Shown: positions 1 to 64,000 of the stretch, in pieces
How positions within the stretch are numbered: the stretch's first letter is position 1
Layout of the letters: the number at the start of each line of letters is the position of its first letter
DNA from: an uncultured Bacteroidaceae bacterium
GTDB lineage: Bacteria; Bacillota; Clostridia; Christensenellales; CAG-917
Direction: 5' to 3'
DNA: 64,000 nucleotides
Assembly (NCBI GenBank): GCA_964550635.1
Contig: CAZJZV010000008.1
Location: forward strand, 691-64,690
Position numbers and translations under genes: made by a program
Notes under the pieces: model-generated
Seen by the model: only the letters and a program-made list of their open reading frames with translations
What the model was told of the DNA's origin: nothing
Databases searched by the model: none

Positions 1-229
1 AACCGCCTTGGATAAGGACGACTTCGACTGCGTCTTGGATGTCTTCGACGGACACTACGCCGTTTATTGCCTTGTCGTTGAAGGCGGCGGTGGTACGAAG
101 CGCGAGCATATCGAGCATATCGTCGCTATAGACGGTGTTCTCCGCTATGAAAGCCTTTTCGATAGCGTGTTTGATTTTGGACAGGTCAAACGGGACTACG
201 CTCCCGTCACGTTTTTTGACATTCAACAT
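1..229 (-). CDS. ribonucleotide reductase N-terminal fragment (ATP-cone; probably anaerobic class III NrdD); the gene runs off the left edge of the window
   Basis: My own minus-strand translation from the ATG (complement of 227-229) gives MLNVKKRDGSVVPFDLSKIKHAIEKAFIAENTVYSDDMLDMLALRTTAAFNDK... This is an ATP-cone style KRDG..V.F...KI..AI start. GGAGG lies 7 nt upstream. The frame stays open to position 1, so it is missing from the ORF track. The 8..358 plus-strand ORF is its antisense shadow. Confidence 0.55.
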   Translation of the reverse strand, partial: MLNVKKRDGSVVPFDLSKIKHAIEKAFIAENTVYSDDMLDMLALRTTAAFNDKAINGVVSVEDIQDAVEVVLIQGG

Positions 230-299
230 AATGTGTCCTCCGGGGAAATTTTTGCTTTTTCATTCTATAATAGGATTGGCGGTTTGTCAACAACAAAAA

Positions 300-348
300 T
301 CGCAAAATGTGGTAGAATTTTTTTTGGGGTGAACACAAGATATGGTGG
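300..348 (-). promoter_or_regulatory. candidate tandem NrdR boxes upstream of the reductase gene
   Basis: ACACAAGATATGGTGG (333-348) matches about 12/16 positions of the palindromic NrdR-box consensus acaCwAtATaTwGtgt. A weaker copy, TCGCAAAATGTGGTA (300-314), lies 33 bp away. Both are within 120 bp of the reductase start codon. Confidence 0.3.
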
Positions 349-543
349 TTATGCATAAAAATGACGGATTTTGCGAATAGGTGTAAAAACCGTGAATTAT
401 TCACGAAACGACTATCTAAACGGAGTGAAATTTTTGGACGCGCTAAAAAGTGATATTCTAAACGGTGTTTATGAAAATCGTTTACCGTCAAACAGAATAA
501 ATTTATACATTTTTTCCGACGAGAAAATATGCAAAAAAAATTT

Positions 544-1227
544 TTATAAATTTTGCAAGGCGGTGGGTAGGTCGCGAATATCGTTTATCTCGACGTCGGG
601 GGTGTAATCTCCGCGGTCTTGACCGTTTCTGTTCACCCACACCGTCTTTATGCCCGCGTTCATACCGCCTTTTATATCCGACGACAGACTGTCGCCTACG
701 ATGACGGCGGCGGACTTGTCGAAGTTGCGTATCTTCGAGAAAACGACGTCGAAATATTCCTTGTTAGGTTTGTTGAAACCCACTCTTTCGGATATGAATA
801 TGCCGTCGAAGTAGCGGTATAAGTCCGCGCCGGCGAGTCTTTCCGCTTGTACGCTTGCAAGTCCGTTTGACACGAGATACAAGTGGTATCTGCCGTATAG
901 TTCGTCAAGGACTTCGCTTGCGCCTTCCACAAATTCGTGATTATGCGCAAGTTCCGTTTCGTAGTTTGCGGGCAGGTTTTTAAGGGGCGCAACGCCGATT
1001 TTTTCAAAGAATATCTCAAATCGACGACTTTTGACTTCTTGCGCAGTGTGGATTTCACCAAGTTCAAACAACTTCCATTGGGATAGATTGATTTCCGAAT
1101 ATAGCGAAATAAGGTCGTCCGTAGGGGGTATTCCCTCTATCGCAAGGGCGACGGACAACGCTCTGCGCTCTGCGGAGTGGAAGTCAAGGATTGTGTCGTC
1201 AAGGTCGAGAAATACGTGTTTTATCAT
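544..1227 (-). CDS. HAD-IA family hydrolase (YjjG-like nucleotidase/phosphatase)
   Basis: 227-aa ORF with an ATG start. It has the HAD motif I FLDLDDTILDF and motif IV GDSLSSDIKGG. Confidence 0.8.
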   Translation of the reverse strand: MIKHVFLDLDDTILDFHSAERRALSVALAIEGIPPTDDLISLYSEINLSQWKLFELGEIHTAQEVKSRRFEIFFEKIGVAPLKNLPANYETELAHNHEFVEGASEVLDELYGRYHLYLVSNGLASVQAERLAGADLYRYFDGIFISERVGFNKPNKEYFDVVFSKIRNFDKSAAVIVGDSLSSDIKGGMNAGIKTVWVNRNGQDRGDYTPDVEINDIRDLPTALQNL

Positions 1228-1252
1228 ACGTGTGTGCGCGTGCGCGCTATCC

Positions 1253-1561
1253 TTATAGTACGTAGCCGAGTCCGAAAACTACGGCGATTGATACGAGTGC
1301 TACGATTGCAAGGTTGATTTTGAAGAATGACATCACGAGTGCCACCGCCGTGCCGATTGCCGCCGTCGCTACGCTACCCGTCGAGTAGAATATTGCGGGG
1401 AACGTGAGTGCGGATAGGACCGCATATGGCATATAGTACAGGACGGATTTTATATACCGCGACTTGATGGGTTTGCGGAATATCACAAGGGGGAGTACGC
1501 GGGGAATATACGACGCAACCGCCATCAAAAGTACGCATATGAGTTGATAAGTTACGCTCAT
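1253..1561 (-). CDS. azlD: AzlD-like branched-chain amino acid transport protein
   Basis: 102-aa, very hydrophobic ORF. Its ATG overlaps the stop of the upstream azlC-like gene (ATGA), the typical azlCD arrangement. Confidence 0.7.
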   Translation of the reverse strand: MSVTYQLICVLLMAVASYIPRVLPLVIFRKPIKSRYIKSVLYYMPYAVLSALTFPAIFYSTGSVATAAIGTAVALVMSFFKINLAIVALVSIAVVFGLGYVL

Positions 1562-2313
1562 AATTCGCCCTCCCGCTTGTCTTTTTCAGGGAGTATCCGC
1601 TTGTATTCGCAGTCGTCGTCGTAGACGGGGAATAGCCCCGCCGTTATGCAGGCGGACAGTACGGATGCGATGATGACTCTGAATCCCACCGATATTTGAT
1701 TTAGCACGGGGACGTAGTAGAGAGTGCAGGAAAACGCCGTCGCAAGTCCTATCGAAACTATGACCGCAAAGGACTTTCTGGCAGGCGGTACGATGATTGC
1801 AATGAACATGCAATATAGCGCAATCCCCATAGCGACTTGCAATCTTTCGGGGAGTAGGTCGTTGACGAGTCCGCCGAGCAACGTGCCTATCGCCCAACCA
1901 AAATATGGGGTTGTGGCAAGTCCTACGAAGTATTTGAAGTTGAGATTTCTCTTTTGTATGGATGCAAGCGCGAAGATTTCGTCCGTCACGAAACAACTCA
2001 TAAAAAGTCGTTTTAAGGTGCCTACGCTACCGTCTAACTGTTGGGATATGGACAGACTCATCAACATATATCGCGAGTTTATGACGAAAACCGCAAGTGC
2101 GATTTCAAAGTAGCCCGCAAGCGCAAGCATCATTTCCACTCCCGCAAACTGTCCCGCCGACGTCAAATTCGTCGCGGATATGAGAGTGGCAATCCACACG
2201 CTAATCCCGCTTTTCACCGTCACCAAACCGAAAGTGAAAGACACCGCCAAATACGCAAAGCATATAGGCAGTCCGTCTTTCAATCCGTCGATATAGCGCA
2301 AGTTCTTTTCCAT
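1558..2313 (-). CDS. azlC: AzlC family branched-chain amino acid exporter subunit
   Basis: Multi-TM protein. Sequence from the internal ATG at 2313 (MEKNLRYIDGLKDGLPICFAYLAVSFTFGL...TNLTSAGQFAG) fits the AzlC pattern. The 18 upstream codons of the track ORF look non-coding. Confidence 0.75.
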   Translation of the reverse strand: MEKNLRYIDGLKDGLPICFAYLAVSFTFGLVTVKSGISVWIATLISATNLTSAGQFAGVEMMLALAGYFEIALAVFVINSRYMLMSLSISQQLDGSVGTLKRLFMSCFVTDEIFALASIQKRNLNFKYFVGLATTPYFGWAIGTLLGGLVNDLLPERLQVAMGIALYCMFIAIIVPPARKSFAVIVSIGLATAFSCTLYYVPVLNQISVGFRVIIASVLSACITAGLFPVYDDDCEYKRILPEKDKREGEL

Positions 2314-2458
2314 ACGACTAATATAACACTTAATGACGAAATTAGCACGCAAAAAGTCGCTTTTCAATGAGAAAAGCGACCTAAAAATTCATTTTCCCCG
2401 AAAACCCGCCGTTTTATCTCTGCGGAATGGGGATTTTTTTGTGCGTGTCTTTTGCGTT

Positions 2459-3439
2459 TTAGAGTTTTTCGATTTTGTCGGAGTAGACGAGTGCGCCTTG
2501 TTTTCTGCAGTCGTCCATTATGCGCATGACGGCAAGCGTGTCGCTATGGGGCATATATTCGTTTTGTATTTTGCCTGCGCGCACGTCTTCCGCGACCGCG
2601 TCGAATTGATAGATATATCCGCGTTTGCAACGCACGGATTCGACGTGTTTTCCGCCTACGTAAAGCCTTGCGTGCGTGGGTTTGTAGAACATATTCGATT
2701 TGATATATCCGTCGCTTCCGCAGATTATCGAGCCGTAAGTTTTCAGTCCGTCGAACGAACTGTGCAGGTGGCATATCGCATTGTCGTAGACGAGAAGAAT
2801 TTTGTCGTCGTAGTCCACGCCGTTTTGGTTGCGCATAAGGCAGGTTACGCTATTTGGATAGCCGAGCAACATTTGTGCGTAGGCGATTGGGTATACGCCG
2901 AGGTCGAGAAGGGCGCCTCCCGCGTATTTAGCCTTGTATACTCTCGTTGAGATGAACGGTTTTGCGACGTCTACGGGCAGGCAAAAATTCGCATATACGT
3001 CTTTCACAACGCCGATTTTGCCACTTTCAACCCAACTGCGTATGCGTTTCACGACGGGATTGAATCTCGTCCACATACCCTCGGTCACGTAGACTCCCTT
3101 TTCTTCGGCAAGGGATAGGACTTTTTCCGCCTGTTCCGCATTGACCGTGAAGGATTTCTCGCAAAGGACGGGCATGCCTTCTTCGATACACGCAATCAGA
3201 TATTCGTAATGCACAGAGTGCGGCGTTGCGATATAAACGCAATCCGCTTTTCCCGAGCGCAGTGCGGTGCGCACGTCGTCGAAAACTTCCGCGCCGTAGC
3301 GTTTTGCGAATCTCTCCGCCCGTGAGCGCGTGCGCGAATAGACGGCGGTCACCGTGTGTCGTCCCGTTTTGGTGATTTCTCTCATCACCGTGTTTGCGAT
3401 TCTGCCCGTGCCTATGACGAGCCAACGAAATGCCTGCAT
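2459..3439 (-). CDS. Gfo/Idh/MocA family NAD(P)-dependent oxidoreductase
   Basis: 326 aa. It has an N-terminal Rossmann motif (WLVIGTGRIANTV) and an EKSF motif in place of the canonical EKP. An AGGAG-like RBS precedes the ATG. Confidence 0.8.
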   Translation of the reverse strand: MQAFRWLVIGTGRIANTVMREITKTGRHTVTAVYSRTRSRAERFAKRYGAEVFDDVRTALRSGKADCVYIATPHSVHYEYLIACIEEGMPVLCEKSFTVNAEQAEKVLSLAEEKGVYVTEGMWTRFNPVVKRIRSWVESGKIGVVKDVYANFCLPVDVAKPFISTRVYKAKYAGGALLDLGVYPIAYAQMLLGYPNSVTCLMRNQNGVDYDDKILLVYDNAICHLHSSFDGLKTYGSIICGSDGYIKSNMFYKPTHARLYVGGKHVESVRCKRGYIYQFDAVAEDVRAGKIQNEYMPHSDTLAVMRIMDDCRKQGALVYSDKIEKL

Positions 3440-3539
3440 AATTTCTCCTTGTCCTTATATATCCATTATCGCACGAAGAAGTCGAAGTGTCAAGATTGAC
3501 ATATTCCGCAACAAGTGGTATATTTTCGTTGGTGACAAT

Positions 3540-3875
3540 ATGGAAAATCTCGACAATATGATGAAAGAACAAGCCGAAAAGGTTATCGTCCGCATAAACG
3601 CTCAAAAGAAAAAACAAGCGTTATTGACGGGTATGATTTTCGTTGAAGGGCTTATCGCTCTCGGCGCGGGCATTGCGGTTTTGGTGCTTGAAAGCGTGCT
3701 TATAGGCGCGATTTTGATTGCTCTCGGACTGGGTATTACCATTGCGATGAGTATCGTTTTCGTGAGCACGAACAAGAAACTCAACGCTATGCGCGACGAT
3801 GCGCTCCGCTACGTCGAAATGAGCGCGGAAGCACTCAAAAACGTGCCTAATTCGGCGGAAAAAGAACAGGAATAG
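3540..3875 (+). CDS. small membrane protein (2 predicted TM helices), function unknown
   Basis: The internal ATG at 3540 gives MENLDNMMKEQAEK... followed by two hydrophobic helices (LLTGMIFVEGLIALGAGIAVLVL, IGAILIALGLGITIAMSIVFV). No family recognised. Confidence 0.45.
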   Translation: MENLDNMMKEQAEKVIVRINAQKKKQALLTGMIFVEGLIALGAGIAVLVLESVLIGAILIALGLGITIAMSIVFVSTNKKLNAMRDDALRYVEMSAEALKNVPNSAEKEQE

Positions 3876-3877
3876 TT

Positions 3878-4426
3878 ATGAATGCCTTGTATATCGTCCA
3901 CGAAGTTTTGAAAAGATACGTATCGCAGGGCGGTTTTGCCATCGATGCGACCGCGGGCAGAGGGTACGATACCGCTTTTCTTTGCTCTCTCGTCGGCGAA
4001 AACGGCAGAGTGCTTGCATTCGACGTCCAACAAGACGCCATTGACAGCACCCGAAAACTCCTGTCGAGTGAAGGCAAAACGGCAACTCTCGTCCTTGACT
4101 CCCACGCAAATATGGGCAAGTACGCAGAGCCCGATAGCGCGGATGCCATTGTGTTCAATCTCGGCTATCTTCCCCACGGCGACCACTCCGTGTACACCCA
4201 CTTTGAAAGCACCCGCACCGCTATTGAAGAAGGCTTGAAAATCCTGAAAAAAGGCGGCGTTATGTGCGTTAGCGTTTACTACGGCGGGGACTCCGGCTAC
4301 GAAGAAAAAGACGCTCTCATCCCTTGGCTCAAAACCCTTGACGACGGCAAATATCAAGTGCTTGTCACCTATTTCCACAACTGGAAAAAGGATCCCCCTA
4401 TCCCCGTCCTAATCTTCAAAAATTAA
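3878..4426 (+). CDS. ytqB: class I SAM-dependent methyltransferase, YtqB/MnmM-like (putative RNA methylase family)
   Basis: IDATAGRGYDTAFLCSLVGENGRVLAFDVQ closely parallels the B. subtilis YtqB SAM-binding segment (recalled from memory). 182 aa. Confidence 0.7.
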   Translation: MNALYIVHEVLKRYVSQGGFAIDATAGRGYDTAFLCSLVGENGRVLAFDVQQDAIDSTRKLLSSEGKTATLVLDSHANMGKYAEPDSADAIVFNLGYLPHGDHSVYTHFESTRTAIEEGLKILKKGGVMCVSVYYGGDSGYEEKDALIPWLKTLDDGKYQVLVTYFHNWKKDPPIPVLIFKN

Positions 4427-4438
4427 AAATGGTGAGTT

Positions 4439-4993
4439 ATGATTAGAAATATCAGAGAAAGCGACAGAGAAAATTTGCGGACGGTGTGTCACGAAACGGC
4501 GACCGCGCCAAGTCTTGCAAGGTCGAAAGAACTCGTGTGTTTGCTCTACTGCGACAGTTATATCGATCACGAAACGGAGCATTGTTTCGCTCTGACCGAC
4601 GAAAACGACAACGCAGTTGGATATATTCTTTGTGCGGTGGACCAAGCGAAGTTTGAAAAGGATTACGAGCCTTACCGCCTGAAAGCGAAGAAGATTTCTT
4701 TCATAGACGCGCTCGGACAGAAAATCGAAAACAAATTGTTCAAACGACTGTTTGAAGAATATCCCGCACACTTGCACGTGGACATTTTGCCCGCCTATCA
4801 AGGAAACGGAAACGGTACGAAACTGATAAAAACTCTCGAAGACCATTTGAAAGAAATCGGAGTGAAAGCAATCAGATTGAGCGTAGGCACAGGCAACGTG
4901 CGCGCACAAAAATTCTACGTGAAAAACGGCTACGCACGCATAGCGTATCTGCCGGGAATCGCCGCCGTCTACGGCAAAAAACTGAACGAATAA
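4439..4993 (+). CDS. GNAT family N-acetyltransferase
   Basis: Acetyl-CoA binding region LPAYQGNGNGTKLIKTLEDHLKEIG and a C-terminal AQKFYVKNGY motif. 184 aa. Confidence 0.75.
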   Translation: MIRNIRESDRENLRTVCHETATAPSLARSKELVCLLYCDSYIDHETEHCFALTDENDNAVGYILCAVDQAKFEKDYEPYRLKAKKISFIDALGQKIENKLFKRLFEEYPAHLHVDILPAYQGNGNGTKLIKTLEDHLKEIGVKAIRLSVGTGNVRAQKFYVKNGYARIAYLPGIAAVYGKKLNE

Positions 4994-5051
4994 CATCCGA
5001 CCACACCATTCCGCAAAGATAAAACGGCGGGAAATAGTTAAAAGGCAAAAG

Positions 5052-5084
5052 AAAACGCACTCATTCGAGTGCGTTTTTGTTTTG
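5052..5084. terminator. bidirectional rho-independent terminator between convergent genes
   Basis: Stem ACGCACTC (5055-5062) / GAGTGCGT (5067-5074) with loop ATTC, flanked by A-run and T-run. It lies between the GNAT gene end (4993) and the giant minus-strand gene end (5096). Confidence 0.7.
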
Positions 5085-5095
5085 CCGTCGTTCGC

Positions 5096-8000
5096 TTATG
5101 CGAAGAGTTTTTCAAGGTTGACCATTATGTTGCCGTTCGTGTATTCGAGTGCATCGAAGAATTTTTCAAGTCTGACGTCGCCGATGATTGACAGGACTTC
5201 GGGTTTGAGAGATGAGATATTGCCCCAATCGAGTAAGTCGTTGACGGTCATCGATTGCAATTTGGTTTGGAAGACTTTGCCGAGATTGTCAAGGGTGGTG
5301 GACTTGACGTCTTCGTCGTCGAACAAACTGTCGGGTTCGATTGCCATAAGGTCGGAGAGAGTGAAGGTCTTCATTGCGTTGTCAAGGCTACCGACTTTGA
5401 CGTCGTGAGTTGCAAACGCTCTGATGACGTGCGCGCTCTTTGCGGTTACGATTTGAACCTTGCGGGTTGAGATAGGAGTGATGAGCGTACCGCTATCGTC
5501 TTGGAGATAGTTTTCACCGACTGCCGCCACGTATGCGATTGTGTGCGAGAAGGAGCCTTCGCCGACCGCGCCTGCGGGAAGGGAAGTTTTGAGCACGTAG
5601 TCGCCGTTGAAGAGAGTGTAGTCGCCGTCTTCGTCCACGATATACACGTCGTCGCAGATATTCTTCGAGAAGGTTATCACGCTATATCCCGCCTCTTTTG
5701 CCGCGTGGTATTCGGCATCGAGTTTTGCATAGTAGTAGTAAGTTACACTGCCTACAGTCTTTGCGGGGAGTTTTGCAAACGCAAGGTCGATAGTGCTACT
5801 TGACGTTGCGCTCACATAGTCGCCCGTCGTGTAGTCGATGAAGTAACTGCCGCTTGCATTCGGAGTGTAGCCGTTTTCGAGATGGATGTATATATCCATA
5901 TCGGAGTGGGCGGGGTTGGTCGCATCGTAGGGCACGTACGCGCCGTTGAAGTTGACGTAGAGAAGTGCGCTACCGCCCGTGCTTACTTGGCGATAAGTCT
6001 TGCCGGAGTAACCGCTTGTGGTGGTGTCGCGGTAGTAAGTCTTGTTGTAAGTGCCTTTGCTTGCAAGGTAGATTGAGAGAGCGGGATTCAAGGAATATTC
6101 CGCATTTTCCGCGCTTGCATCCGCGCAATAGTACATATAAGGATGAGCCGTCGCCGCGATTGCAAATTCCGCCGCATCGCTTGCGGTGAATTGCGTATAA
6201 CCGTAGGTTATAGTGCCGAGTTCAAACTTTGCGAGTTGTTCTGCGGTGAGTTTTTGATAGACGTCGCTACGCAGATAATACTTGCCGTTTATGTCGTAGG
6301 TGAACGTGTAGTAGTAGTTCACACCGCCGACGGTGGAAGTGTAGTTATCGTCCTTTTCGACGAGCCAACGCGCGCTTTCGTCGCTATCCGCCACGACGGA
6401 ATCTTGTACGACGTCGTATTCGTTGATGCCGATAAGGTCTTTGAGATACATATCGTTGATGACGGTATCCATACTGTTGCCGAGTTCGTTGACGGGGAGA
6501 TACGCCATCTTGCGAAGGACCGCGTGAGTAGTACCGCTTGCGGTGAGTTCGTAGTATTGTTCGCTAGTGTGAGAGCCGACGAATACGGGATCGGATTCGA
6601 CGTAGACGCCGTTTACGTAGCGATAGAATTTTCCGCCGACAAACTCATAGTAAGTTTCGGTGGGGTTGGCGGTGATATAGGTGCGAGTCACCGCGTCGTA
6701 GTTGCCTGCGGAGTAGATGAAGTATGTCTTGCTTTCGTCCGTGGTATCCGCGGCTTCGGTGAAACTGTCGAGAGCGTTTGCTTTTGCGTAGACGTCGCCG
6801 TCGATTGCGATGACGTCCGAGAGAATGACTTCGTCAAACGCGGCGGAGAAGTTGCCGATTTTGACCTTCGCAAAGCGTTGCAAGGTGCTTGAAGACACGG
6901 TGCCTTCAACGTATGCGGTTGCGCCTGCGACTACGGCCGTTTGCATTGCGGAGCCGTTCCAGTAGTACTTGACGACGGAGTCGTCCGCTATTTGTTCCGC
7001 ACTTGCGACGACGTAACTAAATTCAACCATATTACCGCTTCCGTCGTCTTTGAGCCCGACGATTTTCGAGTAACGAGTTGCGGTTTCGCTATGAATTGCG
7101 GGGTTGTAGAGCGTGTAGTAACCGCCGTTTGCAACGTAGACGAATTTGCCGTTGACATCGGGCATATAGAGGTCGACGGTAATATCGATGACTTCGTTGA
7201 GACGCATATCGTCGATTATTTCGTCCATTTTCGTCGCCATATCGTCGATCTTGGTGAATGCGAGTTTTTTAAGGACTGCGTTGCTTGCGCCCGCCACGGA
7301 GATTTCGTAAAATACGGTGTCCGCGTGCGCCGCCATAAAGGTGGAGTCGTGCACGTCCGCAATCTTGTAGACGCCGTTTTCAAAGTAGTAGTAATCGACG
7401 GTGTCTGCAAAAGGAGCGGTAGCGGTGACGTAGACGTCCATTTCGACATCGAGCACGTCGCCAAGGACGAGTTCACTGAAAGAGTCCGAGAAGTCGCCGA
7501 TTGAAATGGATGCAAGACGTTGCAAAACTTTGCTTGACGCACTGCCTTTCACGTAGGCGGGAGCACCGTCGATAGCGGTAGTTTGCATTGCGGTGCCGTT
7601 CCAGTAGTATTTGACGATTGCGCTATCCGCGATTTGAGCGGAAGTTGCAAGGATATAATCGGGAGCGGTGCTATCGCTCTCGTCGGTGAGTTTCGAGTAT
7701 CTCTGCATACCGTCGTGCTCGTCGGGGTTGTAGAGAGTGTAATATCCGCCGTTGTCTATGCGCTCGTATTTGACGATATTATTGTTTGCGATTTCGTCGG
7801 CGGTTGCAAGGACGAAAGTCTTTTCGTAGCGAGTGAGTCCCGCCATATCCGCGTTGTTTTCGTCGTAGAGATAGTACGCACCGTCAATTGCGACGTATTT
7901 TCCGTCGGCGGCGGTTGCGAAGTTTGCAACGTAGCGGTCGCCCGTAAAGTCGCTTGCGGCGGGCTTGTAGGTCGCTTGTTGAGAAACGTAAACGTAGATA

Positions 8001-9517
8001 CCGTTGCTATCCTTGACGTAGGCGGAGTAGGTGATATCGATGACGTCGCCAAGGGTGAGAGTGTCGATAGACTTGCTCAAATCCTTGAGAGCAGTGTCTT
8101 TGAGAGTGAGAAGAATCGCGGGACTTTCGTCGTTGATTTCGATGAGGTCGCAAAGGCGGAGTGCCATAAGGCTATCCGTTGCGTTGTTGAGACCGCTGAC
8201 GGTGGTGCGAGCGATTGCTTGGATTGCGGTGTCCGACGTGCCTTTATGCACGAGAAGGTAACTTTCGTCACCGCCTACGATAAGGCGGGTGTCCGCGGAA
8301 GGATATTCTTCGACGTCTTTGCCGTAGACTTCCATATTGACGAGAGTTTCGCCGTCGAGATATTTATCCGCGCTCGTGACGATAACGCTCGTGCCTGCAG
8401 TGCCTGCGATAGTGAGAGTGTCGAGTGCGATGAAACCGCTTTCGATAGGCGCATAAGAACCGTCCTTTTCGGCGAAGTGGTTGGAGTAGGTTTGGAGATA
8501 GAGTTTCGCACCTTCGGTGATATTGGTTGTGGTCGCCTTTTCGTATTCGACGAAACGATAATAGGTCTTGCTTTCTTCACCTTCTTCGGTGGTGGTGTAG
8601 CAAGAATTATCCACTTTATAGACGGGATTTCCCGCTTCGTCGGTGACCGCGACTTTGTTGCCGTTTTCGTCGGTGGTAGCCTTTTCCACAAAACGAAGTT
8701 CTTTATAGATGAGATTTCCTTCATCGTCCGCACCCGCGACGTAGGTCGTTGCGCCCGCTTTCACGGAGTCGATGTCGCTTGCGCCGACTTGCTCGTAGCG
8801 GTCGACTTTGACGAAGACGGGGTTTGCGCCGTTGAGAATGAAAGCATCGCAGTCCGCGTCGATAATCGTGCCGACTTCGAGTCCGTTGACGATTGAGCCG
8901 AAAGCGGAAAGGGGAGAATCTTTGATTTGGTCGAAGATTGCGTTTTCACCGAGAGTCAAACCGAAGTTTTCTTCGATTTGGCGGAGAGTCATATTGTCGC
9001 CGTCGATACCGGACAGGATTTCGTCAATCGCTTTGGTGACGCTGTTGTAGAGATTGTCCTTGATGACGGGAATATCGTAGGTGCCGAAGTCGATACCCGC
9101 AAGAGTGCCGATGTCGTCGAGAGTGATATTTTCGACGATGAGATGCACGCTCGAGCCGATTTCACTGATAGGGACTTCGAAGATAGGGGAGAAGTCGATG
9201 CCGTCGATGATTGCACCGAGACTATCGAGTTTTCCGTTCAAGCCGTATTTATCCGCGATTTCACGGAGAGACATATTCGAGAAATTGCCGAAATCGCCGA
9301 TGAGCGACTTGCCGAGATCCCAAAGCGATTTATTTTCCGCTTCGCTACCCGCGTCGATGATTGCGCTTTCTCCTTCGAGACCGACTTTTTGTTGCAGGTC
9401 GCCGACGGTGATTTGAGTCGTGATTCCGAAAACGGTGCCGACGATTGCGACGATAAGGAGTATGATTCCGAGAATCATACCGAGAACGAAAGTTAACGTG
9501 CCTCTCAATACTTTCAT
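5096..9517 (-). CDS. giant N-terminally membrane-anchored, repeat-containing cell-envelope protein (1473 aa), function unknown
   Basis: N-terminal TM helix (TLTFVLGMILGIILLIVAIVGTVFGI). The body is Thr/Tyr/Asp/Gly-rich with internal tandem repeats and a recurring LxDV(I/L)D(I/V) motif. ATG preceded by AGGAG. Confidence 0.8.
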   Translation of the reverse strand: MKVLRGTLTFVLGMILGIILLIVAIVGTVFGITTQITVGDLQQKVGLEGESAIIDAGSEAENKSLWDLGKSLIGDFGNFSNMSLREIADKYGLNGKLDSLGAIIDGIDFSPIFEVPISEIGSSVHLIVENITLDDIGTLAGIDFGTYDIPVIKDNLYNSVTKAIDEILSGIDGDNMTLRQIEENFGLTLGENAIFDQIKDSPLSAFGSIVNGLEVGTIIDADCDAFILNGANPVFVKVDRYEQVGASDIDSVKAGATTYVAGADDEGNLIYKELRFVEKATTDENGNKVAVTDEAGNPVYKVDNSCYTTTEEGEESKTYYRFVEYEKATTTNITEGAKLYLQTYSNHFAEKDGSYAPIESGFIALDTLTIAGTAGTSVIVTSADKYLDGETLVNMEVYGKDVEEYPSADTRLIVGGDESYLLVHKGTSDTAIQAIARTTVSGLNNATDSLMALRLCDLIEINDESPAILLTLKDTALKDLSKSIDTLTLGDVIDITYSAYVKDSNGIYVYVSQQATYKPAASDFTGDRYVANFATAADGKYVAIDGAYYLYDENNADMAGLTRYEKTFVLATADEIANNNIVKYERIDNGGYYTLYNPDEHDGMQRYSKLTDESDSTAPDYILATSAQIADSAIVKYYWNGTAMQTTAIDGAPAYVKGSASSKVLQRLASISIGDFSDSFSELVLGDVLDVEMDVYVTATAPFADTVDYYYFENGVYKIADVHDSTFMAAHADTVFYEISVAGASNAVLKKLAFTKIDDMATKMDEIIDDMRLNEVIDITVDLYMPDVNGKFVYVANGGYYTLYNPAIHSETATRYSKIVGLKDDGSGNMVEFSYVVASAEQIADDSVVKYYWNGSAMQTAVVAGATAYVEGTVSSSTLQRFAKVKIGNFSAAFDEVILSDVIAIDGDVYAKANALDSFTEAADTTDESKTYFIYSAGNYDAVTRTYITANPTETYYEFVGGKFYRYVNGVYVESDPVFVGSHTSEQYYELTASGTTHAVLRKMAYLPVNELGNSMDTVINDMYLKDLIGINEYDVVQDSVVADSDESARWLVEKDDNYTSTVGGVNYYYTFTYDINGKYYLRSDVYQKLTAEQLAKFELGTITYGYTQFTASDAAEFAIAATAHPYMYYCADASAENAEYSLNPALSIYLASKGTYNKTYYRDTTTSGYSGKTYRQVSTGGSALLYVNFNGAYVPYDATNPAHSDMDIYIHLENGYTPNASGSYFIDYTTGDYVSATSSSTIDLAFAKLPAKTVGSVTYYYYAKLDAEYHAAKEAGYSVITFSKNICDDVYIVDEDGDYTLFNGDYVLKTSLPAGAVGEGSFSHTIAYVAAVGENYLQDDSGTLITPISTRKVQIVTAKSAHVIRAFATHDVKVGSLDNAMKTFTLSDLMAIEPDSLFDDEDVKSTTLDNLGKVFQTKLQSMTVNDLLDWGNISSLKPEVLSIIGDVRLEKFFDALEYTNGNIMVNLEKLFA
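6400..7770 (-). repeat. tandem intragenic repeat (two units of about 210-250 codons) inside the giant protein gene
   Basis: NGGYYTLYNP...KYYWNG(T/S)AMQT...(I/V)GDV(L/I) occurs twice. Nucleotide similarity is visible: GTTTGCATTGCGG(A/T)GCCGTTCCAGTAGTA at about 6938 and about 7580, 642 bp apart. The antisense shadow ORFs at 6941 and 7583 both start MHCGAVPVV. Confidence 0.65.
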
Positions 9518-9536
9518 AATAACTCCTAATTATGCG

Positions 9537-10280
9537 TTAGTTTTTGGTGAATATTTTCGCAAAAACTTTTCCGATGGGGTTGAGTTCATAGAAGAACTTG
9601 CAGACTGATGATTGCTCGATATAGTTCATGATCGACGGCGCCTTGTCCGACAATGCGGAGAATATCGCAAGCACGAGGAATATGATGACCGCGCCCACGA
9701 CGAGTCCGATAAGACCGCCGAAAACTTTGTCTATGATACGTACCGTTTTGTTGTCGCTGTCGTGAAGCCCTTTCGTTGCGCCCTTGATGACGGTGCAGAC
9801 GATTGAAAGCCCTATCGCGCACACCACGAAGAGTGCGATTGCCATGATAAGACTCGTCACGTTGTAAACGCAGACGCTTGCAACGGAATGAACACCGCTT
9901 TCGGTGATGAGAGTTTTCGCGAGCCAACCCGCGAGTTTACCCTTGAAACTGATTGAACCGAGTTCGGTGAGTTCGCCGTTTTGGAGAATGGAATAGGTGC
10001 CGTCGTTGATGAAAACGGTTTCGTTGAACTCCGCGCCCCAACCCGTCGACGCACTTGCGATTTTCTCTTGTAGGGATGCGCTCAAACTAGAATTCATCAC
10101 GGTTTCGTGGAATGCGCCCATGAGAAGCAAGGACAAAAGTATCACGACGATTGTGACGAAAAAGCCTTTGAAAGATTTGCCGAATCCTTTGATGACTCCG
10201 CCCAACGTGAAAAGAAGCAACACTGCAATCAGTGCCACGTCGGCGTACCAAGTCGTATCGGCAATAATAGTGGAAAACAT
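9537..10280 (-). CDS. CvpA family membrane protein
   Basis: 247 aa and multi-TM. The N-terminus (DVALIAVLLLFTLGGVIKGFGKSFKGFF) is typical of colicin V production protein CvpA-like proteins. GGAGG RBS. Confidence 0.6.
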   Translation of the reverse strand: MFSTIIADTTWYADVALIAVLLLFTLGGVIKGFGKSFKGFFVTIVVILLSLLLMGAFHETVMNSSLSASLQEKIASASTGWGAEFNETVFINDGTYSILQNGELTELGSISFKGKLAGWLAKTLITESGVHSVASVCVYNVTSLIMAIALFVVCAIGLSIVCTVIKGATKGLHDSDNKTVRIIDKVFGGLIGLVVGAVIIFLVLAIFSALSDKAPSIMNYIEQSSVCKFFYELNPIGKVFAKIFTKN

Positions 10281-10414
10281 TTATAACTTCCTCCTATTTA
10301 TAACATTATATACGCACGCGCGAACAAAATCAAGAAAAACTATTCAAAACAATTTATATGTGACAAAATGCAACGAAATTCCGCCGTTGCGATTTTTGCG
10401 GAGCGGTGTAGAAA

Positions 10415-10453
10415 AAGAAAGAAAAGCGCGCCTAAAAGGCGCGCGATTTTTTT
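10415..10453. terminator. rho-independent terminator (bidirectional)
   Basis: Stem GCGCGCC (10426-10432) / GGCGCGC (10438-10444) with loop TAAAA, flanked by A-rich and T-rich runs. It lies downstream of the minus-strand gene that ends at 10496. Confidence 0.65.
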
Positions 10454-10495
10454 AGGTTGATTGCTTTTTCTACTATTTTGCCGAAAAATCAGCAA

Positions 10496-11542
10496 TTACC
10501 ACTTGTTATGCACTTTTTCCGCAAAGCCCAATTCGTCCTTGACTTCGATGACGGTGCCGTCGTCAAGCACGCACTTTCCGTTGAAAATGCCGAAAACTTG
10601 GTGGGGTATCATGCACATAACCTTCAAATCGAAAGGCTCGTAGCGGTCGATAATCGGGTGGAAAGTGCAGTCGAATCTGCCGTCCTCACTGACGAAGTGC
10701 CAATCTTCCATATAGCGCGGTTTGCCTTCGCCGTCGCCGGGGATACGGAATTCCACTTTTGACGGAAGTTTGTGAGATTTTCCGTCGTAGAAGAGCATAT
10801 CTTCGGTCGCTTGAGAAGTGTTGCCGAAACCGTAGCCGAGATTCCAACCGAAAGTTTTTCCGTCGGGCAGGCGGGTTTGCAAACTTCCCCAATACCAAGT
10901 GTTGTCGTAAGTCCACACACCGCGTCCCCAGTCGAGAGCGCCGAATGAGTCGTCCGCGGAGAAGGGGTATTCTCTGTCGTTAAGGAAGAAAGAGCCTTCC
11001 GCTTTCATGCAGTTGATTTTCGCATTGAAATAGAAGTGCTTATCCTTGTCGAAAGGAGTCGCAATTACCATACATTCTTCGGGAAATTCCGAGAGAGTGA
11101 CGTCGAAACGGACGGTCGTCCCGCGTTTGTCCGCGTTGGGATATTCACCGGTTAGGCGACGAGTGGTGCCGTCGTTTTCAAACTTCATCCAAACTTTGCC
11201 GTTGTGCCATTCGCAGTTACCGCTCTCGAAGGTCGCGGGCATATTGACCTTGCCCATAGGGAAAAGGAAGATACTGCTATTCGTGAATTGCGCGGGGGTG
11301 ACGAAGTCCATAATGGAAAGGGAGAGCGCACCCACGTAACCCATATCCGCCATAGTCAGACAAAGGGCGTATTCCTTGTTCGCGATATAATAGTAGTCCC
11401 ACTCTTTGATGCGGGTACGTTTTGCAAGGATTTTCTTGTTGTCGTATTCCCAATTCAAGCGTTTAGCAAAGCCCGGCTCGGCGATATTTCCGCTTTCGTC
11501 GAGGAGCGGTTTCTTGACCAAAACTTCGTGTTGATTTTGCAT
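10496..11542 (-). CDS. DUF2804 domain-containing protein
   Basis: About 348 aa and beta-rich (MQNQHEVLVKKPLLDESGNIAEPGFAKRLNWEYD...). It resembles the DUF2804 family as I remember it. The true start is probably ATG at 11542, 5 nt after GGAGGAAACT. The track ORF start at 11554 is a TTG inside the RBS. Confidence 0.55.
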   Translation of the reverse strand: MQNQHEVLVKKPLLDESGNIAEPGFAKRLNWEYDNKKILAKRTRIKEWDYYYIANKEYALCLTMADMGYVGALSLSIMDFVTPAQFTNSSIFLFPMGKVNMPATFESGNCEWHNGKVWMKFENDGTTRRLTGEYPNADKRGTTVRFDVTLSEFPEECMVIATPFDKDKHFYFNAKINCMKAEGSFFLNDREYPFSADDSFGALDWGRGVWTYDNTWYWGSLQTRLPDGKTFGWNLGYGFGNTSQATEDMLFYDGKSHKLPSKVEFRIPGDGEGKPRYMEDWHFVSEDGRFDCTFHPIIDRYEPFDLKVMCMIPHQVFGIFNGKCVLDDGTVIEVKDELGFAEKVHNKW

Positions 11543-11670
11543 AGTTTCCTCCAAACGATGAGTTTAAGTGGTGTTTTTGCTTGCATAAACCGTTTTTTCA
11601 GTCGATATACGGACTGATTGTCTTAATTCGATTTCAGGGTGAAATCCTTTCGGTTTCGGCGTCGCAAGAT

Positions 11671-11699
11671 ATAAAAACCCCGCTCGAAAACGAGCGGGG
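11671..11699 (-). terminator. rho-independent terminator of nifJ
   Basis: Minus-strand stem CCCCGCTCG / CGAGCGGGG with loop TTTT followed by TTTTTAT, 10 nt after the nifJ stop. Confidence 0.75.
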
Positions 11700-11708
11700 T
11701 TAGGGTGC

Positions 11709-15236
<3,528 letters not shown>

Positions 15237-15411
15237 TTATTTTTACAATTATTTTTTCGTACTCACCCGCGTGTGCGAGTTTATAAAGATTATAATCATA
15301 TAAACATTTTAAGTCAAGAAAAAAAGCAATAATAGGAATTTGGCACTTTCAAAATTGCCGAAATTCCGTCTGAAGAGAGAAATGAAATTTGAGCGAAAAC
15401 CGCTCGATAAT

Positions 15412-15442
15412 CGCAAACAAAAAACCGCCGTTTCAGGCGGTT
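15412..15442 (-). terminator. rho-independent terminator downstream of the MarR-family gene
   Basis: Stem AACCGCC / GGCGGTT with loop GTTTCA. On the minus strand it is followed by TTTTTGTTTG. Confidence 0.65.
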
Positions 15443-15545
15443 GATGCGTTGTTTTCGTTGTTCGTTTCAACAAGTTTCAAATTGCATATTTTGTCAAAAC
15501 AAACCGTTTATCTTGTCGTTTCTCGACGATAAAACCAAGATTTCG

Positions 15546-15986
15546 TCAAATCGTGATATTCAGATTTCTCATCATCATATCGAGAAGTGCGCTCAAAAGT
15601 TCGAGTTCGTTTTCTTCAAAATTTGCAAAGGCGGTTGCGAAAAATCTTCTCACCGCTTCGTCGATAAGTCCGGCGATTTTTTCACCCTCTTCGGTGAGTG
15701 TAAGACGTTGTTCGCGCTTGTCGTCTTCGGACACCGTCACGGTGATATATTTGCGTTCTTTCAAAAACTTCACACTGCGCGATACGAGTGCTTTGCTCAC
15801 GTCCGCATTCACCGCGATTTCGCTCGCCGTGACAGAGCCTTTTTCAAGTGAGCTTAAAACGACTATCTCGTTGGGGGATAGTTCGTAGTCCGCAAGGGCG
15901 TTCATTTGAAAGTCCGTGTAGGATTTTTCGAGTTTGCGATAGGCGCTGAAATAGTATGCAGCGTGTTTTATATCCATGATTTCCAT
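15546..15986 (-). CDS. MarR family transcriptional regulator
   Basis: 146 aa. Winged-helix segment LSPNEIVVLSSLEKGSVTASEIAVNADVSKALVSRSVKFLKERKYI is typical of MarR. Confidence 0.8.
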   Translation of the reverse strand: MEIMDIKHAAYYFSAYRKLEKSYTDFQMNALADYELSPNEIVVLSSLEKGSVTASEIAVNADVSKALVSRSVKFLKERKYITVTVSEDDKREQRLTLTEEGEKIAGLIDEAVRRFFATAFANFEENELELLSALLDMMMRNLNITI

Positions 15987-16164
15987 GCGATTAGTATACT
16001 AAATTAACTAATGAATGTCAATATAAATAGTTAACTAAATTAATTTTTAACAATTCAACTTTTATTTTGCTCGAAAAAGCGATTATTTTCGTTCTTTTTG
16101 CATAAAATCCTTGACGAGAGAAGTCGCGCGGTGCTATAACGGTTTCATCAAAAAGAGGTGTAAT

Positions 16165-16458
16165 ATGAAAGAATTTTTGGCAAACTATATCAAAACTTAC
16201 GAGAACCTTGAAAAATGGATAAAGATAGTTTTTTGTCTTCTTTGGGACATCCCCGCAAATCTCTATCGTTTTGCAAAGAGTGCGCAAAAAGACGACCTTC
16301 TCGGAATGGTCATCGCAGTGTTGCTCGGCATCTTCGGCGGATGGGTACTTTTCGTCATCGACTTGCTCTGCCTTGTCTTCAAAGACAAAATCTTCTGGCT
16401 CGACGACTTCTCGGACAACTCCACCAACAACAACTCCGACCAAACCCCCAACGCCTAA
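16165..16458 (+). CDS. small membrane protein, function unknown
   Basis: ATG at 16165 lies 6 nt after AGAGGTG. 97 aa with a hydrophobic core (GMVIAVLLGIFGGWVLFVIDLLCLVF) and an Asn/Ser-rich tail. No family recognised. Confidence 0.4.
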   Translation: MKEFLANYIKTYENLEKWIKIVFCLLWDIPANLYRFAKSAQKDDLLGMVIAVLLGIFGGWVLFVIDLLCLVFKDKIFWLDDFSDNSTNNNSDQTPNA

Positions 16459-16483
16459 TCGGCTTATCATCAAATCCAAAAAA

Positions 16484-16516
16484 TAAAAAACGAGGCGATT
16501 GCCCCGTTTTTATTTT
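16484..16516. terminator. probable bidirectional terminator between convergent genes
   Basis: Imperfect stem AACGAGGC / GCCCCGTT with loop GATT, flanked by AAAAAA and TTTTTATTTTT. Confidence 0.5.
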
Positions 16517-16528
16517 TGTCGGTAACGT

Positions 16529-17303
16529 TTATTCTTCGTCGTCGTATTCGTGAAATTCTTCGTAGTAACCAAAGTTATCGTTTACTTTGACAACGGTTTC
16601 GTTCTCCGAAAGGTCGCCGATGTTGTCGTATTGTTCTTTGAACCACGCAATATCTTTTTCGGTCGCATCGTCGGTAAGGTAGTTAAAACCGCGAGAGTAG
16701 TATACAGAATCATTTGGATGAATGCTTGAAGACGAATATATCCTGCCCTTTGAAAAGACGCAAGAAACGTATCCCATGCTGCCGATTGAGTCTTCGGATA
16801 GCAATTGCGTTACGTGATACTTGTAGCGGTCGATTACGTATGAGGGAAGAAGATCGTTGATTTTGTTTTCGTAGTTTTTGATGGTTTCATAGTATGAACC
16901 GTTACCGCTATCCCAAATCACGATATTATTGTTTTGGAAAATAGTTCCTTTTTCGCCTCCGCTTATGTACTCTTTGAGAGAAGGAATTGCGGATTCTGCT
17001 TCTTCCGCGTTGTCGTAACAGACGAGATAAAGTCCTTGGTAAGCACCATTGAGATATCCGCCACTTGCAAGCAACCAATTATACATTGGAACAAGGTCCG
17101 CGTCATCTTCCGGCAACTCAAAGTTCATTTGATAGTCGTCGCCGTCGGCAATTTCGTCGGTGTGGTCGATGACGTAGGATGCGAGTCTGCCCGCGAAATC
17201 TTCGAGATTTGCTTTGTCGGCAGTGGTGTTGTCGTTGTTTTTGTCGTCGCAGGCGCACAGGCAGAGAGCGGAGAGTGCCAATACGAGTTGCTTTTTGTTT
17301 CAT
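16529..17303 (-). CDS. putative lipoprotein; its 5' end (ATG + RBS) is out of frame with its body by 1 nt at an A5 run
   Basis: The body ORF (16529..17281) begins LALSALCLCACDD, a lipobox LCAC. A strong GGAGGA RBS plus ATG sits at 17303 in the adjacent frame (ATG AAA CAA AAA GCA...). Removing one A from CAAAAAG would give MKQKQLVLALSALCLCAC, a textbook lipoprotein signal peptide. Confidence 0.6.
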
Positions 17304-17480
17304 TGTTGTTTCCTCCTATATGGTGATTGCGACAGAATACAAATATAAAAATATAACAAGTGCATTCTGCCAATTTTTGCCACAAAATTGAATACTCTCG
17401 AAGAGAATACCTATGCAGAAATGCACCTGTTACCGAAAGGAAATAGGCATTCTCCGTCAAATATTCAATTTTGTGGCAAG

Positions 17481-17890
17481 GATATGATATACCAAAAGCG
17501 GGCGGGTGTCAAGTTGGCGGGAAACAAGGGTGGTAAGGTATGCGGATAGGCATATGATATGCGGGTGGTTTTTGGGAAAAGGACGGACGGTAGAAAACGA
17601 TAGGGCAAGGTGCGCGGATGCGGTTTTTGGATTGAGCGACGGTTGCCGAGCGGGATAAACTCCCTGATAAAAGGACGGGTGCGCAAGTGCGCATACGTTG
17701 GGGAATTTCAAAATGCCGTATGGTCGGATTGGAATATATGGAAAGCGGGGGATTGATATATGAAAAAACGAGCATATGACGAAAACACACGTGGTGAGAT
17801 TTGCATACGTTGAAACGGCAGAGAGCGGACAGATTGCCATATATGAAAACGGGTGCGCGCGGGGTATTCGCATATGGTGAAATGAGAAAA
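17481..17890. repeat. array of about 9 degenerate copies of an (G)CATATG-n-GAAAACGGGTG-like motif in a long non-coding spacer
   Basis: Copies read at about 17481, 17550, 17690, 17743, 17756, 17772, 17803, 17838 and 17869. Examples: CCATATATGAAAACGGGTGCGCG, GCATATGATATGCGGGTGG, GCATACGTTG (x2), GCATATGGTGAAATG. ORFs here on either strand have implausible composition. Confidence 0.5.
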
Positions 17891-17920
17891 AGAACACCCG
17901 ACTTGCGGGTGCTCTTTTTT
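17884..17920. terminator. bidirectional rho-independent terminator
   Basis: Stem CACCCG (17895-17900) / CGGGTG (17906-17911) with loop ACTTG, flanked by GAGAAAAA and CTCTTTTTT. It probably ends the M23 peptidase transcript. Confidence 0.55.
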
Positions 17921-18107
17921 AAGGGGAGATTATGTTTTTCGTTGGTACGAAAAGTGATTTTTGTGTTCGGTTGGTTTGTCTTTTCACCGCCGTTTTTATC
18001 TCTGCAATGGTGCGATTTGTCAAAACTCCAACGTTTGATTATCATTGCGATATTGTTTCAATGCGGCGTTTATCTTGCGATAATGCTATGATAAACTGTG
18101 TGTTTTG

Positions 18108-18779
18108 CTATTTATCGTTCATCACGATGACAGACAAGGGGTTGACGTCTTTGCCGTTTTTGCTCATCTCGAAGTGCAGGTGATTGCCGTCAAGACTCTC
18201 TTTTGCCATGCTCGTTGAGATAGAACCGATTTGTTGTCCTTTGGCCACTTTGTCCCCTTTCTTTACGTTCACGTTTTCGGACAGGGAATAGTAGCGCGAC
18301 TCGTAGTTTTCCGCATGGGTGACGATAATATAGTGTCCGTCGAGAGCATCGTAGCCGACTTCTTTAACCGTGCCGTCCGCGACCGAAAGCACTTTGCCGT
18401 CTGCGGGCGCGAAGTCCATTCCGAGATGAGTGGAATACTGTCCGAGAGTGGCATTCCAAGCAAGTGCGGTTTCACTGTAATCAAGGGTTGAAGTGCAGTT
18501 TGCGGGTGCGCAGAAAGTCAGGGGCTCGACGGTGGGGACTACGTCGTCGGGTTTGATGACGGGCGTATCGTCCTGTTTGTCGTCGGGCCTGACGACGGGT
18601 TCGTCTTGCACGTTGTCGGGTGCGGTGATTGTGGGCGTTACTTCGCCGCCGAAATTGCCCGTCGCCGCCAGTGCAATAACCGTTGCAACCGACGCGATCG
18701 TGAGCAAAATCATTAGATACATTGCATTTCTTTTCATAAAGCCACCGAATCGTTTGGCAGCAACTGTCATTTTACTCAT
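18108..18779 (-). CDS. M23 family metallopeptidase with N-terminal membrane anchor
   Basis: C-terminal LytM-type motifs HLGMDF, DGHYIIVTH and GNHLHFEM. TM helix AMYLMILLTIASVATVIALAA. Start taken at ATG 18779, after the GGAGG RBS. Confidence 0.8.
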   Translation of the reverse strand: MSKMTVAAKRFGGFMKRNAMYLMILLTIASVATVIALAATGNFGGEVTPTITAPDNVQDEPVVRPDDKQDDTPVIKPDDVVPTVEPLTFCAPANCTSTLDYSETALAWNATLGQYSTHLGMDFAPADGKVLSVADGTVKEVGYDALDGHYIIVTHAENYESRYYSLSENVNVKKGDKVAKGQQIGSISTSMAKESLDGNHLHFEMSKNGKDVNPLSVIVMNDK

Positions 18780-18901
18780 TGTGTTACCTCCGTTGGCTGA
18801 ATTATTGACAGCAATTCGGCGGATTATACACAAATAAAAAAAATTTCACAATTATTTCGTTTCTCTGTTGACGGCGGTCGATTTAGATTTATAATTACAG
18901 T

Positions 18902-20380
18902 ATGGACTACAACAAGAGTATGTATGCGTATATGCGCGCGTACCGCGAGAAAAACGACGAAATCGCAGTCGTCCGCGGTCGTAGAAAAACAAGCTTTTCC
19001 GCTCTCGACAAGGAAATCAGACGAGTTGCGGGCGGTTTGTATCGCTTGGGCGTGAGAAAAGGGGACGTGGTTATGTGCGCTCTCCCGAATATCGAACAAG
19101 CGGTTTCTTTGTTGTACGCAACGTCCTTGCTCGGCGGGATTTTTTCGCCTGTGCACCCCCTTCTTGCAAAAGCGGAATTTGAAAAGGAAGTCGAATTGCA
19201 ACGCCCGAAAGTGCTTGTCGTGTCAGACGTAAGCATTGATTTTGCCACTCTTTCACGCGGCGCGAAAATCGTGTATTGTCCCTATTGGGCGCACGTATAC
19301 GTCGGGTTGCCGTACTCCTTGAAATTTGAAGAATACAAGGGCGGTGGGGATATTCCCGCACTGTATATGCACTCGGGCGGTACGTCGGGCGCACCCAAAA
19401 CGGTGGTGTTTTCCGCGTACTCCGCAAATGCGCTCGTGCATAATCTGCTCTCGTCCATACCGTATGATTTTTCGGATAAGGACGGTATGCTCGTCACCCT
19501 TCCGCTATTCCACGGATTCGGACTTATCGTCGGGGTGCATGCGTCCCTTTGCACGAATATGAAAGCGGTGCTCGTGCCGAAATTCAGTGGGGAGCGCGCG
19601 CTCAAAGCAATCGTCCGCAACCGCGTTACGACTATGATTGCCGTGCCGAGAATGATAAGAAAATTGCTCGATACGGACGGATTTTCGGGTGAAAACGTCC
19701 GCACGCTTGAAAACGTATACATCGGCGGGGACGCTCTCGATAGGTCTCTTGCGAAGGAATTCAACGATAGAATGAAAGACGCGGGGGCAGGGGCGGTCGC
19801 GCAACAGGGCTACGGACTCACCGAAATGGGTAGCGTATGCGTGTTGAGTCCCAAAAACTGCGATGAAAATTCCGTCGGTTGCGCAATATCGGGGGTTGAT
19901 ACCGCACTTGTTTACGACGAAGAAGCGGACGGATACGAATTGTATCTGTCGTCCGATCAGATGATGAGCGGGTATCTTTCAGCGGATGGCAAACTCGAAA
20001 GCGGATGCGTGGATATGGACGGCGGTAAGTGGCTTCCCACAGGGGATTTATTCGAGAAAAAAGGGGAGTATCTCTACTATATCGGCAGAAAAAAACGACT
20101 TATTAAGATTTCCGGGATGAACGTTTTCCCGAGCGAAATCGAAAGAATCGCAGGTGAATTTGACTTCGTGCGCGCGGCGGCGGCTTTCCCTATCAAAATC
20201 AATAATAAGACGTATATAAAACTCCTAATCGAAGGAGATGCAAGCGAAGTTCAACTCGAAAAGGTCAAAAAAGAGATAGAAAAACGACTGTCGCATTGGC
20301 ATCGTCCCGAAGTTGTGGAGTGCGTTAAATCGCTTCCGCGGACGAATATCGGCAAGATCGATTTCAAAAATCTGAAATAA
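18902..20380 (+). CDS. AMP-dependent synthetase/ligase (acyl-CoA synthetase family)
   Basis: AMP-binding signature YMHSGGTSGAPKTV, plus GYGLTEMG and TGDLF motifs. 492 aa. Confidence 0.8.
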   Translation: MDYNKSMYAYMRAYREKNDEIAVVRGRRKTSFSALDKEIRRVAGGLYRLGVRKGDVVMCALPNIEQAVSLLYATSLLGGIFSPVHPLLAKAEFEKEVELQRPKVLVVSDVSIDFATLSRGAKIVYCPYWAHVYVGLPYSLKFEEYKGGGDIPALYMHSGGTSGAPKTVVFSAYSANALVHNLLSSIPYDFSDKDGMLVTLPLFHGFGLIVGVHASLCTNMKAVLVPKFSGERALKAIVRNRVTTMIAVPRMIRKLLDTDGFSGENVRTLENVYIGGDALDRSLAKEFNDRMKDAGAGAVAQQGYGLTEMGSVCVLSPKNCDENSVGCAISGVDTALVYDEEADGYELYLSSDQMMSGYLSADGKLESGCVDMDGGKWLPTGDLFEKKGEYLYYIGRKKRLIKISGMNVFPSEIERIAGEFDFVRAAAAFPIKINNKTYIKLLIEGDASEVQLEKVKKEIEKRLSHWHRPEVVECVKSLPRTNIGKIDFKNLK

Positions 20381-20405
20381 AAACGCGCAATACGGCGCGT
20401 TTTTC
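20381..20405. terminator. bidirectional terminator between the acyl-CoA synthetase gene and spoVG
   Basis: Stem ACGCGC / GCGCGT with loop AATACG, AAA upstream and TTTTC downstream. It sits exactly between the two convergent stop codons. Confidence 0.65.
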
Positions 20406-20672
20406 TTATTCTTCTATTTCTTTTTGGTACGCTTCGAGAATGGTGTCTTGGATATAAGTTCTCGTTTCCGCGTTTATCGGGTGCGCTACGTCCTTGAAAA
20501 CTCCGTCGGGAGTGCGTCTTGACGGCATCGCGATGAACAAACTTTCGTCACCTTGCAGAATTTTCACGTCGTGAATTGCGAAACAACCGTCTATGACGAT
20601 AGACGCAACCGCTTTGAATTTCTCGTTTTCTGTGGTGACTTTTCTGATTTTGACGTCTGTGATTGAAATCAT
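20406..20672 (-). CDS. spoVG: septation protein SpoVG
   Basis: 88 aa. MISITDVKIRKV...FKAVASIVIDGCFAIHDVKI...LFIAMPSRRTPDGVFKDVAHPIN is the conserved SpoVG sequence pattern. Confidence 0.9.
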   Translation of the reverse strand: MISITDVKIRKVTTENEKFKAVASIVIDGCFAIHDVKILQGDESLFIAMPSRRTPDGVFKDVAHPINAETRTYIQDTILEAYQKEIEE

Positions 20673-20799
20673 AATTTCTACCCCTATAATGATTGATTAA
20701 TCTATCAATTATATTCTACCGCAAATTCTCATTTATTTCAATAGTTATTTTTTATTTGTGATTTGCACGATTTTTCCGCGGTGAAAATATAATGCTTGT

Positions 20800-22212
20800 A
20801 TGGAAAATCTCAATCGGGAAAGAATACATTTTATCGGAGTGGGCGGAGTAAGTATGAGTGCGCTCGCACTGTTGTCGGCAAAACGCGGTGCGGTAGTTAG
20901 CGGAAGTGACGAGAAGCGGTCGGAAACAATAGAAAAATTGAGAAACGCAGGCATAAACTCCTACGTAGGAATGAGAGCGGAAGTCGTGAAAGGCGCGGAT
21001 TTGGTCGTATACTCATCCGCAGTCAAGCAGACCAACGAAGAATTGTGTGTCGCAAAGAGTCTCGGCATTCGGACGATGGACAGGGCGGAATTTTTGAGTG
21101 CAGTCGCAGGAAAATACGGCTATCAAATCGCAGTCGGCGGGACGCACGGAAAAACCACGGTTACCGCAATGCTCGCCCACGTTTTCAAAAAATTCGGGCT
21201 TGACTTCGTCGGTCACGTCGGCGGTGAAACCGAATACGGCAATCTCGTTTTCGGCGGTGAGTTTGAAAATGCGGATTTTGCAAAATTTGTCGAAAAAGAA
21301 AAGGACGGGATTTTTCTCACTGAAGGTTGCGAATACAAGAAAAATATTCTAAAACTCAAACCAAACGTCGGAGTCGTGCTCAATGCGGAATGCGATCACC
21401 CAGATTGTTATCCCGACACTCAAAGCGTAGACGAAGTTTTTTCAACTTTTCTTTCGGGATGCGAAGTGCAAATTTTTCCGTTTTCCAAAATGGAATTGAG
21501 CACGTATGCTCGCGTGCGCACGTATGCGAATAATATTGATAAAGACAGGGCGGTGGGGGTATTCTCGAATGCTCGTATGGACGTGTTTTCATATGATAAT
21601 TCGAGAGAGAAAAACGGCGAAATTTGCGTGCGAAAAAACGGAGAAATAATCGTTTCCGTCGTCCTGCCCGACTCCCTGCCGTCCATGCCGTTGAACGTGG
21701 TGTTTGTGCTTGCGGTGACCGACCTAATCGGACTGCCGTCAATAGAAGTTTCAAAGACTGTCGAGAATTTTTCAGGGGTGAAAAGACGGCACGAATATGT
21801 GGGACGATTTCAGGGCGCAAGGGTGATTTTCGACTACGCTCATCACCCGACCGAAATCAAAAACGTGCTATTCGCACACCCCGCCGCTCTCGTCGTTTTT
21901 CAACCGCACACGTATTCGAGGACGGCAAAATATATGGACGATTTCGCGGCCGTTTTGTCGGGTGCGAAAACGCTTGTGCTTATGCAAACTTACGGCGCAA
22001 GGGAAGGGGAAATGAAGTCCGCGGATAGCGAAGCGATCGCAAGAGCGGTTTTGTCGAAAAATGCAGAAACCGAAGTTTATCTGACAAAATCACACCAATC
22101 AACTATTGATATTGTGAAAACACTTGCACCACGTTTTAGCGAGATTTTGTTTCTCGGCGCGGGGGATATCTACGACTTGAAATCGAAAATCGCATACGAC
22201 GACGAAAGATAG
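20800..22212 (+). CDS. murC: UDP-N-acetylmuramate--L-alanine ligase
   Basis: N-terminal IHFIGVGGVSMSALA and Mur ligase P-loop GGTHGKTTVTAM. 470 aa. Confidence 0.85.
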   Translation: MENLNRERIHFIGVGGVSMSALALLSAKRGAVVSGSDEKRSETIEKLRNAGINSYVGMRAEVVKGADLVVYSSAVKQTNEELCVAKSLGIRTMDRAEFLSAVAGKYGYQIAVGGTHGKTTVTAMLAHVFKKFGLDFVGHVGGETEYGNLVFGGEFENADFAKFVEKEKDGIFLTEGCEYKKNILKLKPNVGVVLNAECDHPDCYPDTQSVDEVFSTFLSGCEVQIFPFSKMELSTYARVRTYANNIDKDRAVGVFSNARMDVFSYDNSREKNGEICVRKNGEIIVSVVLPDSLPSMPLNVVFVLAVTDLIGLPSIEVSKTVENFSGVKRRHEYVGRFQGARVIFDYAHHPTEIKNVLFAHPAALVVFQPHTYSRTAKYMDDFAAVLSGAKTLVLMQTYGAREGEMKSADSEAIARAVLSKNAETEVYLTKSHQSTIDIVKTLAPRFSEILFLGAGDIYDLKSKIAYDDER

Positions 22213-22213
22213 T

Positions 22214-22591
22214 CTAGATAATATCTTCCAAATTGAAGTCCAAAATCAAGTGCATATTTCTTGACATCGTGACGAGAGATTGACACTTGCTCATTGCGTT
22301 TTGATAGTCGTCCGCTTCAATCGAGCCTTCGATTTCCGCCACCGCAACAGAGAATGCGCGCATGTCGGGAGAGAAGGTGAAAAGTTCCATATATTTGCGT
22401 TTTCCTTCCCACCAGGACGACAGTTCGCGAGTCAAAGTCAACGAGCGTTCGTCTTCTTCGTGTATGGTTTTTTCGAGTTCGTCAAGGCGGGCGTCGAGTT
22501 CTGAAAACACGTTGTCGATATAGATGCTTTCAAGTATTCCCGCGGTCAAAATCACTGCAAGCACCACGAGTGCGATAACTACTTTTTTCAT
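22214..22591 (-). CDS. DUF4363 family protein (small N-terminally anchored protein)
   Basis: 125 aa with an N-terminal TM helix and a helical body. It is translationally coupled to the upstream DUF421 gene, a common DUF421/DUF4363 pair in Firmicutes. Confidence 0.5.
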   Translation of the reverse strand: MKKVVIALVVLAVILTAGILESIYIDNVFSELDARLDELEKTIHEEDERSLTLTRELSSWWEGKRKYMELFTFSPDMRAFSVAVAEIEGSIEADDYQNAMSKCQSLVTMSRNMHLILDFNLEDII

Positions 22592-23292
22592 TGGCTTTCT
22601 CCAAGTTTTGCGACGAAACTTTCGGACTTGTAGGGTTGCACGAAAATCTCTTTTCCCGCAAGCATCAGGAGCATTACGTCCTTTTGTTCGTATCCCTTTT
22701 CGGACAGAGTTTCAAGCACTTGCGTTTTGGTCGCGCCGTCCGTTTCGGATAGGCTCTGTCCCATGAACTTTCCTTCCATAATAAGTGCAACCGGCAATTC
22801 CGCTTTTTCGGGTTGCATTCCCGCACTTTCGGGGGTGAGCGGTTGGCATTCCGATTTCAAAAGCACCGTCATCGAGCCGTTCGTTTCGATGATTGCGTAT
22901 TCCACTTCGGACGGATTGAAACAGTCCTTTCCGCGCAGCGCTTCCATAAGGTCGTCTATATCCATATTCAATTCTTTCATGACGTCGGGGAGTATGTTGC
23001 CCTGTTTTATGACGATGACGGGTTTGCCGTTGAGAATTTTCCGAAATCGTATGCTCTTCGCCGCAAATTTCGTGATGAGTATATGCACGAGAAATAGCGT
23101 GAATACGGGAATTATGCCGTAGAGTAGCGGCATAGTCGGGTCGCTCATAGGCAGACAGACAAGGTCGCTTGCGACAAGGGTGATTGCAAACTCAAACGGT
23201 TGCAATTCTCCTAGTTGTCGTTTCCCCATAAGGCGCATTGCGATGAGCAGAAATGCGTATAGGATGATACTTCTGATGAAAATATTTAGCAT
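22588..23292 (-). CDS. DUF421 (YetF-like) membrane protein
   Basis: From ATG 23292: MLNIFIRSIILYAFLLIAMRLMGKRQLGELQPFEFAITLVASDL, the typical YetF/YdfS N-terminus. Confidence 0.7.
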   Translation of the reverse strand: MLNIFIRSIILYAFLLIAMRLMGKRQLGELQPFEFAITLVASDLVCLPMSDPTMPLLYGIIPVFTLFLVHILITKFAAKSIRFRKILNGKPVIVIKQGNILPDVMKELNMDIDDLMEALRGKDCFNPSEVEYAIIETNGSMTVLLKSECQPLTPESAGMQPEKAELPVALIMEGKFMGQSLSETDGATKTQVLETLSEKGYEQKDVMLLMLAGKEIFVQPYKSESFVAKLGESQ

Positions 23293-23520
23293 ACGGATAG
23301 TTTTCTCTGCGCCCGCGGTTTTATGCGACAAAGAAAACTCTTTGCGAATTAAAAGATAAAAATCGATTTTGCCTACACAAACGGAAACGCAAAATAAAAC
23401 CGCGTGCTTGTTTTCGTAATACGAAAAAAACACAGTCCATTTTCGGGCTGTGCTTTGGACTGATTAAATTTTCACTGTGTTGTCATAAAACCAAAACACC
23501 GCGTGCTTTTCACGTGCGGG

Positions 23521-24879
23521 CTAGTCGAGAGTATAGTTGCCCCTTTTCAGTTTGATTTCCTTTTCGGTGCCGTCGGGGTAGATAAGCGTCAAGTCTTTTG
23601 CCGTCTTTGAATTTTTCCAAATGCCGACAATCTTGCAACCCTTTTCAAACACGATTTCACTTCCGTCGCTATTCTTGTGAGTGACGGTTTTCGGGAAATA
23701 AAGAGTTCCTTTGCCGCCGCCTAAATCGTCGTTATGCCAACAACCCGTGTAGTAACTGCCGTCAGGATAATACATTGAGGAAAAACCACCGCGTTTGCCT
23801 TTGTATAGTTGCCCAACGTACTTGCCTTCGGGGTATTCGAGAGTCACGACGGAGGTGACTAGTACTTTTTTATTCTTTTTGACGAAATCGGCGGCGTTTA
23901 CCGCGGGCGCGGTTTTTGCGGTGCCTGCGGATTTCTTCTTGTTTTTCGTCGGGATTTCGTTTTCGGGGAACGGCTTGTCCGCTTCAATCGGTTCGCCAAG
24001 ACTAATTCGGTTGCCGTTTTCGTCGAATACGGCGGTGCGTTTCAGACCGTTCGGGAAATACCACACGCCCGTGCCTTTGGTTATATCGTGATCCCAAGTG
24101 CCGACGAAACGCTTGCCGTTTTTGTAGATCATCGTGCCGTTGCCGTGGATGCAGTCGTTGTCAAACGTGCCTTCGTAGTATCTGCCGTCGCCGAGATAGA
24201 AGATGCCTTTGCCCTGCTTTTTGCCGTTCTTTATCGAGCCGATATAGGTGCCGCCGTCGGAGTAGCGGATGCTTATCGAAGACGCGGCGATGGGTTTTCC
24301 GTTGTAATCGTAATAGGCGGGGTTGGAGATGGGTTTGTCGTCTTTATACTCCAAAACGTATTTGATTTTGAGATAGGGCAGATAGGCTGTGACGGTGCCC
24401 TGCAGTTTGTCGTCCACAAAAGTGCCGACTTCTTTGTTGCCGGTGTTCAGGTTTATGGTCGCTTCGCCGTTCAATTTGCCGTGAATCCACGTGCCTTCTT
24501 CCGAAGTGCCGTTGGGAAAGCGCAGTTTGCCTTTGCCGTGCGGGCAAAAGTTTTGGTCCCACTCTCCGTAATGTATGCAACCGTCGGAGTAATAGTAGGT
24601 GCCTTTGACGAAGTTGTGGTATCTGAATTCCCCTTCGCATCGTCCGCCGTCCGCGAAAAACATAGTGCCTTTGCCGTGTCTCTCGTTGTTCACCCATTCG
24701 CCTTCGTACCTATTGCCGTCGGCGTTGTAGTAGGTGCCGTGTCCGTGGAAATTTCCGTTTTTCCACCAACCGATATACGTGTTTCCGTTTGAGTAGTGGA
24801 AAGTACCTTCTCCGTCAGGGAGGCCGCCGAGCGACACGTCGCCGTCGTAATAGCCGTAATCAAGTTGAATGAAAGCCAT
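23521..24879 (-). CDS. MORN repeat-containing protein
   Basis: Many YxGxWxxGxxHGxG-type repeats, e.g. YIGWWKNGNFHGHGTYY and YEGEWVNNERHGKGTMFF. Two repeat blocks are separated by a Lys/Ala-rich linker. 452 aa. Confidence 0.8.
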   Translation of the reverse strand: MAFIQLDYGYYDGDVSLGGLPDGEGTFHYSNGNTYIGWWKNGNFHGHGTYYNADGNRYEGEWVNNERHGKGTMFFADGGRCEGEFRYHNFVKGTYYYSDGCIHYGEWDQNFCPHGKGKLRFPNGTSEEGTWIHGKLNGEATINLNTGNKEVGTFVDDKLQGTVTAYLPYLKIKYVLEYKDDKPISNPAYYDYNGKPIAASSISIRYSDGGTYIGSIKNGKKQGKGIFYLGDGRYYEGTFDNDCIHGNGTMIYKNGKRFVGTWDHDITKGTGVWYFPNGLKRTAVFDENGNRISLGEPIEADKPFPENEIPTKNKKKSAGTAKTAPAVNAADFVKKNKKVLVTSVVTLEYPEGKYVGQLYKGKRGGFSSMYYPDGSYYTGCWHNDDLGGGKGTLYFPKTVTHKNSDGSEIVFEKGCKIVGIWKNSKTAKDLTLIYPDGTEKEIKLKRGNYTLD

Positions 24880-24927
24880 AATTTTGCTCCTTTATTGCAA
24901 TAGGCAAATTATAGCACAACCGCACGA

Positions 24928-26433
24928 CTAATGCAATAAGCGTTTCGACCGAGTTTTGTTGCGGACGAGAGACACGATTGTCTTGAAATCAATCACGTTG
25001 AATGCGGACGCAAATATGATGAAGAAGAATATCTCGTAAAACGCAGTGAGCACCATTGACAGACTCTCTCCTGTATAGCGAGAAAGTATGCCGTGAGTGA
25101 AGTAACCGAGAAGTCCCAAGGGTAGCGAAAACGCTATCGTCCCCAAACTCCTGCCGATACCCTCGAATTTGCCCAGTCGCTTTTTCAGAGTTAGCACGTT
25201 CATGACCGCCGTGACCGTAAACGCGAGGAAACTGCCTATCGCCATAGCGTACACACCGACGACGGACGGCAGGAAGAAAATGCAGGGTAGCATGGCAACG
25301 ACGCCCGCGATATAATTCACGAAAGTTCTTTTTTCAAGCCCCAAGGAATTCATGACGGGAGTGGTTGCGTTTGCGATTGCGATAGGGAAAATCAGGGCGG
25401 AGCATACCGACACGTAAGTCCCCGCGCCGACGTCCCCGAAGAAGAGTTTTCCGAGTATTTCACCAAAGGGAAGATAGAGAATGAAGAACAACGACGAAAT
25501 CACTGCAGAGAACACAATCGTGACTTTAAGTTTCGATTTCACCATATCAAACTCTCGTTTTGCGGATAACGTGGCAATGTCTGGGATGAGCACGACTGAC
25601 AGTGCGGAGATTATCGTGATAGGCGCCATGATGAGCGGAAGAGCCATTCCCGACACCCTGCCAAACTCCGCCGTCGCAAGACTTTCGCTCATTCCGCCCG
25701 CTACGAGTCTGCGGGGTATGACGAGTGCGGTTAGCGACGACGATAGAGAAGTCAGTATCCGCATAGACGATAGCGGTATGGTTGCGGTGATTATCTCTCT
25801 CGTGCCCTGCGGTTTTGTCAGTCGTCCGCCCGACGTAAAGAAAAGCACTATCAGGACGAGTACGCAAAGTAGGTCGCTCAACGTGAATGCAAGCGCAACC
25901 CCTTTTGCGCCCGTAAGTCCCGAAACGAGTCCGCTCGTGAAAATCACTGCAAGCACGATTTTGCCTATCTCGTCGACAAGCTCCGTAGATGAAAAACTCA
26001 GAAATTTTTTCCGTCCCCAAAACCAACTCCGCAAGGATGAATATACGCTCGAAGTAACAAGGGTGGGGAGCATAACGAGAAAAATCGGCAAGCACCTTTC
26101 GTCTGAAAACAGGAAGCCTAATCGCGAGTGCAACGAGTAGAATAAAACCGTCAGAAAAACCGACGTGCATACTCCTAAAATCAGGGATGCGGTGAGAAGT
26201 GCGTTTTGCCTTTTCTTATCCCCGTCCGCTTCCGCAATCTTTCGAGATAGGACGGTGGGCGCGCCCGCAGACAGAGAAAAGAGCAGTAGTAGCACGCTCA
26301 AACTGATTTGATATAGCCCGACGATTTCCGCGCCAAGCGACCGCGACATCCACATCTTGAAGAGAAAGGATAGAAAACGCGTCAACGTCGAAAAAATGGT
26401 TACGGTCAGAAATGATTTCAGAGTATCGTTCAT
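24928..26433 (-). CDS. MOP-superfamily polysaccharide/lipid II flippase (SpoVB/MurJ-like)
   Basis: About 500 aa with about 14 TM helices. The N-terminus (TRFLSFLFKMWMSRSLGAEIVGLYQISLSVLLLL...VLSRKIAEA) matches the SpoVB-type pattern. Start taken at ATG 26433. Confidence 0.7.
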   Translation of the reverse strand: MNDTLKSFLTVTIFSTLTRFLSFLFKMWMSRSLGAEIVGLYQISLSVLLLLFSLSAGAPTVLSRKIAEADGDKKRQNALLTASLILGVCTSVFLTVLFYSLHSRLGFLFSDERCLPIFLVMLPTLVTSSVYSSLRSWFWGRKKFLSFSSTELVDEIGKIVLAVIFTSGLVSGLTGAKGVALAFTLSDLLCVLVLIVLFFTSGGRLTKPQGTREIITATIPLSSMRILTSLSSSLTALVIPRRLVAGGMSESLATAEFGRVSGMALPLIMAPITIISALSVVLIPDIATLSAKREFDMVKSKLKVTIVFSAVISSLFFILYLPFGEILGKLFFGDVGAGTYVSVCSALIFPIAIANATTPVMNSLGLEKRTFVNYIAGVVAMLPCIFFLPSVVGVYAMAIGSFLAFTVTAVMNVLTLKKRLGKFEGIGRSLGTIAFSLPLGLLGYFTHGILSRYTGESLSMVLTAFYEIFFFIIFASAFNVIDFKTIVSLVRNKTRSKRLLH

Positions 26434-26692
26434 AAAATACCTTATGCGAAACGAGAATTTTGATGAGAAAAAGTGCGGATTTTTTGTGAGTCGCAACCGT
26501 GATAATTTGTCGTCACCGAAAATTTTTCGGCAAAATCGGGGGTGTTTTTCTGAAATTCAGGCGGTTAGATTATCGATTGCACTCTTCCACCCCGTGCGCG
26601 CAAAAAAAATGTAAATTCAAAATAATTAACTATTGAAATATCAAAAAAGGTGTGCTAAAATATATTCAATAAATCTTTTCAAGGAGAGAATT

Positions 26693-27955
26693 ATGAGAGA
26701 TCTATCTAAAATCATCGAACAAAAAGATGCCCATGCAGATTATATGATCAGCGAAATCGCACATATCTGCAAGGACATGCCGAAACGTAGTCCCGGTTCG
26801 GAAGGCGAGAAAATTGCTTGCGAATATATGGCAGGCGTTCTCAAAGATCAATGCGGTTGCGAACGCTCCGACGTTGAACACTACAAGGAAAACCCCGGCT
26901 CCTTCTTCGGATGGATTTATATCACGCTCACCTGCGCGATTCTTGCCACGGTATCCTTCTTCTTCGTCCCTATCGTAGGCGTCATTCTTCTTGCATTCGG
27001 TTTCCTTACCATGATCTTGCAATTCGGTCTTTACAAGAAATTCGTTGACTTCCTCTTCCCCGAAAAGGAAGGCTCCAACGTCACCGCCGTCAAGAAATGC
27101 ACCGGCGAAGTCAAAGGCAGAGTTTTCTTCAACGGTCACCCCGACGCAGCGTGGAACTGGCCCGTCAACTGCAAGTTCGGCGGCGCAGTCTATGAAGCGC
27201 ATATCATCATCTCCGTTGTCGGCGCACTCCTTCAATTCGCATGCTGCATCGCGGCATCCGTCATCACTGCTTGCAAACCCGGTATCGCAAGTGCGGCTGC
27301 ATACGGTCCTCTCTTCTGGGTTGGCGTAGCATCCCTTATCTTCATCCCCTTCGAAATCGGTATGTACTTCATGTGGGATGAAAAGACCATCGTCGACGGC
27401 GCAAACGACAACCTTACCGCTTGCCTTATCTCTATTGCAATCCTTAAGGCACTCCACGACGAAGGCATCGTCCTCGAACACACCGAAGTCGGCGTCATCC
27501 TCACCGGTTCCGAAGAAGCAGGTCTCCGCGGTGCGAAAGCATGGTGCGAAGCACACAAAGGCGAATTCGACGACGTTCCCACTTGGATCTATTCCTTCGA
27601 TACCATTCACGATCCGAAGTTCCTCATGGTCAACTATCGCGACTTGAACGGCACCGTCAAAGCGGACAAAGAAGTTTCCGACTCCTTCATGGAAGCGGCA
27701 AATCAACTCGGCATCCACTGCAACAAGGGTATGGTTCCTCCTTTCGGCGGAGCAACCGACAGTGCAGCGTTTGCACAAGCAGGTTTCCGTGCGACCGGCG
27801 TCACCGGACTCAACCACGTTCTCGAAAACTACTATCACACCATTCACGACACTTACGACAACCTCAACAAACAAGGTCTTGCAGACTGCTTTGCAATCGC
27901 AGTGAAGTGTCTTGAAAACTTCGACAACCGTATCGAAAAAGGCGAAATCAAATAA
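26693..27955 (+). CDS. M28 family metallopeptidase with internal membrane segments
   Basis: ATG 26693 follows AAGGAGAG. It has TGSEEAGLRGAKAW (M28 metal/catalytic motif) and HTIHDTYDNL. Confidence 0.65.
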   Translation: MRDLSKIIEQKDAHADYMISEIAHICKDMPKRSPGSEGEKIACEYMAGVLKDQCGCERSDVEHYKENPGSFFGWIYITLTCAILATVSFFFVPIVGVILLAFGFLTMILQFGLYKKFVDFLFPEKEGSNVTAVKKCTGEVKGRVFFNGHPDAAWNWPVNCKFGGAVYEAHIIISVVGALLQFACCIAASVITACKPGIASAAAYGPLFWVGVASLIFIPFEIGMYFMWDEKTIVDGANDNLTACLISIAILKALHDEGIVLEHTEVGVILTGSEEAGLRGAKAWCEAHKGEFDDVPTWIYSFDTIHDPKFLMVNYRDLNGTVKADKEVSDSFMEAANQLGIHCNKGMVPPFGGATDSAAFAQAGFRATGVTGLNHVLENYYHTIHDTYDNLNKQGLADCFAIAVKCLENFDNRIEKGEIK

Positions 27956-27978
27956 TTCCGTCAAACAAAAGCCGAAAG

Positions 27979-28007
27979 TCCCTTGGCAATCGCCAAGGGA
28001 TTTTTTT
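27979..28007 (+). terminator. rho-independent terminator of the M28 peptidase gene
   Basis: Stem TCCCTTGGC / GCCAAGGGA with loop AATC, followed by TTTTTTT. Confidence 0.8.
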
Positions 28008-28045
28008 ATTCTTGAAAACGAAACGTTACACGTTTTCTGTCAAAG

Positions 28046-28103
28046 TGCGGTTTGGGGACGGAGCAAAAATACGCACAACTGCGGTTTGGGGACGGAGCAA
28101 AAA
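28046..28103 (+). promoter_or_regulatory. perfect 24-nt direct repeat pair (candidate operator) upstream of the AbrB-like/ABC operon
   Basis: TGCGGTTTGGGGACGGAGCAAAAA occurs at 28046-28069 and again at 28080-28103 (34-bp period). The pair lies between a terminator and the AbrB-like gene start (28180). Confidence 0.45.
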
Positions 28104-28179
28104 GCGGTTGGCAATATTTTTAATTGACAAGAGCGGTGGGAAAAGTTATACTTGTTATACTGAAATGCGGAGGTGCGTT

Positions 28180-28407
28180 ATGCAAGGACCTGACGGTAGG
28201 CATCTTTTCGGCGTGGTGAAAGTCGGCGAAAAAGGACAAATTGTTATCCCGAAAGAAGCAAGAGATTTGTTTGGCATCAAACCCGGCTCTTCCCTTATGG
28301 TCGCGGCGGACAAGAACGGTATCGCCCTTTTCCACGAAGACGGGGAGATTTTCAAAGCGTTTTGTGCGGTGCTTGGGGGCGCGTATGGTGAAAATAAAAA
28401 CGATTGA
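28180..28407 (+). CDS. AbrB/MazE/SpoVT family DNA-binding protein
   Basis: ATG 28180 follows GGAGGTG. VKVGEKGQIVIPKEARDLFGIKPGSSLMV is the swapped-hairpin SpoVT-AbrB motif. About 75 aa. Confidence 0.75.
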   Translation: MQGPDGRHLFGVVKVGEKGQIVIPKEARDLFGIKPGSSLMVAADKNGIALFHEDGEIFKAFCAVLGGAYGENKND

Positions 28408-29104
28408 CCTGACGAAAACATACAAGGATAAGACAGTCGTCGACCGACTCAATCTTGAGATCTGGGACGGGGAAGTTTTCGCTTTGCTCGGACCAAACGG
28501 AGCGGGGAAAACTACGACCATAAAGATGCTTTGCGGGTTGACGGAGTCGACGTCGGGGGATGCGGAGTTGTGCGGATTTAGCGTGAGTCGCGAGCCTATC
28601 GAAGTCAAAAAGCGGATAGGGGTGTCCCCGCAGGAAACGGCGGTTGCAAAGAACCTGACCGCTATCGAAAATCTCGAAATGATTGCGGATATGACGGGCA
28701 AGTCTAAAAATGACGTGCGCGTGATATACGAGAAATTCCGTCTTGACTCACAGGGCAAGAAACTCGCAAAAAAATTGTCGGGCGGTTGGCAACGTATATT
28801 GTCAATTGCAATGGCGGTTTTGCCGGACCCTGAAATCGTCTTTCTCGACGAACCTACGCTCGGACTGGATATCGAAGCAAGGCGCGACCTTTGGGACGTC
28901 ATTACGGATATGAAAAAAACAAAAACCGTCGTGCTCACTACGCACTATCTCGAAGAAACGTATGCACTAGCGGATAGGATAGGCATCATCAAGGACGGCA
29001 AACTCATAGAGCTTGGCACGGGCGCGGAACTTATGGAAAAATACGGAGAAAACGGCTCGTCTTTCGACGACGTATATCTGAAAATCGTGCGGGGTGAAAA
29101 ATGA
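28385..29104 (+). CDS. ABC transporter ATP-binding protein
   Basis: Walker A GPNGAGKTT, signature LSGGWQR, Walker B VFLDEPT. Its start overlaps the AbrB-like gene by 23 nt. Confidence 0.9.
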   Translation: MVKIKTIDLTKTYKDKTVVDRLNLEIWDGEVFALLGPNGAGKTTTIKMLCGLTESTSGDAELCGFSVSREPIEVKKRIGVSPQETAVAKNLTAIENLEMIADMTGKSKNDVRVIYEKFRLDSQGKKLAKKLSGGWQRILSIAMAVLPDPEIVFLDEPTLGLDIEARRDLWDVITDMKKTKTVVLTTHYLEETYALADRIGIIKDGKLIELGTGAELMEKYGENGSSFDDVYLKIVRGEK

Positions 29105-29832
29105 ATTTCAAAGGCTTGCTCAAAAGAAATCTGATTGAATCCATGCGCGATCCGGTGACAATACTTCTTGCGTTGTGTTTCCCGGTGTTTTTGTTGATAT
29201 TGTTCTTCGCAATCGACAAGTCCGTCGATATGGATATATTGACCTTTTCACCCGCAGAGTTGACTCCCGGCGTCGTCGTATTCGGATATTCTATGCTCAT
29301 GATGACCGAAGGAAATCTGATATGCGCCGACCGCACGTCGTCGTTGTTTTCGCGGTTTCGCACTTTGCCTATGCGGACGATTGACTACGTGATAGCGTAC
29401 GCGCTACCTTTTCTTGCAATGGCTGTAGGGCAGTACGTCGTAACCTATGCGATAGCGTTTTGTTTCGGGCTTTGCTGGACTCCGCACGTATTCACGACTT
29501 TTCTATTGCTATTTCCGATAGCAATAATTTTCGTATCTCTCGGAATGCTCATGGGATTCACTTTGAATGCAGGGCAACTTGTCGGAATAGGCAACGGACT
29601 CATCACGGTGATTGCTATTTTGTCGGGTGCTTGGTTTCCTGTTGACGTCGTCGGCGGAGCGTTTGAAATCATCGCAACCGTATTTCCGTTTTACGATGCG
29701 GTCGCACTTTCAAGAGCGTTATTGCAGGGCGCGGAGTTTGAATGGTATCGGCTCTATATTCTTATCGCATACGCGGTCGCCCTTCCGACTCTATCCGTTT
29801 TCGTGACCGCAAGGCGACTTAAAAAGGCGTAA
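29101..29832 (+). CDS. ABC-2 type transporter permease
   Basis: 243 aa with about 6 TM helices. Its ATG overlaps the ATPase stop (ATGA). Confidence 0.75.
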   Translation: MNFKGLLKRNLIESMRDPVTILLALCFPVFLLILFFAIDKSVDMDILTFSPAELTPGVVVFGYSMLMMTEGNLICADRTSSLFSRFRTLPMRTIDYVIAYALPFLAMAVGQYVVTYAIAFCFGLCWTPHVFTTFLLLFPIAIIFVSLGMLMGFTLNAGQLVGIGNGLITVIAILSGAWFPVDVVGGAFEIIATVFPFYDAVALSRALLQGAEFEWYRLYILIAYAVALPTLSVFVTARRLKKA

Positions 29833-29881
29833 AGAGTTCATTTGCGTTGACTACTAATTCAAGGAATGGTACAATCGAAAT

Positions 29882-30358
29882 ATGAAAATTTTGTTCGTAT
29901 GTTCATCAAACGTGTGTCGCAGTCCGTACTGCGAATTTATGCTCCGTCGCATGGTCGCGGAGGACGACGTCCTTTCGCGCGCAGGGATAGAAATCTCGTC
30001 GTCGGCGGTGCTCAACCATAGCAAAGAAATCTTCCCCAAAGCAGTTGTTGCTCTCAAAAACGAAGGGTTTAGCGAAGAAGAATTGCTCCGCCACAAACCG
30101 TCGCACAAGTCGAACGCAAGGGATAGATTTGAAGAAGCGGATATCATCATCGGTATGTCGCGCTTTCACAAATTGCTCACTCCCGCAAGTTGCAGGAGCA
30201 AGTATATCACCCTGTCCGAAGTCGCGGAAGGTAAGTATACTCCGATCCCCGACCCGTGGCTCAAAACGTCGCAAGCGGATTACGACAAGTCAATGGCAGT
30301 CTTGAAGAGGTATCTCGACGAGTATTTCGTCAAACTCAAGGCGCAATTCGCAAAATAA
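29882..30358 (+). CDS. low-molecular-weight protein tyrosine/arginine phosphatase family protein
   Basis: N-terminal CX5R(S) P-loop (ILFVCSSNVCRSP) and a DP general-acid motif (IPDPW). 158 aa. Confidence 0.8.
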   Translation: MKILFVCSSNVCRSPYCEFMLRRMVAEDDVLSRAGIEISSSAVLNHSKEIFPKAVVALKNEGFSEEELLRHKPSHKSNARDRFEEADIIIGMSRFHKLLTPASCRSKYITLSEVAEGKYTPIPDPWLKTSQADYDKSMAVLKRYLDEYFVKLKAQFAK

Positions 30359-30398
30359 CAAAAACCGCTTTTATCTGTCGAAAATAGGTCGTTAAACT

Positions 30399-31187
30399 AT
30401 GGTTATTGATTTTCACACACATATTTTCCCCGATGCGCTTGCTCCGCGTGCATACGCTTCTCTCACCGCAAACGCAAAGGGTTTGTACACTCCGTCCCAC
30501 GATTTGACTAGGGACGGTTTGCTATCGTTTATGGAGAAGTCGGGCGTCGATAAGTCCGTCGTCCTTCCCGTGCTTACAAAAAGAGAACAGGTCTTCAAAA
30601 CGAACGAATGGGCGCGCTCTCTCGAGTCGGATAAGATCGTTCCTTTCGGGGGTGTCTATCCGTCCGAGCATTACAAGGAAGATATCGACTTCGTTTGCTC
30701 TCTCGGTTTCAAAGGCATAAAACTCCATGCGGAATATCAACGCTTTGTTTGCGATAGCGACGATATGCTCCGTTTCTACGACTACGCTTTTTCAAAGGGC
30801 TTGATCATCGTCCAACACGCAGGCTACGATCCCATATCCGTCGGCGAGTTGAACACGTCCCCGAAAAGATTCGCACACGTCGCAGAAGAGTTGCGCGGTG
30901 GCGTAATGGTTTGCGCTCACTTCGGCGGTCAGAGTCAATGGGATGACGTCGAGAAGTATTTGGCAGGCTCGAACGTCTATCTCGATACGTCTATGGGCAC
31001 GGAATACTACGGCGAAGAAAAATTCAAATCAATCGTCGAAAAACACGGCGCGGACAAGATTTTGTTCGGATCGGATTCCCCTTGGAGCGACGCAGGCAAA
31101 GAGATTGTCAACCTTAAATCTATGCTTTCCGCGGACGATCAAGAAAAGGTATTCCACCAAAACGCGGAGAGAATATTAGGTTTATAA
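30399..31187 (+). CDS. amidohydrolase-2 family metal-dependent hydrolase (TIM barrel)
   Basis: N-terminal IDFHTHIFPD metal-binding motif. 262 aa, with a C-terminal GSDSPW motif. Confidence 0.7.
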   Translation: MVIDFHTHIFPDALAPRAYASLTANAKGLYTPSHDLTRDGLLSFMEKSGVDKSVVLPVLTKREQVFKTNEWARSLESDKIVPFGGVYPSEHYKEDIDFVCSLGFKGIKLHAEYQRFVCDSDDMLRFYDYAFSKGLIIVQHAGYDPISVGELNTSPKRFAHVAEELRGGVMVCAHFGGQSQWDDVEKYLAGSNVYLDTSMGTEYYGEEKFKSIVEKHGADKILFGSDSPWSDAGKEIVNLKSMLSADDQEKVFHQNAERILGL

Positions 31188-31204
31188 TTACAAATAATAA
31201 CCAT

Positions 31205-31525
31205 ATGAGTTTCTATGATCTCGTCTACGAGCAGGTGAAGAAAATTCCGAAAGGCAAAGTCGCAACCTACGGTCAAATCGCATGCATGTGCGGCTCCCCC
31301 AAAGCGTCGCGCGCAGTCGGCTACGCCCTGCACTCAAATCCCGATCCCGAACATATCCCTTGTTATAGGGTAGTGAACCGCTACGGCGCGCTTGCCCAAA
31401 AATTCGCCTTCGGCGGCGCGGAAGCCCAAGCCGACCTTCTCCGCACCGACGGCATCGAAGTCTCCACCCGCCTCGACAACGGCATTCTCACGTATTACGT
31501 CGACCTGAATCGCTATCGATTTTAA
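31205..31525 (+). CDS. MGMT-family DNA-binding domain protein (methylated-DNA--protein-cysteine methyltransferase C-terminal domain only)
   Basis: 106 aa. KIPKGKVATYGQIA...SRAVGYAL...IPCYRVV corresponds to the PCHRV active-site region, with His replaced by Tyr. Confidence 0.7.
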   Translation: MSFYDLVYEQVKKIPKGKVATYGQIACMCGSPKASRAVGYALHSNPDPEHIPCYRVVNRYGALAQKFAFGGAEAQADLLRTDGIEVSTRLDNGILTYYVDLNRYRF

Positions 31526-32154
31526 TAAGAAAATTAATATTTTCCACGTTTTCTTATTTTTTAGCAAATGCGCATTTTGAATATTGGCGCATATTTTGTG
31601 TATAAAATTGGTGAAAATATATAATTTGAAAATATTTGCGTATAAAAATCCGATTCTGCGGAGAAAATAAAAATTTATTAAAAATTTTAATTTTAGGTAT
31701 TGAGTTTTTTAATTCGCTGTGCTATTATTATAGAAACGAAGAAATTCGTTTATGGACCAACGAGCGCATTTATCGCGCTTGAAACACACCACTGCCACCG
31801 TGTTTGGCAAAACAAATCCGATGTGTTCGAGATAGAATGCATCGTTCCATCAGTGAGGGGACAATGGAAAGCACGACGAAAAAATATCGTCTGCAAAATT
31901 TTGACAAAAAAGTTAAAGTTACGTCGTCTATTTCTACGACGTGAGATTTATCGGGCGACCCGAGAGGAAATGTTTCTGCCCGAAAACCAAAAAGAAGTCA
32001 ACTCAATAACAACTATCGCCCACGTTCTCGGCGCATTTCTTGCGTTGTTTTGAACGATAGCGAAACGCGTGTATCGCATATAAGCGCCTAATGCGCACGC
32101 GAGCGCACATATAAGAGGCGCACAAAACCGAATATACAACAAGGAGATATATCA

Positions 32155-32796
32155 ATGGCAAAGAAAACCCCAAGGATCGAACGTAAGGCAGTTTATGAAA
32201 CCAACGTCGTTACGTTGTGTCGCGACCGTTATAAAGACAAACTCGACGAAGTCAATGCCGAACTCGAACGCGATAATGCTCAATTGAAAGTTTGTTTGGA
32301 GAAAGGTAAACTCTCAACCGACGAAGAAGAGAAGCGCGCGCTCGCACGCGAAGTGAAGAAGATTCGCGATAAAATCGAAATATTCAAAGGCAATGAATTT
32401 ATGTTCCGCGAAACCGTCGATCTTTTCGACAAGTTGGTTGATATCTTGGATTCGTTGATGATGAGAGAACAATATAGAATCATCGTCCGCAAAATTCCCG
32501 AGAAGAAATTGCCCGATCTCGTCAGAGATCTAAAGCGCGAAAAACTTAACGAACTCTTGATGGAACTCATCAGAGTGCTTGACGTGGCAAACAAAAAGTC
32601 AATGCTTTCGTCAAAAGAATTGAAAGAACAATTGCATACACGCGATATCGAAAATGCAAATTTCATGGAACGCAATGCACCCAACGAGGATGACATTGAC
32701 GCAATCATGGCGGAATTTGAATCGGATACCGCAACCGTTACGGCGACCGTTGTGAATGAAACGAGCAACGTGAACAACGTCGTAAATAATAACTAA
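32155..32796 (+). CDS. ESCRT-III superfamily-like (Snf7/PspA-like) helical protein, paralogue 1
   Basis: 213 aa and predicted all-helical. It has a basic N-terminus (MAKKTPRIERK) and an acidic C-terminus with NEDDIDAIMAEFESD. That tail resembles the Snf7-family acidic tail and the E. coli PspA segment LDEAMARFESFE (recalled from memory). AAGGAG RBS. Confidence 0.45.
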   Translation: MAKKTPRIERKAVYETNVVTLCRDRYKDKLDEVNAELERDNAQLKVCLEKGKLSTDEEEKRALAREVKKIRDKIEIFKGNEFMFRETVDLFDKLVDILDSLMMREQYRIIVRKIPEKKLPDLVRDLKREKLNELLMELIRVLDVANKKSMLSSKELKEQLHTRDIENANFMERNAPNEDDIDAIMAEFESDTATVTATVVNETSNVNNVVNNN

Positions 32797-32822
32797 AAAA
32801 TAATTAAGTGGAGGAATACACT

Positions 32823-33458
32823 ATGAGCAAAATCGACAAAGAACTCAAAAAAGAAGAAACCATCGCAAAGAGTTTGGCTACCATCATCGAGGCACGCGAA
32901 TCCGTTGAAAGCCTTGTGAAACAATACGACGAGTGGATCGACCAAGCGTTTGAACTCGGCGAAACGGAATATAGCGATCAACTCATCGCAGACCAAGTCG
33001 AGCTCGAAGAATTTTCGCGCAATCTTTCGTTCGTCGAAGTGAGAATTCGCGAATCCGCAGTGAGCGCAAGAGCTTTCGGAAAACTCAAATGCTTGCCCAA
33101 CGCGATGAAGTGCTGCAAGGATTTGTCCAGTGGTCTCAATCTTCCCAAAATCGGAAAGGATATGGTTGCATTCAGAAAATCTCTTGATAATGCACGCGCA
33201 TCTCTCAAAGATTTGAGAAGCGAAATGTCCGCCGACGACAAGTTCAGTAAGCTTGTGTTGAACGAAAAACTCGGCAGGAAGATTGATTCCAAAACGGCTC
33301 AAGCAATCGAACAAAAGAAACTTGCTCGCGAAGGACGCCTTGCACAAAAAGTTAGCAACAATTCGGTTGCTCCCGTCGCTTCCGGTATCGGAGCGGACGT
33401 TTCCGCAGGTATCGACGCTATCACCGCAATGATAGACGAAGAAAACAAGAAAAACTAA
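32823..33458 (+). CDS. ESCRT-III-like (CHMP2/Vps2-like) helical protein, paralogue 2
   Basis: 211 aa. ATG 32823 follows GGAGG. The segment AMKCCKDLSSGLNLPKIGKDMVAFRKSLDNA parallels human CHMP2A AMKGVTKAMGTMNRQLKLPQIQKIMMEFERQAE (recalled from memory). The C-terminal GIDAITAMIDEE helix is similar to the tail of paralogue 1. Confidence 0.55.
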   Translation: MSKIDKELKKEETIAKSLATIIEARESVESLVKQYDEWIDQAFELGETEYSDQLIADQVELEEFSRNLSFVEVRIRESAVSARAFGKLKCLPNAMKCCKDLSSGLNLPKIGKDMVAFRKSLDNARASLKDLRSEMSADDKFSKLVLNEKLGRKIDSKTAQAIEQKKLAREGRLAQKVSNNSVAPVASGIGADVSAGIDAITAMIDEENKKN

Positions 33459-33478
33459 CCTGACGAGGAAGAACAAAG

Positions 33479-34753
33479 ATGGCAGATTCAATCAAAGAGT
33501 CCTACGTAGCACTCATTGAAATCTATAATCAACATCGCACTTTGGGGGACAGTGCATCCGCTTTGCGCATTGCAAACGAGATCATCAAAATCGCAAGATC
33601 TCAATGCGCAAGAGACGATCTTCCGAAGCAAGTGAAAGATTACTATGCGTCAAGTTCCACGCCCATCAAAGAGTGGGTTGCGGGCATGAACGTTGCGCCG
33701 TTGCAACAAAAGTCGAATGCAAACAATCCGTCCGAAGACAAAATAAAGTCTACGGACTGGTTCGGCGCGGATATACCCAAACTCACTTTGCGCGACGTAG
33801 CAGGATTGCAACCGCTCAAAGACGAGTTCACCGTGAACGTCTTGGCGCCTATGTCTCCAAAATATGCTCCTATCTATCGGAAGTATAGAAAGGAAGTCGG
33901 CTTGCAAATCTTGATGTACGGCCCTCCGGGATGCGGAAAAACGCATATCGTCAAGTGCTTGGCGGGTACTCTCGGTTGCAAAATCGCGGTCGTTCAAGTG
34001 AAAGACGTCATGGCGAATCTCGTCGGCGACGGCGCGAAAATCATAGCGGAGATATTCGAACAAGCCAAAAAGTTCGACAAATGTATCATATTCTTCGATG
34101 AAATCGATGCAATCGCCGCAAGCCGTGACGACGACGAAAGTCGCCATACGAAAGAGCAGTTGACGACGTTGCTCACGAATATGGACGGGTTCACTTCATC
34201 CACGAAACCCAATCAAATTCGTATCATCATCGCGGCAACCAATCGTCCGTGGGTACTCGATAGCGCGGTTAAGCGCGGTGGACGTTTCGACACTCAAATC
34301 TACGTCCCGCTCCCCGATTTCGAGGCGCGTGCAAGACTTATCGAGCTTGCTCTCGGGAAGGACGAGAAAGTCAAAGACCGTATCGACGTCCCCTGCGACG
34401 ACGACGTGACTATTGAATGGCTTGCAGAGCGATTTGAGGGCTATTCGGGCGGCGATATTAAGGCGATCTGCAAACAGATTATCAACAGACCGCTCAAACG
34501 TGAAATCGACGCATTGCGCACAACCGGTCAGGTTGTGAGCGATCGTATAACTCGGGAAGATTGCGAGTTCGTGATGAAACGCTACATCAATTCTATCACC
34601 GACGAAATGTTGTTCAGTTACGACGCCTACGCCGCCAATATGGACCTTGCAGAATATCTTGCGCTTTACGAGCAAAAGGCAAGAGAAGACGAGGCAAACG
34701 GTATTCCGCTTCCTGCGCACGTGCAACGTTGGCTCGACGATATGGACAACTAA
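33479..34753 (+). CDS. Vps4-like (meiotic-clade) AAA ATPase with N-terminal MIT-like helical domain
   Basis: Walker A GPPGCGKT and Walker B [37 protein letters not shown] is nearly identical in pattern to Vps4 [37 protein letters not shown] is also present. The N-terminal roughly 75 aa is helical with no TM. Confidence 0.8.
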   Translation: [424 protein letters not shown]

Positions 34754-34763
34754 AACGTACCTG

Positions 34764-35705
34764 ATGGGAACGAACTTTGACCAAAAACTGAAAAACGCTT
34801 ACGTTGCGGCAAAATCGTACGCGACGCGCGGAGATGCAGTAAACGCACGAAATTGCGTGCTTGAATGCATGGAGTCTTTGCTTGAATTGTACAAAATCAC
34901 AAAGAGTCCGTCCGAGCGTGCAAAGATATACGCCAAAGTTGTCGAGTTCAAAAATATTTCTTCCGAACTCTACAAGAACGGCGTGAACCAAAAGGTTAAA
35001 GCGTGGTTTTGCATTGCGGAAACCGCCAAGAAAGAAGCGCCGACCGAAAATAAGCGCGGTGCGACTTCGGACGATATGCTTTGGACGGAAAAGGTTTTTC
35101 GCAACAACTGTTCGTCCGTAATGTCAATCCGTTGCTCACTGCGGAACGGTGAGTGCTTTAGCGGGACCGGATTTAGCATATCCGAAAACGGCTATCTGTT
35201 GACGAATCACCATGTGGTGTACGACGAAAACAACGATGAGTATTGCAAAATCATATACGCTACTCCGTTCGGACAGTCGAAATCGTATCAAATAGAATTG
35301 ATCGACGCGGACGAAAAGAACGACGTTGCGCTTTGCAAATACGATCCGACCGAGATGGACGGAGTTACGGCAGTCAAACGCATTGACGACTACGAAAGAG
35401 TGTCTCAAGGTATGGGAGTGTTGTCGATAGGCAACGGACTTTCCATGGGACTTGCTCCGATAAGCGGTATAATCAAGTTCACGAAAGGGACTCTCGTCAC
35501 CACCGTACCGTTGAATAAGGGCGACTCCGGTTCGCCGGTGTTCAACCCCGACGGCGAATGTATCGGCATCAATTGCTCCACTACCGCAGAAGTTATTCGC
35601 GGAAATCACGTATGTGAAGCAGTGGGCATATCCAACGCAACGCCTATGTGCACCATCGATAAACTGCTTGATAAGTGGTGCGCAAAATACGACATACAAT
35701 TATGA
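34764..35705 (+). CDS. MIT-like domain fused to a trypsin-fold (S1/HtrA-like) serine protease
   Basis: The catalytic triad is readable: His in LLTNHHVV, Asp in NDVALCKY, Ser in NKGDSGSPVF. The N-terminal 75 aa (AKSYATRGDAVNARNCVLECMESLLELYKITKSPSERAKIYAKVVEFKNISSELYK) parallels helices 1-3 of the Vps4 MIT domain. Confidence 0.7.
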   Translation: MGTNFDQKLKNAYVAAKSYATRGDAVNARNCVLECMESLLELYKITKSPSERAKIYAKVVEFKNISSELYKNGVNQKVKAWFCIAETAKKEAPTENKRGATSDDMLWTEKVFRNNCSSVMSIRCSLRNGECFSGTGFSISENGYLLTNHHVVYDENNDEYCKIIYATPFGQSKSYQIELIDADEKNDVALCKYDPTEMDGVTAVKRIDDYERVSQGMGVLSIGNGLSMGLAPISGIIKFTKGTLVTTVPLNKGDSGSPVFNPDGECIGINCSTTAEVIRGNHVCEAVGISNATPMCTIDKLLDKWCAKYDIQL

Positions 35706-35712
35706 GGTTAAT

Positions 35713-37308
35713 ATGATACTAGAAAAAATCCGCGACCTATACGTTCAGGCGCGCGAACTAGCAAAAACGGGTAATAATTCCAATAGCCTTATCGTGATAA
35801 ACAATATCACGGAAATTTCTAACTACGTAAAGGAACTTTATGAGCAGAGTACCAATATGGAGCGCATAAAGTGCAGAGCGCAATACGAGGGTTTTGACAA
35901 CGTCGTCAATATCATCAAAGTTTGCGGACTAAAGGATGAAAGAGTAAGGGCGTTTTTCGGGCTTGCACCGTCATCCGCGCACGCTCCGTCGTTCTCCGAT
36001 ATATTGAACGGCAACGTTCCTCAAACACCTCAAAATGCGGGTTCTAACACGGCAAAACCGAGTGCAAACGGTGTTGGCGCACCTGTCGCAAAAAGCAAAA
36101 AGCCCGCCAATCAACCGAAAATCGGCGCCGTTGCATCGGGAGCTGATAGCACTTTCGACGACGGTAAAATAAATCCTAAATACACCCCCGATAGCCTTGA
36201 CGACTTCATAGGTCAAGAGCGTGTGGTTAGGGAACTGAAACGCGAAATCAAAATCGCGAAAACAAACGGACGTCATAACCTTGACAATATCCTGTTGTTC
36301 GGCAATCCCGGACTCGGGAAAACCACTCTTATGAAATTGATTGCGGCGGAGTTGGGCGCGGAATACGAGCCTTTCGACTGCTCGCAAATGGGCAACACGC
36401 AACAAACGTTGAAGAAGATGCAAAGCTTTCTCATCCGCGTGTCCAAAATCAATAAGCCCGTCGTCATCGCATTCGATGAAATACATATGTTGAGTCGCGA
36501 ATTGCAGTCCGCACTTTTGACATTGCTCAACGATAGAGTGTTCGTGTCGCCGCCCGACTTGAACGGTAATATCAAACGAATACCGATTGAAAACTTCACT
36601 TTCATCGGCGCGACGACCAACGACGAAGGCGTCCTGCCCACGATAAAGAACCGTTGCTTGGGACTCACGTTCCAACTTGTCGACTACACGAACGACGAGC
36701 TCAAACGTATATATAGGAATAAGGTCGCGTCCAAGGGCTTGACCATATCCGACGACGCAATCGAAGTTTGTATTCCGAGAAGTCGCGGTGCAATCCGCTA
36801 CGTCAATTCCTTTGTCGACGGACTCGATAAGGCGCTCTATAACGACGACGGTATGCGTACCTCCTTCCATATCGACCTCGACGTCGCTCTCGCATACTTT
36901 GAGAAGAAAGGCATCGACCCCATGGGGCTCACCGATAAGGACCTTGAAATCCTGCATACCCTCGAAGAAACGGACGGTATGGGCGTGGATGTTCTCGCCG
37001 CAAGAGTCGGCTTGGATTCGAAAAAGTATCAATCAGAGTACGAAAAATATCTCATCAAGATAGGGTTCATCGACGTGAACGGCAAAGGTCGCACTCTTAC
37101 GGATAGAGCATTGCGCTATCTCAACGCAACGGGCGGGGATGATGACGGCGAAGTCGCACCCGATTGCCCCGACGAAACCGACAACAACGGCGGTTGCGAC
37201 GATTCTACCATCGACACAACCCCCGAAACGGCCGAACAAGATCAACCAGAAACCTCTTCGGACAACGACGTCCCGAAAGACATCATCGACGACCTATTCG
37301 GCGACTAA
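35713..37308 (+). CDS. MIT-like domain fused to a RuvB-type AAA+ ATPase with an acidic C-terminal tail
   Basis: FIGQERVVRELKREIKIAK...ILLFGNPGLGKTTL (compare RuvB FIGQE...LL.GPPGLGKTTLA), Walker B VIAFDEIHML and sensor FIGATTN. The winged-helix C-domain (GLTDKDLEILHTLEE...YEKYLIKIGFIDVNGKGRTLTDRALRYL) follows the RuvB domain III pattern. The N-terminal 70 aa is helical and MIT-like. The tail ends ...DVPKDIIDDLFGD. Confidence 0.7.
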   Translation: MILEKIRDLYVQARELAKTGNNSNSLIVINNITEISNYVKELYEQSTNMERIKCRAQYEGFDNVVNIIKVCGLKDERVRAFFGLAPSSAHAPSFSDILNGNVPQTPQNAGSNTAKPSANGVGAPVAKSKKPANQPKIGAVASGADSTFDDGKINPKYTPDSLDDFIGQERVVRELKREIKIAKTNGRHNLDNILLFGNPGLGKTTLMKLIAAELGAEYEPFDCSQMGNTQQTLKKMQSFLIRVSKINKPVVIAFDEIHMLSRELQSALLTLLNDRVFVSPPDLNGNIKRIPIENFTFIGATTNDEGVLPTIKNRCLGLTFQLVDYTNDELKRIYRNKVASKGLTISDDAIEVCIPRSRGAIRYVNSFVDGLDKALYNDDGMRTSFHIDLDVALAYFEKKGIDPMGLTDKDLEILHTLEETDGMGVDVLAARVGLDSKKYQSEYEKYLIKIGFIDVNGKGRTLTDRALRYLNATGGDDDGEVAPDCPDETDNNGGCDDSTIDTTPETAEQDQPETSSDNDVPKDIIDDLFGD

Positions 37309-37331
37309 AAAACCAAAGGGAGAGATTACAA

Positions 37332-38147
37332 ATGAAACAAACTAAAATCAGAACAAAAATCGACTTGTTGAAAGCACTCGACAACCTTACAAAAGTCGAT
37401 AACGAGTATTTGCCTGTCAATTCAGACAAGTATAAAAAAGTGAAAGAACACAAAGATCTGATACAACTTATCGCTACCGGTTTGCCAAAAACGGCGGATA
37501 TAAGCGATTTGAGTTCGCTTGACTTCGGCGAGCAGTCGCTTGAAGAATACGTAAAAAACAACAGCGTCGAAACAGTCGAAAAAAGGCTCATCTCGATTGA
37601 GAGCGACATAAACACAAGAACGTCGCAATATGCCAATACGTATTTTGAAAAAAAAGAAGCTGATAAAAAGAAAGAAGACGTTGTAATTTTTGGCGAAGAT
37701 CTTATTGAGGTTTATGATACAATGCAAAGTCGGAACCATAAGAGGCTCATTGCCTTTGCCGTAGTTTTCATAGTATCCTCTGTAATTTTCGCGGCGGCGG
37801 CAATATGCTTGTTGATTGATTCAATAAAATGTTTTTTGGGAGAGAGCGGAGTGACGATTTGTTCCGCTATTTGCACCGTCGCAGGTGTGGCAGATTTTAT
37901 AAACGGTGGAGCGTTTTCTGTATATGAACGCATTGATGACAAGAAAAAGACCAAGGTCAACAATGAAGCCGCAAAATCATTAAAAACTAAAAACCCCGCT
38001 ATTGCTTTTAGGGAAGTAAAGAATAGTATTATTATTGACGGCAAAGCGTGCGGTGTTATTATTAATAAAACGGTGAACAATGGAGGGGAAAATACAAATG
38101 AAAATAATGAAAAAACTGGGCAAGATATTTCCACAACGAAAGAATAA
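37332..38147 (+). CDS. membrane protein with a central 2-TM hairpin, function unknown
   Basis: ATG 37332 follows AAGGGAGAG. 271 aa with a helical N-domain, then LIAFAVVFIVSSVIFAAAAICLLI and VTICSAICTVAGVADFINGGAF. No family recognised. Confidence 0.55.
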   Translation: MKQTKIRTKIDLLKALDNLTKVDNEYLPVNSDKYKKVKEHKDLIQLIATGLPKTADISDLSSLDFGEQSLEEYVKNNSVETVEKRLISIESDINTRTSQYANTYFEKKEADKKKEDVVIFGEDLIEVYDTMQSRNHKRLIAFAVVFIVSSVIFAAAAICLLIDSIKCFLGESGVTICSAICTVAGVADFINGGAFSVYERIDDKKKTKVNNEAAKSLKTKNPAIAFREVKNSIIIDGKACGVIINKTVNNGGENTNENNEKTGQDISTTKE

Positions 38148-39597
38148 GAAGACGGAAGTTGAGTCTGCACAACAGGATAAAAATCTAGTTGGCGGTGAAG
38201 ATAACGGCATCACTTTGAATGCGGTAGACACAGCGCAAACGAATGACGACTACTCTTGTCTTCGTCAGGTTGAAGATTATCAAGACGACCAATCAATAAG
38301 CGAAAGCGATAAAAAAACTGACGGCGTCGCAGATTTTTCTATAGTCGATGACTCTACTGCTACTTTGGATGATGAACAACAAACTGATAGAAATACACAA
38401 GCAGCAAATAGCAGGTCGAAAGAAAACAACAAAGAGAACTCGTCATCACAGCCCAGCAATAATTCTAATGGTGACATTACTAATAGTGTTGTAATAGGGG
38501 GCAACCTCTTTGGATTGGCGCTGAATATTGTTCGAAATGGTGTTTCTAAACTGTGGGTAAAAAATAAAATTAAAGAGTCGGATAAGAAGAACGAAGTTGA
38601 GCGTGCGAAGCTTGAGACTCGAATAGATAAATATTTGCTTATTAAAATTGCGGAGAGCAAAGAAGAAATAATAAAAGAAATCAAGGGTGAATTAGATCAG
38701 CAAATAAAACACCATAATGATTTTGAGTCGGCAATTAAAGCGACGGTTGCTAATCTGTCGGATGCTTGGGGAAGATTTTCTGACGACATAATAAAACGAC
38801 TTGAAAAAGTCGAAAATTTGGATTCTCAAGTTGCTAACGCAAGTAAAATCTTAGAAGAGCACAAAGTAAGAATTGATGCATTAGAAGGTCGGCAAATAGA
38901 ATTCATGGAATATGCAATGGATTATATTAATTCATTGAAAAATTCTTTGGAAGAAGTCAGCAATAAAACTAACGAACTAGAAGAGGAAGTAAGACGATTA
39001 AAAGAAGAACTGGAACGGATAAAAAAACTTATCTCGTCGCAAAAGCTCGACCCTCGCTATGAAATTTGCCCTCGATGCGGATCATACCATTCGTTTGACA
39101 CATACAAAAGAGGTGAAGAAGGAGAAAAACCATATTACATATGTGCAGTCTGTGGCCGAAAAGATAATGATGACGAAGATAATATTCAAATTATAAAGGA
39201 CGATAAGAGTATAAATTCGGAACTTCACGTTCTAGCATCATCGGTATTGGATGATTCGATGAACAAACATGGTTTAACGAGTATAAAACGCGTGTTAGTC
39301 AAAAATAATATACAAAAAATTGGCACATCACAAGGTGGGAGCGCAATTAACAAATATTATGGAAAATTGGAGGTTTTTTCTCTCAGCAATCCAAATGAGA
39401 AAGGTGAACCACATTATACATTGGGCAAAGGGCTGTTTGATTTTAGCAATAATCGGAAATGGATAAAACTATATGGAATGAAGTATGTGAAAACAATTGA
39501 AGACGGATGTTTTAAGGGCATAGAAAGAGGAAAAAGAGAAGCATTTTGGAAAAAATACGGCTTCACACTTAAGCGCGAAGATAAGTATTTTTGCTGA
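38098..39597 (+). CDS. coiled-coil protein with zinc-ribbon (CxxC...CxxC) and C-terminal globular domain, function unknown
   Basis: ATG 38098 lies 9 nt after GGAGGGG and overlaps the previous gene by about 50 nt. It has an acidic, low-complexity N-region and a long heptad-like stretch (LEEVSNKTNELEEEVRRLKEELERIKKL). The zinc ribbon reads CPRCGSYH...CAVCGRKD. The C-terminus is faintly LRR_5/BspA-like. Confidence 0.5.
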   Translation: MKIMKKLGKIFPQRKNKKTEVESAQQDKNLVGGEDNGITLNAVDTAQTNDDYSCLRQVEDYQDDQSISESDKKTDGVADFSIVDDSTATLDDEQQTDRNTQAANSRSKENNKENSSSQPSNNSNGDITNSVVIGGNLFGLALNIVRNGVSKLWVKNKIKESDKKNEVERAKLETRIDKYLLIKIAESKEEIIKEIKGELDQQIKHHNDFESAIKATVANLSDAWGRFSDDIIKRLEKVENLDSQVANASKILEEHKVRIDALEGRQIEFMEYAMDYINSLKNSLEEVSNKTNELEEEVRRLKEELERIKKLISSQKLDPRYEICPRCGSYHSFDTYKRGEEGEKPYYICAVCGRKDNDDEDNIQIIKDDKSINSELHVLASSVLDDSMNKHGLTSIKRVLVKNNIQKIGTSQGGSAINKYYGKLEVFSLSNPNEKGEPHYTLGKGLFDFSNNRKWIKLYGMKYVKTIEDGCFKGIERGKREAFWKKYGFTLKREDKYFC

Positions 39598-39610
39598 TTA
39601 AGGAGGAAAT

Positions 39611-40246
39611 ATGGATTTGTTGACAATAGTTTTGATAGTGGGACTATCGTGTATGACAATGGCGTTTGTATGTGCCTTATGTGTGTGTGTTAAGCAGCAT
39701 TGGAGTTTCGAATGCGAACAAAACGCATTGGCATCTGCACTCAATAATAAGGCTCGGCAAAAAGATTGCGCCAAAGGTGTTGCTCATTTGACTGCTGATG
39801 AATTGATCGCGCAAAAAAACGAAGAAATTGCATCTCTCAATGATATGATAGCAAAATATGAAGAAGAACATAGGCGCAACGTCGAGGTGGAAAAGAAGCT
39901 AGAAAAGCACTACGGCGATGCAGGCATTTCTTTAAGCAATTTGATTGGATATACCGAAGACTGTAGAAAAACGCTTAAACATGATTATATTGAAAGAGGA
40001 GTAGAATATTCTTGTGATGATATTGATTATGTTTTAAAAGCAATTTTGAGAGAAGAAATTTGTATTGTTGAAAGATTGCCCAATTATTATCCACAAATAG
40101 GGGAGAAAATTGATTGCGCGTGCATGGAAGAAGTCGGGGAGAAAAATTATGGTTACATAACTCAAATTGTGGAACCCGGGAAAAAATGTGGAACTTTCGT
40201 GGTTCGCAAAGCAAAAGTAAAAACAGAAAGGAGAATACAAGAATGA
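39611..40246 (+). CDS. N-terminally membrane-anchored coiled-coil protein with GrpE-like C-terminal domain
   Basis: TM helix LLTIVLIVGLSCMTMAFVCALCVCV. Coiled coil EEIASLNDMIAKYEEEHRRNVEVEKKLEK. The C-terminus (IGEKIDCACMEEVGEKNYGYITQIVEPGKKCGTFVVRKAKVKTE) parallels the GrpE beta-domain (VGKPFDP.LHQAVMQVE...V.E.LQKGYKL.DRVIRPSMVKV). It lies immediately upstream of, and overlaps, the Hsp70-like gene. Confidence 0.4.
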   Translation: MDLLTIVLIVGLSCMTMAFVCALCVCVKQHWSFECEQNALASALNNKARQKDCAKGVAHLTADELIAQKNEEIASLNDMIAKYEEEHRRNVEVEKKLEKHYGDAGISLSNLIGYTEDCRKTLKHDYIERGVEYSCDDIDYVLKAILREEICIVERLPNYYPQIGEKIDCACMEEVGEKNYGYITQIVEPGKKCGTFVVRKAKVKTERRIQE

Positions 40247-42039
40247 AACAAATTATTACGATAGGCATCGACATTGGCACTCAATACTGCAGTGCAGGTT
40301 ATGTTTTGGATAATGAATATCATCAAATTGATTTTGCCAACTGTCCGTATGGAATTCCGACAACGGTATGTTTAAGAAGCGCCGATGCCAATGAAAAAGA
40401 AAACATTGTAGAGCAGCATGATGGCAAAAAATACGTAGTGGAATCAGGCACAAATGCGGTTGATAAAATAGATACAGACTATTCTAATGGGAGCGTATAT
40501 ATATTATCGCCTTCACAATCGATAAAAACGCTCATGAGAAAAAATGTGAAACAAGTAAAGTTATTTAATAATATCACGTCACTAGATGAAGATTTCGAAA
40601 CTAAAGAATTAGTATATAACTTTATTTGGCATGTAGTAGATAAAATAATAGATAAATTCCGCGCTAATGGAATTAATTTAAACGATTATAAATTAGTCGT
40701 CAATATGGGCTATCCGGGGAAAGATGAGTTAAATTCCAACGAAGAAGAAAACTACAAGAATGAGATTGCACGCATAGTAGGCAGTGCGTTTAATTTAAAG
40801 GTAGACGGAGCAAATGTAGAGGTTAAAGCTATAAGCGAAGCAGCGCTAGCGGCAGATTTGCTAAAAAATATCTGCTTGGAAAATAATGGATCGCCGAAAC
40901 AAAAAGTTTGTACAATTGACGTGGGTGCTGGAACTACCGATTTGGCTTTTTTGAAATTGGATGAAAAAACACACAAATATTTGTGTGAAGGTCAAACGAC
41001 ATGCAATTTTGGGGGGAAAAGCATCGATCTAGTTCTCGGGGATCAAAGCCTGGAATGGGAACGAGAAAATGGAGGCATTCATAAAGGCGAATTAAATCCC
41101 GCTCACCTTCGTCCGGATACTATAGCAAAACGCAAAAAATGGATTTTCACCGGAAATGCCGAAGATGGTAAGATAACTGGTTATGATAATATATATCTCA
41201 GTAAGAAAATTGGTGAGTATATTGAAAACGATACTATTGTTACAGAAGAACGTGATTTGGGCACTTTAAAAACCAAATTTGAAAAATTTATAGAAGAAAT
41301 TACAATAGAAGTAAAAAATAATGAGGCAGACGTCGCATTTGTTTTATTGGGCAATTCCAGTCATTTGTCTTATATCAGAGATATGATTGAGGAAACAGTG
41401 AAGCGTAAATTGAGCAATCTAATGGTGAAGGTAGACATTTCATTTTTGGAAGATGCATTAAAGAACACGCCGTTGAATTATATAAACAATTCAAATTTTA
41501 TTGCCAGAGCGGCTGCCGGTTATGAAAATGATATGATAACTACTAATTGTTATGCATTTAGTTATTATAACAAAGAAAAGAATGAAAATGGTTATAAAAT
41601 AATTTCGAGCAAGGGAAATCTAAAAGGATCTTATTATGACACCGAGGCGGACTATATGGTTAATAAGGAAAACAACGAATGTGATTTCGAGGTTGGCGGA
41701 ACAGTGTATAGCATTAAAATACTAGAAAGCGAAGCAATGCAAAAAGCAAATGTTGGCAAGGATTTTTATTATTTAAAGGGGAGCGTACAACCTAAAAACG
41801 TAGACATTGATAAAGAAAATATAAAATATTATAAGCCAACACTAAAGGGAAAGGGCTTGAGATACAACGTAGGGTGCAGTATTGACGATCAGGGAAAATT
41901 AAGTATATGCGTCTTCGCTAATGATAATGACAAAAAGACAAGCGAGGAGAGAAAGAATTTTTTGGAAAAAGCGATTAAAACGGCAGACGCACACGGTAAT
42001 CTTAGCCGTTGGTTCGAATTAAAAAATTACAAAGTATAA
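40243..42039 (+). CDS. divergent Hsp70/actin-fold ATPase (DnaK-like nucleotide-binding domain plus unrelated beta-rich C-terminal domain)
   Basis: Phosphate-1 motif ITIGIDIGTQYCSAG and phosphate-2 motif CTIDVGAGTTDLAFLKL. 598 aa. Its ATG overlaps the upstream stop (ATGA). It is Asn/Lys/Ile-rich. Confidence 0.65.
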   Translation: MKQIITIGIDIGTQYCSAGYVLDNEYHQIDFANCPYGIPTTVCLRSADANEKENIVEQHDGKKYVVESGTNAVDKIDTDYSNGSVYILSPSQSIKTLMRKNVKQVKLFNNITSLDEDFETKELVYNFIWHVVDKIIDKFRANGINLNDYKLVVNMGYPGKDELNSNEEENYKNEIARIVGSAFNLKVDGANVEVKAISEAALAADLLKNICLENNGSPKQKVCTIDVGAGTTDLAFLKLDEKTHKYLCEGQTTCNFGGKSIDLVLGDQSLEWERENGGIHKGELNPAHLRPDTIAKRKKWIFTGNAEDGKITGYDNIYLSKKIGEYIENDTIVTEERDLGTLKTKFEKFIEEITIEVKNNEADVAFVLLGNSSHLSYIRDMIEETVKRKLSNLMVKVDISFLEDALKNTPLNYINNSNFIARAAAGYENDMITTNCYAFSYYNKEKNENGYKIISSKGNLKGSYYDTEADYMVNKENNECDFEVGGTVYSIKILESEAMQKANVGKDFYYLKGSVQPKNVDIDKENIKYYKPTLKGKGLRYNVGCSIDDQGKLSICVFANDNDKKTSEERKNFLEKAIKTADAHGNLSRWFELKNYKV

Positions 42040-42062
42040 TATATGTGTTTAATTAAGCAAAA

Positions 42063-42088
42063 AACCGTCCGAGAGGGCGGTTTTTTTG
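42063..42088. terminator. strong hairpin terminator ending the nine-gene operon (also usable on the opposite strand)
   Basis: Stem AACCGTCC / GGGCGGTT (8 bp, one G-U pair) with loop GAGA, preceded by AAAAA and followed by TTTTTG. It starts 24 nt after the stop at 42039. Confidence 0.75.
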
Positions 42089-42136
42089 TGGGGGGAAATG
42101 GTGGGGGAAAGGGGAATCCTTTTCCTGTTTTTTTGT

Positions 42137-42166
42137 ATGAAAAAGGCTCGTCGGGGACGAGCCTTG
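42137..42166 (-). terminator. rho-independent terminator of the giant lipoprotein gene
   Basis: Minus-strand stem AGGCTCGTC / GACGAGCCT with loop CCC followed by TTTTTCAT, about 25 nt after the stop at 42190. Confidence 0.65.
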
Positions 42167-42189
42167 GGGTGTTGGGGGATGAGGATTGA

Positions 42190-45100
42190 TTATTCGTTGT
42201 AGTCCTCGTATTTGTCGCGTTTTTCGGTGATTGCTTCGGTGTTGGTTTCGGCAAGCACTTTGTCTTTCGCGGGTTTGCGGTACTTCTTGACGAAGAACAC
42301 GATTACGACGGCGATGGTTGCGACTGCGATGATGATCGAAGGAATCATCCAAGCAAGGTTGACGAGATTGAAGGAACTTGCTTCGGGAGTTTCGGTGGTG
42401 TCGTCGACTTTGGTTTCGGTGTCACCGGTTTGGGATGCGGGTTTGACTTCGCGCACTTTGACGGTGGAAGCAAGGGTGCCTGCATCTGCTTGCGCCTTCA
42501 TATTGTCGTAGACTTCTTCGGTCACGGTTTCGAAGGTGATAGCGTCGAACATTGCGTAACCGCTTGAGAGTTTGGTTTCGTCGTCCGCGTCGTAGTCACC
42601 GAGTTGGAGTTTGAGAGTTGCGGAAGTGACCTTATCGTCGAGAGTCTTGACGTAGAAGGTGTATTCCGTCCAGCCTTCAGCCTTGATACCTTCGAAGACG
42701 AGCGGATTTTCGCTATCGTTTGCGGAGCCGAGATAGAACTCAACGCTTGCGCCTGCGCCGGTTGCTTTGAACGTACGCACGTACACGCTTACCTTATAGA
42801 AGGTTTCCGCATTGAGAGTGTAACTGTTGCTGGTGTAGAGATAAGAGCTGGGCGCGGTGTTGTTGATGACAAGGAAGTTCTTTCCGATGACGGAAGAAAC
42901 GTCGTTGCCGTTCGCATCCTTCATTGAGAGCAAATCGCTTGCGGAGATGTAGTTTGCCTTCATATCCGCGTACATTTCGCGTTTTTGGAGAATGGTTTCG
43001 ATTTCCGCATCGGTCTTGCCGGGGTAGGTTGCCTTTGCGCTATCGATGTCGCTTTGCTCGATCTTGTAGTTGCTTTGCTTATAGGTCTTGCCGAAGAGAG
43101 AGACGGTTTGTCCCATTTCGCTCAAGATGTCCTTGTAGAGATCGTCTTCAAGGTCTGCGGAGTCGATATCGTGTTTGGGAAGTGCGCTTGCATCCGCATA
43201 GATGACGCCGCCCTTGGTGTCGGAAGCGGATTGTTCGGTGTCTGCGGATCCCGACCAACCGGAAGGAGTGGAGAGTTCGCTTCTGGACGCTACGTTATCG
43301 GAAGCGGTGTCGAAACCGTCGGTAAGGTAGGTGATCTTTCTATCGACGTTATTGTTGAGAGAAAGCGCGTTGAACTCATCGTCGGTCATGGTGGTGAGAG
43401 TGACGTTGTCGAACAAGACGATACCGGAAGACGCTTCGTCCGCGACGTCGCCGAGATCGCCGGAGATTGCTTGGTCGTAGCCAATGCCGAGGCGGAGTTT
43501 CAAGGAAGAAACGCTGGTCAAACCGACTTGGATATAGAAGGTGTATTCAGTCCAATCGGTGGAACCGACGGTCTTGACTACGAAGTTGGTGTTTTCTGCG
43601 ATACTACCGCTCGAACCGCCGGTGAGATAGATACTGAAAGTGGTTGCTTCCAAGGTCTTAACCCACACGCTGAGTTTGTAGTTGTTGTTTGCGGAAGCGG
43701 AGAAGGTGCCGGACGCAAAGGAGCGGGTGTACTTCTTGCCGTTGAGTCCTGCAAACGCAAGGACGTAAGGTGCGCCGATGCGTTCCGCATTCTCGAAGTA
43801 GGTGTCGTCTTCCGCACCGTAGAGAGTGTTGAAGGACGTTGCGACGGAGTCGCCGAACAACGCTTTGATTTGTTCGCTTGCGTCGTAGTAGTTGTCGTTG
43901 TCCGCTTGTTTGTCGAGTTTTACGATACCTGCAACGAGATTTGCATCGTCCTTGTAGGTTTCTTTGTAGGTGTTGGTGTCGTCCGTGTCGTCGCCGTTGG
44001 GCTTGTAGGTGGAGTCGTTGATGGTCCAGTTGGAAGGCACGCCTGCGTAGTTATTCTTCGCAAGGTCGCCTTGAGCGACGTTACCGTCCGTCCACTTGGT
44101 GTCCGAAACGTTGAAGTTGGAGAAACTGCCGTTGGTGAAGGACGGGGAGGTGGATGCCGCGGAAGACGCAAGGCTTACTGCCTTGACGGTGTTGCCGGTG
44201 GAGACGTCCGCATAATCGTCGTATTCGATTTCGGTCATGCTGATATTGGACACGAACGCTACGCCGTTTGCAAGGGTGGAAGAGGACCAACGATTGCCGG
44301 TGCCGTAGGTGATGCGCAAAGAGAGGTTTTGTGCTTCGAGTTCGTTGCCTTTCACGTAGAAGGAGTATTCCTTCCAAGTGGTGGTTTCGACGTTGTCATC
44401 GTCGTAGGTGGAAGTGTTGATGAGAGTGAAGGAAGACTTGTCGTTGCCTTCGCCGTCAACGAGACAGATATAAACGCCGGAAGTGGACTTGATACCTACC
44501 GTCTTAACCCAGAGAGAGATGCGATAAGTGCCGTTCTTGGAGACCGCAAATTCGTCGGTTTCAAAGAGGAAGTAGGAGTCCGCCGCGTTGGACTTGAACA
44601 TAAGGGCGCGTTCGCTTTCGATTGCGTAAGGGGTGCCCGGGTGTTCGACGCCGTATTGAGTGAAGTTTGCATCTGCGGCAAGGCTGACTACGCCTGCGGT
44701 AACGTCGACGACGGGAAGAGTATCGTCGTTGCCGATTTCGTCGAGAAGGCTACTTGCAGAGAAGCCTGCGGGGGTGCCGAGAGTGTTGTTGTCGTAATCC
44801 GCCGCATTGTCCGAAACGTTTTGGAAGTTTGCGGAGATTGCGCTACCGTCGAAAAGGTTGACGGTGGAGAGGTCCACTTTTGCGTATCTTGCGGAGCTAT
44901 CGCTTTCAAGGTCGACTTCGTAGTCGGTGAGTGCGCCTACGTTCGTCCACGCGTCTTCGGTGATTTCTGCAAGGTTGACTTCGTCAAAGAATGCCCAACC
45001 GGTTGCGAAAGTGCCGTTGGATTTGTAAGTGGTTTGGTTTTCGTTGAATTTGGTTGCGCTCTCGTATTCGGTATAGGTCACCGTGGAGTTGTCGTAGGTG

Positions 45101-46629
45101 TTGCCGGTGCCGAGCCACAAGGACATTGCGTAAGAAGTGTTCTTATATTGATTGCCCGCGATATAGAAGGTGTAAGTCGTCCATGCGCCGTTGGTGCCGA
45201 TTGCGGTGCCGCCGTAGTAGCCGTCTTGGAATTGGTCGTCCGTTCTATTTGCGCCGATGCCTTTGATGAGAATATCTTTGCCTTCGCCCGAGAGTTTGAG
45301 AGTAACGCCCGCGCCGTGCACGCTATAAGTCAAGACGGACACGGAGATTGCGTAGAATTTACCTTTTTCGACGACTATATTCTTGGAAGATTTGAGACCG
45401 TTTGCGGTCATCTTTTGTTGAGAGAGCATATAGACGTTGGTGCCGATTCTGTTGTCACCGAAAGTTTTGATGGTGTTGGGGAAGTCGTTGGACGTCAAGT
45501 AGTTTGCGGGATATTTGATGGTTGCGTCGCCTTCGCCTGCTTTCTCGTAGTGAGTGGAAGCGTAGTCGGAGTAATTTTCGTCAAACTTGGACACGTCGAT
45601 GATACCGTTTTTGCCAAGACCGGTGGGTGCGTTGCCGTCGGTGACGACAGACCAGTTGGAAGCCGTTGCGGAAGTGCCGACTTTGGTGGTGCCGAAATCG
45701 AAACGACCGTTGGGGACTTTGACGGTGAGAGTTTGATTGCTTTCGCGGAATTGTGCCGCGGTGACGCTTGCGTTGCCGTTCAATTCGGTTGCGCTTGCGG
45801 TCGCATATTCGGTGTTTTCGATTTCAACGAGATTCACGTTGTCGAAGAATGCGTAACCGCTCGTAAGACCGTTGGTGTATTCGGAAGTGTATTTGCCGAG
45901 ACCGAGTTGCACGGTGAGAGAGGTTGCGGATTCCGCACCGCCTTCGATATAAAGGGTGTAGGTTTTCCATTCGCCGTTGGTGTTGACGTTTGCAAATTCC
46001 GCATACGCGTTGGAAGAAACGTAAATTCTTGCGCCGGGATTGGCGGATGCGCTTTGATTGCCTTCGTCGTCAAGGGTGCCTTGGATGCCGTAGGTGAGAA
46101 CGTCAACGGAGAGTTTGTAGTATTTGTTCGCCTCAAGAGAGAAGGATGCGGAAGTGTAGCCGTATGCGGTGGGACCGTAGTCGTCCTTGCTTGCATCGAC
46201 GATATCCGCTTTCTTGGGCATATAAATCATGAGCGCGTTGTTGACCGCGCCTTCTGCGGAAGAATAGTGGGACTTGAGAAGATTGTAGATGGTCTTATCT
46301 TCGTCTTTCCATGCGGATGCGTTTGCGGAGTAGAGCGCTTCTTCAAGGCTGATTGCGCCTGCGATGACGCCCTTGGGATAAGAACCGCTACTGTACATGG
46401 AAGCGCCTTTCCAGTCCGTTATGGAGAGGGGATAGGTCGAAGAGGACGTATCCACGACTTTGAAATCGGAGTTGGAAATCAAGAGTCCTTCGGTTGCCTC
46501 GATTTTGGTTTCTTCTTCGGGGGTGGCTGCGGGTGCTTCCGCGTTGTTGCACGCGACGAAGAGGGTGAGGGACAGCACCATAAGAAGTGCGGTCATGAGT
46601 GCTAATAAAGTCAGTCTTTTCTTTTTCAT
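42190..46629 (-). CDS. giant cell-surface lipoprotein with five CBM-like beta-sandwich modules and a C-terminal transmembrane anchor
   Basis: Start taken at ATG 46629 (after AAGGAAAG): MKKKRLTLLALMTALLMVLSLTLFVAC|NN, a lipobox. The module pattern recurs five times, e.g. NKYYKLSVDVLTYG...GEWKTYTLYIEG...LTVQLGLG...GYAFFDNVNLVEI. The C-terminus is AWMIPSIIIAVATIAVVIVFFVKKYRK. Confidence 0.8.
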   Translation of the reverse strand: MKKKRLTLLALMTALLMVLSLTLFVACNNAEAPAATPEEETKIEATEGLLISNSDFKVVDTSSSTYPLSITDWKGASMYSSGSYPKGVIAGAISLEEALYSANASAWKDEDKTIYNLLKSHYSSAEGAVNNALMIYMPKKADIVDASKDDYGPTAYGYTSASFSLEANKYYKLSVDVLTYGIQGTLDDEGNQSASANPGARIYVSSNAYAEFANVNTNGEWKTYTLYIEGGAESATSLTVQLGLGKYTSEYTNGLTSGYAFFDNVNLVEIENTEYATASATELNGNASVTAAQFRESNQTLTVKVPNGRFDFGTTKVGTSATASNWSVVTDGNAPTGLGKNGIIDVSKFDENYSDYASTHYEKAGEGDATIKYPANYLTSNDFPNTIKTFGDNRIGTNVYMLSQQKMTANGLKSSKNIVVEKGKFYAISVSVLTYSVHGAGVTLKLSGEGKDILIKGIGANRTDDQFQDGYYGGTAIGTNGAWTTYTFYIAGNQYKNTSYAMSLWLGTGNTYDNSTVTYTEYESATKFNENQTTYKSNGTFATGWAFFDEVNLAEITEDAWTNVGALTDYEVDLESDSSARYAKVDLSTVNLFDGSAISANFQNVSDNAADYDNNTLGTPAGFSASSLLDEIGNDDTLPVVDVTAGVVSLAADANFTQYGVEHPGTPYAIESERALMFKSNAADSYFLFETDEFAVSKNGTYRISLWVKTVGIKSTSGVYICLVDGEGNDKSSFTLINTSTYDDDNVETTTWKEYSFYVKGNELEAQNLSLRITYGTGNRWSSSTLANGVAFVSNISMTEIEYDDYADVSTGNTVKAVSLASSAASTSPSFTNGSFSNFNVSDTKWTDGNVAQGDLAKNNYAGVPSNWTINDSTYKPNGDDTDDTNTYKETYKDDANLVAGIVKLDKQADNDNYYDASEQIKALFGDSVATSFNTLYGAEDDTYFENAERIGAPYVLAFAGLNGKKYTRSFASGTFSASANNNYKLSVWVKTLEATTFSIYLTGGSSGSIAENTNFVVKTVGSTDWTEYTFYIQVGLTSVSSLKLRLGIGYDQAISGDLGDVADEASSGIVLFDNVTLTTMTDDEFNALSLNNNVDRKITYLTDGFDTASDNVASRSELSTPSGWSGSADTEQSASDTKGGVIYADASALPKHDIDSADLEDDLYKDILSEMGQTVSLFGKTYKQSNYKIEQSDIDSAKATYPGKTDAEIETILQKREMYADMKANYISASDLLSMKDANGNDVSSVIGKNFLVINNTAPSSYLYTSNSYTLNAETFYKVSVYVRTFKATGAGASVEFYLGSANDSENPLVFEGIKAEGWTEYTFYVKTLDDKVTSATLKLQLGDYDADDETKLSSGYAMFDAITFETVTEEVYDNMKAQADAGTLASTVKVREVKPASQTGDTETKVDDTTETPEASSFNLVNLAWMIPSIIIAVATIAVVIVFFVKKYRKPAKDKVLAETNTEAITEKRDKYEDYNE

Positions 46630-46845
46630 ACTTTCCTTTATGCCTAATTGTGATGCGAATTTTATTTGCACGCGTTGTCCGCGCGTTATATATAATTATA
46701 GGCTATGATATGATATAACAAAATCAATAATTTGGCAAACGTATTTCATATTTTCTTGCAAATTAAAGAAAATATAATTATGAACAGCGGACTTTTTGTG
46801 GTTGAATACCCGTCGAAATTCAAAAAGAGCAACGAAAAGAGCGGT

Positions 46846-47199
46846 ATGAAAGAGAAGTCGTTCGCGGTATTTTTCGGACTCGTAGTGGGCGCGGTCAACG
46901 GACTTTTCGGGGCAGGCGGGGGAATGCTCGTCGTGCCTATTTTGAGTTATCTTTACGGCTTGAGTGCAAAGAAATCCCACGCAACCGCAATCATGATTAT
47001 CCTGCCCTTATGCGCGGTCAGTGCGGTGGTGTACGCGCTCAAAGGAAGTTACGACTACTCCATATTTCCCGCAACGATTGTCGGGGTGGTGGCAGGCGGA
47101 ATAGCGGGTGCGCTCCTCCTCAAAAAAGCGAACAACGTCGCGCTCCGCTACGTGTTTTATTTCCTTATGTTGCTTGCAGGACTCAAAATGATATTTTGA
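46846..47199 (+). CDS. half-size TauE/SafE family membrane transporter subunit
   Basis: FGLVVGAVNGLFGAGGGMLVVPIL is the TauE/SafE signature. There are about 4 TM helices. The start is uncertain: ATG 46846, ATG 46780 or TTG 46732. Confidence 0.6.
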   Translation: MKEKSFAVFFGLVVGAVNGLFGAGGGMLVVPILSYLYGLSAKKSHATAIMIILPLCAVSAVVYALKGSYDYSIFPATIVGVVAGGIAGALLLKKANNVALRYVFYFLMLLAGLKMIF

Positions 47200-47375
47200 C
47201 AAAACAAAGCGTTTATTATCTCAAAATGCAATATAAAACGCCGATTTTGCGATTTCTCAAAACTCCGAGTGTTTTTTCGGTTTTAGAATAAACGGGTGTG
47301 GTTTTACGGCTTAAACTGCGTGAAAGTTTTGCGCATACAACAAAAAAATAATGACTTGAAAAGGATGATAAGTTT

Positions 47376-47750
47376 ATGAAAAACGGTTGGATTTTTTATC
47401 TTCTATGCGGACTTGCGGGCGGTGTGCTTGCGGGTATGGGAATGGGCGGCGGTACGCTCACGATACCGCTGTTGACCTTTGCTATGGGGGTTGAGCAACT
47501 CACCGCGCAATTTGTCAATTTGCTTGCTTTCGTGCCTACGGGGACGGTGTCTCTCGGATTGCATTTGAAAAACGGATTGGTGTCCTTTGACCGTATAGGT
47601 TATTTGCTTTTTCCCGCCCTTTTGTCGTCGGTGGTAACTTCCTTTTTCGCATTCGACGCGGGGGATAAGATTTTGACTGTTTTATTCGGCGCGTTTCTCT
47701 CTCTAGTAGCGGTTTTTTCTCTCGCCGTCGAAACCTTGAAAAAAAGTTAA
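47376..47750 (+). CDS. half-size TauE/SafE family membrane transporter subunit
   Basis: 124 aa. GGVLAGMGMGGGTLTIPLLTF is the TauE/SafE signature. It has its own RBS (AAGGATG) and ATG. Confidence 0.65.
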   Translation: MKNGWIFYLLCGLAGGVLAGMGMGGGTLTIPLLTFAMGVEQLTAQFVNLLAFVPTGTVSLGLHLKNGLVSFDRIGYLLFPALLSSVVTSFFAFDAGDKILTVLFGAFLSLVAVFSLAVETLKKS

Positions 47751-47759
47751 AATGGGGTA

Positions 47760-47788
47760 TTTACTTTATTGAAAAAGTATTATATAAT
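47760..47788 (+). promoter_or_regulatory. candidate sigma-A type promoter of the rnf operon
   Basis: TTTACT (47760-47765), a 17-nt spacer, then TATAAT (47783-47788), about 110 nt upstream of the rnfC ATG. Confidence 0.3.
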
Positions 47789-47895
47789 ATCAATACTAAT
47801 AACCATAATCGGAGCATCTTCGCATTTGCTTGCGCGGTAGCGGTCTTGCTTCGTGATATTACAACGTGCAGTAGAACTGCAAAAGGAACTATAAG

Positions 47896-49197
47896 ATGTA
47901 CAGAACGTTTCGTCGCGGAACACATCCAAACGCAAACAAACGCACCAAGGATTGTCCGCTTTACGATTTCAGCATTCCTGACAAACTCTATGTTTCTTTA
48001 TCTCAACACATCGGCGCACCCGCAAAAGCGATAGTCGCAGTCGGCGACTACGTCAAAGAGGGACAGATGATAGGCGAGGCGAGTGGATTCGTGTCCGCTC
48101 ACGTTTTCGCACCCGTTTCGGGGACTGTCAGTGCGATAAAACGTCTTTCCACCGCCAACGGCGGCGAGGCGGACCATATCGTCATCGACAACGATTTCAA
48201 GTACGACAAAGTTTCCCTTCCCGTCCTTGAAAACCCCGACCGCGACGAGATATTGGCACGCATAAAAGAAGCAGGAATAGTCGGCATGGGCGGAGCAACT
48301 TTCCCCACTCACGTCAAATTCGCACCGTCGAAACCCGTTGACTCTCTCATCATCAACGGCGCGGAATGCGAGCCTTACATAACTTGCGACTATCGACTTC
48401 TCGTCGAGCACACGGACGAATTCCTCCGCGGTGTCCGCTACGAGATGAAAGCACTTGGCGTCAAGAAAGCGTATATCGGCGTCGAGTCCAACAAGAAAGA
48501 AGCGATCGCAATTCTTGCGAACAAATGCCCCGAAGGCGGAGATATTTCGGTGCTTACCCTTGTTGCGAAATATCCGCAAGGCGCGGAAAAGCAACTCATC
48601 TACGCCATTTTGAAGCGTGCAGTCCCGCCGGGAGGACTTCCTGCGGACGTCGGTTGCGTGGTGTCCAACGTGCATACCGCACTTGCAGTTGCAAGAGCAA
48701 TCGAACTCGGCGAACCGCTTTATAAACGTGCTATGACGGTGTCGGGCAAAGGCGTTGACAAGATCGGAAACTACTGGGTGCGCACAGGCACGCTCTATTC
48801 CTATATCTACGACCATTGTCGCGGTAGCGTTGACGAAGACGCAACCAAAAAGGTTGTCAGCGGCGGTCCTATGATGGGATTTGCGCAGGCGGATTTGAAC
48901 GTGGCATGCACGAAAGGCTCGTCCGCACTTCTGTTCTTGACCAAGAAAGAATTTAATACGGACGGCACCACGCAGTGCATCAACTGCGGAAAGTGCATTC
49001 AACGTTGCCCTATGAACCTTATGCCCAGAGATATTGAAAGGGCAATCATCGCGGGCGACTACGAAACCACTGCGAAACTCGGCGTTATGAACTGTATCGA
49101 ATGCGGAGTTTGCTCCTATTGTTGTCCGTCCAAGCGCCCGCTCGTTCAGGCGATCAGGCTCTCCAAAAAGGAAATAAAAATAAGGGGGATAAAGTGA
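47896..49197 (+). CDS. rnfC: Rnf electron transport complex subunit C
   Basis: GMGGATFPTHVK and two 4Fe-4S motifs (CINCGKCIQRCP, CIECGVCSYCCP). It is the first gene of a CDGEAB cluster. Confidence 0.9.
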   Translation: MYRTFRRGTHPNANKRTKDCPLYDFSIPDKLYVSLSQHIGAPAKAIVAVGDYVKEGQMIGEASGFVSAHVFAPVSGTVSAIKRLSTANGGEADHIVIDNDFKYDKVSLPVLENPDRDEILARIKEAGIVGMGGATFPTHVKFAPSKPVDSLIINGAECEPYITCDYRLLVEHTDEFLRGVRYEMKALGVKKAYIGVESNKKEAIAILANKCPEGGDISVLTLVAKYPQGAEKQLIYAILKRAVPPGGLPADVGCVVSNVHTALAVARAIELGEPLYKRAMTVSGKGVDKIGNYWVRTGTLYSYIYDHCRGSVDEDATKKVVSGGPMMGFAQADLNVACTKGSSALLFLTKKEFNTDGTTQCINCGKCIQRCPMNLMPRDIERAIIAGDYETTAKLGVMNCIECGVCSYCCPSKRPLVQAIRLSKKEIKIRGIK

Positions 49198-49198
49198 T

Positions 49199-50293
49199 AT
49201 GTCTAAATACGTAGTTTCGACTTCTCCCCACATTACCTCTCCGACAAGCACGAGAAAAGTCATGCTCGACGTCATCATCGCGCTTTGTCCTACGCTCATC
49301 GCGTCCGTGTTGATTTACGGATTCTATCCGCTTTTCTTGACGGTTTTGAGTGTTGCGACGGCGGTATTTTGCGAGTGGCTCTTCAACGTGATCACCAAGA
49401 GAGAACAATCGGTCGGAGATTTGTCCGCAATCGTTACGGGCATGATTTTCGCACTCAACTTGCCCGCGGTCGTGCCTTTCTACGTGGCGATCGTCGGCGC
49501 GGCGTTTGCAATTCTCGTCGTCAAGATGCTTTTCGGCGGAATAGGCAGAAACTTCGCAAACCCCGCCATTGCCGCACGTATCTTCGTAATGTTGTGTTGG
49601 ACGGGTGTTATGACGAAATTCGTCGCACCTATCGACCTGTCCGACGGAGCGAATTTGTTCACCTACTTTGGTCAAGCGGTCAATATCAATCTTCCCGACG
49701 CAATCACCACCGCGACTCCGCTTTCGGTCGTTGAAGGCGTGACCAGAGGTTTGAACCCCGCGGAAGGACTCAGCGCACTCGATATGTTCCTTGGCAGAAT
49801 CGGCGGAAGCGCAGGCGAAGTTTGTACGCTCGCGGTTTTGATCGGCGCGGTATACCTTATTATTAGACGCACGATAGACGTCCGTATCCCCGTCATCTAT
49901 ATCGCATCCGTCGTGGTGTTCACCGCAATCTTCTATGCGAATACCGGTTACGTTGGCGAATATATTTGGACGTTCTTGCTCGGCGGCGGTCTTATGTTCG
50001 GTGCGTTCTTCATGGCGACCGATTATGCGACTTCACCGAAATCAACTCTTGCGGTCGTACTGTTCGGCATAGGACTCGGATTTATCACCGTCATCATCAG
50101 ACGGTTCGGCTCGTACCCCGAGGGCGTGTCGTTTGCAATACTCCTTATGAATATCGCGACTCCGCTCCTTGAAAAACTTCGTCCGAAGGCGTTCGGCACT
50201 CCCAGAACGAATATCGCGAAGAAACCTAAAGAAATTATCGTAAAAATCGAAGAAAAGCGTCTTGCCAAAAGAGACGCAAAGGAGGCGGAATGA
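49199..50293 (+). CDS. rnfD: Rnf electron transport complex subunit D
   Basis: 364-aa polytopic membrane protein. SPHITSPTSTRKVMLDVIIALCP is an RnfD/NqrB-type N-terminus. It has the expected position in the operon. Confidence 0.85.
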   Translation: MSKYVVSTSPHITSPTSTRKVMLDVIIALCPTLIASVLIYGFYPLFLTVLSVATAVFCEWLFNVITKREQSVGDLSAIVTGMIFALNLPAVVPFYVAIVGAAFAILVVKMLFGGIGRNFANPAIAARIFVMLCWTGVMTKFVAPIDLSDGANLFTYFGQAVNINLPDAITTATPLSVVEGVTRGLNPAEGLSALDMFLGRIGGSAGEVCTLAVLIGAVYLIIRRTIDVRIPVIYIASVVVFTAIFYANTGYVGEYIWTFLLGGGLMFGAFFMATDYATSPKSTLAVVLFGIGLGFITVIIRRFGSYPEGVSFAILLMNIATPLLEKLRPKAFGTPRTNIAKKPKEIIVKIEEKRLAKRDAKEAE

Positions 50294-50904
50294 TGACTGA
50301 ACAAGTTGCAACCACTCCAAAAAAACAAAGATTTCTCACGAAAGACCTTGTGAAATGCGTCGTAGTACTTGCCGCTATCGCACTCGTTGCGGGCATCCTT
50401 CTCGGCGTTATGAACTGGGTTACCTACGTGGACCCCGACGAAACCATTATGAAAGAAGTCGCAACCTTCTTCGGAGTGGACGTCGGCGGAATCGCAAAAT
50501 CGGAAGACAGAGTGCTTGACGAATACGTCAATTCCTGTTTCGTGGCGACGGCGGACGGAAACGAAATCGGCTATTGCTACTACACGACCGGGAAAGGCGC
50601 AAAGGACGGCACCATTGAAATGCTCGTCTATATCGGAGTGGACGGCGTAATCAAAGACGTCGTAGTCTACGAGCAGGGTGAAACCGCGGGTTATTTCAAC
50701 AAAGTCGAAAAAGCAAACAAAGCAAAATACGTCGGGCTCGACCTCGACGAAATCGACGGTTTGACTTTCTACAAAAAGTCCCCGTTGTCCGACCTCAAGG
50801 ACGGAGAAGTCGTCGCACTTTCGGGCGCAACCTTCACGTCTACCGGTTATCACAACGCGGTCGACGCCGCGGTGCGTGCGTACAAAGCATATAAGGAGGC
50901 GTGA
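50290..50904 (+). CDS. rnfG: Rnf electron transport complex subunit G
   Basis: N-terminal TM helix plus an FMN-binding domain with the SGATFTSTG motif. Its ends overlap both neighbours. Confidence 0.85.
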   Translation: MMTEQVATTPKKQRFLTKDLVKCVVVLAAIALVAGILLGVMNWVTYVDPDETIMKEVATFFGVDVGGIAKSEDRVLDEYVNSCFVATADGNEIGYCYYTTGKGAKDGTIEMLVYIGVDGVIKDVVVYEQGETAGYFNKVEKANKAKYVGLDLDEIDGLTFYKKSPLSDLKDGEVVALSGATFTSTGYHNAVDAAVRAYKAYKEA

Positions 50905-51614
50905 TTATGGCAAAAGATAAAGGCAAAATTTTGACCAACGGCATAATCACCTCAAACCCCGTGTTCAGACTCGTGCTCGGCACCTGTCCTACGCTTGCGG
51001 TTTCGACGTCCGCTTTCAACGGACTCGGCATGGGACTTGCGGCGACCGTGGTTTTGGTTTGCTCGAATATGCTCGTATCGTTGTTGCGTAGCATAATTCC
51101 CGACAAGGTGAGAATCCCTTGCTACGTTCTCATCATAGCGACTTTCGTGACTATCGTCGAAATGTTGCTCAAGAAGTTCGTTCCCGCACTGTATAGTGCG
51201 CTCGGCATATATCTGCCGCTCATAGTCGTCAACTGTATCATCCTTGCAAGAGCGGAAGCGTTCGCAAGCACGAACAAAGTCGGCGACAGCATTCTCGACG
51301 GTCTTGGTATGGGACTCGGATTCACGCTCTCCCTTACCGCAATGGGCTTCATCAGAGAACTCATCGGCGCAGGTACGATATTCGCAGGCTCTCTCGGCTC
51401 GTTGACCTTTGGACTTACGCTTGCTCCCGACTACGCGCTTTCGGTGTTCGTTATGCCGGCGGGCGGATTCCTTGTGTTCGGACTTATGATGGCGCTCATC
51501 AACTATATCTCGGACAAGAATGCGGAGAAACGTAGAGCGAAACTCGAAGAGGCGGCGGCTCACATAGAAGACGCGAAAAACGACCTTGACGGCGCAGAGG
51601 AGGTGGCACAATGA
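50901..51614 (+). CDS. rnfE: Rnf electron transport complex subunit E
   Basis: NGIITSNPVFRLVLGTCPTLAVS and LGIYLPLIVVNCIILARAEAFA are RnfE/NqrD-type motifs. Confidence 0.85.
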   Translation: MIMAKDKGKILTNGIITSNPVFRLVLGTCPTLAVSTSAFNGLGMGLAATVVLVCSNMLVSLLRSIIPDKVRIPCYVLIIATFVTIVEMLLKKFVPALYSALGIYLPLIVVNCIILARAEAFASTNKVGDSILDGLGMGLGFTLSLTAMGFIRELIGAGTIFAGSLGSLTFGLTLAPDYALSVFVMPAGGFLVFGLMMALINYISDKNAEKRRAKLEEAAAHIEDAKNDLDGAEEVAQ

Positions 51615-52198
51615 GTTATTTCTACCTTATTATCGGCGCAATATTCGTGAACAACTTCGTGCTTTGTCAATTCCTTGGATGCTGTCCTTTCTTGGGCGTT
51701 TCCAAAAAGACCGACACTGCACTCGGTATGGGCATAGCGGTTATCTTCGTTATGGGTATCGCGTCCATATTCACTTGGCTCATACAAAAACTGCTCGTCG
51801 TTGCAGGGATAGAGTATTTGCAAACAATAGCGTTCATTCTCGTCATCGCGGCTCTCGTCCAACTTGTCGAAATGGTGCTCAAAAAGTTTATGCCCGCCCT
51901 TTATAGCGCACTCGGAGTTTATCTTCCCTTGATTACGACCAACTGCGCGGTGCTCGGCGTCGCAATTCTCAACATACAGTCCTACGGTGTTGCGGAAGGC
52001 ATCAGTCTGTTGCAATCCTTCTTGAACGGTGTGTTCAGCGGTTGCGGATTCACTCTTTCCATACTCCTGCTTGCAGGCATCCGCGAAAGAATGGATATAA
52101 CCCTTGTTCCCAAACCTTTCAGAGGTTTCCCCATCACCCTCATCACCGCCTCCATTATGGCAATGGCGTTCACTGCGTTCAGCGGTATGATTAGTTAG
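51611..52198 (+). CDS. rnfA: Rnf electron transport complex subunit A
   Basis: FVNNFVLCQFLGCCPFLGVS and LGVYLPLITTNCAVLGVA are RnfA/NqrE-type motifs. Confidence 0.85.
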   Translation: MSYFYLIIGAIFVNNFVLCQFLGCCPFLGVSKKTDTALGMGIAVIFVMGIASIFTWLIQKLLVVAGIEYLQTIAFILVIAALVQLVEMVLKKFMPALYSALGVYLPLITTNCAVLGVAILNIQSYGVAEGISLLQSFLNGVFSGCGFTLSILLLAGIRERMDITLVPKPFRGFPITLITASIMAMAFTAFSGMIS

Positions 52199-52211
52199 GA
52201 GGTATGCGATT

Positions 52212-53039
52212 ATGAATACGTTAATTTCTGCCGCAACCGTCGATCCTATGACGATACTGTATTCAGTGCTCGTCCTGTTCGTCACCGCTCTCGTGCTCGG
52301 TATCCTGCTCGCGGTATGCGGAAAAAAATTCACGGTGCAGGAAGATGAAAGAATAGGTGAAATCACCAAGAAACTTTCGGGTGCTAACTGCGGTGGTTGC
52401 GGTTATGCGGGTTGTGCGGACTTTGCAAAGGCACTCGTAGAAGGAAAAGCGGAAGTGGACGCTTGCTCGGCGACTCCCGCAGAAAACAAAAAACAAATCG
52501 GAGATATACTCGGCGTATCGGTCAGCGGTGAAGAAACCAAACTCGTTGTCTGTTGCAGAGGTGGTAACAACGCGACCGATAAGTACGAATATATGGGTTA
52601 CGGCGATTGCAGAAGTATGGAACTTCTCGGAGGCGGGCGCAAACAGTGCAAATGGGGTTGTCTCGGTATGGGCTCCTGCACCGACTGTTGTCCCGAACAC
52701 GCTATCGACGTGCGCGACGGCGGATTTGCCTACATAGACCACGAGAAATGTATCGCGTGCGGTAGGTGTATCGTCGCTTGCCCGAAGGCAATCATCAAAC
52801 GTATACCCAAACAAGCAAAAGTTTACGTCGCTTGCTCGAACTGTCTACGCGGTGCGAAAGACGTCAGAGCAATGTGCAAAACCGGTTGCGTAGGTTGCGG
52901 ACTTTGCGCAAAAATCTGCCCCGAACACGCAATCGAAATGGTGAACAATCTTCCCGTCATCGACTACTCGAAGTGTATGAGTTGCGGAAAGTGTTCAGAA
53001 AAGTGTCCGTCGAAGTGCATAATCTATCTCGACGAATAA
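52212..53039 (+). CDS. rnfB: Rnf electron transport complex subunit B
   Basis: N-terminal TM helix, the CGGCGYAGCADFA cluster motif and several ferredoxin-type CxxCxxCxxxCP motifs. Confidence 0.85.
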   Translation: MNTLISAATVDPMTILYSVLVLFVTALVLGILLAVCGKKFTVQEDERIGEITKKLSGANCGGCGYAGCADFAKALVEGKAEVDACSATPAENKKQIGDILGVSVSGEETKLVVCCRGGNNATDKYEYMGYGDCRSMELLGGGRKQCKWGCLGMGSCTDCCPEHAIDVRDGGFAYIDHEKCIACGRCIVACPKAIIKRIPKQAKVYVACSNCLRGAKDVRAMCKTGCVGCGLCAKICPEHAIEMVNNLPVIDYSKCMSCGKCSEKCPSKCIIYLDE

Positions 53040-53078
53040 TCATGATTAACAAGGGCAAACGCCCACAGGAGAAATAAT

Positions 53079-54599
53079 ATGGAAAAAATCGCTATAATTG
53101 ACCTTGGCTCCAACTCTGCAAGGCTGGTTTTGGTCAACATACTCGAAGGGGGATATTTCGTGGTGTTCGACGAACTGAAAGAAACGGTTCGTTTGGGACA
53201 GGATATGGATTGGGACGGTTTCATCAAACCCCAACGTATCGCACAAACCATAAAAACACTTACGATGTTCCGCCGTTTGTGCGACGCAAACCATGTTGAC
53301 AAGATTTTCGCCTATGCGACCGCTGCCGTCAGACGCGCTAAAAATCAAAAGTCCTTCCTTGACGAAGTGGCTATGACTTGCGGTATCAAAATCAAAGTCC
53401 TGTCCGTCGAAGAACAAGCGATGCTCGTCTATCAAGGCGTCATCAACTCTATGGACATCCCCAAAGGACTCATCATGGAAATGGGCGGCGGTAGCACCAA
53501 CCTTATCTATTATAATCGTAGAAACCTTATCCACTACGATACGTTGCCTTTCGGTTCCGTCACTCTGACCGACCTGTTCAAAAACGACAGTTCGGAGCCC
53601 GAAGAGCGCGCAAGAAAAATCGAGGAGTTCATCGGCGAACAACTCGACAAAATCCCTTGGCTCTCTCAAGTCGAACCCGACACGAATTTCGTGGGCGTCG
53701 GCGGTGCGTTCAGAAACCTTGGCAGAATAAGCAGAATTATCCGCAAATATCCGTTCAGTATGACTCACAACTACGAAGTCCCCGTCGAAGAGTTTGACAA
53801 TATCTATTCCATCATCAGAAAACTCGACCTCGACAGCACGATGAAAATCAAGGGACTTTCGAGCGGTAGGGCGGATATATTCCCCAGTGCGCTTGCGGTT
53901 ATGAAAGCGGTGCTTTCTCGCTTCACGTTCGAGAAGATAACCATAAGCGGTTGCGGACTCCGCGAAGGCGCAATGTTCCGTTACGCCGTCCCCGGTGTAA
54001 ACGAACGCCCCATAAGCGACGTGCTTGGACATTCTCTCCGCACCCAAATGAAGTACTTCGACATCAACGAAGCGCACGCGGAACAAGTCTACGACTTGTC
54101 AATCCAACTCTTCAAGCAACTCAAAGTGTTGCACAAGATGCCCAGAACTTACGTGAGAGTGCTCAAAATCGCGGCGTTGCTCCACGATAGCGGTATGAGA
54201 ATCAAATACTACAACCACCAGTTGCACTCCGAGTATATCATTCTCAACGCAAACCTTTACGGCGTACCGCACAAGGATATTATTCTTGCGGCACTCGTTG
54301 CGTCGGGGCATAGGAAGACGTCCGAAATCTCAAGGGAAGAAATTGCAAAATATAGCAGTTTGTTCACGCAGGAAGATATTGATGCAATCAGAAAACTCAG
54401 CGTCATTCTCTGCATAGCGGAGAGTTTCGACCGCAGTCAAAGCGGTGTCGTCAAGGGTATCGACTGCGACGTACTGGGCGATAGCGTAATCGTCAAGACC
54501 GCAACCGACGGCGGAGATTGCTCTCTCGAAATCAGAGACGCAATGTCATCCGCGGCAGAGTTCAAAGCGGCGTATGGAAAGAACCTCGAAATCCTATAA
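53079..54599 (+). CDS. Ppx/GppA family phosphatase (exopolyphosphatase / pppGpp phosphohydrolase) with C-terminal HD domain
   Basis: ASKHA phosphate-1 motif IAIIDLGSNSARLV, EMGGGSTN, and an HD region AALLHDSG. 506 aa. Confidence 0.85.
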   Translation: MEKIAIIDLGSNSARLVLVNILEGGYFVVFDELKETVRLGQDMDWDGFIKPQRIAQTIKTLTMFRRLCDANHVDKIFAYATAAVRRAKNQKSFLDEVAMTCGIKIKVLSVEEQAMLVYQGVINSMDIPKGLIMEMGGGSTNLIYYNRRNLIHYDTLPFGSVTLTDLFKNDSSEPEERARKIEEFIGEQLDKIPWLSQVEPDTNFVGVGGAFRNLGRISRIIRKYPFSMTHNYEVPVEEFDNIYSIIRKLDLDSTMKIKGLSSGRADIFPSALAVMKAVLSRFTFEKITISGCGLREGAMFRYAVPGVNERPISDVLGHSLRTQMKYFDINEAHAEQVYDLSIQLFKQLKVLHKMPRTYVRVLKIAALLHDSGMRIKYYNHQLHSEYIILNANLYGVPHKDIILAALVASGHRKTSEISREEIAKYSSLFTQEDIDAIRKLSVILCIAESFDRSQSGVVKGIDCDVLGDSVIVKTATDGGDCSLEIRDAMSSAAEFKAAYGKNLEIL

Positions 54600-55158
54600 G
54601 ATAGTGCTTGCGTCGGGTTCGCCTCGTCGCAAGGAACTTCTTGAAAAGGCGGGGTACGACTTTGAAATTCTCGTGCCCGACGTGGACGAAAAAAGTGTAA
54701 GCGACAAGAGTCCGTCCCGTCTTGTCATCAAGGAATCAAGGCTCAAAAACCGCACTGCCGTTGAAACGTTCGGACTTGAAAACGACGTCGTCATTTCGGC
54801 AGATACGATAGTTTATCGCAAAAAAGAGTACGGTAAACCCCGCGATTTGCAAGATGCGGTGGATATTCTCACCACGCTTTGCGGAAAATGGCATAGCGTT
54901 TATACAGGGGTTACGGTGCGCGCATTCGGCAAGGAAAAGTCCTTCGCGGTGCGCTCTCTCGTCCGTCTGAAACACTTGTCTGAGCAAGAAATCAAAGACT
55001 ACGTCTACACGATGAAACCGCTCGACAAAGCGGGCGCGTACGCAATCCAAGAAAACACTATGGTCGAGAAATTCGTGGGCAGTTATGCAAATATCGTAGG
55101 ACTTCCCATCGAAAGACTTCAAAAAGAATTACAAAGGTTGGGTGTATTAAATGGCTAA
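54574..55158 (+). CDS. maf: Maf-like nucleoside triphosphate pyrophosphatase (septum formation protein)
   Basis: IVLASGSPRRKELL, plus ADTIV and KAGAYAIQ motifs. The ATG at 54574 overlaps ppx by 26 nt. An alternative GTG start exists at 54604. Confidence 0.85.
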   Translation: MERTSKSYKIVLASGSPRRKELLEKAGYDFEILVPDVDEKSVSDKSPSRLVIKESRLKNRTAVETFGLENDVVISADTIVYRKKEYGKPRDLQDAVDILTTLCGKWHSVYTGVTVRAFGKEKSFAVRSLVRLKHLSEQEIKDYVYTMKPLDKAGAYAIQENTMVEKFVGSYANIVGLPIERLQKELQRLGVLNG

Positions 55159-56149
55159 CGTCGAATTGTCAATAGACCTTGGCAGTAAGTATATCACGGT
55201 CTGCCAGACGGGGATTGGGCTTGTCTTGAAAGAGCCTGCAATCGCTATCGTCACCAAGGTTAAGGATAAAATCGAAATCCGCGAGGCAGGTTTCCGCGCG
55301 GAAAGCATTTTGTCCACCGCTCTAGGCGGCGCAAAACTCGTGTCCCCCGTGCACGAAGGGTTTATCGTTGACGAAGAAATGTTCACCCTTATGCTCAAAT
55401 ACTTCCTTGACAAAATCCTTCCGAAGTCCATATTCCCGCACAGGATTAAGGCAATCGTGTCCATAACCTGCGCAATGACCAACTCGGACAGACGACTTGT
55501 CGAGAAGTGTTTCGTGCGTGCGGGTATCAAGGAAGTTACGCTCGTCGAATCTCCGCTTTCTCTCATCGCGTATACGGGGAGTATCGGCGGACTTTTCGTG
55601 GATATGGGTGCGGGGAAAACTGAAATCGCATCCGTCACCAATCACGGTATCGCGTGCGGTGTCGCGGTGAATATCGCGGGAAATACGTTCAATAGCGCGA
55701 TTATCGACTATATCCAAAAGATTTACGGCATAAAACTCGGCGACTATACCGTCGAAAAAATGAAGAAAACCGCCTTGTCGTTCTACGTCAACGATGAGGG
55801 TAGATACGTCGCTAGCGGAAGCGGAAACGACGGAAGTCCCCGCTCGATAAGCGTGTCGGCGGAAGATATGCGCGAAGCGGTCATTCCCCTTGTGGACGAC
55901 GTCATCGAAGTGATAATGTCCGTGCTCGGACAGACTCCCCCCGAACTCAGTGCGGAAGTGTTGAGAAAGGGCATATTCATCACAGGCGGATCAACTCATA
56001 TTCCCGGACTCGTGGAATATATCGAACAAGCAATCGAACTTCCCGTCACCGTGCTCGGCGACGTCGAAAACGCGGTTGCGCTCGGCGGAGAAAAATTCTT
56101 CGCGGACAAAAATATGCTCAACAATTTGCTGGGCATAACTCTCGACTGA
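55151..56149 (+). CDS. mreB: MreB-family actin-like protein (divergent)
   Basis: ELSIDLGSKYITVCQTGIGLVLKEPAIAIV (phosphate-1 region), DMGAGKTEIASV (phosphate-2) and ITGGSTHIPGL. It follows maf, as in B. subtilis. Confidence 0.7.
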   Translation: MANVELSIDLGSKYITVCQTGIGLVLKEPAIAIVTKVKDKIEIREAGFRAESILSTALGGAKLVSPVHEGFIVDEEMFTLMLKYFLDKILPKSIFPHRIKAIVSITCAMTNSDRRLVEKCFVRAGIKEVTLVESPLSLIAYTGSIGGLFVDMGAGKTEIASVTNHGIACGVAVNIAGNTFNSAIIDYIQKIYGIKLGDYTVEKMKKTALSFYVNDEGRYVASGSGNDGSPRSISVSAEDMREAVIPLVDDVIEVIMSVLGQTPPELSAEVLRKGIFITGGSTHIPGLVEYIEQAIELPVTVLGDVENAVALGGEKFFADKNMLNNLLGITLD

Positions 56150-56150
56150 T

Positions 56151-57002
56151 ATGAAATCATTATCCGATTGCTACACCTTATATAACGGGGTTGAAATCCC
56201 TTGCGTAGGCTACGGCACCTACAAAACTCCCGACGGAGAAGTGTGCGCAGAAGGCGTGCGCGTTGCGCTTGAAAACGGCTACCGCCATATCGACACGGCG
56301 GAGTTTTACGCGAACGAAAAAGGGGTTGGCGAAGGGATAAGAAGAAGCGGTATATCTCGTGACGAAATCTTTGTCACGACAAAACTTTGGAACACTCATC
56401 AAGGCTACGATTCCACGTTGTTTTCCTTTGACGAATCCGCAAAGAAACTCGGCGTTGACGTCGTGGATTTATACCTTGTTCATTGGCCTATCGCAAACGA
56501 TTTTCGCGATGTTTATCCCGCTCGTTTTCTCGACACTTGGCGTGCTTTTGAAGAACTCTACAAAAGCGGTCGTGTTTGCGCAATCGGGGTTTGTAACTGC
56601 CTAAAACACCACTTAAACGTGCTTTTGGGTGAATGTGAAGTGAAACCGATGGTCAATCAAATCGAATATCATTACGGTTTCAGAGATGAAGAAACGGTTG
56701 AGTTTTCAAAGCAAAACGGATTGATCGTCGAAGCGTGGGCACCTCTATGCAAGGGTAGATTTTTCGGGCTTGATCCGCTCAAATCCGTCGCGGAAAAATA
56801 CGGCAAAACCGAGGCGCAAATTCTCGTGCGTTATATCCTTGAACACGGCGCACTTCCTTTGCCTAAATCGGTTACCCCCGCAAGAATCATAGAGAATGCG
56901 GACGTGTTCGATTTCTCTTTGTCCTCCGAAGACGTCGCTTTGCTCGACACGTTTGCGGGAGTGGGCAGACTCGGCTCGCACCCCGATCACGTCACTTTCT
57001 AA
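56151..57002 (+). CDS. aldo/keto reductase
   Basis: GYRHIDTAEFYANE, KLWNT and VDLYLVHWP motifs. 283 aa. Confidence 0.9.
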   Translation: MKSLSDCYTLYNGVEIPCVGYGTYKTPDGEVCAEGVRVALENGYRHIDTAEFYANEKGVGEGIRRSGISRDEIFVTTKLWNTHQGYDSTLFSFDESAKKLGVDVVDLYLVHWPIANDFRDVYPARFLDTWRAFEELYKSGRVCAIGVCNCLKHHLNVLLGECEVKPMVNQIEYHYGFRDEETVEFSKQNGLIVEAWAPLCKGRFFGLDPLKSVAEKYGKTEAQILVRYILEHGALPLPKSVTPARIIENADVFDFSLSSEDVALLDTFAGVGRLGSHPDHVTF

Positions 57003-57081
57003 AAACATATTCGGACAAAAGTCGCAATCGCAAAACATTTTAAGACACTCTTCGGAGTGTTTTTTGTTTTATCATTTACCT

Positions 57082-57828
57082 ATGAGAAAAATTGTTGTTA
57101 CGTCAGGTAAAGGCGGAGTCGGGAAAACCACCGTTACCGCTTCTCTCGGTAGGGCGATTGCGGACGAAGGGTTCAGAGTTGTGCTTGTGGACGGGGACGT
57201 CGGTTTGAATAATCTCGACGTCGTGGTCGGAGTGGAAAGCAAAGTGGTTTTCGATATGGGGGACGTTTTGACAGGAAAATGCCGTTTGTCGCAAGCACTC
57301 GTGGACGATAGGGAAAGCGCGGTCAAAGTCTTGCCGTCCGCGGTAAATAATTCGGTGGTAACCGCACAAGCGTTTCGTGGACTCATCGACGGATTGGATG
57401 ACTATGATTTCGTGCTTATTGACTGTCCTGCGGGGATAGAAGACGGATTTCATCGCGCGGTGTCCGCCGCGGACGAAGCGGTCGTCGTTACGACTCCGTC
57501 CGCCTCCGCAATCAGAGATGCGGACAAGGTGATTTCCTTGCTCGGAAGTTACAAGTTGCGGGATATATCCCTTGTTGTAAACCGCGTGCGTTACGATATG
57601 GTCGCGCGGGGTGAAATGCTCGGCGCACTGGATATCGGCAGACTTCTACGTCTACCCGTCGTGGGGATAATCCCCGAAGACGACTGCATAACACTATATC
57701 AACAACTGGGCAGAGTTCCCGATTTCTCGATGTCCGAAAAGTCTATGCGCGCGCTCGCGGACAATATCATCAACTTCACGAAAGAAGCCAAGGAGCCTAT
57801 GAAAAAAAGGAGGTGGCTTTTCATATGA
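57082..57828 (+). CDS. minD: septum site-determining protein MinD
   Basis: ATG 57082. It has the deviant Walker A TSGKGGVGKTT and Walker B LIDCPAG. The C-terminal amphipathic tail is KKRRWLFI. Confidence 0.85.
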   Translation: MRKIVVTSGKGGVGKTTVTASLGRAIADEGFRVVLVDGDVGLNNLDVVVGVESKVVFDMGDVLTGKCRLSQALVDDRESAVKVLPSAVNNSVVTAQAFRGLIDGLDDYDFVLIDCPAGIEDGFHRAVSAADEAVVVTTPSASAIRDADKVISLLGSYKLRDISLVVNRVRYDMVARGEMLGALDIGRLLRLPVVGIIPEDDCITLYQQLGRVPDFSMSEKSMRALADNIINFTKEAKEPMKKRRWLFI

Positions 57829-58082
57829 AACCCGTGAAACTGATGACCGAAAGAATGAAAAACATGCTCGTCCGCGACAAAATGGGTGTGGGAGAAGGTT
57901 TTTCATCCGCACTCAAAGGTGACGTTGAAAGATTGCTACTCGACTATTTCGCCCTGACCGACGTCGATTTGAGAGTCGACCTTGACGACGACGGATATTA
58001 TAAAATCCGCATTGTCGGCACCGCTACCGCCGTCAAAAGTTTTTCGTCAACCGCGGATATGCAAACAAAAAGGAATATATAA
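57825..58082 (+). CDS. minE: cell division topological specificity factor MinE
   Basis: About 85 aa. Its ATG overlaps the minD stop (ATGA) and follows AGGAGG. The size and position fit MinE, but sequence similarity is only loosely recognised. Confidence 0.55.
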   Translation: MKPVKLMTERMKNMLVRDKMGVGEGFSSALKGDVERLLLDYFALTDVDLRVDLDDDGYYKIRIVGTATAVKSFSSTADMQTKRNI

Positions 58083-58118
58083 CGACCGCCTTGCATAAAG
58101 TCTTGCAGAGGTGAAAAT

Positions 58119-58352
58119 ATGGAATTTGACCAAAACAAGAAAATCGACGTGCAAGTGAGTCAAAGCGATTTCGTAGAAAATCAAGTTGAAAGAAAAAAGA
58201 AGTTTTCATTGAAAGATAAGGGTATCGACCTTCTCGACGTAGCGATAGTGCCCGTTGCGGTCGGCGTATTCGTATCTCTCGGATTTTTATTTGCGGGAGT
58301 ATTCGGCGCGATTTCGCCTATCGTCGGCTCAACTCTCGGCGCGCTTGGATGA
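58119..58352 (+). CDS. small membrane protein, function unknown
   Basis: 77 aa with a charged N-half and a C-terminal hydrophobic hairpin (VAIVPVAVGVFVSLGFLFAGVFGAISPIVG). Its stop overlaps the M50 protease start. Confidence 0.4.
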   Translation: MEFDQNKKIDVQVSQSDFVENQVERKKKFSLKDKGIDLLDVAIVPVAVGVFVSLGFLFAGVFGAISPIVGSTLGALG

Positions 58353-59173
58353 AACTCAAAATCAATCCGCTTTTCTTCGTGCTTGTCCTTGTCATGATTG
58401 CATTCGGGCAGGCGCGTTATCTTATATGGACTTTCCTTGCGGTTACGGCGCACGAGTGCGGGCACTCTATCGTGGCGCGGAGTCGGGGGTATATGACGAA
58501 GTCGATTGAGATTATGCCTTTCGGTGCGGTCATGAGCCTTGACAACGATATGGACAGATTGTCGGGGGTGCTTGTCGGACTGGCGGGACCTATCGTCAAT
58601 CTCGTGCTATCCGCCTTGCTCCCGGGGATATGGTGGTTATATCCGTCCGCCTATCCATACACGAAACCGTTTTTGGAAGTCAACTTGTCCCTTGCGCTTT
58701 TCAATCTGCTACCCCTCTATCCCCTTGACGGCGGTCGGGTGGTCGTAGGTGCGTCCAAAAACAAACTGAAAGCGGTGAAAGGAGTGAGAATTGCGGGGAT
58801 TGTCGCGGGGGTATGTTTCCTTGCGCTATTCGTGACGTCCATATTTTACGACGTCAATTTCTCTCTTGCGGTGGTGGGGATATTTCTCATCTACGGCGGA
58901 ATATGCGCGGGGGCGGAAGAAGAGTACGTGAGCGTATTTTCCCCCGGCACGAAGGACTATTCGGCGGGGGTTGAAGATAAGTGCGTTACAATCGACGGCA
59001 AAGTCCCCATATCCCGCCTATTCAGGTTTACGGGGCGGAAGTCGCGGACGGTATTCAAGGTGTTGACGGACGGCGGAGAAGTGGTCATCGACGAAGAAGA
59101 TTTGAGCCGTCTTGCAAGGAAAAACAAACTCTCCGCTCCTATCGGAGTGGCGATTGAAAAATTAAACGATTGA
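58349..59173 (+). CDS. M50 family site-2 metalloprotease (SpoIVFB-like)
   Basis: HExxH motif TAHECGHSI in a TM helix and the second motif NLLPLYPLDGGR. It sits downstream of minDE, like spoIVFB in Bacillus. Confidence 0.8.
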   Translation: MKLKINPLFFVLVLVMIAFGQARYLIWTFLAVTAHECGHSIVARSRGYMTKSIEIMPFGAVMSLDNDMDRLSGVLVGLAGPIVNLVLSALLPGIWWLYPSAYPYTKPFLEVNLSLALFNLLPLYPLDGGRVVVGASKNKLKAVKGVRIAGIVAGVCFLALFVTSIFYDVNFSLAVVGIFLIYGGICAGAEEEYVSVFSPGTKDYSAGVEDKCVTIDGKVPISRLFRFTGRKSRTVFKVLTDGGEVVIDEEDLSRLARKNKLSAPIGVAIEKLND

Positions 59174-59225
59174 GCGCGCACTCGTTCGATTTGACAAAAT
59201 CCGCTCGCTATTATAAAATGGCGGT

Positions 59226-59396
59226 ATGGAACAAAACGACAACAACAATCAAAATCAAGACCAAGAGAAGAAAGGGTATACCCCTATGACCGAGAGCCAA
59301 ATCAAGCACGCGCGCAAAATTTCCACGATAATATCCGTGATTGCGGCGGCGGTTGTGCTTGTCATCTACTATCTCAAAAAGAACGGCATCATTTGA
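59226..59396 (+). CDS. small (56 aa) tail-anchored membrane protein, hypothetical
   Basis: My own translation gives MEQNDNNNQNQDQEKKGYTPMTESQIKHARKISTIISVIAAAVVLVIYYLKKNGII. It is below the ORF-track length cutoff and is followed by a hairpin terminator. Confidence 0.35.
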   Translation: MEQNDNNNQNQDQEKKGYTPMTESQIKHARKISTIISVIAAAVVLVIYYLKKNGII

Positions 59397-59410
59397 TTTT
59401 TATCCACTTC

Positions 59411-59434
59411 GGCGCGCAAGCGCCTTTTTCTTTT
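59411..59434 (+). terminator. rho-independent terminator
   Basis: Stem GGCGC / GCGCC with loop GCAA, followed by TTTTTCTTTT. Confidence 0.55.
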
Positions 59435-59540
59435 CGTTTCCGTTATTTCCCATATGCTCGGCGGGGCGTTGACTTTTTTTGCTATATATATTAAAATAAT
59501 AATATTATTATAGTAAGCGCGTTAGGCGCGGGAGCGAAAA

Positions 59541-60485
59541 ATGTATTACGTAGGTATTGACGTCGGCGGTATGAGTCTCAAAGCAGGCGTAGTCGACGAG
59601 AACGGCAACGTACTTCACAAAAAAGCGGTGACCACCGAACCCGAAAAGGATAGTATGGAAATCGTCGCGGATATCGAAAATCTCGTGAGAGACGTCGTGA
59701 CCGAAAGCGGTTTGACTCTTGACGGAATCGACGGTATCGGTATGGGATTCCCCGGCTCCGTTTGGGACGCGAAAGGGGAAATCGTGTATTGTTGCAATAT
59801 CAATCTCGTCAAAATTCCTATCGTGAAAATTCTCAAAAAATCCCTTGGCGTAGACAATATCAAAATCAGCAACGACGCAAACTGCGCCGCTCTCGGCGAA
59901 ACGAAATTCGGAGCGGGCAAGGGCGCGATGAATAGCGTGCTTATCACTCTCGGCACGGGACTGGGCACTGGTATCGTCGTGGACGGCAAACTGCTCACCG
60001 GCAATCGCTCGGCAGGCGCGGAAGGCGGACATATGCAAATCAACATCGGCGGTCCCGTCTGCGGTTGCGACAAGAAAGGACACTATGAGGCGTACGCTTC
60101 CGCAACTGCGCTCATCCGCCAAACCGAAGACGCTATGGCACGTCACCCCGAAAGCCTTTTGCACGAAGTGGCAAAAGTCGAGGGCGTGAACGGCAAAACG
60201 GCGTTTATCGCTGCAAAACAGGGTGATAAAGTGGCGAATGCGGTGGTTAAACGTTATATCAAATATATCGGTATGGGACTTGTGAACTTTGCAAATCTCT
60301 TCTATCCCGAGATTATCATCGTCGGTGGTGGCATTTCGAAAGAAGGGGACGTCCTTGTCAAACCATTGCAAAGATACGTTTCAAGAAACGTCTACGGCTC
60401 ACAATATAACCCCAAAATCAAGGTGGTCGCGGCAATCCTCGGCAACGACGCGGGTATCATCGGCGCGGCTACGCTTGCTATGTAA
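59541..60485 (+). CDS. ROK family sugar kinase (glucokinase-like)
   Basis: YVGIDVGGMSLKAGVV, an ANCAALGE-like motif and the ROK zinc motif region GGPVCGCDKKGHYEAY. 314 aa. Confidence 0.85.
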   Translation: MYYVGIDVGGMSLKAGVVDENGNVLHKKAVTTEPEKDSMEIVADIENLVRDVVTESGLTLDGIDGIGMGFPGSVWDAKGEIVYCCNINLVKIPIVKILKKSLGVDNIKISNDANCAALGETKFGAGKGAMNSVLITLGTGLGTGIVVDGKLLTGNRSAGAEGGHMQINIGGPVCGCDKKGHYEAYASATALIRQTEDAMARHPESLLHEVAKVEGVNGKTAFIAAKQGDKVANAVVKRYIKYIGMGLVNFANLFYPEIIIVGGGISKEGDVLVKPLQRYVSRNVYGSQYNPKIKVVAAILGNDAGIIGAATLAM

Positions 60486-60487
60486 CG

Positions 60488-62254
60488 ATGCAAAATTACA
60501 AAGATAAATTGGACGATATTTTGCTCTCCGTCGAGAAGCCCGCGCGCTACACCGGCGGTGAGTGGAATACTCCCGACTTCAACAAAAACGCAAGAGCAAA
60601 ATTCTGCTTTTGTTTTCCCGACGTCTATGAAATCGGAATGAGCAATCTCGGATTGCAAATTCTCTACGACGTCATCAACCGCGAAAAAGATTTCGTCGCG
60701 GAGCGTTGCTACGCGCCTTGGATAGATATGGGGCAGAAGTTGAGAGAAAACGATATTCCCTTGCTTTCTCTCGAAACCGCAACTCCCCTTAAAGATTTCG
60801 ACGTCATCGGCTTTTCGGTGCAATTTGAACTTTTGTATTCAAACGTGCTTTACATGCTCGACCTTGCGGGTATTCCCTTCTACGCAAAGGACAGGGGGGA
60901 AGAGTTTCCCATTATCTCGGCGGGCGGTCCTTGTGCGGTCAACCCCGAACCTTTCGCGCCGTTTTTCGACGTGATTTTCATAGGTGAAGGAGAAGAAATC
61001 GACCTAGCGCTTTTGCGCCTTGTCGCAGAAGGTAAGGAGAAGGGTTGGAGCAAAAATCAAATCCTTGAAAAAGCAAAAGAAATCGATGGTATATACGTCC
61101 CCGCACTCACGAAGGAAGGGGAAAAAGTCGTGAAAGCGGTCTTGCAAGACTTTGAAAACGCACCCTATCCCACGAAACCGCTCGTACCTAATATCGAAAT
61201 CGTCCACGACAGGGCGACTTTGGAGTTATACCGCGGTTGCGCAAGCGGTTGTAGATTCTGTCAGGCGGGCTACTACTACCGCCCAATCAGAGAGAGAAGT
61301 GCGGACAAGTGCGCGGAGTACGCAAAAAAAATGGTGGAAAGCACCGGATTTGGTGAAATCTCCCTTTGCTCTCTTTCCACAAGCGACTATACGGGGCTTA
61401 TGGACCTCGAAGGACAACTCCGCCCCTACGTCGAAGAAAAGAATATCACACTTGCTTTGCCGTCCTTGCGTTTGTCCAGTTTCACGAAAGATATGGCGCA
61501 GTCGTCGAGAAGAAGTTCGTTGACTTTCGCGCCCGAAGCAGGCACTCAAAGACTCAGAAACGTCATAAATAAAAACGTAACAGACGAAGAAATTATGAAC
61601 GTCGGCAAGGCTTTCGAGGCGGGTTACGACAGTGTGAAACTCTACTTTATGATGGGACTTCCCACAGAAACCGACGAAGATATTGCGGGAATTGCGGATA
61701 TTTGCCGAAAACTTCGGGAATTATATATTCAAATCCGCCACAAACGTACCTTGAATATTTCGGTGTCTTGCTCGGTGTTTATCCCGAAACCCTGCACCCC
61801 TTTCCAATGGGAAGAGCAGATTTCTTTCGACGAAATGTTGCGTAGACAAGCACTTCTTCGCAGATTGCTCCGTGAAATCAGGGGGGTAACTTTCTCTTGG
61901 CACGGCGCGGAAACTTCCGTGCTCGAAGCCGCTTTGGCAAGGGGGGACAAACGTCTTGCGCCCGTAATCGTGCGCGCGTATGAATTAGGCGCGAAGTTTG
62001 ACAGTTGGACGGAGCATTTCAAGTGGGACGTCTGGACGAAAGCATTCGAGGACTGCGGTCTGACTATGCAGGAATACACCTGCGAAATCCCCGAAGATAA
62101 GGTCTTGCCGTGGGATTTCATTGACGTCGGAGTCACAAAAAAATACCTTCTCGGTCAACGTCATCTCGCCTATCAGGCGGTCACCACGAAAAATTGCAGG
62201 GAAGGTTGCAACGGTTGCGGAGCGAATAGGCTCGGGAGGTGCACGATTATATGA
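60488..62254 (+). CDS. B12-binding-domain radical SAM protein (TIGR03960-like)
   Basis: CxxxCxxC cluster motif CASGCRFCQAGYY. 588 aa. It precedes its usual TIGR03936/DUF2344 partner. Confidence 0.8.
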   Translation: MQNYKDKLDDILLSVEKPARYTGGEWNTPDFNKNARAKFCFCFPDVYEIGMSNLGLQILYDVINREKDFVAERCYAPWIDMGQKLRENDIPLLSLETATPLKDFDVIGFSVQFELLYSNVLYMLDLAGIPFYAKDRGEEFPIISAGGPCAVNPEPFAPFFDVIFIGEGEEIDLALLRLVAEGKEKGWSKNQILEKAKEIDGIYVPALTKEGEKVVKAVLQDFENAPYPTKPLVPNIEIVHDRATLELYRGCASGCRFCQAGYYYRPIRERSADKCAEYAKKMVESTGFGEISLCSLSTSDYTGLMDLEGQLRPYVEEKNITLALPSLRLSSFTKDMAQSSRRSSLTFAPEAGTQRLRNVINKNVTDEEIMNVGKAFEAGYDSVKLYFMMGLPTETDEDIAGIADICRKLRELYIQIRHKRTLNISVSCSVFIPKPCTPFQWEEQISFDEMLRRQALLRRLLREIRGVTFSWHGAETSVLEAALARGDKRLAPVIVRAYELGAKFDSWTEHFKWDVWTKAFEDCGLTMQEYTCEIPEDKVLPWDFIDVGVTKKYLLGQRHLAYQAVTTKNCREGCNGCGANRLGRCTII

Positions 62255-62889
62255 TAGTCTTGAAATATCGCAAAGTCGGCACGTCGAAGTTTATCTCGCA
62301 CGTGGACCTTTTGAAACATATGTCGCGCATTATTCGTCGTGCGGAAATCCCCGTGAAGTATTCGCAGGGGTTCAATCCGCACGCATTGATATTCTTTTCG
62401 TCCCCGTCCGTGCTCGGAGTAGGCTCTGTCGCGGAGTACGTTTCAATCGATACGGATATGACGGCGGATGAAGTCTTGTCAAGATACAATTCGTCCGTCC
62501 CCGACACGCTCAAAGCGGAAAGGGCGTTCGTTTTCGACAAAAATCCGAATATACAGGGCTTGAACGTGTGTGCGGACTACGTGTTCGATACGCCTTATTT
62601 CACTCCCGATTTCTCGGACGGACTGAATATCACTTATATGAAAAAGGACGTCGAAACCACCGAAGATATATCAAAAAAGATATACGGCTCGTTTGACGCG
62701 GACGGAAAATTAGGGTTGAAACTTGCCTCGGGCAACGTCAATCTGCGCCCCGACCGTCTCGTCCCCGCGCTCAACGAAAAGTTCGGACTTGACGTCAAAA
62801 TCACGGACGTCGTGAAAACCAAACAATACGTCCTTGTCGGCGGAAAAGAATACGACGTGGACACCTATCTCGAAAACAAAATTTTGTGA
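62251..62889 (+). CDS. radical SAM-associated protein (TIGR03936/DUF2344-like)
   Basis: MIVLKYRKVGTSKFISHVDLLKHMSRIIRRAEIPV is the conserved DUF2344 N-terminus. Its ATG overlaps the upstream stop (ATGA). Confidence 0.75.
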   Translation: MIVLKYRKVGTSKFISHVDLLKHMSRIIRRAEIPVKYSQGFNPHALIFFSSPSVLGVGSVAEYVSIDTDMTADEVLSRYNSSVPDTLKAERAFVFDKNPNIQGLNVCADYVFDTPYFTPDFSDGLNITYMKKDVETTEDISKKIYGSFDADGKLGLKLASGNVNLRPDRLVPALNEKFGLDVKITDVVKTKQYVLVGGKEYDVDTYLENKIL

Positions 62890-62897
62890 GAATATAA

Positions 62898-64000
62898 ATG
62901 AAAAGTTTGCTTATTGATTACAATCCCCGTTGCGTGCGCGCCGCTCTTGTAGAAGACGGCGACCTCGTGGAATTTCACGTAGAGCACAACGCGATGCGCG
63001 GTATCGTCGGCAATATCTACAAGGGTAAAGTCGAAAACGTCGTGTCGGGTATGAAAGCGTCATTCGTGAATATCGGACTTGAAAGAAACGGTTTTCTTTA
63101 CGTCGGCGAATCTCTCGTGGACGCGGGAAAACTCAAAGAGGGCAGAGAGTTGACCGCAATCAACGTAAGCCCCGGCGACGTCATTATGTGCCAAGTCGTG
63201 AAAGACGAATTCGGCACGAAAGGCGCAAGACTGACAACGGATATTACTCTCCCGGGATACTTCCTTGTGTTGCTTCCCAACAGCACGTTTTTCGGGGTGT
63301 CGAGAAAGATCGAAAACGTCGAAAGACGCACCTATCTTGAAGAGTTCATAAAATCCATTTGTCCGCAGAATATGGGGTTTATCATACGTTCTGCGGCAGA
63401 TAAAGCCACGGATGAGGATATTGTAGCGGAGGCGAAGAGTCTTATCGAGTTGTGGAAAAAGGTGGAAGAAGACTACCAAAAAGCACAACCAAAAACCCTT
63501 GTTTTCAAAGAGGCGGAACTCCTTGAACGCGCTATCCGCGACACGTATAGCGAAGACGTCGAAAGCGTCGTCGTCAACGAGCCCGCGCTTGCTGAGCAAC
63601 TTCGCGAAAAGGCGGGTAAAGTCAAGGTCAGCGTATACGACGGACAAAGAAATATCTTCCGCCACTACGGCATTGCGGAGCAAATCAATAGACTTGCGGA
63701 CAGGCGCGTAAACCTTGAAAACGGCGCGTATCTCATCATCGACAAAACCGAAGCACTCACAGTCATCGACGTGAATACGGGGCATTTCGTCGGGGGTAAG
63801 GACCTTGAAGATACCGTCTACAAAACCAATATGGTTGCCGCGGACGAAATCGCAAAACAGTTGAGAGTGAGAAACATAAGCGGTATAGTCGTCATCGACT
63901 TTATAGATATGACCGTCGACGAGCATAAAGAAGCCGTCATGGACAGATTGAAACAGGCACTCAAAAAGGATAGACTCAAAACTTCCGCCGTCGAAATGAC
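62898..64000 (+). CDS. rng: Rne/Rng family ribonuclease (RNase G/E), 5' part; continues past the window end
   Basis: My own translation from ATG 62898 gives MKSLLIDYNPRCVRAALVEDGDLVEFHVEHNAMRGIVGNIYKGKVENVVSGMKASFVNIGLERNGFLYV... Later come IIDKTEALTVIDVNTGHFVG and the S1 plus DNase-I-like motifs. The frame is open to 64000, so it is absent from the ORF track. The 63060..63926 minus ORF is its shadow. Confidence 0.85.
   Translation, partial: MKSLLIDYNPRCVRAALVEDGDLVEFHVEHNAMRGIVGNIYKGKVENVVSGMKASFVNIGLERNGFLYVGESLVDAGKLKEGRELTAINVSPGDVIMCQVVKDEFGTKGARLTTDITLPGYFLVLLPNSTFFGVSRKIENVERRTYLEEFIKSICPQNMGFIIRSAADKATDEDIVAEAKSLIELWKKVEEDYQKAQPKTLVFKEAELLERAIRDTYSEDVESVVVNEPALAEQLREKAGKVKVSVYDGQRNIFRHYGIAEQINRLADRRVNLENGAYLIIDKTEALTVIDVNTGHFVGGKDLEDTVYKTNMVAADEIAKQLRVRNISGIVVIDFIDMTVDEHKEAVMDRLKQALKKDRLKTSAVEM

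Follow-up and report, generated by a model that had tools for sequence, protein, structure and literature searches.

Organization of the locus

The window, which is the whole stretch of 64,000 nt of DNA analysed here, carries nine open reading frames (g1 to g9) on its plus strand at positions 32155-42039, with identical gene calls on public contigs. The intergenic gaps within this operon are 7-26 nt. There is a 50-nt overlap between g6 and g7, the ATG of g7 at 38098 (after the ribosome binding site GGAGGGGA) preceding the stop of g6 at 38147, and an ATGA at 40243-40246 is common to g8 and g9. Upstream is a non-coding leader of 629 nt (31526..32154, plus strand), in which 31700-31728 resembles a sigma70 site (9/12 matches, TG). 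No family was matched in an Rfam search of this leader, nor does it hold a remnant of the NusG-like gene that is found 5' of the operon in loci L164-166. The terminator region (42063..42126, plus strand) consists of two stem-loops, each followed by T7: a hairpin CCGTCC...GGGCGG (about 42066-42088) and, beyond it, another terminator-like structure (42104-42126). Another promoter-like site, at 38035-38062, lies at the boundary of a hypervariable 3' cassette. The layout proposed in an earlier sequence-only reading, with its gaps, 50-nt overlap, ATGA, leader and terminator, is thus confirmed in full, and a single tight transcription unit is supported. As a conserved cluster, the nine genes have to be divided: the g1-g5 core is kept, whereas g6-g9 form a fast-evolving, exchangeable cassette.

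The small proteins g1 and g2

The first gene (g1, 32155..32796, plus strand) encodes a protein of 213 aa with a basic N-terminus, a central Y..I.K.IPEKKLP motif and an acidic tail, DDIDAIMAEFE. Its homologues are present in at least 10 loci, always directly 5' of g2. Among 11 family members there is no Snf7 or PspA match, and no homology to anything is detectable. The hhalign probability is 5% against the g2 family and 0.2% against CHMP2A, leaving an ESCRT-III-like assignment of g1 unsupported.

The second gene (g2, 32823..33458, plus strand) encodes a protein of 211 aa that resembles a divergent member of the ESCRT-III/PspA superfamily. Its AF2 model reaches medium confidence (pLDDT 70) and shows the helix pattern of ESCRT-III: a long alpha1-alpha2 hairpin followed by alpha3 to alpha5, a low-confidence linker that is probably disordered, and the C-terminal helix IDAITAMIDEENKK. 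In a Foldseek search of this model against the PDB, 14 of the 15 best matches belong to the ESCRT-III superfamily (ESCRT-III, PspA, Vipp1), at E-values of 0.1-0.4. Helical hairpins and three-helix bundles readily match by chance. The g2 protein itself matches neither Snf7 nor PspA in Pfam; among 69 family members these are the two commonest Pfam families matched, Snf7 by eight (best E 3.4e-7) and PspA_IM30 by four, and the Snf7 match of one member of the same operon type (P0222) is colinear. Profile searches against the PDB and hhalign give weak, in-register matches of the g2 family to CdvB and CHMP2A, which are outranked by unrelated helical proteins in the profile search. The C-terminal helix, short and acidic, with the consensus IDAIxxMI(D/E)EExKK, is kept near-invariant in every locus, as the remainder of g2 drifts to about 30% identity across the compared loci. 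These signals agree in register, none being significant alone, and g2 is probably a very divergent member of the ESCRT-III/PspA superfamily. The claim of two ESCRT-III/PspA-like small proteins with acidic C-terminal helices therefore survives for g2, by convergent and individually weak signals and by its strongly conserved tail, but not for g1, for which no relation was found.

The three core enzymes

The product of g3 (33479..34753, plus strand) opens with a three-helix bundle (residues 3-76), which a linker joins to a single classical AAA cassette and a helical C-terminus. The cassette (Pfam AAA 1.8e-36, with AAA_lid_3) contains the Walker A motif GPPGCGKT, the Walker B motif DEID and the SRH motif KRGGRFD, and its pore loop is without the usual aromatic residue. 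Its nearest solved relatives are the D2 domain of p97/CDC48, AFG2 and Rix7. A Vps4 orthologue was considered and rejected: the AAA domain is closest to CDC48/p97, the score against NCBIfam CdvC is 137 bits with a cutoff of 650, and neither Vps4_C nor an MIT domain is found in Pfam. What was called a Vps4-type ATPase is accordingly Vps4-like in domain order but not in ATPase clade.

The g4 product (34764..35705, plus strand) begins with a helical module some 90 aa long, after which comes a trypsin-like serine protease (Pfam Trypsin_2, 2.9e-17), as had been predicted. The catalytic motifs TNHHV at 147 and GDSGSP at 253 indicate that the active site is intact; the His and Ser motifs are retained in seven of eight homologues checked, the exception being L163, where the His motif was not found by pattern. 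The third enzyme, g5 (35713..37308, plus strand), combines a similar N-terminal module with a RuvB-like AAA+ ATPase and a winged-helix domain, and matches to RuvB_N (6.9e-21) and RuvB_C (7e-13) bear out its RuvB-type assignment. It is a RuvB paralogue, because its score against NCBIfam RuvB (155.7 bits) is below the cutoff of 282. Its acidic tail ends in DIIDDLFGD, a motif found in four of nine homologues. The enzymes of the operon look active.

By hhalign, the N-terminal modules of g4 and g5 are clearly homologous (97%, E 7e-11), and the module of g3 is moderately supported as their homologue (59%, E 9e-5 against the combined g4/g5 profile, all three helices covered). AF2 models the g3 module with confidence (pLDDT 87) as a bundle of three helices, whose superposition on MIT domains gives TM-scores of 0.55-0.73 and non-significant E-values; its best two-way structural matches include the MIT domains of katanin p60, VPS4A and VPS4B. 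A TPR-like motif is present in it, and the N-modules also match consensus TPR and designed helical repeats. Pfam detects no MIT domain in the window proteins, and the Foldseek E-values for g2 and the g3 module are all at least 0.1. Hence no single ESCRT-III or MIT homology test on the window proteins themselves is statistically significant. The description of these modules as MIT-like holds in that the three enzymes share related helical modules, while the similarity to MIT is one of structure, at non-significant E-values.

The 3' cassette

The hypervariable cassette extends from the g6 C-terminus to g9 (38014..42115, plus strand) and is low in GC (35-37%). The window copy and its strain variants occupy a fixed chromosomal site. 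Compared with the strain variant L170, the flanks are 95% and g1 to the N-terminal part of g6 92% identical; 38014-39066 has no alignable counterpart, and the remainder of the cassette is 83% identical. The g5-g9 gene order is kept in L168 at 24-31% identity. The 3' cassettes of other lineages encode a DO-GTPase-like protein and giant surface proteins.

In the membrane protein g6 (37332..38147, plus strand), about 140 N-terminal residues are cytosolic and precede a hydrophobic hairpin (about 144-205). The protein is weakly similar to its positional counterpart in L168 and shares 78% identity with that of L170 across residues 1-234, beyond which a different sequence takes over. A two-TM hairpin had been proposed; a hydropathy scan finds one strong hydrophobic segment and a weaker second one, and the proteins at this position in L164 and L163 have two each. 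The g7 product (38098..39597, plus strand) starts with an acidic stretch of low complexity, followed by a coiled coil (about 165-320), a zinc ribbon of the form CxxC...CxxC (about 329-365) and finally a C-terminal domain; the coiled coil and zinc ribbon claimed for it are detected in Pfam, weakly. Homologues at the same position are 67% (C-terminal half, L170), 43% (L167) and 24% (L168, E 2e-10) identical.

The g8 protein (39611..40246, plus strand), the partner of g9, begins with a TM helix (6-24), which is followed by a coiled coil and by a C-terminal domain conserved in a 482-aa protein of L168 (E 2.5e-7). Its membrane anchor stands, but its likeness to GrpE is unsupported, with no GrpE match and no statistical backing. 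The g9 protein (40243..42039, plus strand) is a divergent Hsp70-superfamily ATPase with a nucleotide-binding domain at about 1-370 followed by about 230 aa, and is only 36% identical to its L167 counterpart. Alone, it has no match in Pfam or the PDB, and the Hsp70-like prediction is confirmed only with the family profile: the best 60 matches listed for a clean profile (A8) against the PDB are all Hsp70 nucleotide-binding domains (best E 2.4e-8, both phosphate motifs covered), and the homologue P0261 (36% identity) carries PF00012.

Distribution and comparison with known systems

At least nine independent lineages share the gene order g1-g2-AAA-(protease)-RuvB, with AAA identity at 58-72% and g2 identity falling to 22%, so the cluster is more than chance; the co-conservation of g1-g5 is confirmed by this neighbourhood search. 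The distribution is patchy: 1.84 billion proteins yielded only 111 clusters at 50% identity. An element composed of integrase, NusG and the operon is found in three different chromosomal contexts. An integrase adjoins the operon in L085, TraG/VirD4 is near it in L087 and L168, and PcfJ and SNF2 genes also occur in its vicinity. Near the operon of the window there is no integrase, T4SS or giant operonic protein. The gene cluster is mobile in uncultured gut Clostridia, and this mobility points to a role in conflict or in mobile elements more than to housekeeping in envelope stress, one of the functions guessed at earlier. In most lineages, the core shares its operon with giant LRR_5, Flg_new and MBG_3 proteins. 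The explanation preferred below leaves these surface proteins unexplained, and they are counted against it.

An ESCRT-III polymer with enzymes bearing docking domains is an arrangement familiar from archaea and eukaryotes. In the preferred reading, the present operon would be analogous to ESCRT-III/Vps4 without being orthologous to it, its working mode being likened to the recruitment of MIT enzymes. In the literature searched, no bacterial description of an ESCRT-III-like scaffold with module-tagged enzymes was found. Neither PADLOC, PHROGs, PLSDB and INPHARED nor that literature holds a system that matches the gene combination, in agreement with the earlier failure to recognise a named system. 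PADLOC matched no defence system on the locus; its sole resemblance is between the g3 AAA core and IetA (7e-41), and the neighbouring genes gave generic SNF2 matches only.

Possible role of the operon

The best explanation, with a probability of about 0.45, is a mobile, membrane-proximal, multi-enzyme conflict system with ESCRT-III/MIT-like recruitment that is not an ESCRT-III/Vps4 orthologue. A weaker competitor, roughly half as probable, takes the ESCRT-III/MIT resemblance as helical-bundle noise in a conflict system of AAA unfoldase, serine protease and RuvB-like NTPase that is loosely like Ietas. Here the two small proteins would act as unrelated coiled-coil adaptors, as substrates or as antitoxin-like inhibitors, and the N-modules would be generic TPR-like oligomerisation or adaptor domains, with neither polymer scaffold nor membrane remodelling. 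The missing Snf7, PspA and MIT matches of the window proteins, the Foldseek E-values, the unrelated helical proteins ranked over CdvB and CHMP2A, the TPR and designed-repeat matches, the isolation of g1 and the IetA match all point this way. However, independent methods (family Pfam matches, profiles against the PDB, hhalign and the ranking by Foldseek) all lead to ESCRT-III, and in one register, and the whole architecture of g2 fits, linker and terminal helix included. Likeness to Ietas is limited to the AAA core: g3 scores 116 against NCBIfam IteA with a cutoff of 510, and the operon is without a subtilase.

It is rather unlikely that the cluster serves the mobile element or its surface apparatus instead of defence, either by membrane remodelling and DNA pumping for transfer (vesicle-like or conjugation-associated), or by folding, exporting and processing giant adhesin-like proteins, in which case the AAA and Hsp70-like ATPases would serve as chaperones and the protease would do the processing. 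The adjoining TraG/VirD4 coupling proteins, PcfJ and integrases, the co-operonic giant proteins, and the RuvB-like dsDNA motor encoded with membrane proteins are consistent with such service. Archaeal extracellular vesicles transfer DNA between Sulfolobus cells, and early ESCRT components are linked to vesiculation (2025 review, PMC7619361). On the other hand, the window copy and its strain variants stay at a fixed site away from integrase, T4SS and giant operonic proteins, no secretion-system component is detected among the nine proteins, and g6-g9 are replaced fast from one near-identical strain to the next, as is more usual for arms-race genes. Least probable is a Psp/Lia-type housekeeping module for envelope stress or membrane repair, to which proteostasis enzymes have been added. 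The distant place of g2 within the PspA/ESCRT-III superfamily, the membrane proteins and chaperone-like ATPases, and the occasional bacterial operons of PspA/Snf7 with AAA+ (Ravi et al., 2024; PMC11237479) would suit it, but the patchy distribution, the mobility with differing insertion sites and the hypervariable cassette would not; the RuvB-like DNA motor has no obvious role in membrane repair, and the nine proteins were found to include no partner of the PspB/C, LiaI/F or Toastrack kind.

In the preferred reading of a mobile conflict system with ESCRT-like recruitment, g2, perhaps with g1, would form a membrane polymer, and its C-terminal helix would be the docking peptide for the MIT/TPR-like N-modules. 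The polymer would thereby concentrate two effectors, the protease and the RuvB-like DNA translocase, and the AAA ATPase, acting as an unfoldase, would disassemble, reset or prime it. The exchangeable 3' cassette, comprising the membrane protein, the coiled-coil/zinc-ribbon protein, and the membrane-anchored partner with its Hsp70-like ATPase, may provide sensing or specificity. The conflict itself would be anti-phage or anti-plasmid defence, or competition between mobile elements.

Organization of the operon

Nine genes (g1 to g9) lie on the plus strand at 32155–42039, and the same genes are called on public contigs that encode identical proteins. The sequence-only reading had described them as a tightly packed transcription unit, and the layout agrees with that description: intergenic gaps are 7–26 nt, g6 and g7 share 50 nt, the ATG of g7 being preceded by a GGAGGGGA ribosome-binding site, g8 and g9 have an ATGA in common at their junction, a leader of 629 nt precedes g1, and a terminator consisting of a hairpin and a T-run is found 3′ of g9 at approximately 42066–42088. 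A second terminator-like site is located 3′ of g9 at 42104–42126. No Rfam family was matched between 30 and 43 kb of the window, and no remnant of a NusG gene was present in the leader. The GC content falls from 46–48% across g1–g6 to 35–37% across g7–g9. The genes g1–g5 are referred to below as the core and g6–g9 as the 3′ cassette.

g2 as a probable divergent relative of ESCRT-III

The protein encoded by g2 (32823–33458, 211 aa) probably belongs to the ESCRT-III/PspA superfamily as a highly diverged member that stays below the formal threshold of membership. It matches neither Snf7 (PF03357) nor PspA_IM30 (PF04012) in Pfam at E values up to 10, the gathering score not being reached, and the superfamily reading is adopted because several independent lines agree despite this result. 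When 69 members of the g2 family were scanned singly against Pfam, these were the two commonest families matched, Snf7 in 8 of the 69 (best E 3.4e-7) and PspA_IM30 in 4; the score of one g2 relative, P0222, against Snf7 was 18.8 bits, below the cutoff of 27.3. The family is narrow: of 1.84 billion proteins, it takes up 111 clusters when these are formed at 50% identity, most of them about 200–230 aa in length. The AF2 model of g2, of medium confidence (mean pLDDT 69.6), has helices at residues 3–44, 48–88, 91–99, 107–124, 128–136, 139–146, 156–179 and 194–209. It thus contains a hairpin of two 41–42-residue helices and then shorter helices, after which a linker of low confidence leads to the terminal helix (194–209), and it corresponds to the long α1–α2 hairpin, α3–α5 and flexible C-terminal region of ESCRT-III. 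In a Foldseek search of the PDB, 14 of the 15 top matches belong to the ESCRT-III superfamily (CHMP2A/3, CHMP1B, Snf7, PspA, Vipp1 and Asgard ESCRT-III), at E values of 0.1–0.4, probabilities up to 0.99 and TM scores of at most 0.62, with an rmsd that is inflated because open and closed conformations differ. The g2-family profile aligns in register with CdvB (E 0.049) and CHMP2A (E 0.052), both of which are equalled or outscored by unrelated helical proteins. Alignment of the family with a manually entered CHMP2A sequence by hhalign gave an E value of 0.0017 over 95 colinear columns, with a probability of only 15%.

The conserved C-terminal helix of g2, its tail, follows a variable linker and has the motif IDAI(T/A)xMI(D/E)EExKK. 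This tail is near-invariant across all loci compared, even where the remainder of g2 is about 30% identical. Constancy of a tail against a drifting remainder is a pattern typical of a docking peptide, and the tail is a candidate docking peptide for the N-terminal helical modules of g3, g4 and g5.

The product of g1 (32155–32796, 213 aa) had been read as a second ESCRT-III/PspA-like protein. This assignment was rejected, leaving g2 as the one probable member: Snf7 or PspA matches were found in none of 11 members of the g1 family, and hhalign gave probabilities of 5% for g1 against the g2 family and 0.2% against CHMP2A. The C-terminus of g1 in the window is DDIDAIMAEFE. Tandem pairs of g1-like genes occur in two of the public loci with related genes, L175 (6598–7948) and L087 (8078–9312), both copies having an IPE(K/H)(K/E)L-type central motif, which suggests that the g1 component is duplicated there as ESCRT-III genes often are.

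Three enzymes with related N-terminal modules

The g3 product (33479–34753, 424 aa) is a classical AAA ATPase (PF00004, 1.8e-36, with AAA_lid_3 in Pfam). The sequence-only reading of a Vps4-type AAA ATPase therefore holds for the AAA class but not for the Vps4 clade. With the NCBIfam CdvC model g3 reaches 136.9 bits where 650 are required, less than with the CDC48, PAN and FtsH models, and Vps4_C (PF09336) has no Pfam match in g3. Among PDB relatives, the best 60 listed comprise AAA ATPases of the CDC48 group (p97/CDC48/VAT, AFG2 and its human homologues, Rix7 and NVL) and a single entry deposited as a 'vesicle-fusing ATPase', and Vps4 is absent among these 60; the nearest solved relatives are p97/CDC48 D2, AFG2, Rix7 and VAT. 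The SRH motif of g3, KRGGRFD, is of the CDC48/PAN/FtsH type. Pore loop 1 (residues 179–185) reads A-N-L-V-G-D-G and thus lacks an aromatic residue, and 24 homologues have it unchanged or almost unchanged; an aromatic-free pore loop 1 is unusual in a substrate-threading classical AAA protein.

The assignments of g4 as a trypsin-fold protease and of g5 as a RuvB-type ATPase were both confirmed. g4 (34764–35705, 313 aa) matches Trypsin_2 (2.9e-17), and its His and Ser motifs are retained in seven of eight homologues checked, the His motif of L163 being missed by the pattern. g5 (35713–37308, 531 aa) contains RuvB_N (PF05496, 75.1 bits, cutoff 27), an AAA core and the C-terminal winged-helix domain of RuvB (PF05491, 48.8 bits, cutoff 24.7). 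It scores 155.7 bits against the NCBIfam RuvB equivalog, below the cutoff of 282, and is thus a paralogue; no ruvA gene was found in the operon. The C-terminus of g5 (37150–37308) is a long acidic, probably disordered tail that ends with DIIDDLFGD, and endings like DI(I/V)D(D/E)(L/M)F are present in 4 of 9 g5 homologues. As these endings look like the DIDAI tails that g1 and g2 have, g5 may itself be a client in addition to being recruited.

All three enzymes start with a helical module. Homology between the modules of g4 and g5, each of about 90 aa, is clear from hhalign (97%, E 7e-11), and their combined profile aligns with the g3 module over all three helices (59%, E 9e-5). The g3 module is modelled as a confident three-helix bundle (pLDDT 87) and contains the TPR-like motif N..GD...AI. 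Its best two-way structural matches include the MIT-like N-domain of katanin p60 and the MIT domains of VPS4A and SKD1, at TM scores of 0.66–0.73, and that of VPS4B, at 0.55, with E values of at least 0.4 in each case, and non-MIT helical bundles rank level with MIT domains among its structural matches. Pfam MIT (PF04212) has no match in the modules of g3, g4 or g5 at E values up to 10. The modules are thus MIT-like in form and position, their membership being unproven because the TM resemblance comes with neither a significant E value nor a Pfam match. The earlier proposal that three enzymes carry MIT-like modules stood as regards helical modules, which are related to one another and are putative MIT domains. 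A Pfam Snf7 match of the g5 module (E 8e-4) was dismissed as helical noise, since this module aligns with those of g4 and g3 instead. Judged from sequence, the g2 tail may bind these modules.

The hypervariable 3′ cassette

Downstream of the core, g6 (37332–38147, 271 aa) encodes a membrane protein, and g7 (38098–39597, 499 aa) a protein with a coiled coil and a CxxC...CxxC ribbon, as originally read. The next two genes, g8 (39611–40246, 211 aa) and g9 (40243–42039, 598 aa), had been interpreted as a membrane-tethered GrpE-like/Hsp70-like pair; the N-terminal TM helix of g8 and the Hsp70-like nature of g9 were upheld, and the GrpE identity was abandoned. Pfam GrpE (PF01025) does not match g8, a four-sequence g8 profile does not retrieve GrpE from the PDB, and hhalign of g8 against a manually entered sequence of E. 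coli GrpE gave a probability of 0.2% and an E value of 0.29, the aligned stretch being the C-terminal β-domain. g9 alone has no match in Pfam or the PDB. With a clean family profile of g9, the best 60 PDB matches listed are Hsp70 nucleotide-binding domains (best E 2.4e-8). They cover phosphate-1 and subdomain II, as in an Hsp70/actin-fold nucleotide-binding domain, and the best stretch of every match listed ends by about profile position 370, leaving the remaining approximately 230 aa outside. P0261, a homologue 36% identical to g9, carries PF00012. Three other proteins had been grouped with g9 by size alone, and their homology could not be demonstrated with the clean profile.

Comparison with related strains at the same chromosomal site reveals that this part of the operon is exchanged. 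The flanks are 95% and g1 to the N-terminal part of g6 92% identical, whereas 38014–39066 is replaced outright and the rest of the cassette is at most 83% identical; in one strain variant the g9 protein identity is 36%. The segment 38014–42115, from the g6 C-terminus to g9, has a GC content of 35–37% against 46–51% in the surroundings. A σ70-like site, TTGACG-16-TATTAT with TG (38035–38062), is located exactly on the breakpoint, and the cassette may thus carry its own promoter. Among other loci, L168 keeps the order RuvB-like, g6-like, g7-like, g8-like and g9-like at 24–31% identity. The genes downstream of the core differ from locus to locus; among them an Hsp70-like gene recurs in L168 and L156, and more weakly in L161 and L087; membrane proteins recur there too, and a large Zn-ribbon-family protein is found in another set of loci.

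Conservation and mobility

The gene order g1-g2-AAA-(protease)-RuvB is colinear in L164–166, L156, L161, L158, L086, L083–085 and L175/176, and it is also found in L087, where the protease is lacking, and in L163, where it is displaced. L175/176 are anchored on a g2 relative of 22% identity which itself matches Snf7 colinearly, so that the neighbourhood check called for by the sequence-only reading came out in its favour for the core, down to this identity. The cluster is mobile and patchy in Clostridia, confined to uncultured gut and rumen members. In L164–166 the same integrase-NusG-operon element is present in three different chromosomal contexts. The element spans approximately 6700–21400 in each, its neighbours being rhaA/dnaK/dnaJ, a gene for a transglutaminase-core protein, and rpoB/rpoC. 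It encodes a tyrosine integrase, a NusG paralogue, the g1–g5 core and a 258-aa TM protein, followed by an 848-aa borderline DO-GTPase2 protein, two proteins of 580 and 346 aa, and a Flg_new protein of 1666 aa. Copies elsewhere adjoin an integrase or genes for TraG/VirD4, PcfJ or SNF2.

Giant predicted surface or membrane proteins are encoded directly 3′ of the core in L083 (14257–21282), L164 (20069 on), L175 (13952 on) and L163 (9216–12848); they comprise an LRR_5 protein of 2341 aa, a Flg_new protein of 1666 aa, an MBG_3 protein of more than 959 aa and a protein of 1210 aa with 3 TM helices. Further genes of mobile or defence type are found near related loci: a NADAR-DarT1 domain gene lies 3′ of the cluster in L087 (20584–21185), and genes for ClpP and a TraG/VirD4 coupling protein lie 3′ of that in L168 (10854–14740). 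PADLOC applied to the genes neighbouring the L086, L156 and L087 clusters gave generic SNF2 helicase matches only.

An empty insertion site was sought via the flanking MGMT protein, and the island (the locus of the operon) was present in every contig long enough; no att-like flanking direct repeats were found around it. Upstream of the island, the region 28000–29900 has a small gene for a MazE-type antitoxin and, after it, a pair of ABC transporter genes, as annotated on the identical contig L001/L172. Large minus-strand ORFs are found in the window at 5096–9517 (1473 aa), 11709–15236 (1175 aa) and 42190–46671 (1493 aa). The last is convergent with the operon and, from its translation, looks repeat-rich with an N-terminal signal or membrane segment and a C-terminal TM anchor; it is regarded as chromosomal and outside the island, because strain variants have it at the same site.

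In wider searches, a metagenome profile scan with the g2 family recovered 6 loci. An AAA alignment searched against genome contigs picked up generic AAA motifs and led only to FtsH- or CDC48-like loci; in viral contigs it found distant AAA proteins only, and the g2 family had no match there. A tblastn search with g3 gave no match at 1e-30 among PLSDB plasmids and INPHARED phages.

Comparison with known systems

The combination of genes matched no named system, in agreement with the sequence-only reading: PADLOC reports no system, PHROGs no family, and NCBIfam, PADLOC and PHROGs together generic domains only, while the full-text literature searched does not describe the combination. Its absence from PADLOC, PHROGs, PLSDB and INPHARED indicates that the cluster has probably been overlooked.

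The closest parallel is with ESCRT-III and its MIT-domain enzymes, for whose MIT–MIM recruitment an interactome is available (PMC9477494). As in archaeal and eukaryotic ESCRT-III, g2 has the helix pattern, a linker and a conserved amphipathic acidic end helix; like Vps4/CdvC, g3 is composed of a three-helix bundle, a linker and a single classical AAA cassette; and the g4 protease and g5 AAA+ ATPase have the same kind of N-module, like other MIT-domain enzymes. A protease and a second AAA+ protein with such modules recall eukaryotic calpain-7, spastin and katanin. On the other hand, g2 and the modules fall below the Pfam Snf7 and MIT thresholds, the AAA domain of g3 resembles CDC48/p97, PAN and FtsH more closely than Vps4, the partners are a trypsin-like protease, a RuvB paralogue and an Hsp70-like ATPase, ESCRT-I/II and CdvA are lacking, and the cluster is mobile and patchy. 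Reviews restrict the ESCRT-III/Vps4 pairing to archaea and eukaryotes (PMC11188069) and credit bacteria with the ESCRT-III relatives PspA and Vipp1 without a remodelling Vps4-like ATPase, which 'appears absent in bacteria' according to a 2025 review (PMC7619361). Transfers of VPS4-like ATPases into bacteria, where a TPR-6TM protein is their partner, have been mentioned along with operons that occasionally combine PspA/Snf7 and AAA+ genes, the present architecture not being described there (Ravi et al., 2024; PMC11237479).

The cluster shares an AAA ATPase and a serine protease with Ietas (IetA and IetS), and the g3 core matches PADLOC IetA at up to 7e-41. Identity with Ietas was rejected, since g3 reaches 116.3 bits with NCBIfam IteA, for which the cutoff is 510, and the PADLOC match is to the generic AAA core only. 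IetS is a subtilase, unlike the trypsin-fold g4 (Trypsin_2), and Ietas is not known to include ESCRT-III-like, RuvB-like or Hsp70-like genes. g5 resembles RuvAB, the motor of branch migration at Holliday junctions, over the full length of its RuvB_N, AAA core and winged helix, and differs in carrying an additional module of about 150 aa at its N-terminus as well as an acidic tail, in having neither ruvA nor ruvC as a neighbour, and in being encoded on mobile islands.

The cassette is reminiscent of the DO-GTPase/GAP1-N2 conflict systems with HSP70 and GrpE, which show a similar variable-cassette logic (Kaur et al., 2020; PMC7159879); a search of that paper by key terms found no ESCRT-III-like/AAA/protease/RuvB core. 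An Hsp70-family ATPase, a small partner, a Zn-ribbon, TM components and an occurrence in Firmicutes are common to both, whereas GrpE is undetectable here, g7 has no GTPase family match, and no P-loop is seen on reading its sequence. DO-GTPase and GAP1 Pfam families have no match in the window, and GAP1 is absent from every locus scanned; the 848-aa protein of L164 scores 26.7 bits against DO-GTPase2, just under the threshold of 27.

Proposed role and rival explanations

We favour, with a probability of roughly 45%, a mobile conflict system. g2, perhaps together with g1, would polymerise on membranes, the g2 tail helix would recruit g3, g4 and g5 via their related N-modules, and the exchangeable 3′ cassette would serve in sensing or specificity. 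The analysis shows which genes are present, their synteny and domain identities, the shared modules, the conserved tail, and the mobility and hypervariability of the locus; polymerisation, association with membranes, binding of the tail to the modules, the way roles are divided and a function in defence are inferred from these. By analogy, the cluster may work like ESCRT-III with MIT-tagged enzymes, and it should not be filed as ESCRT-III/Vps4.

The resemblance to ESCRT-III might be a coincidence of helical bundles within an otherwise AAA/protease/RuvB system, as helical proteins of other families compare equally well with g2 and with the g3 module; we regard this as unlikely. A role in element transfer or in the biogenesis of giant surface proteins would fit the giant LRR_5, Flg_new or MBG_3 proteins that share an operon with the core in most lineages, as well as the integrase, TraG/VirD4 and PcfJ genes that adjoin some copies. 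Such a role appears quite improbable. Least probable is a Psp-like stress module. The likeness of g2 to PspA, Vipp1 (IM30) and LiaH is that of a distant relative in the same superfamily, seen in the few PspA_IM30 matches and the top Foldseek matches, and a membrane-associated context is likely common to them. Unlike those proteins, g2 belongs to a separate and narrow family, occurs in combination with an AAA unfoldase that bears a docking domain, and has no PspB/C/F, LiaI/F or Toastrack partners.

A more far-reaching reading is a true bacterial ESCRT-III/AAA-unfoldase machine with a MIT–MIM-type code, mobile and tuned by an exchangeable Hsp70-containing sensor cassette, in which the C-terminal helix of a divergent ESCRT-III polymer would recruit an unfoldase, a protease and a dsDNA translocase. 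We consider this possible but doubtful. If true, the ESCRT-III/Vps4 principle would have its first counterpart in bacteria, of ancient origin or else rebuilt by convergence around a CDC48-like ATPase, and for the first time a polymer of this kind would serve as an immune or mobile-element signalling platform.

The cluster is real and conserved, and no description of it was found in the libraries searched; the certainty about its function is low. A conserved bacterial operon of an ESCRT-III-like protein and a docking-domain AAA unfoldase, with the same docking domain on a protease and a DNA motor as well, would revise the picture drawn in the reviews. The origin and generality of the principle that a polymer tail recruits MIT-tagged enzymes could then be tested directly in a bacterial system that is small and portable. 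Should it be a defence system, the cluster would represent a new mechanistic class in which three NTPases and a protease act on a membrane-polymer scaffold, and the natural exchange of its cassette would help in studies of how specificity arises.

What the first reader, a model, noticed from the sequence alone, without database searches (positions are those of the whole stretch)
32155..33458. Two adjacent ESCRT-III/PspA-like paralogues sharing a C-terminal acidic IDAIxA helix (candidate MIM)
Seen: both proteins are about 212 aa, lack TM segments and are rich in heptad-like charged helices. Each has a basic N-terminus (MAKKTPRIERK / MSKIDKELKK) and an acidic C-terminus. Protein 2 has ...AMKCCKDLSSGLNLPKIGKDMVAFRKSLDNARASLKDLRSEM... 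By eye this tracks the human CHMP2A segment AMKGVTKAMGTMNRQLKLPQIQKIMMEFERQAEIMDMKEEM (recalled from memory). Protein 1 ends with NEDDIDAIMAEFESD, similar to Snf7-type acidic tails and to E. coli PspA LDEAMARFESFE (recalled from memory). The two tails share the motif (D/G)IDAI(M/T)A-x3-(E/D)E. Established: ESCRT-III subunits are about 220-aa basic-N/acidic-C helical hairpin proteins whose C-terminal MIM helices bind MIT domains. Inference: these form a heteropolymer scaffold with MIM-like tails that match the three MIT-like modules encoded downstream.
Basis: partly seen in the sequence, partly recalled or inferred. Interest (0 to 1): 0.75.

Follow-up and report, generated by a model that had tools for sequence, protein, structure and literature searches.

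The report
Bacterial ESCRT-III-like operon with recruited enzymes
One of the two adjacent helical proteins is a very divergent bacterial relative of the eukaryotic/archaeal membrane-cutting protein Snf7 (ESCRT-III), and it heads a conserved, mobile five-gene operon with an unfoldase, a protease and a RuvB-like ATPase that I could not find described anywhere.

Summary
The two ORFs are real genes: P1 at 32155-32796 and P2 at 32823-33458. P2 belongs to the ESCRT-III superfamily, on the Snf7 side. A 94-sequence family profile aligns co-linearly with a Snf7 profile (hhalign E 3.7e-5). That score equals the accepted Snf7-PspA control and is far above shuffles. CHMP2A is its best PDB sequence match and its best fold match.

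P1 is not shown to be a paralogue. It has a confident predicted helical hairpin but no sequence signal to Snf7, PspA or P2. P1 and P2 are always adjacent and are fused in one lineage.

The P2 C-terminal motif (I-D-x-I-x-x-M-I-D-E-E-N-K-K) is the best-conserved part of the family. It is present where the protease gene is present and absent in the three loci that lack the protease and RuvB-like genes. The protease and RuvB-like N-terminal modules are homologous to each other and borderline MIT-like. The AAA N-domain is not detectably related to either.

Unlike classical ESCRT-III, P2 has no basic hairpin and no N-terminal membrane anchor.

The most likely function is a polymer scaffold that recruits enzymes through tail peptides, within a variable conflict island.

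The parts
32155..32796 (+). P1: 213-aa helical-hairpin protein, the obligate partner of P2. Family hallmark is IPEKKLP at residues 114-120. The C-terminal tail (193-213) is disordered and Asn-rich.
   Evidence: ORF. AF2 pLDDT 80.8: helices 7-53 and 57-103 (pLDDT >90), then 107-113, 118-125, 128-173 and 178-190. Family alignments A3, A4, A11. No Pfam, NCBIfam or PADLOC hit.
32686..32724 (+). P1 acidic amphipathic helix (residues 178-190, DDIDAIMAEFESD), at the alpha5 position of the predicted fold.
   Evidence: Helix 178-190 in the AF2 model. The pattern (D/E)-hydrophobic-(D/E)-x-I-M/L-x-E-F/Y is moderately conserved.
32823..33458 (+). P2: 211-aa divergent Snf7-type ESCRT-III protein. The mechanical ORF starts at GTG 32808.
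   Evidence: hhalign A10 vs Snf7 profile: probability 71%, E 3.7e-5, 145 columns, with controls. Pfam Snf7 hits 13 of 94 family members. Best PDB hit is CHMP2A 7zcg_B at E 9.9e-4, co-linear 9-137/9-135. AF2 helices fit the alpha1-alpha6 pattern. Best Foldseek hit is CHMP2A.
33372..33377 (+). Conserved Pro-Val in the otherwise variable linker before the P2 tail (P184 68%, V185 55%).
   Evidence: Column frequencies in A10.
33411..33455 (+). P2 C-terminal tail motif IDAITAMIDEENKKN: a candidate docking peptide at the MIM position.
   Evidence: I/V 78%, D 88%, E 74% and terminal K/R across 94 cluster representatives. The motif is absent where the protease and RuvB-like genes are absent.
33479..34753 (+). 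Classical-clade AAA+ ATPase (424 aa): N-terminal ~73-aa helical domain, linker, AAA domain plus lid, and a C-terminal ~75-aa extension. Pore loop 1 reads L-V-G.
   Evidence: Pfam AAA 1.8e-36 and AAA_lid_3. NCBIfam bits: CDC48 161.6, PAN 157, FtsH 153, CdvC 136.9. Nearest PDB sequences are p97 D2 and AFG2. Pore loop.
33479..33697 (+). AAA N-terminal helical domain (residues 1-73).
   Evidence: Alignment A7. No detectable relation to MIT or to the other two modules.
34764..35705 (+). Trypsin-fold (HtrA/DegP-like, no PDZ) serine protease with an N-terminal ~84-aa helical module. The sequence shows NHH, DVAL and GDSGSP motifs.
   Evidence: Pfam Trypsin_2 3.7e-17. NCBIfam DegP/HtrA family. Start inferred from homologues. 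Sequence.
34764..35015 (+). Protease N-terminal helical module, homologous to the RuvB-like N-module.
   Evidence: hhalign A5 vs A6: probability 97.5%, E 7.2e-12, 77 columns. Borderline similarity to the MIT profile.
35713..37308 (+). RuvB-derived AAA+ ATPase (531 aa): N-terminal helical module, RuvB_N, RuvB_C winged helix, and an acidic disordered tail.
   Evidence: Pfam RuvB_N 6.6e-21 and RuvB_C 7.5e-13. NCBIfam RuvB 155.7 bits, full length, below the cutoff of 282.
35713..35964 (+). RuvB-like N-terminal helical module.
37273..37305 (+). C-terminal peptide PKDIIDDLFGD of the RuvB-like protein: a third acidic amphipathic end motif.
   Evidence: The C-terminal peptide recurs in 7 further loci, as PKDI(I/V)D(D/E)(L/F)F in five and as NIID(E/D)MFG in L013 and L006.
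37332..38147 (+). Membrane protein (271 aa; cytosolic coiled-coil N-part plus TM helices). Lineage-specific accessory gene.
   Evidence: Kyte-Doolittle maximum 2.95. Homologue in L005 and L001 only.
38080..39597 (+). Coiled-coil protein with a CxxC...CxxC zinc ribbon. Lineage-specific accessory gene; start uncertain.
39611..40246 (+). 211-aa protein with an N-terminal TM helix.
40243..42039 (+). Hsp70/actin-fold ATPase-like protein (IGIDIGT and IDVGAGTTD motifs): the last gene of the extended operon.
   Evidence: BLASTP E 9e-7 to the last gene of the clostridial downstream block, which has a weak Pfam HSP70 hit. Homologue in L005.
42104..42126 (+). Terminator-like hairpin with a T-run after the last gene.
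   Evidence: 10-pair stem. No comparable + strand site lies between P1 and the end of the RuvB-like gene; the only other + strand matches are weaker ones at 37871, 39661, 40770 and 42267.

Best explanation
P2 is a bacterial, highly divergent Snf7-type ESCRT-III protein. I propose that it assembles with its obligate partner P1, a helical-hairpin protein with an ESCRT-III-like predicted topology, into a hetero-polymer. The polymer would act mainly as a recruitment scaffold. The conserved peptide on a flexible tail of P2 (I-D-x-I-x-x-M-I-D-E-E-N-K-K) would dock the homologous N-terminal helical modules of the trypsin-like protease and the RuvB-like ATPase. The classical AAA+ ATPase would engage and remodel or disassemble the polymer, as Vps4/CdvC does, through its own unrelated N-domain, possibly via P1.

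The five-gene core sits in a variable chromosomal island and is joined to lineage-specific modules (TM protein, zinc-ribbon coiled coil, Hsp70-like ATPase, LRR and TIR-like proteins, a DO-GTPase-like protein). It is therefore most likely a conflict (anti-invader) system rather than a housekeeping membrane-repair system.

Shown: P2 homology to ESCRT-III, conserved synteny, the P1-P2 fusion, tail-motif conservation and its co-occurrence with the protease gene (and usually the RuvB-like gene), and homology of the two N-modules. Inferred: polymerisation, tail-module binding, the role of the AAA, and the immune function.
For: P2 as ESCRT-III:
- The representative search found 110 cluster representatives.
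- hhalign of the 94-sequence profile A10 against a Pfam-validated Snf7 set gives score 37.2, E 3.7e-5 over 145 co-linear columns.
- The accepted Snf7-PspA homology scores 37.8 in the same set-up. Reversed profiles score 14-15.5, and 40 block shuffles reach at most 22.5.
- Snf7 is the Pfam family hit by most members (13 of 94, best 3.4e-7); PspA_IM30 hits 4 of 94.
- CHMP2A is the top PDB sequence hit at E 9.9e-4 and the top Foldseek hit.
- The hairpin tip aligns with the PspA tip motif.
- AF2 helices: 8-49, 53-93, 95-108, 112-141, 145-155, 161-185, 198-215.

P1-P2 partnership: the two genes are adjacent wherever upstream sequence is available. They are fused in P0131.

Tail and modules:
- Motif conservation.
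- The motif is present in all 16 loci that carry the protease, and also in L019, which lacks the AAA. It is absent in L023 and L030 (AAA present, protease and RuvB-like genes absent) and in L029.
- Protease-N and RuvB-N are homologous and show a weak MIT-like signal.

Architecture of the AAA: helical N-domain, linker, then the AAA domain, with a CdvC model alignment covering residues 73-385.

Conflict context:
- L005 has the same flanks at 78-92% identity, but its cassette is only 35-67% identical.
- An integrase lies next to the fusion locus.
- Downstream modules are variable.
- LRR_5, a weak TIR hit, DO-GTPase2 and Hsp70-like neighbours occur.
- The AAA hits the PADLOC IetA model.
Against: - P1 has no sequence-level link to Snf7, PspA or P2. 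Its Foldseek matches are all above E 0.09 and are mixed with designed bundles and BAR domains.
- P2 lacks two functional hallmarks of ESCRT-III: a basic hairpin and a hydrophobic N-terminal anchor. Membrane action is therefore doubtful.
- MIT identity of the modules is not established: no Pfam or PDB sequence hit and only a borderline hhalign score.
- The AAA is no closer to Vps4/CdvC than to Cdc48, PAN or FtsH, and its pore loop lacks the aromatic residue.
- The co-occurrence argument rests on only three motif-less loci.
- No relatives were found in phage, plasmid or IMG/VR collections. There is no hit to a validated defence family above its cutoff (NCBIfam IteA 116 bits against a cutoff of 510).
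- No binding or polymerisation was computed or measured.
Confidence: 0.45

Rival explanations
1. ATPase-protease defence system with homotypic adaptors. The shared N-terminal module of the protease and the RuvB-like ATPase is an effector-associated-domain-type adaptor. It binds copies of itself, so the NTPase recruits the protease, rather than binding the ESCRT-III tails. P1 and P2 are then sensors, regulators or substrates, and their tail motifs serve another purpose, for example as a degron for the AAA unfoldase.
For: The same module sits on an NTPase and on an effector protease. This is the arrangement described for EADs in bacterial conflict systems (PMC7159879, section 30 heading and discussion text seen). 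MIT identity is unproven. The AAA domain resembles the IetA ATPase models of PADLOC.
Against: The P2 tail motif is lost when the protease and RuvB-like genes are absent, yet it is kept in L019, which has the protease but neither the AAA nor the RuvB-like protein. That pattern is hard to explain if the tail were an AAA degron, or if the protease module only needed the RuvB-like module. The RuvB-like protein also carries its own C-terminal acidic peptide.
Confidence: 0.22
2. Protease-licensed polymer. P2, P1 or both are kept inactive by their C-terminal regions. On infection the trypsin-like protease cuts the flexible linker (conserved Pro-Val in P2, Asn-rich end in P1). This releases autoinhibition and triggers polymerisation that damages the cell or traps the invader, in the way gasdermin or ESCRT-III autoinhibition is released.
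For: ESCRT-III proteins are autoinhibited by their C-terminal parts (established knowledge; review PMC7619361). P2 has a conserved P-V in an otherwise variable linker, and the P1 family has a conserved N-x-N end. The protease motifs look intact, and the protease is tied to the tail motif.
Against: No cleavage site is defined. The HtrA-like fold gives no specificity prediction. The subtype without a protease (L023, L030) keeps P1, P2 and the AAA. The acidic hairpin argues against membrane attack.
Confidence: 0.15
3. Housekeeping envelope-stress or membrane-repair module: a PspA/Vipp1-like function with a dedicated AAA+ recycling factor.
For: Superfamily membership of P2. Foldseek puts Vipp1/PspA at the top for P1. 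In the Bacteroidaceae version, membrane proteins are encoded downstream.
Against: Only about 110 cluster representatives were found among 1.84 billion, scattered over unrelated phyla. The cassette is far more diverged than its flanks at the same site. There is no basic hairpin and no alpha0 anchor. A RuvB-derived DNA motor, a protease, and LRR and TIR-like neighbours do not fit membrane repair.
Confidence: 0.06

Closest known systems
Eukaryotic/archaeal ESCRT-III (Snf7 family, e.g. CHMP2A, CdvB) with Vps4/CdvC
   Same: P2 aligns co-linearly with CHMP2A over alpha1-alpha4. It has the hairpin plus short-helix topology and a conserved peptide at the extreme C-terminus after a flexible linker. It is encoded next to a second hairpin protein and a classical AAA+ ATPase built as helical N-domain, linker, AAA.
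   Different: The operon is bacterial and mobile. P2 has no basic-hairpin/acidic-tail charge polarity and no hydrophobic N-terminal anchor. By my own reading against the MIM1 consensus recalled from memory, (D/E)xxLxxRLxxL(K/R), the tail motif does not fit. The AAA is not specifically Vps4-like, and its pore loop is L-V-G. No ESCRT-II/CdvA-type partner was seen.
Bacterial PspA/Vipp1/LiaH (ESCRT-III superfamily)
   Same: Same superfamily. The hairpin tip of P2 aligns with the PspA tip motif. Vipp1 is the top fold match of P1. By eye, the P1 helix DDIDAIMAEFES resembles PspA alpha5 LDEAMARFESFE.
   Different: P2 is closer to Snf7 than to PspA: hhalign 71% against 24%, and Pfam 13 members against 4. 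There is no alpha0. The partners are different: no PspB/C/F and no LiaI/F. According to a 2025 review, a Vps4-like ATPase 'appears absent in bacteria' for PspA systems (PMC7619361).
Eukaryotic ESCRT-III-MIT interactome (Vps4, spastin, katanin, calpain-7, and others)
   Same: The logic is the same: several enzymes of different kinds (AAA ATPases, a protease) each carry a small N-terminal helical module and are encoded with, or recruited to, ESCRT-III tails (PMC9477494 and PMC10586806 abstracts). Here an AAA, a protease and a second ATPase each carry such a module.
   Different: MIT homology is only borderline for two modules and absent for the third. Binding is untested. One recruited enzyme is a RuvB-derived DNA motor with a winged helix, which to my knowledge has no eukaryotic MIT counterpart.
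Previously noted bacterial Snf7/PspA-AAA+ neighbourhoods (Ravi et al. 2024, PMC11237479)
   Same: Bacterial Snf7-clade or PspA genes next to AAA+ ATPases, interpreted as ATP-dependent remodelling.
   Different: Those contexts are an ABC transporter/PBPB-OmpA operon, a two-AAA-domain protein, or a Vps4 homologue with a TPR-6TM protein in place of Snf7. None has the partner hairpin protein, the trypsin protease, the RuvB-like ATPase or the tail motif.
IetAS (ATPase + protease anti-phage system)
   Same: A AAA ATPase paired with a serine protease in a variable island. The PADLOC IetA models hit the AAA domain at 7e-41.
   Different: NCBIfam IteA scores 116 bits against a cutoff of 510. The match covers only the generic AAA core. 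The protease here is trypsin-fold. IetAS has no ESCRT-III-like or RuvB-like genes (own knowledge).

Membership tests
ESCRT-III superfamily (Snf7/PspA): P2 | Statistically supported profile similarity to Snf7/PspA over the core helices | tested here: met
   hhalign A10 vs Snf7: E 3.7e-5, 145 columns. Controls. Pfam Snf7 hits 13 of 94 members, best 3.4e-7. Top PDB hit is CHMP2A at E 9.9e-4. The window protein alone and the shallow profile do NOT reach significance.
ESCRT-III superfamily (Snf7/PspA): P2 | alpha1-alpha2 long hairpin followed by alpha3, alpha4 and alpha5 | tested here: met
   AF2 secondary structure: 8-49, 53-93, 95-108, 112-141, 145-155 (hairpin pLDDT 80-91, the rest 50-70). Top Foldseek hit is CHMP2A with probability 0.99, but E is 0.15.
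ESCRT-III superfamily (Snf7/PspA): P2 | Basic N-terminal half / acidic C-terminal half (membrane binding and autoinhibition) | tested here: not met
   P2 family mean net charge is -0.9 (N-half) and -1.6 (C-half), against +11.8 and -20.2 for five ESCRT-III proteins. The window P2 hairpin has net charge -8.
ESCRT-III superfamily (Snf7/PspA): P2 | N-terminal membrane-binding motif (alpha0/ANCHR) | tested here: inconclusive
   The N-terminus MSKIDKELKKEE is charged. The first 15 residues contain on average 4.1 hydrophobic residues, against 5.2 in the ESCRT-III set. No amphipathic-helix analysis was run.
ESCRT-III superfamily (Snf7/PspA): P2 | Polymerisation into filaments, with alpha5 packing on a neighbour's hairpin | not testable with these tools
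   Needs multimer prediction or electron microscopy.
ESCRT-III superfamily: P1 | Profile similarity to Snf7/PspA or to P2 | tested here: not met
   hhalign probability 0.1-1.6%. No Snf7 or PspA hit in Pfam for 27 members. No ESCRT-III entry in the PDB hmmsearch.
ESCRT-III superfamily: P1 | Hairpin plus alpha3-alpha5 topology | tested here: inconclusive
   AF2 pLDDT 80.8 with helices 7-53, 57-103, 107-125 (broken), 128-173 and 178-190. 21 of the top 50 PDB Foldseek hits are ESCRT-III superfamily, led by Vipp1, but every E is at least 0.095. BFVD matches are generic.
MIM (MIT-interacting motif): P1/P2 tails | Conserved C-terminal amphipathic peptide after a flexible linker | tested here: met
   P2. 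The P1 helix is conserved less strongly and sits at the alpha5 position.
MIM (MIT-interacting motif): P1/P2 tails | Binds an MIT domain | not testable with these tools
   Only indirect evidence: the motif co-occurs with the protease and RuvB-like genes.
MIT domain: N-modules of protease and RuvB-like protein | Sequence-profile match to MIT (PF04212) | tested here: inconclusive
   No Pfam MIT hit in 23 members, only a few weak TPR hits. No PDB hit. hhalign against a Pfam-validated MIT set gives probability 28%, E 6.4e-4, score 23.0, against a shuffle maximum of 22.5 in 60 runs.
MIT domain: N-domain of the AAA | Sequence-profile match to MIT | tested here: not met
   hhalign probability 0.6%. 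MIT is not among the 25 of 33 Pfam families listed, and the unlisted ones all have E above 0.066.
Vps4/CdvC: the AAA ATPase | Specific affinity to the Vps4/CdvC (meiotic-clade) AAA over other classical AAA families | tested here: not met
   NCBIfam bits: CDC48 161.6, PAN 157.1, FtsH 153.2, CdvC 136.9. The top PDB sequence hits are p97, AFG2 and NVL. No phylogeny was made.
Vps4/CdvC: the AAA ATPase | Aromatic pore-loop-1 residue (K-W/Y-hydrophobic-G) | tested here: not met
   L-V-G in 19 of 20 homologues.
RuvB: the third enzyme | RuvB_N AAA+ domain plus RuvB_C winged helix at orthologue-level score | tested here: inconclusive
   Both domains are present. The full-length NCBIfam match scores 155.7 bits, below the cutoff of 282. 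There is also an extra N-module and an acidic tail. It is RuvB-derived, not an orthologue.
IetAS defence system | IetA/IteA equivalog-level match | tested here: not met
   116 bits against a cutoff of 510. The PADLOC hit is limited to the AAA core.

The most novel reading that the evidence does not exclude
Bacteria possess a mobile Snf7-type ESCRT-III system that works through a 'tail code', as the eukaryotic ESCRT-III-MIT network does. A P1/P2 co-polymer displays short C-terminal peptides. These peptides recruit an unfoldase, a protease and a RuvB-derived DNA motor through small N-terminal helical modules. The polymer forms an ATP-remodelled immune scaffold, possibly on DNA or in the cytosol rather than on membranes. 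If so, the logic of recruiting enzymes to ESCRT-III tails is not an archaeal-eukaryotic invention, and ESCRT-III polymers have a non-membrane, immune use.
Probability: 0.3. Interest if true: 0.85.

Novelty: new variant of a known kind. Interest (0 to 1): 0.72.

Why it matters
Snf7-type ESCRT-III with a dedicated AAA+ partner is regarded as an archaeal-eukaryotic feature, and a 2025 review states that a Vps4-like ATPase appears absent from bacterial ESCRT-III (PspA) systems. This operon is a compact bacterial system in which a Snf7-type protein is hard-wired to a AAA+ unfoldase. Through a conserved tail peptide it also appears linked to a protease and a DNA-motor ATPase that share one adaptor module. 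It offers three things. First, a tractable five-gene model for how ESCRT-III tails recruit enzymes. Second, a probable new class of conflict system in gut Bacteroidaceae and Clostridia. Third, a test of whether ESCRT-III polymers can act away from membranes, given the acidic hairpin and missing anchor. The P2 family has about 110 clusters at 50% identity and no match in Pfam, NCBIfam or PADLOC, so it is invisible to standard annotation.

Tried and rejected
- Single-sequence and shallow-profile searches of P1 and P2 against Pfam, PADLOC, NCBIfam and PDB sequences gave nothing. The signal for P2 appeared only after the exhaustive representative search deepened the family.
- P1-P2 paralogy was tested by BLASTP and by local and global hhalign with shuffles. 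It was rejected as unsupported.
- P1 was tested against Snf7, PspA and PDB profiles. No signal.
- Foldseek of P1 against viral structures was uninformative.
- MIT identity of the AAA N-domain was rejected at sequence level.
- Vps4-specific identity of the AAA was rejected.
- A phage or plasmid origin found no support: no relatives in INPHARED, PLSDB or IMG/VR. The A10 alignment was too diverse for the IMG/VR pattern scan.
- Source names for the proteins: none exist.
- Six literature searches and five papers read gave no description of this operon.
- The sigma-70 promoter scan is not informative for Bacteroidota-type promoters.


Full report
**What is there**

The finding covers two co-directional ORFs. 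P1 runs from 32155 to 32796 (213 aa). P2 is listed as 32808-33458, but all homologues begin MSK(I/L)DKELK, so its real start is the ATG at 32823, giving 211 aa.

Three further genes follow on the same strand with gaps of 9-20 bases:
- a AAA+ ATPase (33479-34753);
- a trypsin-fold protease (34764-35705);
- a RuvB-like AAA+ ATPase with the RuvB C-terminal winged helix (35713-37308).

Four more co-directional genes come next:
- a TM protein at 37332-38147;
- a 211-aa protein with an N-terminal TM helix;
- an Hsp70/actin-fold-like protein at 40243-42039.

A terminator-like hairpin lies at 42104-42126.

**Are they real genes, and how conserved is the arrangement?**

Homologue searches gave 4 relatives for P1 and 25 for P2. 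Scans of GTDB genomes and metagenomes gave 15 loci. Contig look-ups gave 15 more.

- Wherever enough sequence is present, a P1-like gene immediately precedes P2. Most loci have the order P1-P2-AAA-protease-RuvB-like.
- The hosts are Bacteroidaceae, several Clostridia, Christensenellaceae and one alphaproteobacterial MAG.
- Locus L005 has the same upstream housekeeping genes as the window at 78-92% identity. Its cassette is only 35-67% identical. This is the pattern of a variable island at a hot spot.
- Downstream genes differ by lineage. Both the Bacteroidaceae and the clostridial versions end with a homologous Hsp70-like gene.
- Other versions carry BspA-type LRR proteins, a weak TIR match, or a DO-GTPase2-like protein.
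- No relatives were found in phage, plasmid or IMG/VR collections.

**Is P2 an ESCRT-III protein?**

The window protein alone and the 25-sequence profile hit nothing significant in Pfam, PADLOC, NCBIfam or PDB sequences. Against five Snf7-family sequences, hhalign gave only E 0.013.

The exhaustive search of 1.84 billion cluster representatives raised the family to 110 representatives. With the resulting 94-sequence alignment A10:
- hhalign against the Snf7 set gives probability 71%, E 3.7e-5 over 145 co-linear columns, P2 14-179 against CHMP2A 22-173.
- Snf7 is the Pfam family hit by most members (13 of 94, best 3.4e-7), followed among relevant families by PspA_IM30 (4 of 94).
- CHMP2A (7zcg_B) is the top PDB sequence hit at E 9.9e-4, almost gap-free over 9-137 against 9-135. 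CdvB follows at 0.043.

Controls in the same set-up:
- the accepted Snf7-PspA homology scores 37.8, against 37.2 for P2-Snf7;
- reversed profiles score 14-15.5;
- forty block-shuffles of A10 reach 22.5 at most.

The PspA profile was also validated against PDB. It aligns with the P2 hairpin tip at E 8e-4.

The AF2 model has mean pLDDT 70.6, with the hairpin at 80-91. Its helices are 8-49, 53-93, 95-108, 112-141 and 145-155, then 161-185, with a terminal helix at 198-215. Its best Foldseek match in the PDB is CHMP2A (probability 0.99, E 0.15). Thirteen of the top 50 matches are ESCRT-III superfamily members.

I conclude that P2 is a divergent ESCRT-III protein, nearer to Snf7 than to PspA.

**Is P1 one too, and is it a paralogue of P2?**

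The AF2 model of P1 is better, with pLDDT 80.8. Its hairpin is 7-53/57-103 at pLDDT above 90. A short broken helix follows around the invariant IPEKKLP motif, then a long helix at 128-173, a short acidic helix at 178-190, and a disordered Asn-rich end.

Vipp1 is the top Foldseek match, and 21 of the top 50 are ESCRT-III superfamily members. However, every E-value is 0.095 or worse, and designed bundles and BAR domains are interleaved. The viral structure library gave generic helical matches.

At sequence level nothing links P1 to Snf7, PspA or P2, even with a 27-sequence alignment built from neighbours of diverse P2 genes. The global hhalign score against P2 is 13.5, inside the shuffle range whose top value is 14.0.

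P1 is therefore a helical-hairpin partner with an ESCRT-III-like topology. 'Paralogue' is not supported.

That P1 and P2 work together is supported by invariant adjacency and by a natural fusion. P0131 is 390 aa, with IPEKKLM in its first half and the P2 domain and tail in its second.

**The tails**

The P2 tail is the most conserved part of a family whose mean column identity is 22%:
- position 197 is I or V in 78%;
- D198 is present in 88%;
- position 200 is hydrophobic;
- positions 203-204 are M/I/L followed by I/L;
- D205 is present in 60%;
- E207 is present in 74%;
- the motif ends in N/K/R-K/R-K/R.

It follows a variable linker that contains a conserved Pro-Val.

By my own reading against the MIM1 consensus recalled from memory, the motif does not fit MIM1. 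It is an acidic amphipathic helix with a basic end, at the MIM position.

The P1 helix (D/E)-hydrophobic-(D/E)-x-I-M-x-E-F is less conserved. It sits at the alpha5 position. hhalign did not detect this resemblance.

A third acidic end peptide closes the RuvB-like protein in the window and in seven other loci. It reads PKDI(I/V)D(D/E)(L/F)F in five of those loci and NIID(E/D)MFG in L013 and L006.

**The N-terminal modules**

The first ~84 residues of the protease and of the RuvB-like protein are homologous to each other (hhalign probability 97.5%, E 7e-12, 77 columns). The first ~73 residues of the AAA are not detectably related to them.

- No member of the combined protease/RuvB-like module alignment A8 hits Pfam MIT or any MIT-containing PDB chain.
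- Against a Pfam-validated set of six MIT domains, the protease/RuvB-like module scores 23.0 (probability 28%, E 6.4e-4). This is co-linear over three helices but barely above the best of 60 shuffles, 22.5.
- The AAA N-domain scores nothing.

'Three MIT-like modules' is therefore unproven: two are one family with a borderline MIT signal, and one is unrelated at sequence level.

**Which tail goes with which module?**

There is a phyletic pattern.
- All 16 loci with a protease have the P2 tail motif.
- So does locus L019, which has the P1-P2 fusion and the protease but neither the AAA nor the RuvB-like gene.
- P2 lacks the motif in L023 and L030. Both have the order P1-P2-AAA, then a ~135-aa gene and a homologous large ORF, which in L023 has LRR_5 and a weak TIR match. 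Neither has a protease or a RuvB-like gene.
- P2 also lacks the motif in L029, which has no AAA, protease or RuvB-like gene within reach.

Thus the P2 tail follows the protease gene, usually together with the RuvB-like gene, and not the AAA. The sample is small, with only three motif-less loci.

**The enzymes**

The AAA has intact Walker A/B motifs and arginine fingers (sequence).
- It scores similarly against CDC48 (161.6 bits), PAN (157), FtsH (153) and CdvC (136.9, aligned over residues 73-385).
- It is a classical-clade unfoldase with a Vps4-like domain order, but it is not specifically Vps4-like.
- Its pore loop 1 is L-V-G in 19 of 20 homologues.

The protease is HtrA/DegP-like without PDZ domains, and it contains NHH, DVAL and GDSGSP motifs.

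The third enzyme matches RuvB over its full length, below the orthologue cutoff, and keeps the winged helix.

**Departures from classical ESCRT-III**

Five eukaryotic ESCRT-III proteins average +11.8 net charge in the N-half and -20.2 in the C-half. The P2 family averages -0.9 and -1.6. The window P2 hairpin has net charge -8, and its N-terminus is charged rather than hydrophobic. Direct binding of the hairpin to anionic membranes is therefore doubtful. A cytosolic or nucleic-acid-associated scaffold is as plausible as a membrane polymer.

**Literature**

A comparative-genomics study of PspA/Snf7 notes some bacterial Snf7/PspA-AAA+ neighbourhoods. These are transporter operons, a two-AAA-domain protein, or a Vps4 homologue with a TPR-6TM protein instead of Snf7 (PMC11237479). 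A 2025 review says a Vps4-like ATPase appears absent in bacteria (PMC7619361).

None of six searches found this operon. The two Aravind-lab papers on bacterial conflict systems do not mention it either. The library excludes most subscription journals, so absence there is not proof of novelty.

**Verdict**

Four results are solid:
- P2 is a divergent bacterial Snf7-type ESCRT-III protein with a conserved C-terminal peptide.
- It has an obligate hairpin partner, sometimes fused to it.
- The pair heads a conserved operon with a AAA+ unfoldase, a protease and a RuvB-derived ATPase.
- The protease and the RuvB-derived ATPase share an adaptor module whose presence tracks the P2 tail motif.

Polymerisation, tail-module docking, the Vps4-like role of the AAA and an immune function are inferences.

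I rate it a new variant of a known kind (ESCRT-III plus AAA+), with interest 0.72.

Noticed in passing
window 40243-42039 (+); L013:9817-11628; L005:16709-18589: The last gene of the extended operon encodes a ~600-aa protein with Hsp70/actin-fold phosphate motifs (IGIDIGT, IDVGAGTTD). It is homologous (BLASTP E 9e-7) to the last gene of the otherwise unrelated clostridial downstream block. Pfam found no hit at E<=0.001 for the window protein and only a weak HSP70 hit for L013.
   Followed up: partly
window 37273-37305: The RuvB-like protein ends, after a long acidic disordered stretch, with PKDIIDDLFGD. Related acidic end peptides close seven other loci: PKDI(I/V)D(D/E)(L/F)F in five, and NIID(E/D)MFG in L013 and L006. 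This is a third acidic amphipathic C-terminal peptide in the operon.
   Followed up: partly
window 34009-34020 (AAA residues 177-180); 19 of 20 homologues: Pore loop 1 of the AAA ATPase reads (N/S/R)-L-V-G instead of the usual aromatic-hydrophobic-Gly. Only L015 has K-Y-V-G.
   Followed up: partly
L019:1573-2745 and L020:1567-2739 (protein P0131): A natural P1-P2 fusion (390 aa) lies next to a phage-type integrase. It is followed directly by the trypsin protease and a 1128-aa BspA-type LRR protein, with no AAA and no RuvB-like gene. A ClpP-like gene lies further downstream.
   Followed up: partly
L023:3597-10166 and L030:659-5342: A subtype of the system has the order P1-P2-AAA, then a ~135-aa protein and a large protein that has LRR_5 and a weak TIR hit in L023 (the L030 copy is 57% identical to it). 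It has no protease or RuvB-like gene, and its P2 lacks the tail motif.
   Followed up: partly
window 32731-32793 (P1 residues 193-213) and P1 homologues: The disordered end of P1 is Asn-rich, and most family members finish with an N-x-N-type pattern (NKNYN, NFINN, NQNLF, NVVNNN). Function unknown; possibly a protease or unfoldase recognition site.
   Followed up: no
window 28241-31525 vs L005:5590-8727: The upstream flank (ABC ATPase, permease, low-molecular-weight phosphatase-like protein, amidohydrolase, MGMT-like protein) is 78-92% identical between the window and L005. The cassette at the same site is only 35-67% identical. This points to an insertion or diversification hot spot.
   Followed up: partly
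window 38001-42000: G+C drops to 35-37% over the accessory genes, against 46-48% for the five core genes and ~50% for the flanks. The accessory block may have a different origin.
   Followed up: no
window 42190-46671 (-) and 42985-46605 (+): Two very long overlapping ORFs lie on opposite strands (1493 and 1206 aa), neither with a Pfam hit at E<=0.001. It was not resolved which strand is coding.
   Followed up: no
window 46732-47199 and 47376-47750 (+): Two adjacent ORFs match the TauE/SafE exporter profile in swapped order: the first matches positions 118-237 and the second positions 2-109. This suggests a rearranged or split gene, or two partial copies.
   Followed up: no
L003:15310-17892: In one clostridial locus the gene block after the RuvB-like gene includes an 860-aa protein with a near-threshold DO-GTPase2 match (26.7 bits, cutoff 27).
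   Followed up: no

Follow-up and report, generated by a model that had tools for sequence, protein, structure and literature searches.

The MIM tails of ESCRT-III proteins are docked by Vps4/CdvC, spastin, katanin, calpain-7/PalB, AMSH, USP8, ULK3, and MITD1. Eukaryotic Vps4, spastin, calpain-7, and other proteins are docked on these tails by their MIT domains (PMC9477494, PMC10586806). PspA and Vipp1 represent the ESCRT-III superfamily in bacteria, with a presumed membrane role and sometimes with AAA+ partners (PMC11237479, PMC7619361), and according to a 2025 review a bacterial Vps4-like ATPase appears to be absent (PMC7619361). Ravi et al. (2024) described Vps4-like transfers only with snf7 displaced, and also PspA or Snf7 together with a two-domain AAA+ protein; neither RuvB nor trypsin is mentioned in the text of that paper (PMC11237479).

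In uncultured gut Clostridia and their relatives, the genes designated as X1, X2, A, B, and C form the core of an operon of roughly 10 kb, located at 32155-42039 on the plus strand of the window, i.e., of the whole 64,000-nucleotide stretch of DNA that was analysed (Table 1). The arrangement resembles eukaryotic and archaeal ESCRT-III/MIT systems in that a putative Snf7-family gene adjoins a gene for a single-cassette, classic AAA+ ATPase with a predicted N-terminal three-helix bundle, further enzymes carry MIT-like bundles (a protease here, cf. calpain-7), and short conserved motifs behind flexible linkers form the ends of the candidate hub proteins X1 and X2. Unlike those systems, it is bacterial and associated with an integrase in several loci, its modules fall below Pfam MIT and belong to two unrelated sequence types, and its protease is trypsin-like and neither a calpain nor a JAMM enzyme. 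Also, the module type of the protease and the RuvB-like protein is extended by a conserved fourth helix and motif, AAA+ ATPase A lies outside the Vps4/CdvC clade by model scores, and the X1/X2 tails fit neither the MIM1 consensus, to which their fit is inexact, nor the MIM2 consensus.

Table 1. Positions of the operon genes, modules, and terminal motifs in the window.
Feature	Position	Strand	Remarks
X1, helical protein, 213 aa, family unassigned	32155..32796	+	directly 5' of X2 in every case
X1 C-terminal motif NEDDIDAIMAEFES	32683..32724	+	conserved within X1 subfamilies
X2, Snf7/ESCRT-III-family protein (supported)	32808..33458	+	transitive profile evidence
X2 extreme C-terminal tail AGIDAITAMIDEENKKN	33405..33455	+	behind Ser/Gly/Val-rich linker
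A, AAA+ ATPase, single-cassette, classic-clade, 424 aa	33479..34753	+	Pfam AAA and AAA_lid_3
A module, predicted three-helix bundle, residues 1-72	33479..33694	+	AlphaFold2, Foldseek
B, trypsin-like serine protease (HtrA/Do-like, without PDZ), 313 aa	34764..35705	+	Pfam Trypsin_2
B module, predicted MIT-like three-helix bundle with short fourth helix, residues 1-86	34764..35021	+	AlphaFold2, Foldseek
C, RuvB-like AAA+ ATPase with C-terminal winged helix, 531 aa	35713..37308	+	Pfam, NCBIfam
C module, B-module homologue, residues 1-88	35713..35976	+	hhalign
C extreme C-terminal motif PKDIIDDLFGD	37273..37305	+	terminates acidic low-complexity tail
Distal gene, probable membrane protein	37329-38147	+	same operon
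Distal gene, coiled-coil/Zn-ribbon protein	38080-39597	+	same operon
Distal gene, 211-aa protein	39611-40246	+	same operon
Distal gene, Hsp70/actin-fold-like protein	40243-42039	+	same operon

The first-pass annotation had described one helical N-terminal module on three consecutive enzymes, an observation that is real and was partly confirmed. The peptides it quoted were found where it had placed them, with A beginning at 33479, and 35940, the coordinate at which it ended, corresponds to about residue 76 of C, close to the end of the module. The described architecture was borne out as well, as A, B, and C alike begin with a helical module of roughly 70-88 residues and continue through a low-complexity linker into a catalytic domain recognized by Pfam.

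AAA+ ATPase A matches Pfam AAA (E 1.8e-36) and AAA_lid_3 at residues 144-347. In its family, the Walker A, Walker B, and Arg-finger-region motifs vary little or not at all, and pore loop 1 has Leu where an aromatic residue is usual. The NCBIfam models CDC48, PAN, FtsH, and CdvC gave 162, 157, 153, and 137 bits, respectively, all under their cut-offs; with three models scoring above CdvC, the earlier designation of A as specifically Vps4-like was rejected. The start of B is probably the ATG at 34764, within a longer mechanical ORF of 34647-35705. Pfam Trypsin_2 was recognized at its residues 134-269 (E 2.9e-17), and the motifs TNHHVV, NDVALC, and GDSGSP, typical of trypsin His, Asp, and Ser sites, are coded at 35202-35219, 35319-35336, and 35520-35537, respectively. 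About 88 homologues of B were recovered, most of them aligning across nearly the entire query.

An AAA+ ATPase gene next to a serine protease gene is also found in the IetAS (Ietat) anti-phage system, and A matches PADLOC IetA (E 7e-41) and NCBIfam IteA (E 1.7e-33) in its AAA domain. The match of A is limited to the generic AAA cassette, with 116 bits against an NCBIfam cut-off of 510. IetS is a subtilisin-type and not a trypsin-type protease, and we know of no Snf7-like, RuvB-like, or Hsp70-like partners in IetAS and of no N-terminal modules shared by its proteins.

The start of C is probably the ATG at 35713. Pfam RuvB_N, AAA, and RuvB_C were recognized at residues 159-470, and at least 120 members of the family were recovered. 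Canonical RuvB is the motor of Holliday junction branch migration, and C aligns with it throughout the ATPase, lid, and winged helix (NCBIfam RuvB model, residues 154-472, 155.7 bits, cut-off 282). Unlike canonical RuvB, C has a putative MIT-like N-terminal module, a linker of roughly 70 residues, and an acidic C-terminal tail, and is encoded in an accessory island. Its terminal motif PKDIIDDLFGD is near-invariant in the subfamily of the window and missing from the second subfamily. No match to RuvA or RuvC was identified among the nine operon proteins. We know of no counterpart of a RuvB-like DNA-motor paralogue with an MIT-like module.

The N-terminal modules are of two types, one specific to A and the other common to B and C. 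When compared by BLASTP, B and C gave E 3e-6; in hhalign, their module families matched with 98.7% and E 2.2e-16 over 88 columns, and reciprocal HMM searches with the B module and the C module found RuvB-like and protease N-termini, respectively, in many related loci. This goes far beyond what chance would give, and by sequence comparison the two modules are true homologues, sharing the positions Y43, KAK, G72/73, F82, and G83. No similarity of the A module to C was found by BLASTP, and comparison with B gave only E 4.4. In hhalign, the A module scored only 31% (E 5e-4) with B and 2% with C, and the only matches of its HMM were AAA proteins. The claim of one and the same module on three enzymes thus stands for B and C and not for A; the A module and the B/C module may have at most a common fold, without significant sequence relationship. 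The B/C module is a rare, narrow, system-specific family. It was found in 101 clusters among 1.84 billion representative proteins, in almost all of them at the N-terminus, and a Pfam scan of 81 of these clusters recognized trypsin-like (35) and RuvB-like (25) proteins as the sole enzyme types.

AlphaFold2 confidently predicted three-helix bundles for the A module (pLDDT 88.4, helices 2-22, 25-44, and 50-71) and the B module (pLDDT 88.2, helices 3-21, 25-45, 49-72, and 76-81). When the B module was compared with the PDB in Foldseek, MIT or katanin-type domains represented 14 of the 15 top matches and some 27 of the first 50, with MITD1, Vps4 (yeast, human, archaea), NRBF2, ULK3, and katanin as neighbours; MITD1 4a5x (TM 0.82-0.84, rmsd 1.2-1.4 A) and Vps4 MIT are examples, with a probability of 1.00 and E 0.06-1. 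The A module best fits the katanin p60 N-domain (rmsd 2.0-2.2, TM 0.66-0.69) and the VPS4A MIT domain (rmsd 1.7, TM 0.69), with E 1-4 and within a mixed list, headed by five hits to a mite allergen, of poor rmsd; its family profile also has a local match to a consensus TPR helix-turn-helix. All Foldseek E-values of both modules are above 0.05, as expected because the domains are so small. Pfam MIT matched none of the three modules, and in hhalign, seven MIT domains in a PDB-verified alignment gave only 23-25% with the B and B/C profiles (P about 8e-4), 4% with A, and 1.6% with C. The earlier suggestion of MIT likeness is thus supported by the predicted structures, which model as MIT-like three-helix bundles, and not by Pfam or by the MIT profile probabilities of 2-25%. 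Beyond this MIT-like core, the B/C module has a short fourth helix and a G-x-x-x-x-V-x-x-x-F-G motif, both conserved.

Of the two genes 5' of A, X2 was supported as ESCRT-III-like and X1 gave no ESCRT-III signal. The real start of X2 is probably the ATG at 32823. Its window-type family matches a second X2 subfamily end to end in hhalign (98.6%, E 5.9e-16, 199 columns), and 13 of 15 members of the wider X2 alignment match Pfam Snf7 over nearly the whole model. The best match has 28.2 bits against a cut-off of 27.3 (positions 4-156 of 171) and is the only one above the gathering score; the X2 of the window and five close relatives have no Snf7 match of their own in Pfam. A profile search of the PDB found no ESCRT-III chain, and five verified ESCRT-III cores gave only 8% in hhalign. 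Membership of X2 in the Snf7/ESCRT-III family is supported by this transitive profile evidence. X2 would thereby be a bacterial ESCRT-III-superfamily protein with a presumed membrane role, as are PspA and Vipp1 (IM30). Unlike those, it is Snf7 (PF03357) that is matched in the X2 family, PspA_IM30 is not among the families matched by its members, and PspF is a transcriptional AAA+ protein and not an MIT-bearing classic AAA. X1 has no match in Pfam, NCBIfam, PADLOC, or PHROGs, and hhalign found nothing against X2 or the ESCRT-III alignment, but a syntenic homologue is present in 17 of 19 related loci examined.

The tails mentioned in the first-pass annotation were recognized in both proteins, as the C-termini of X1 and X2 are short acidic-hydrophobic motifs that are conserved and lie behind variable low-complexity linkers. 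The X2 tail is nearly invariant in the subfamily of the window, DIDAITAMIDEE(R/N)KK, and conserved as TGDIDYAGIVAEENKKK in the other one. The X1 motif is (D/E)I(D/N/E)x(I/V)(M/I)xEF in the subfamily of the window and P..(D/E)EIExxIRxxExAIPD in the second one, and we infer that it is a MIM-like tail.

X2, A, and the RuvB-like gene occur together in every locus with sufficient sequence to judge, and the protease gene is missing from one such locus only. The order X2-A-B-C is kept in related loci with sufficient sequence, even with shifts in gene order or inserted genes. In locus L031, the protease gene has moved behind the Hsp70-like gene and the module is retained; locus L029 has no protease, and its RuvB-like protein retains the module. 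The hosts of the cluster are gut Clostridia, Christensenellales-like bacteria, and Anaeroplasmataceae.

Recruitment of the three enzymes to an ESCRT-III-like polymer, as was proposed earlier, is a plausible hypothesis. With some reserve, we lean towards an operon of an ESCRT-III-like X2, joined by X1, with three enzymes whose bundles would dock on the tails. X2, possibly with X1, would polymerise on the membrane in the ESCRT-III manner, and the exposed tails of the polymer would serve as MIT-interacting motifs. AAA+ ATPase A would thereby be placed to remodel or extract subunits. The protease and the RuvB-like motor would accumulate there too, alongside the membrane proteins and Hsp70-like ATPase of the downstream genes. 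The presence of two types of bundle and two or three of tail suggests a small binding code instead of one universal adaptor. No description of this system or enzyme combination was found in the literature searched, in agreement with the earlier remark that no characterisation of the combination in bacteria was known, and two recent ESCRT papers portray the arrangement of three enzymes with MIT-like bundles beside a Snf7-like gene as absent from bacteria.

It is also conceivable, if unlikely, that the bundles are self-assembly, partner-pairing, or regulatory domains and do not bind the X1/X2 tails, their MIT likeness being small-fold geometry. They could, for example, link the protease with the RuvB-like hexamer, or gate activity in the way of the N-domains of Cdc48 or ClpA. 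The best-conserved part of the B/C module, i.e., its motif and fourth helix, is without a canonical MIT counterpart, the sequence links to MIT are weak, and the occurrence of the module on exactly two enzymes, nearly always co-encoded, fits mutual pairing. However, the RuvB-like protein keeps the module in L029, and therefore pairing with the protease cannot be its only role; furthermore, a Snf7-family gene with conserved tails is strictly linked, as recruitment predicts, and the structural neighbours of the B module are specifically MIT domains and not generic three-helix bundles. The last point, with MIT in 14 of the 15 top places, also weighs against a largely coincidental pattern, in which short helical extensions at the N-terminus are common, 70-90 helical residues fold into a three-helix bundle by default, and a mobile element carries unrelated enzymes as ordinary cargo, without ESCRT-like logic. 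The Foldseek E-values, the failure of Pfam MIT, and the unrelated A module would agree with such a reading, as would the Snf7 assignment of X2, which is at threshold and indirect for the copy in the window, and the match of A to anti-phage IetA models in their AAA domain. Yet the homology of the B and C modules is highly significant, Snf7 was matched over the whole model by 13 of 15 X2 members independently, and the same core is kept across many MAGs of several lineages, so coincidence is considered quite improbable.

An integrase adjoins the cluster in several loci of other genomes. LRR/Sel1 membrane proteins near the cluster are variable. Together with the occasional mobile-island context, they point to a possible role in conflict, defence, or element transfer. 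The four distal genes at 37329..42039 are tightly packed on one strand, and Hsp70-family genes were identified at the equivalent position in loci L001, L027, L030, and L031. The G+C content of this distal stretch goes down to 0.35-0.37, and a terminator-like hairpin is located behind it at 42104-42126.

The genes from that of the helical protein X1 to that of an Hsp70/actin-fold-like protein are closely packed on the plus strand, and a strong terminator-like hairpin lies 3' of the latter gene. The first-pass annotation covered the stretch from the start of the AAA+ ATPase (A) gene to the end of the N-terminal module of the RuvB-like ATPase (C). For X2, the putative Snf7/ESCRT-III-family gene, the mechanically assigned GTG at 32808 is probably not the true start; homologues start at the equivalent of ATG 32823 (MSKIDKE...). 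The features of the window and of related loci in other genomes are listed in the table.

Positions of the genes and other features in the window and in related loci (L numbers)
Feature	Sequence	Position	Strand	Remark
X1, helical protein	window	32155-32796	+	213 aa
X2, putative Snf7/ESCRT-III family	window	32808-33458	+	likely true start 32823
A, AAA+ ATPase	window	33479-34753	+	424 aa
B, trypsin-like serine protease	window	34764-35705	+	313 aa; mechanical ORF begins earlier, 34647
C, RuvB-like ATPase	window	35713-37308	+	531 aa
Probable membrane protein	window	37329-38147	+	
Coiled-coil/Zn-ribbon protein	window	38080-39597	+	
211-aa protein	window	39611-40246	+	
Hsp70/actin-fold-like protein	window	40243-42039	+	
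Terminator-like hairpin	window	42104-42126		strong
Very large ORF	window	42190-46671	-	1493 aa
Very large ORF	window	5096-9517	-	1473 aa
Very large ORF	window	11709-15236	-	1175 aa
BspA-type LRR/Sel1 membrane protein	L005	7489-9969		similar ones in further loci
BspA-type LRR/Sel1 membrane protein	L007	7016-10004		
BspA-type LRR/Sel1 membrane protein	L019	6587-9975		
Minimal version of the cluster	L029	7415-13565		between pyrH and frr
Integrase or TraG/VirD4 neighbour	L001	6292-7239		
Integrase or TraG/VirD4 neighbour	L027	5398-7344		NusG-like gene also present
Integrase or TraG/VirD4 neighbour	L031	6024-6971		
Integrase or TraG/VirD4 neighbour	L032	14029-15331		

In A, B and C alike, a helical module and a low-complexity linker, together about 100-155 residues, precede the catalytic part. 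A belongs to the classic AAA+ ATPases with a single cassette (Pfam AAA, E 1.8e-36, with AAA_lid_3), and the motifs of its Walker A, Walker B and Arg-finger region vary little or not at all in the family. B, a trypsin-like protease of the HtrA type, has no PDZ domains and carries motifs characteristic of the His, Asp, and Ser sites of trypsin. The NCBIfam RuvB model aligns to C over residues 154-472, including the winged helix, so that the whole of RuvB is spanned; despite this, the curated cut-offs are not reached (155.7 bits against 282 for NF000868 and 149.5 against 299 for TIGR00635). By these alignments, C is classified as a divergent RuvB paralogue. The Hsp70/actin-fold-like protein has an N-terminal motif, IGIDIGT, similar to the phosphate-1 motif of that fold. 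It has no Pfam HSP70 match itself, and genes at the equivalent position in other loci match HSP70 and MreB_Mbl.

The peptides quoted in the first-pass annotation are all present in the sequence, but its claim that one and the same MIT-like module precedes three enzymes holds for B and C and not for A. The modules of B and C are similar in pairwise BLASTP (E 3e-6), while no BLASTP similarity was found between those of A and C, and A and B gave E 4.4 only. Full-length homologues were gathered (about 88 for B, and at least 120 each for C and A), and non-redundant N-terminal alignments of the B, C, and A modules (A1, A2, and A3, respectively) were cut from them. When profiles were compared in hhalign, B and C aligned with 98.7% probability (E 2.2e-16, 88 columns), A and B with 31% (E 5e-4, helices 1-2 only), and A and C with 2%. 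Module HMMs were run against every ORF in the window and in 25 related loci. Those of the B and C modules match each other's proteins in many of these loci, whereas the A-module HMM matches AAA proteins only, and no further ORF with either module type was found there. Judged by these profiles, there are thus two module types, one common to the protease and the RuvB-like ATPase and the other private to the AAA ATPase. The original observation is in this way partly confirmed, as three MIT-like bundles of two types.

The protease/RuvB module is a new and very narrow domain family. With a combined B+C profile (A7), only 101 clusters were recovered from 1.84 billion representative proteins (E at most 1e-3), and the match begins at or near the N-terminus in nearly all of them. 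Trypsin-like (35) and RuvB-like (25) proteins are the sole two architectures recognized by Pfam among 81 module-bearing proteins; the remaining 21, many of them short, are neither. The highest conservation is in a Tyr ending helix 2, in KAK opening helix 3, and in G-x-x-x-x-V-x-x-x-F-G around a fourth helix. To our knowledge, canonical MIT domains are without the last motif.

AlphaFold2 models of the A and B modules, made with family alignments, are three-helix bundles with about 20 residues per helix. The A module (pLDDT 88.4) has helices at 2-22, 25-44, and 50-71, and the B module (pLDDT 88.2) at 3-21, 25-45, and 49-72, with a short fourth helix at 76-81. The C module is counted here as a three-helix bundle because it is homologous to that of B. 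In a Foldseek search of PDB with the B module, MIT domains were 14 of the 15 top matches and about 27 of the top 50, among them MITD1, yeast and human Vps4, NRBF2, archaeal Vps4/CdvC, ULK3, spartin, and katanin p60. The fit is close (target-normalised TM up to 0.84, rmsd 1.2-1.4 A, probability 1.00), with E-values of 0.06-1; weak E-values are expected for so small a domain. The same search with the A module gave a mixed list in which the best fits, the katanin p60 N-domain (rmsd 2.0-2.2, TM 0.66-0.69) and VPS4A MIT (rmsd 1.7, TM 0.69), rank 6th to 40th (E 1-4). By modelling, the protease/RuvB module therefore has good support for an MIT-like fold, and the AAA module moderate support.

Membership of the modules in the MIT sequence family is not established. 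None of the three isolated modules matched Pfam MIT at E up to 10, and MIT is not among the Pfam families reported for the 81 module-bearing proteins (E up to 0.001). Seven MIT sequences, each verified against its PDB entry (about 135-156 bits), were used as a reference alignment in hhalign. Against it, the B module reached 23% (P 9e-4, 62 columns, in register over the three helices), the B+C profile 25%, A 4%, and C 1.6%. Searched against PDB sequences, the three module profiles gave only local TPR-like and designed-protein matches and one marginal MIT match, of B to the Sulfolobus Vps4 MIT 2v6y (E 0.92). The local match of the A profile is to the consensus TPR helix-turn-helix. MIT is known to resemble this fold. 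The proposal that the modules are MIT-like three-helix bundles thus stands for the fold, most strongly in B, and lacks a Pfam MIT match. The C module gave a sub-threshold Pfam Snf7 match (E 8.5e-4), and an ESCRT-III hairpin was considered for it. This was dismissed, since the model of the homologous B module has three helices of about 20 residues each and MIT domains as structural neighbours.

The label "Vps4-like" given to A in the first-pass annotation is overstated. NCBIfam scores of A are 161.6, 157.1, 153.2 and 136.9 bits for CDC48, PAN, FtsH and CdvC, respectively (cut-off 650), and the top PDB matches are p97, Cdc48, and Afg2. Because CDC48, PAN, and FtsH all outscore CdvC, A is by model scores not a Vps4 orthologue. 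Like Vps4/CdvC, it has one AAA cassette of the classic clade, in which Walker A, Walker B and the Arg-finger region are intact, and X2 is directly upstream of A in the window and in every related locus with enough sequence. The aromatic pore-loop-1 residue of the Vps4/CdvC type is absent from A, as pore loop 1 (window 34010-34033, residues 178-185) reads M-A-N-L-V-G-D-G, and 114 of 121 members of the A family have Leu where an aromatic residue is usual. In classic AAA ATPases that thread substrates, this is uncommon. The N-terminal bundle has a katanin/VPS4A-like structural fit without sequence support for MIT. Against the expectation in the first-pass annotation, the protein labelled Vps4-like carries the least MIT-like module of the three. 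Because of the model scores and the non-aromatic pore loop, the system is placed outside the Vps4/MIT families.

The ESCRT-III-like neighbour proposed earlier is supported, for the window copy of X2 indirectly. Pfam Snf7 is matched by 13 of 15 members of the X2 alignment from related loci, the best at E 1.8e-6 and 28.2 bits (gathering score 27.3, positions 4-156 of 171). The X2 of the window and five close relatives have no direct Pfam Snf7 match; the window copy is linked through the homology of two X2 subfamilies end to end (hhalign 98.6%, E 5.9e-16, 199 columns). Weaker tests were negative or marginal, as no ESCRT-III chain was found with the X2 profile in PDB, and hhalign of X2 against five PDB-verified ESCRT-III cores gave 8%. 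After a variable linker, X2 has a nearly invariant tail, which is DIDAITAMIDEE(R/N)KK in the subfamily of the window and TGDIDYAGIVAEENKKK in the other. X1 has no detectable family; hhalign against X2 and against ESCRT-III gave nothing. It carries the conserved C-terminal motif NEDDIDAIMAEFES in the window. The C protein has a long, acidic, low-complexity tail that finishes with PKDIIDDLFGD (37273-37305, residues 521-531), a motif found in near-invariant form throughout the subfamily of the window and missing from the second one. This motif resembles the tail motifs of X1 and X2, and C may therefore offer a docking site as well as being a client.

The core X1-X2-A-(B)-C is conserved in metagenome-assembled genomes (MAGs) of Clostridia, Christensenella-like bacteria, Coproplasma, Anaeroplasmataceae, and Bacilli, and is followed by an Hsp70-family gene in several loci. 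Large multi-pass membrane proteins with BspA-type LRR or Sel1 repeats, which could be surface sensors, are coded between B and C in many loci. In one locus, the protease has moved behind the Hsp70-like gene and kept its module. A minimal version in a row of housekeeping genes (L029) consists of X1, X2, AAA, RuvB-like and two small genes, without the protease and the Hsp70-like gene; its RuvB-like protein was read on 24 contigs.

The anatomy of the cluster agrees with the logic of ESCRT-III/MIT systems: enzymes whose catalytic domains are held on flexible linkers from small MIT-like bundles accompany a Snf7-type protein, the conserved tail of which is exposed. On balance, we lean towards a model in which the bundles dock onto the tails of X1 and X2 and so gather the AAA ATPase, the protease and the RuvB-like motor at one membrane-associated polymer, and the presence of two module types and two or three tail types suggests that pairing between them may be selective. 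The interpretation in the first-pass annotation is partly supported: the fold and the Snf7 neighbour are upheld, and the docking of the enzymes onto an ESCRT-III-like polymer is a proposal. The main rival, which seems rather unlikely, is that the bundles serve instead the self-assembly of the enzymes or the coupling of the protease to the RuvB-like protein; the protease-free locus still keeps the RuvB-like module, which argues against coupling as the only role. That the pattern is a coincidence is quite improbable, and hard to reconcile with the homology of the B and C modules, the enrichment of MIT domains among the structural matches, and the conserved synteny.

An extension of the docking model, offered tentatively as a possibility, is that the cluster represents the first bacterial ESCRT-III/MIT network: an accessory, often mobile operon in which the tail code of a Snf7-type polymer would bring an AAA+ remodeller, a serine protease, and a RuvB-like DNA motor together at the membrane. 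The binding code would be a small one, of two types of MIT-like module and two or three tail motifs, the assembly would take place beside surface-exposed LRR/Sel1 membrane proteins and the Hsp70-like ATPase, and the purpose might be anti-phage or abortive defence, or DNA packaging and export via membrane remodelling. If this is true, the recruitment of enzymes through MIT domains would predate the archaeal-eukaryotic lineage or have been transferred beyond it.

Among known systems, the one nearest to this cluster is the ESCRT-III/MIT network of eukaryotes and archaea, with Vps4, spastin, katanin, calpain-7, and other members (PMC9477494, PMC10586806). According to a 2025 review, a Vps4-like ATPase is seemingly absent in bacteria (PMC7619361), and a 2024 preprint states that ESCRT components can be identified in archaea and not in bacteria (PMC11188069). 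Ravi et al. 2024 (PMC11237479) described only Vps4-like transfers with snf7 displaced, and PspA or Snf7 with a two-domain AAA+ protein. No description of a cluster of Snf7, AAA, trypsin-like protease and RuvB-like genes with shared N-terminal modules was found in the literature searched. Four features come together here, namely a Snf7-family gene, an adjacent classic AAA+ ATPase with an MIT/katanin-like N-domain, two further enzymes with a clearly MIT-like module, and conserved tail motifs on the candidate hub proteins. The cluster, conserved across many gut Clostridia MAGs, is therefore a compact and testable bacterial model of MIT-MIM style recruitment (MIM, the MIT-binding tail motif), in which a RuvB-like motor would be an unprecedented client. 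It also flags a likely accessory or conflict system in gut bacteria. Should the recruitment model fail, a well-defined new domain family and operon are left, of much lower general interest.

A tyrosine integrase gene is directly upstream of X1 in several loci, and one locus adjoins a gene for a TraG/VirD4-type coupling protein. On inspection, no integrase-like ORF was seen beside the operon in the window, and no tRNA gene usable as an attachment site was found there. When GenBank phage records were searched with C and PLSDB plasmids with B (tblastn), the matches covered catalytic domains alone and no module-bearing relative was found; the idea that the cluster is cargo of a known phage or plasmid was therefore dropped. 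A scan of IMG/VR with the C-module motif gave no relative. Membership in IetAS was also rejected, as PADLOC/PHROGs matches are generic AAA and protease ones only (IetA, TRIP13, RT-protease). Very large ORFs are coded on the minus strand elsewhere in the window. The G+C content is 0.35-0.37 across 38001-42000, which holds the coiled-coil/Zn-ribbon, 211-aa and Hsp70-like genes, compared to 0.46-0.48 across X1 to C, and this drop suggests another source, by exchange, for the distal and variable part of the operon.
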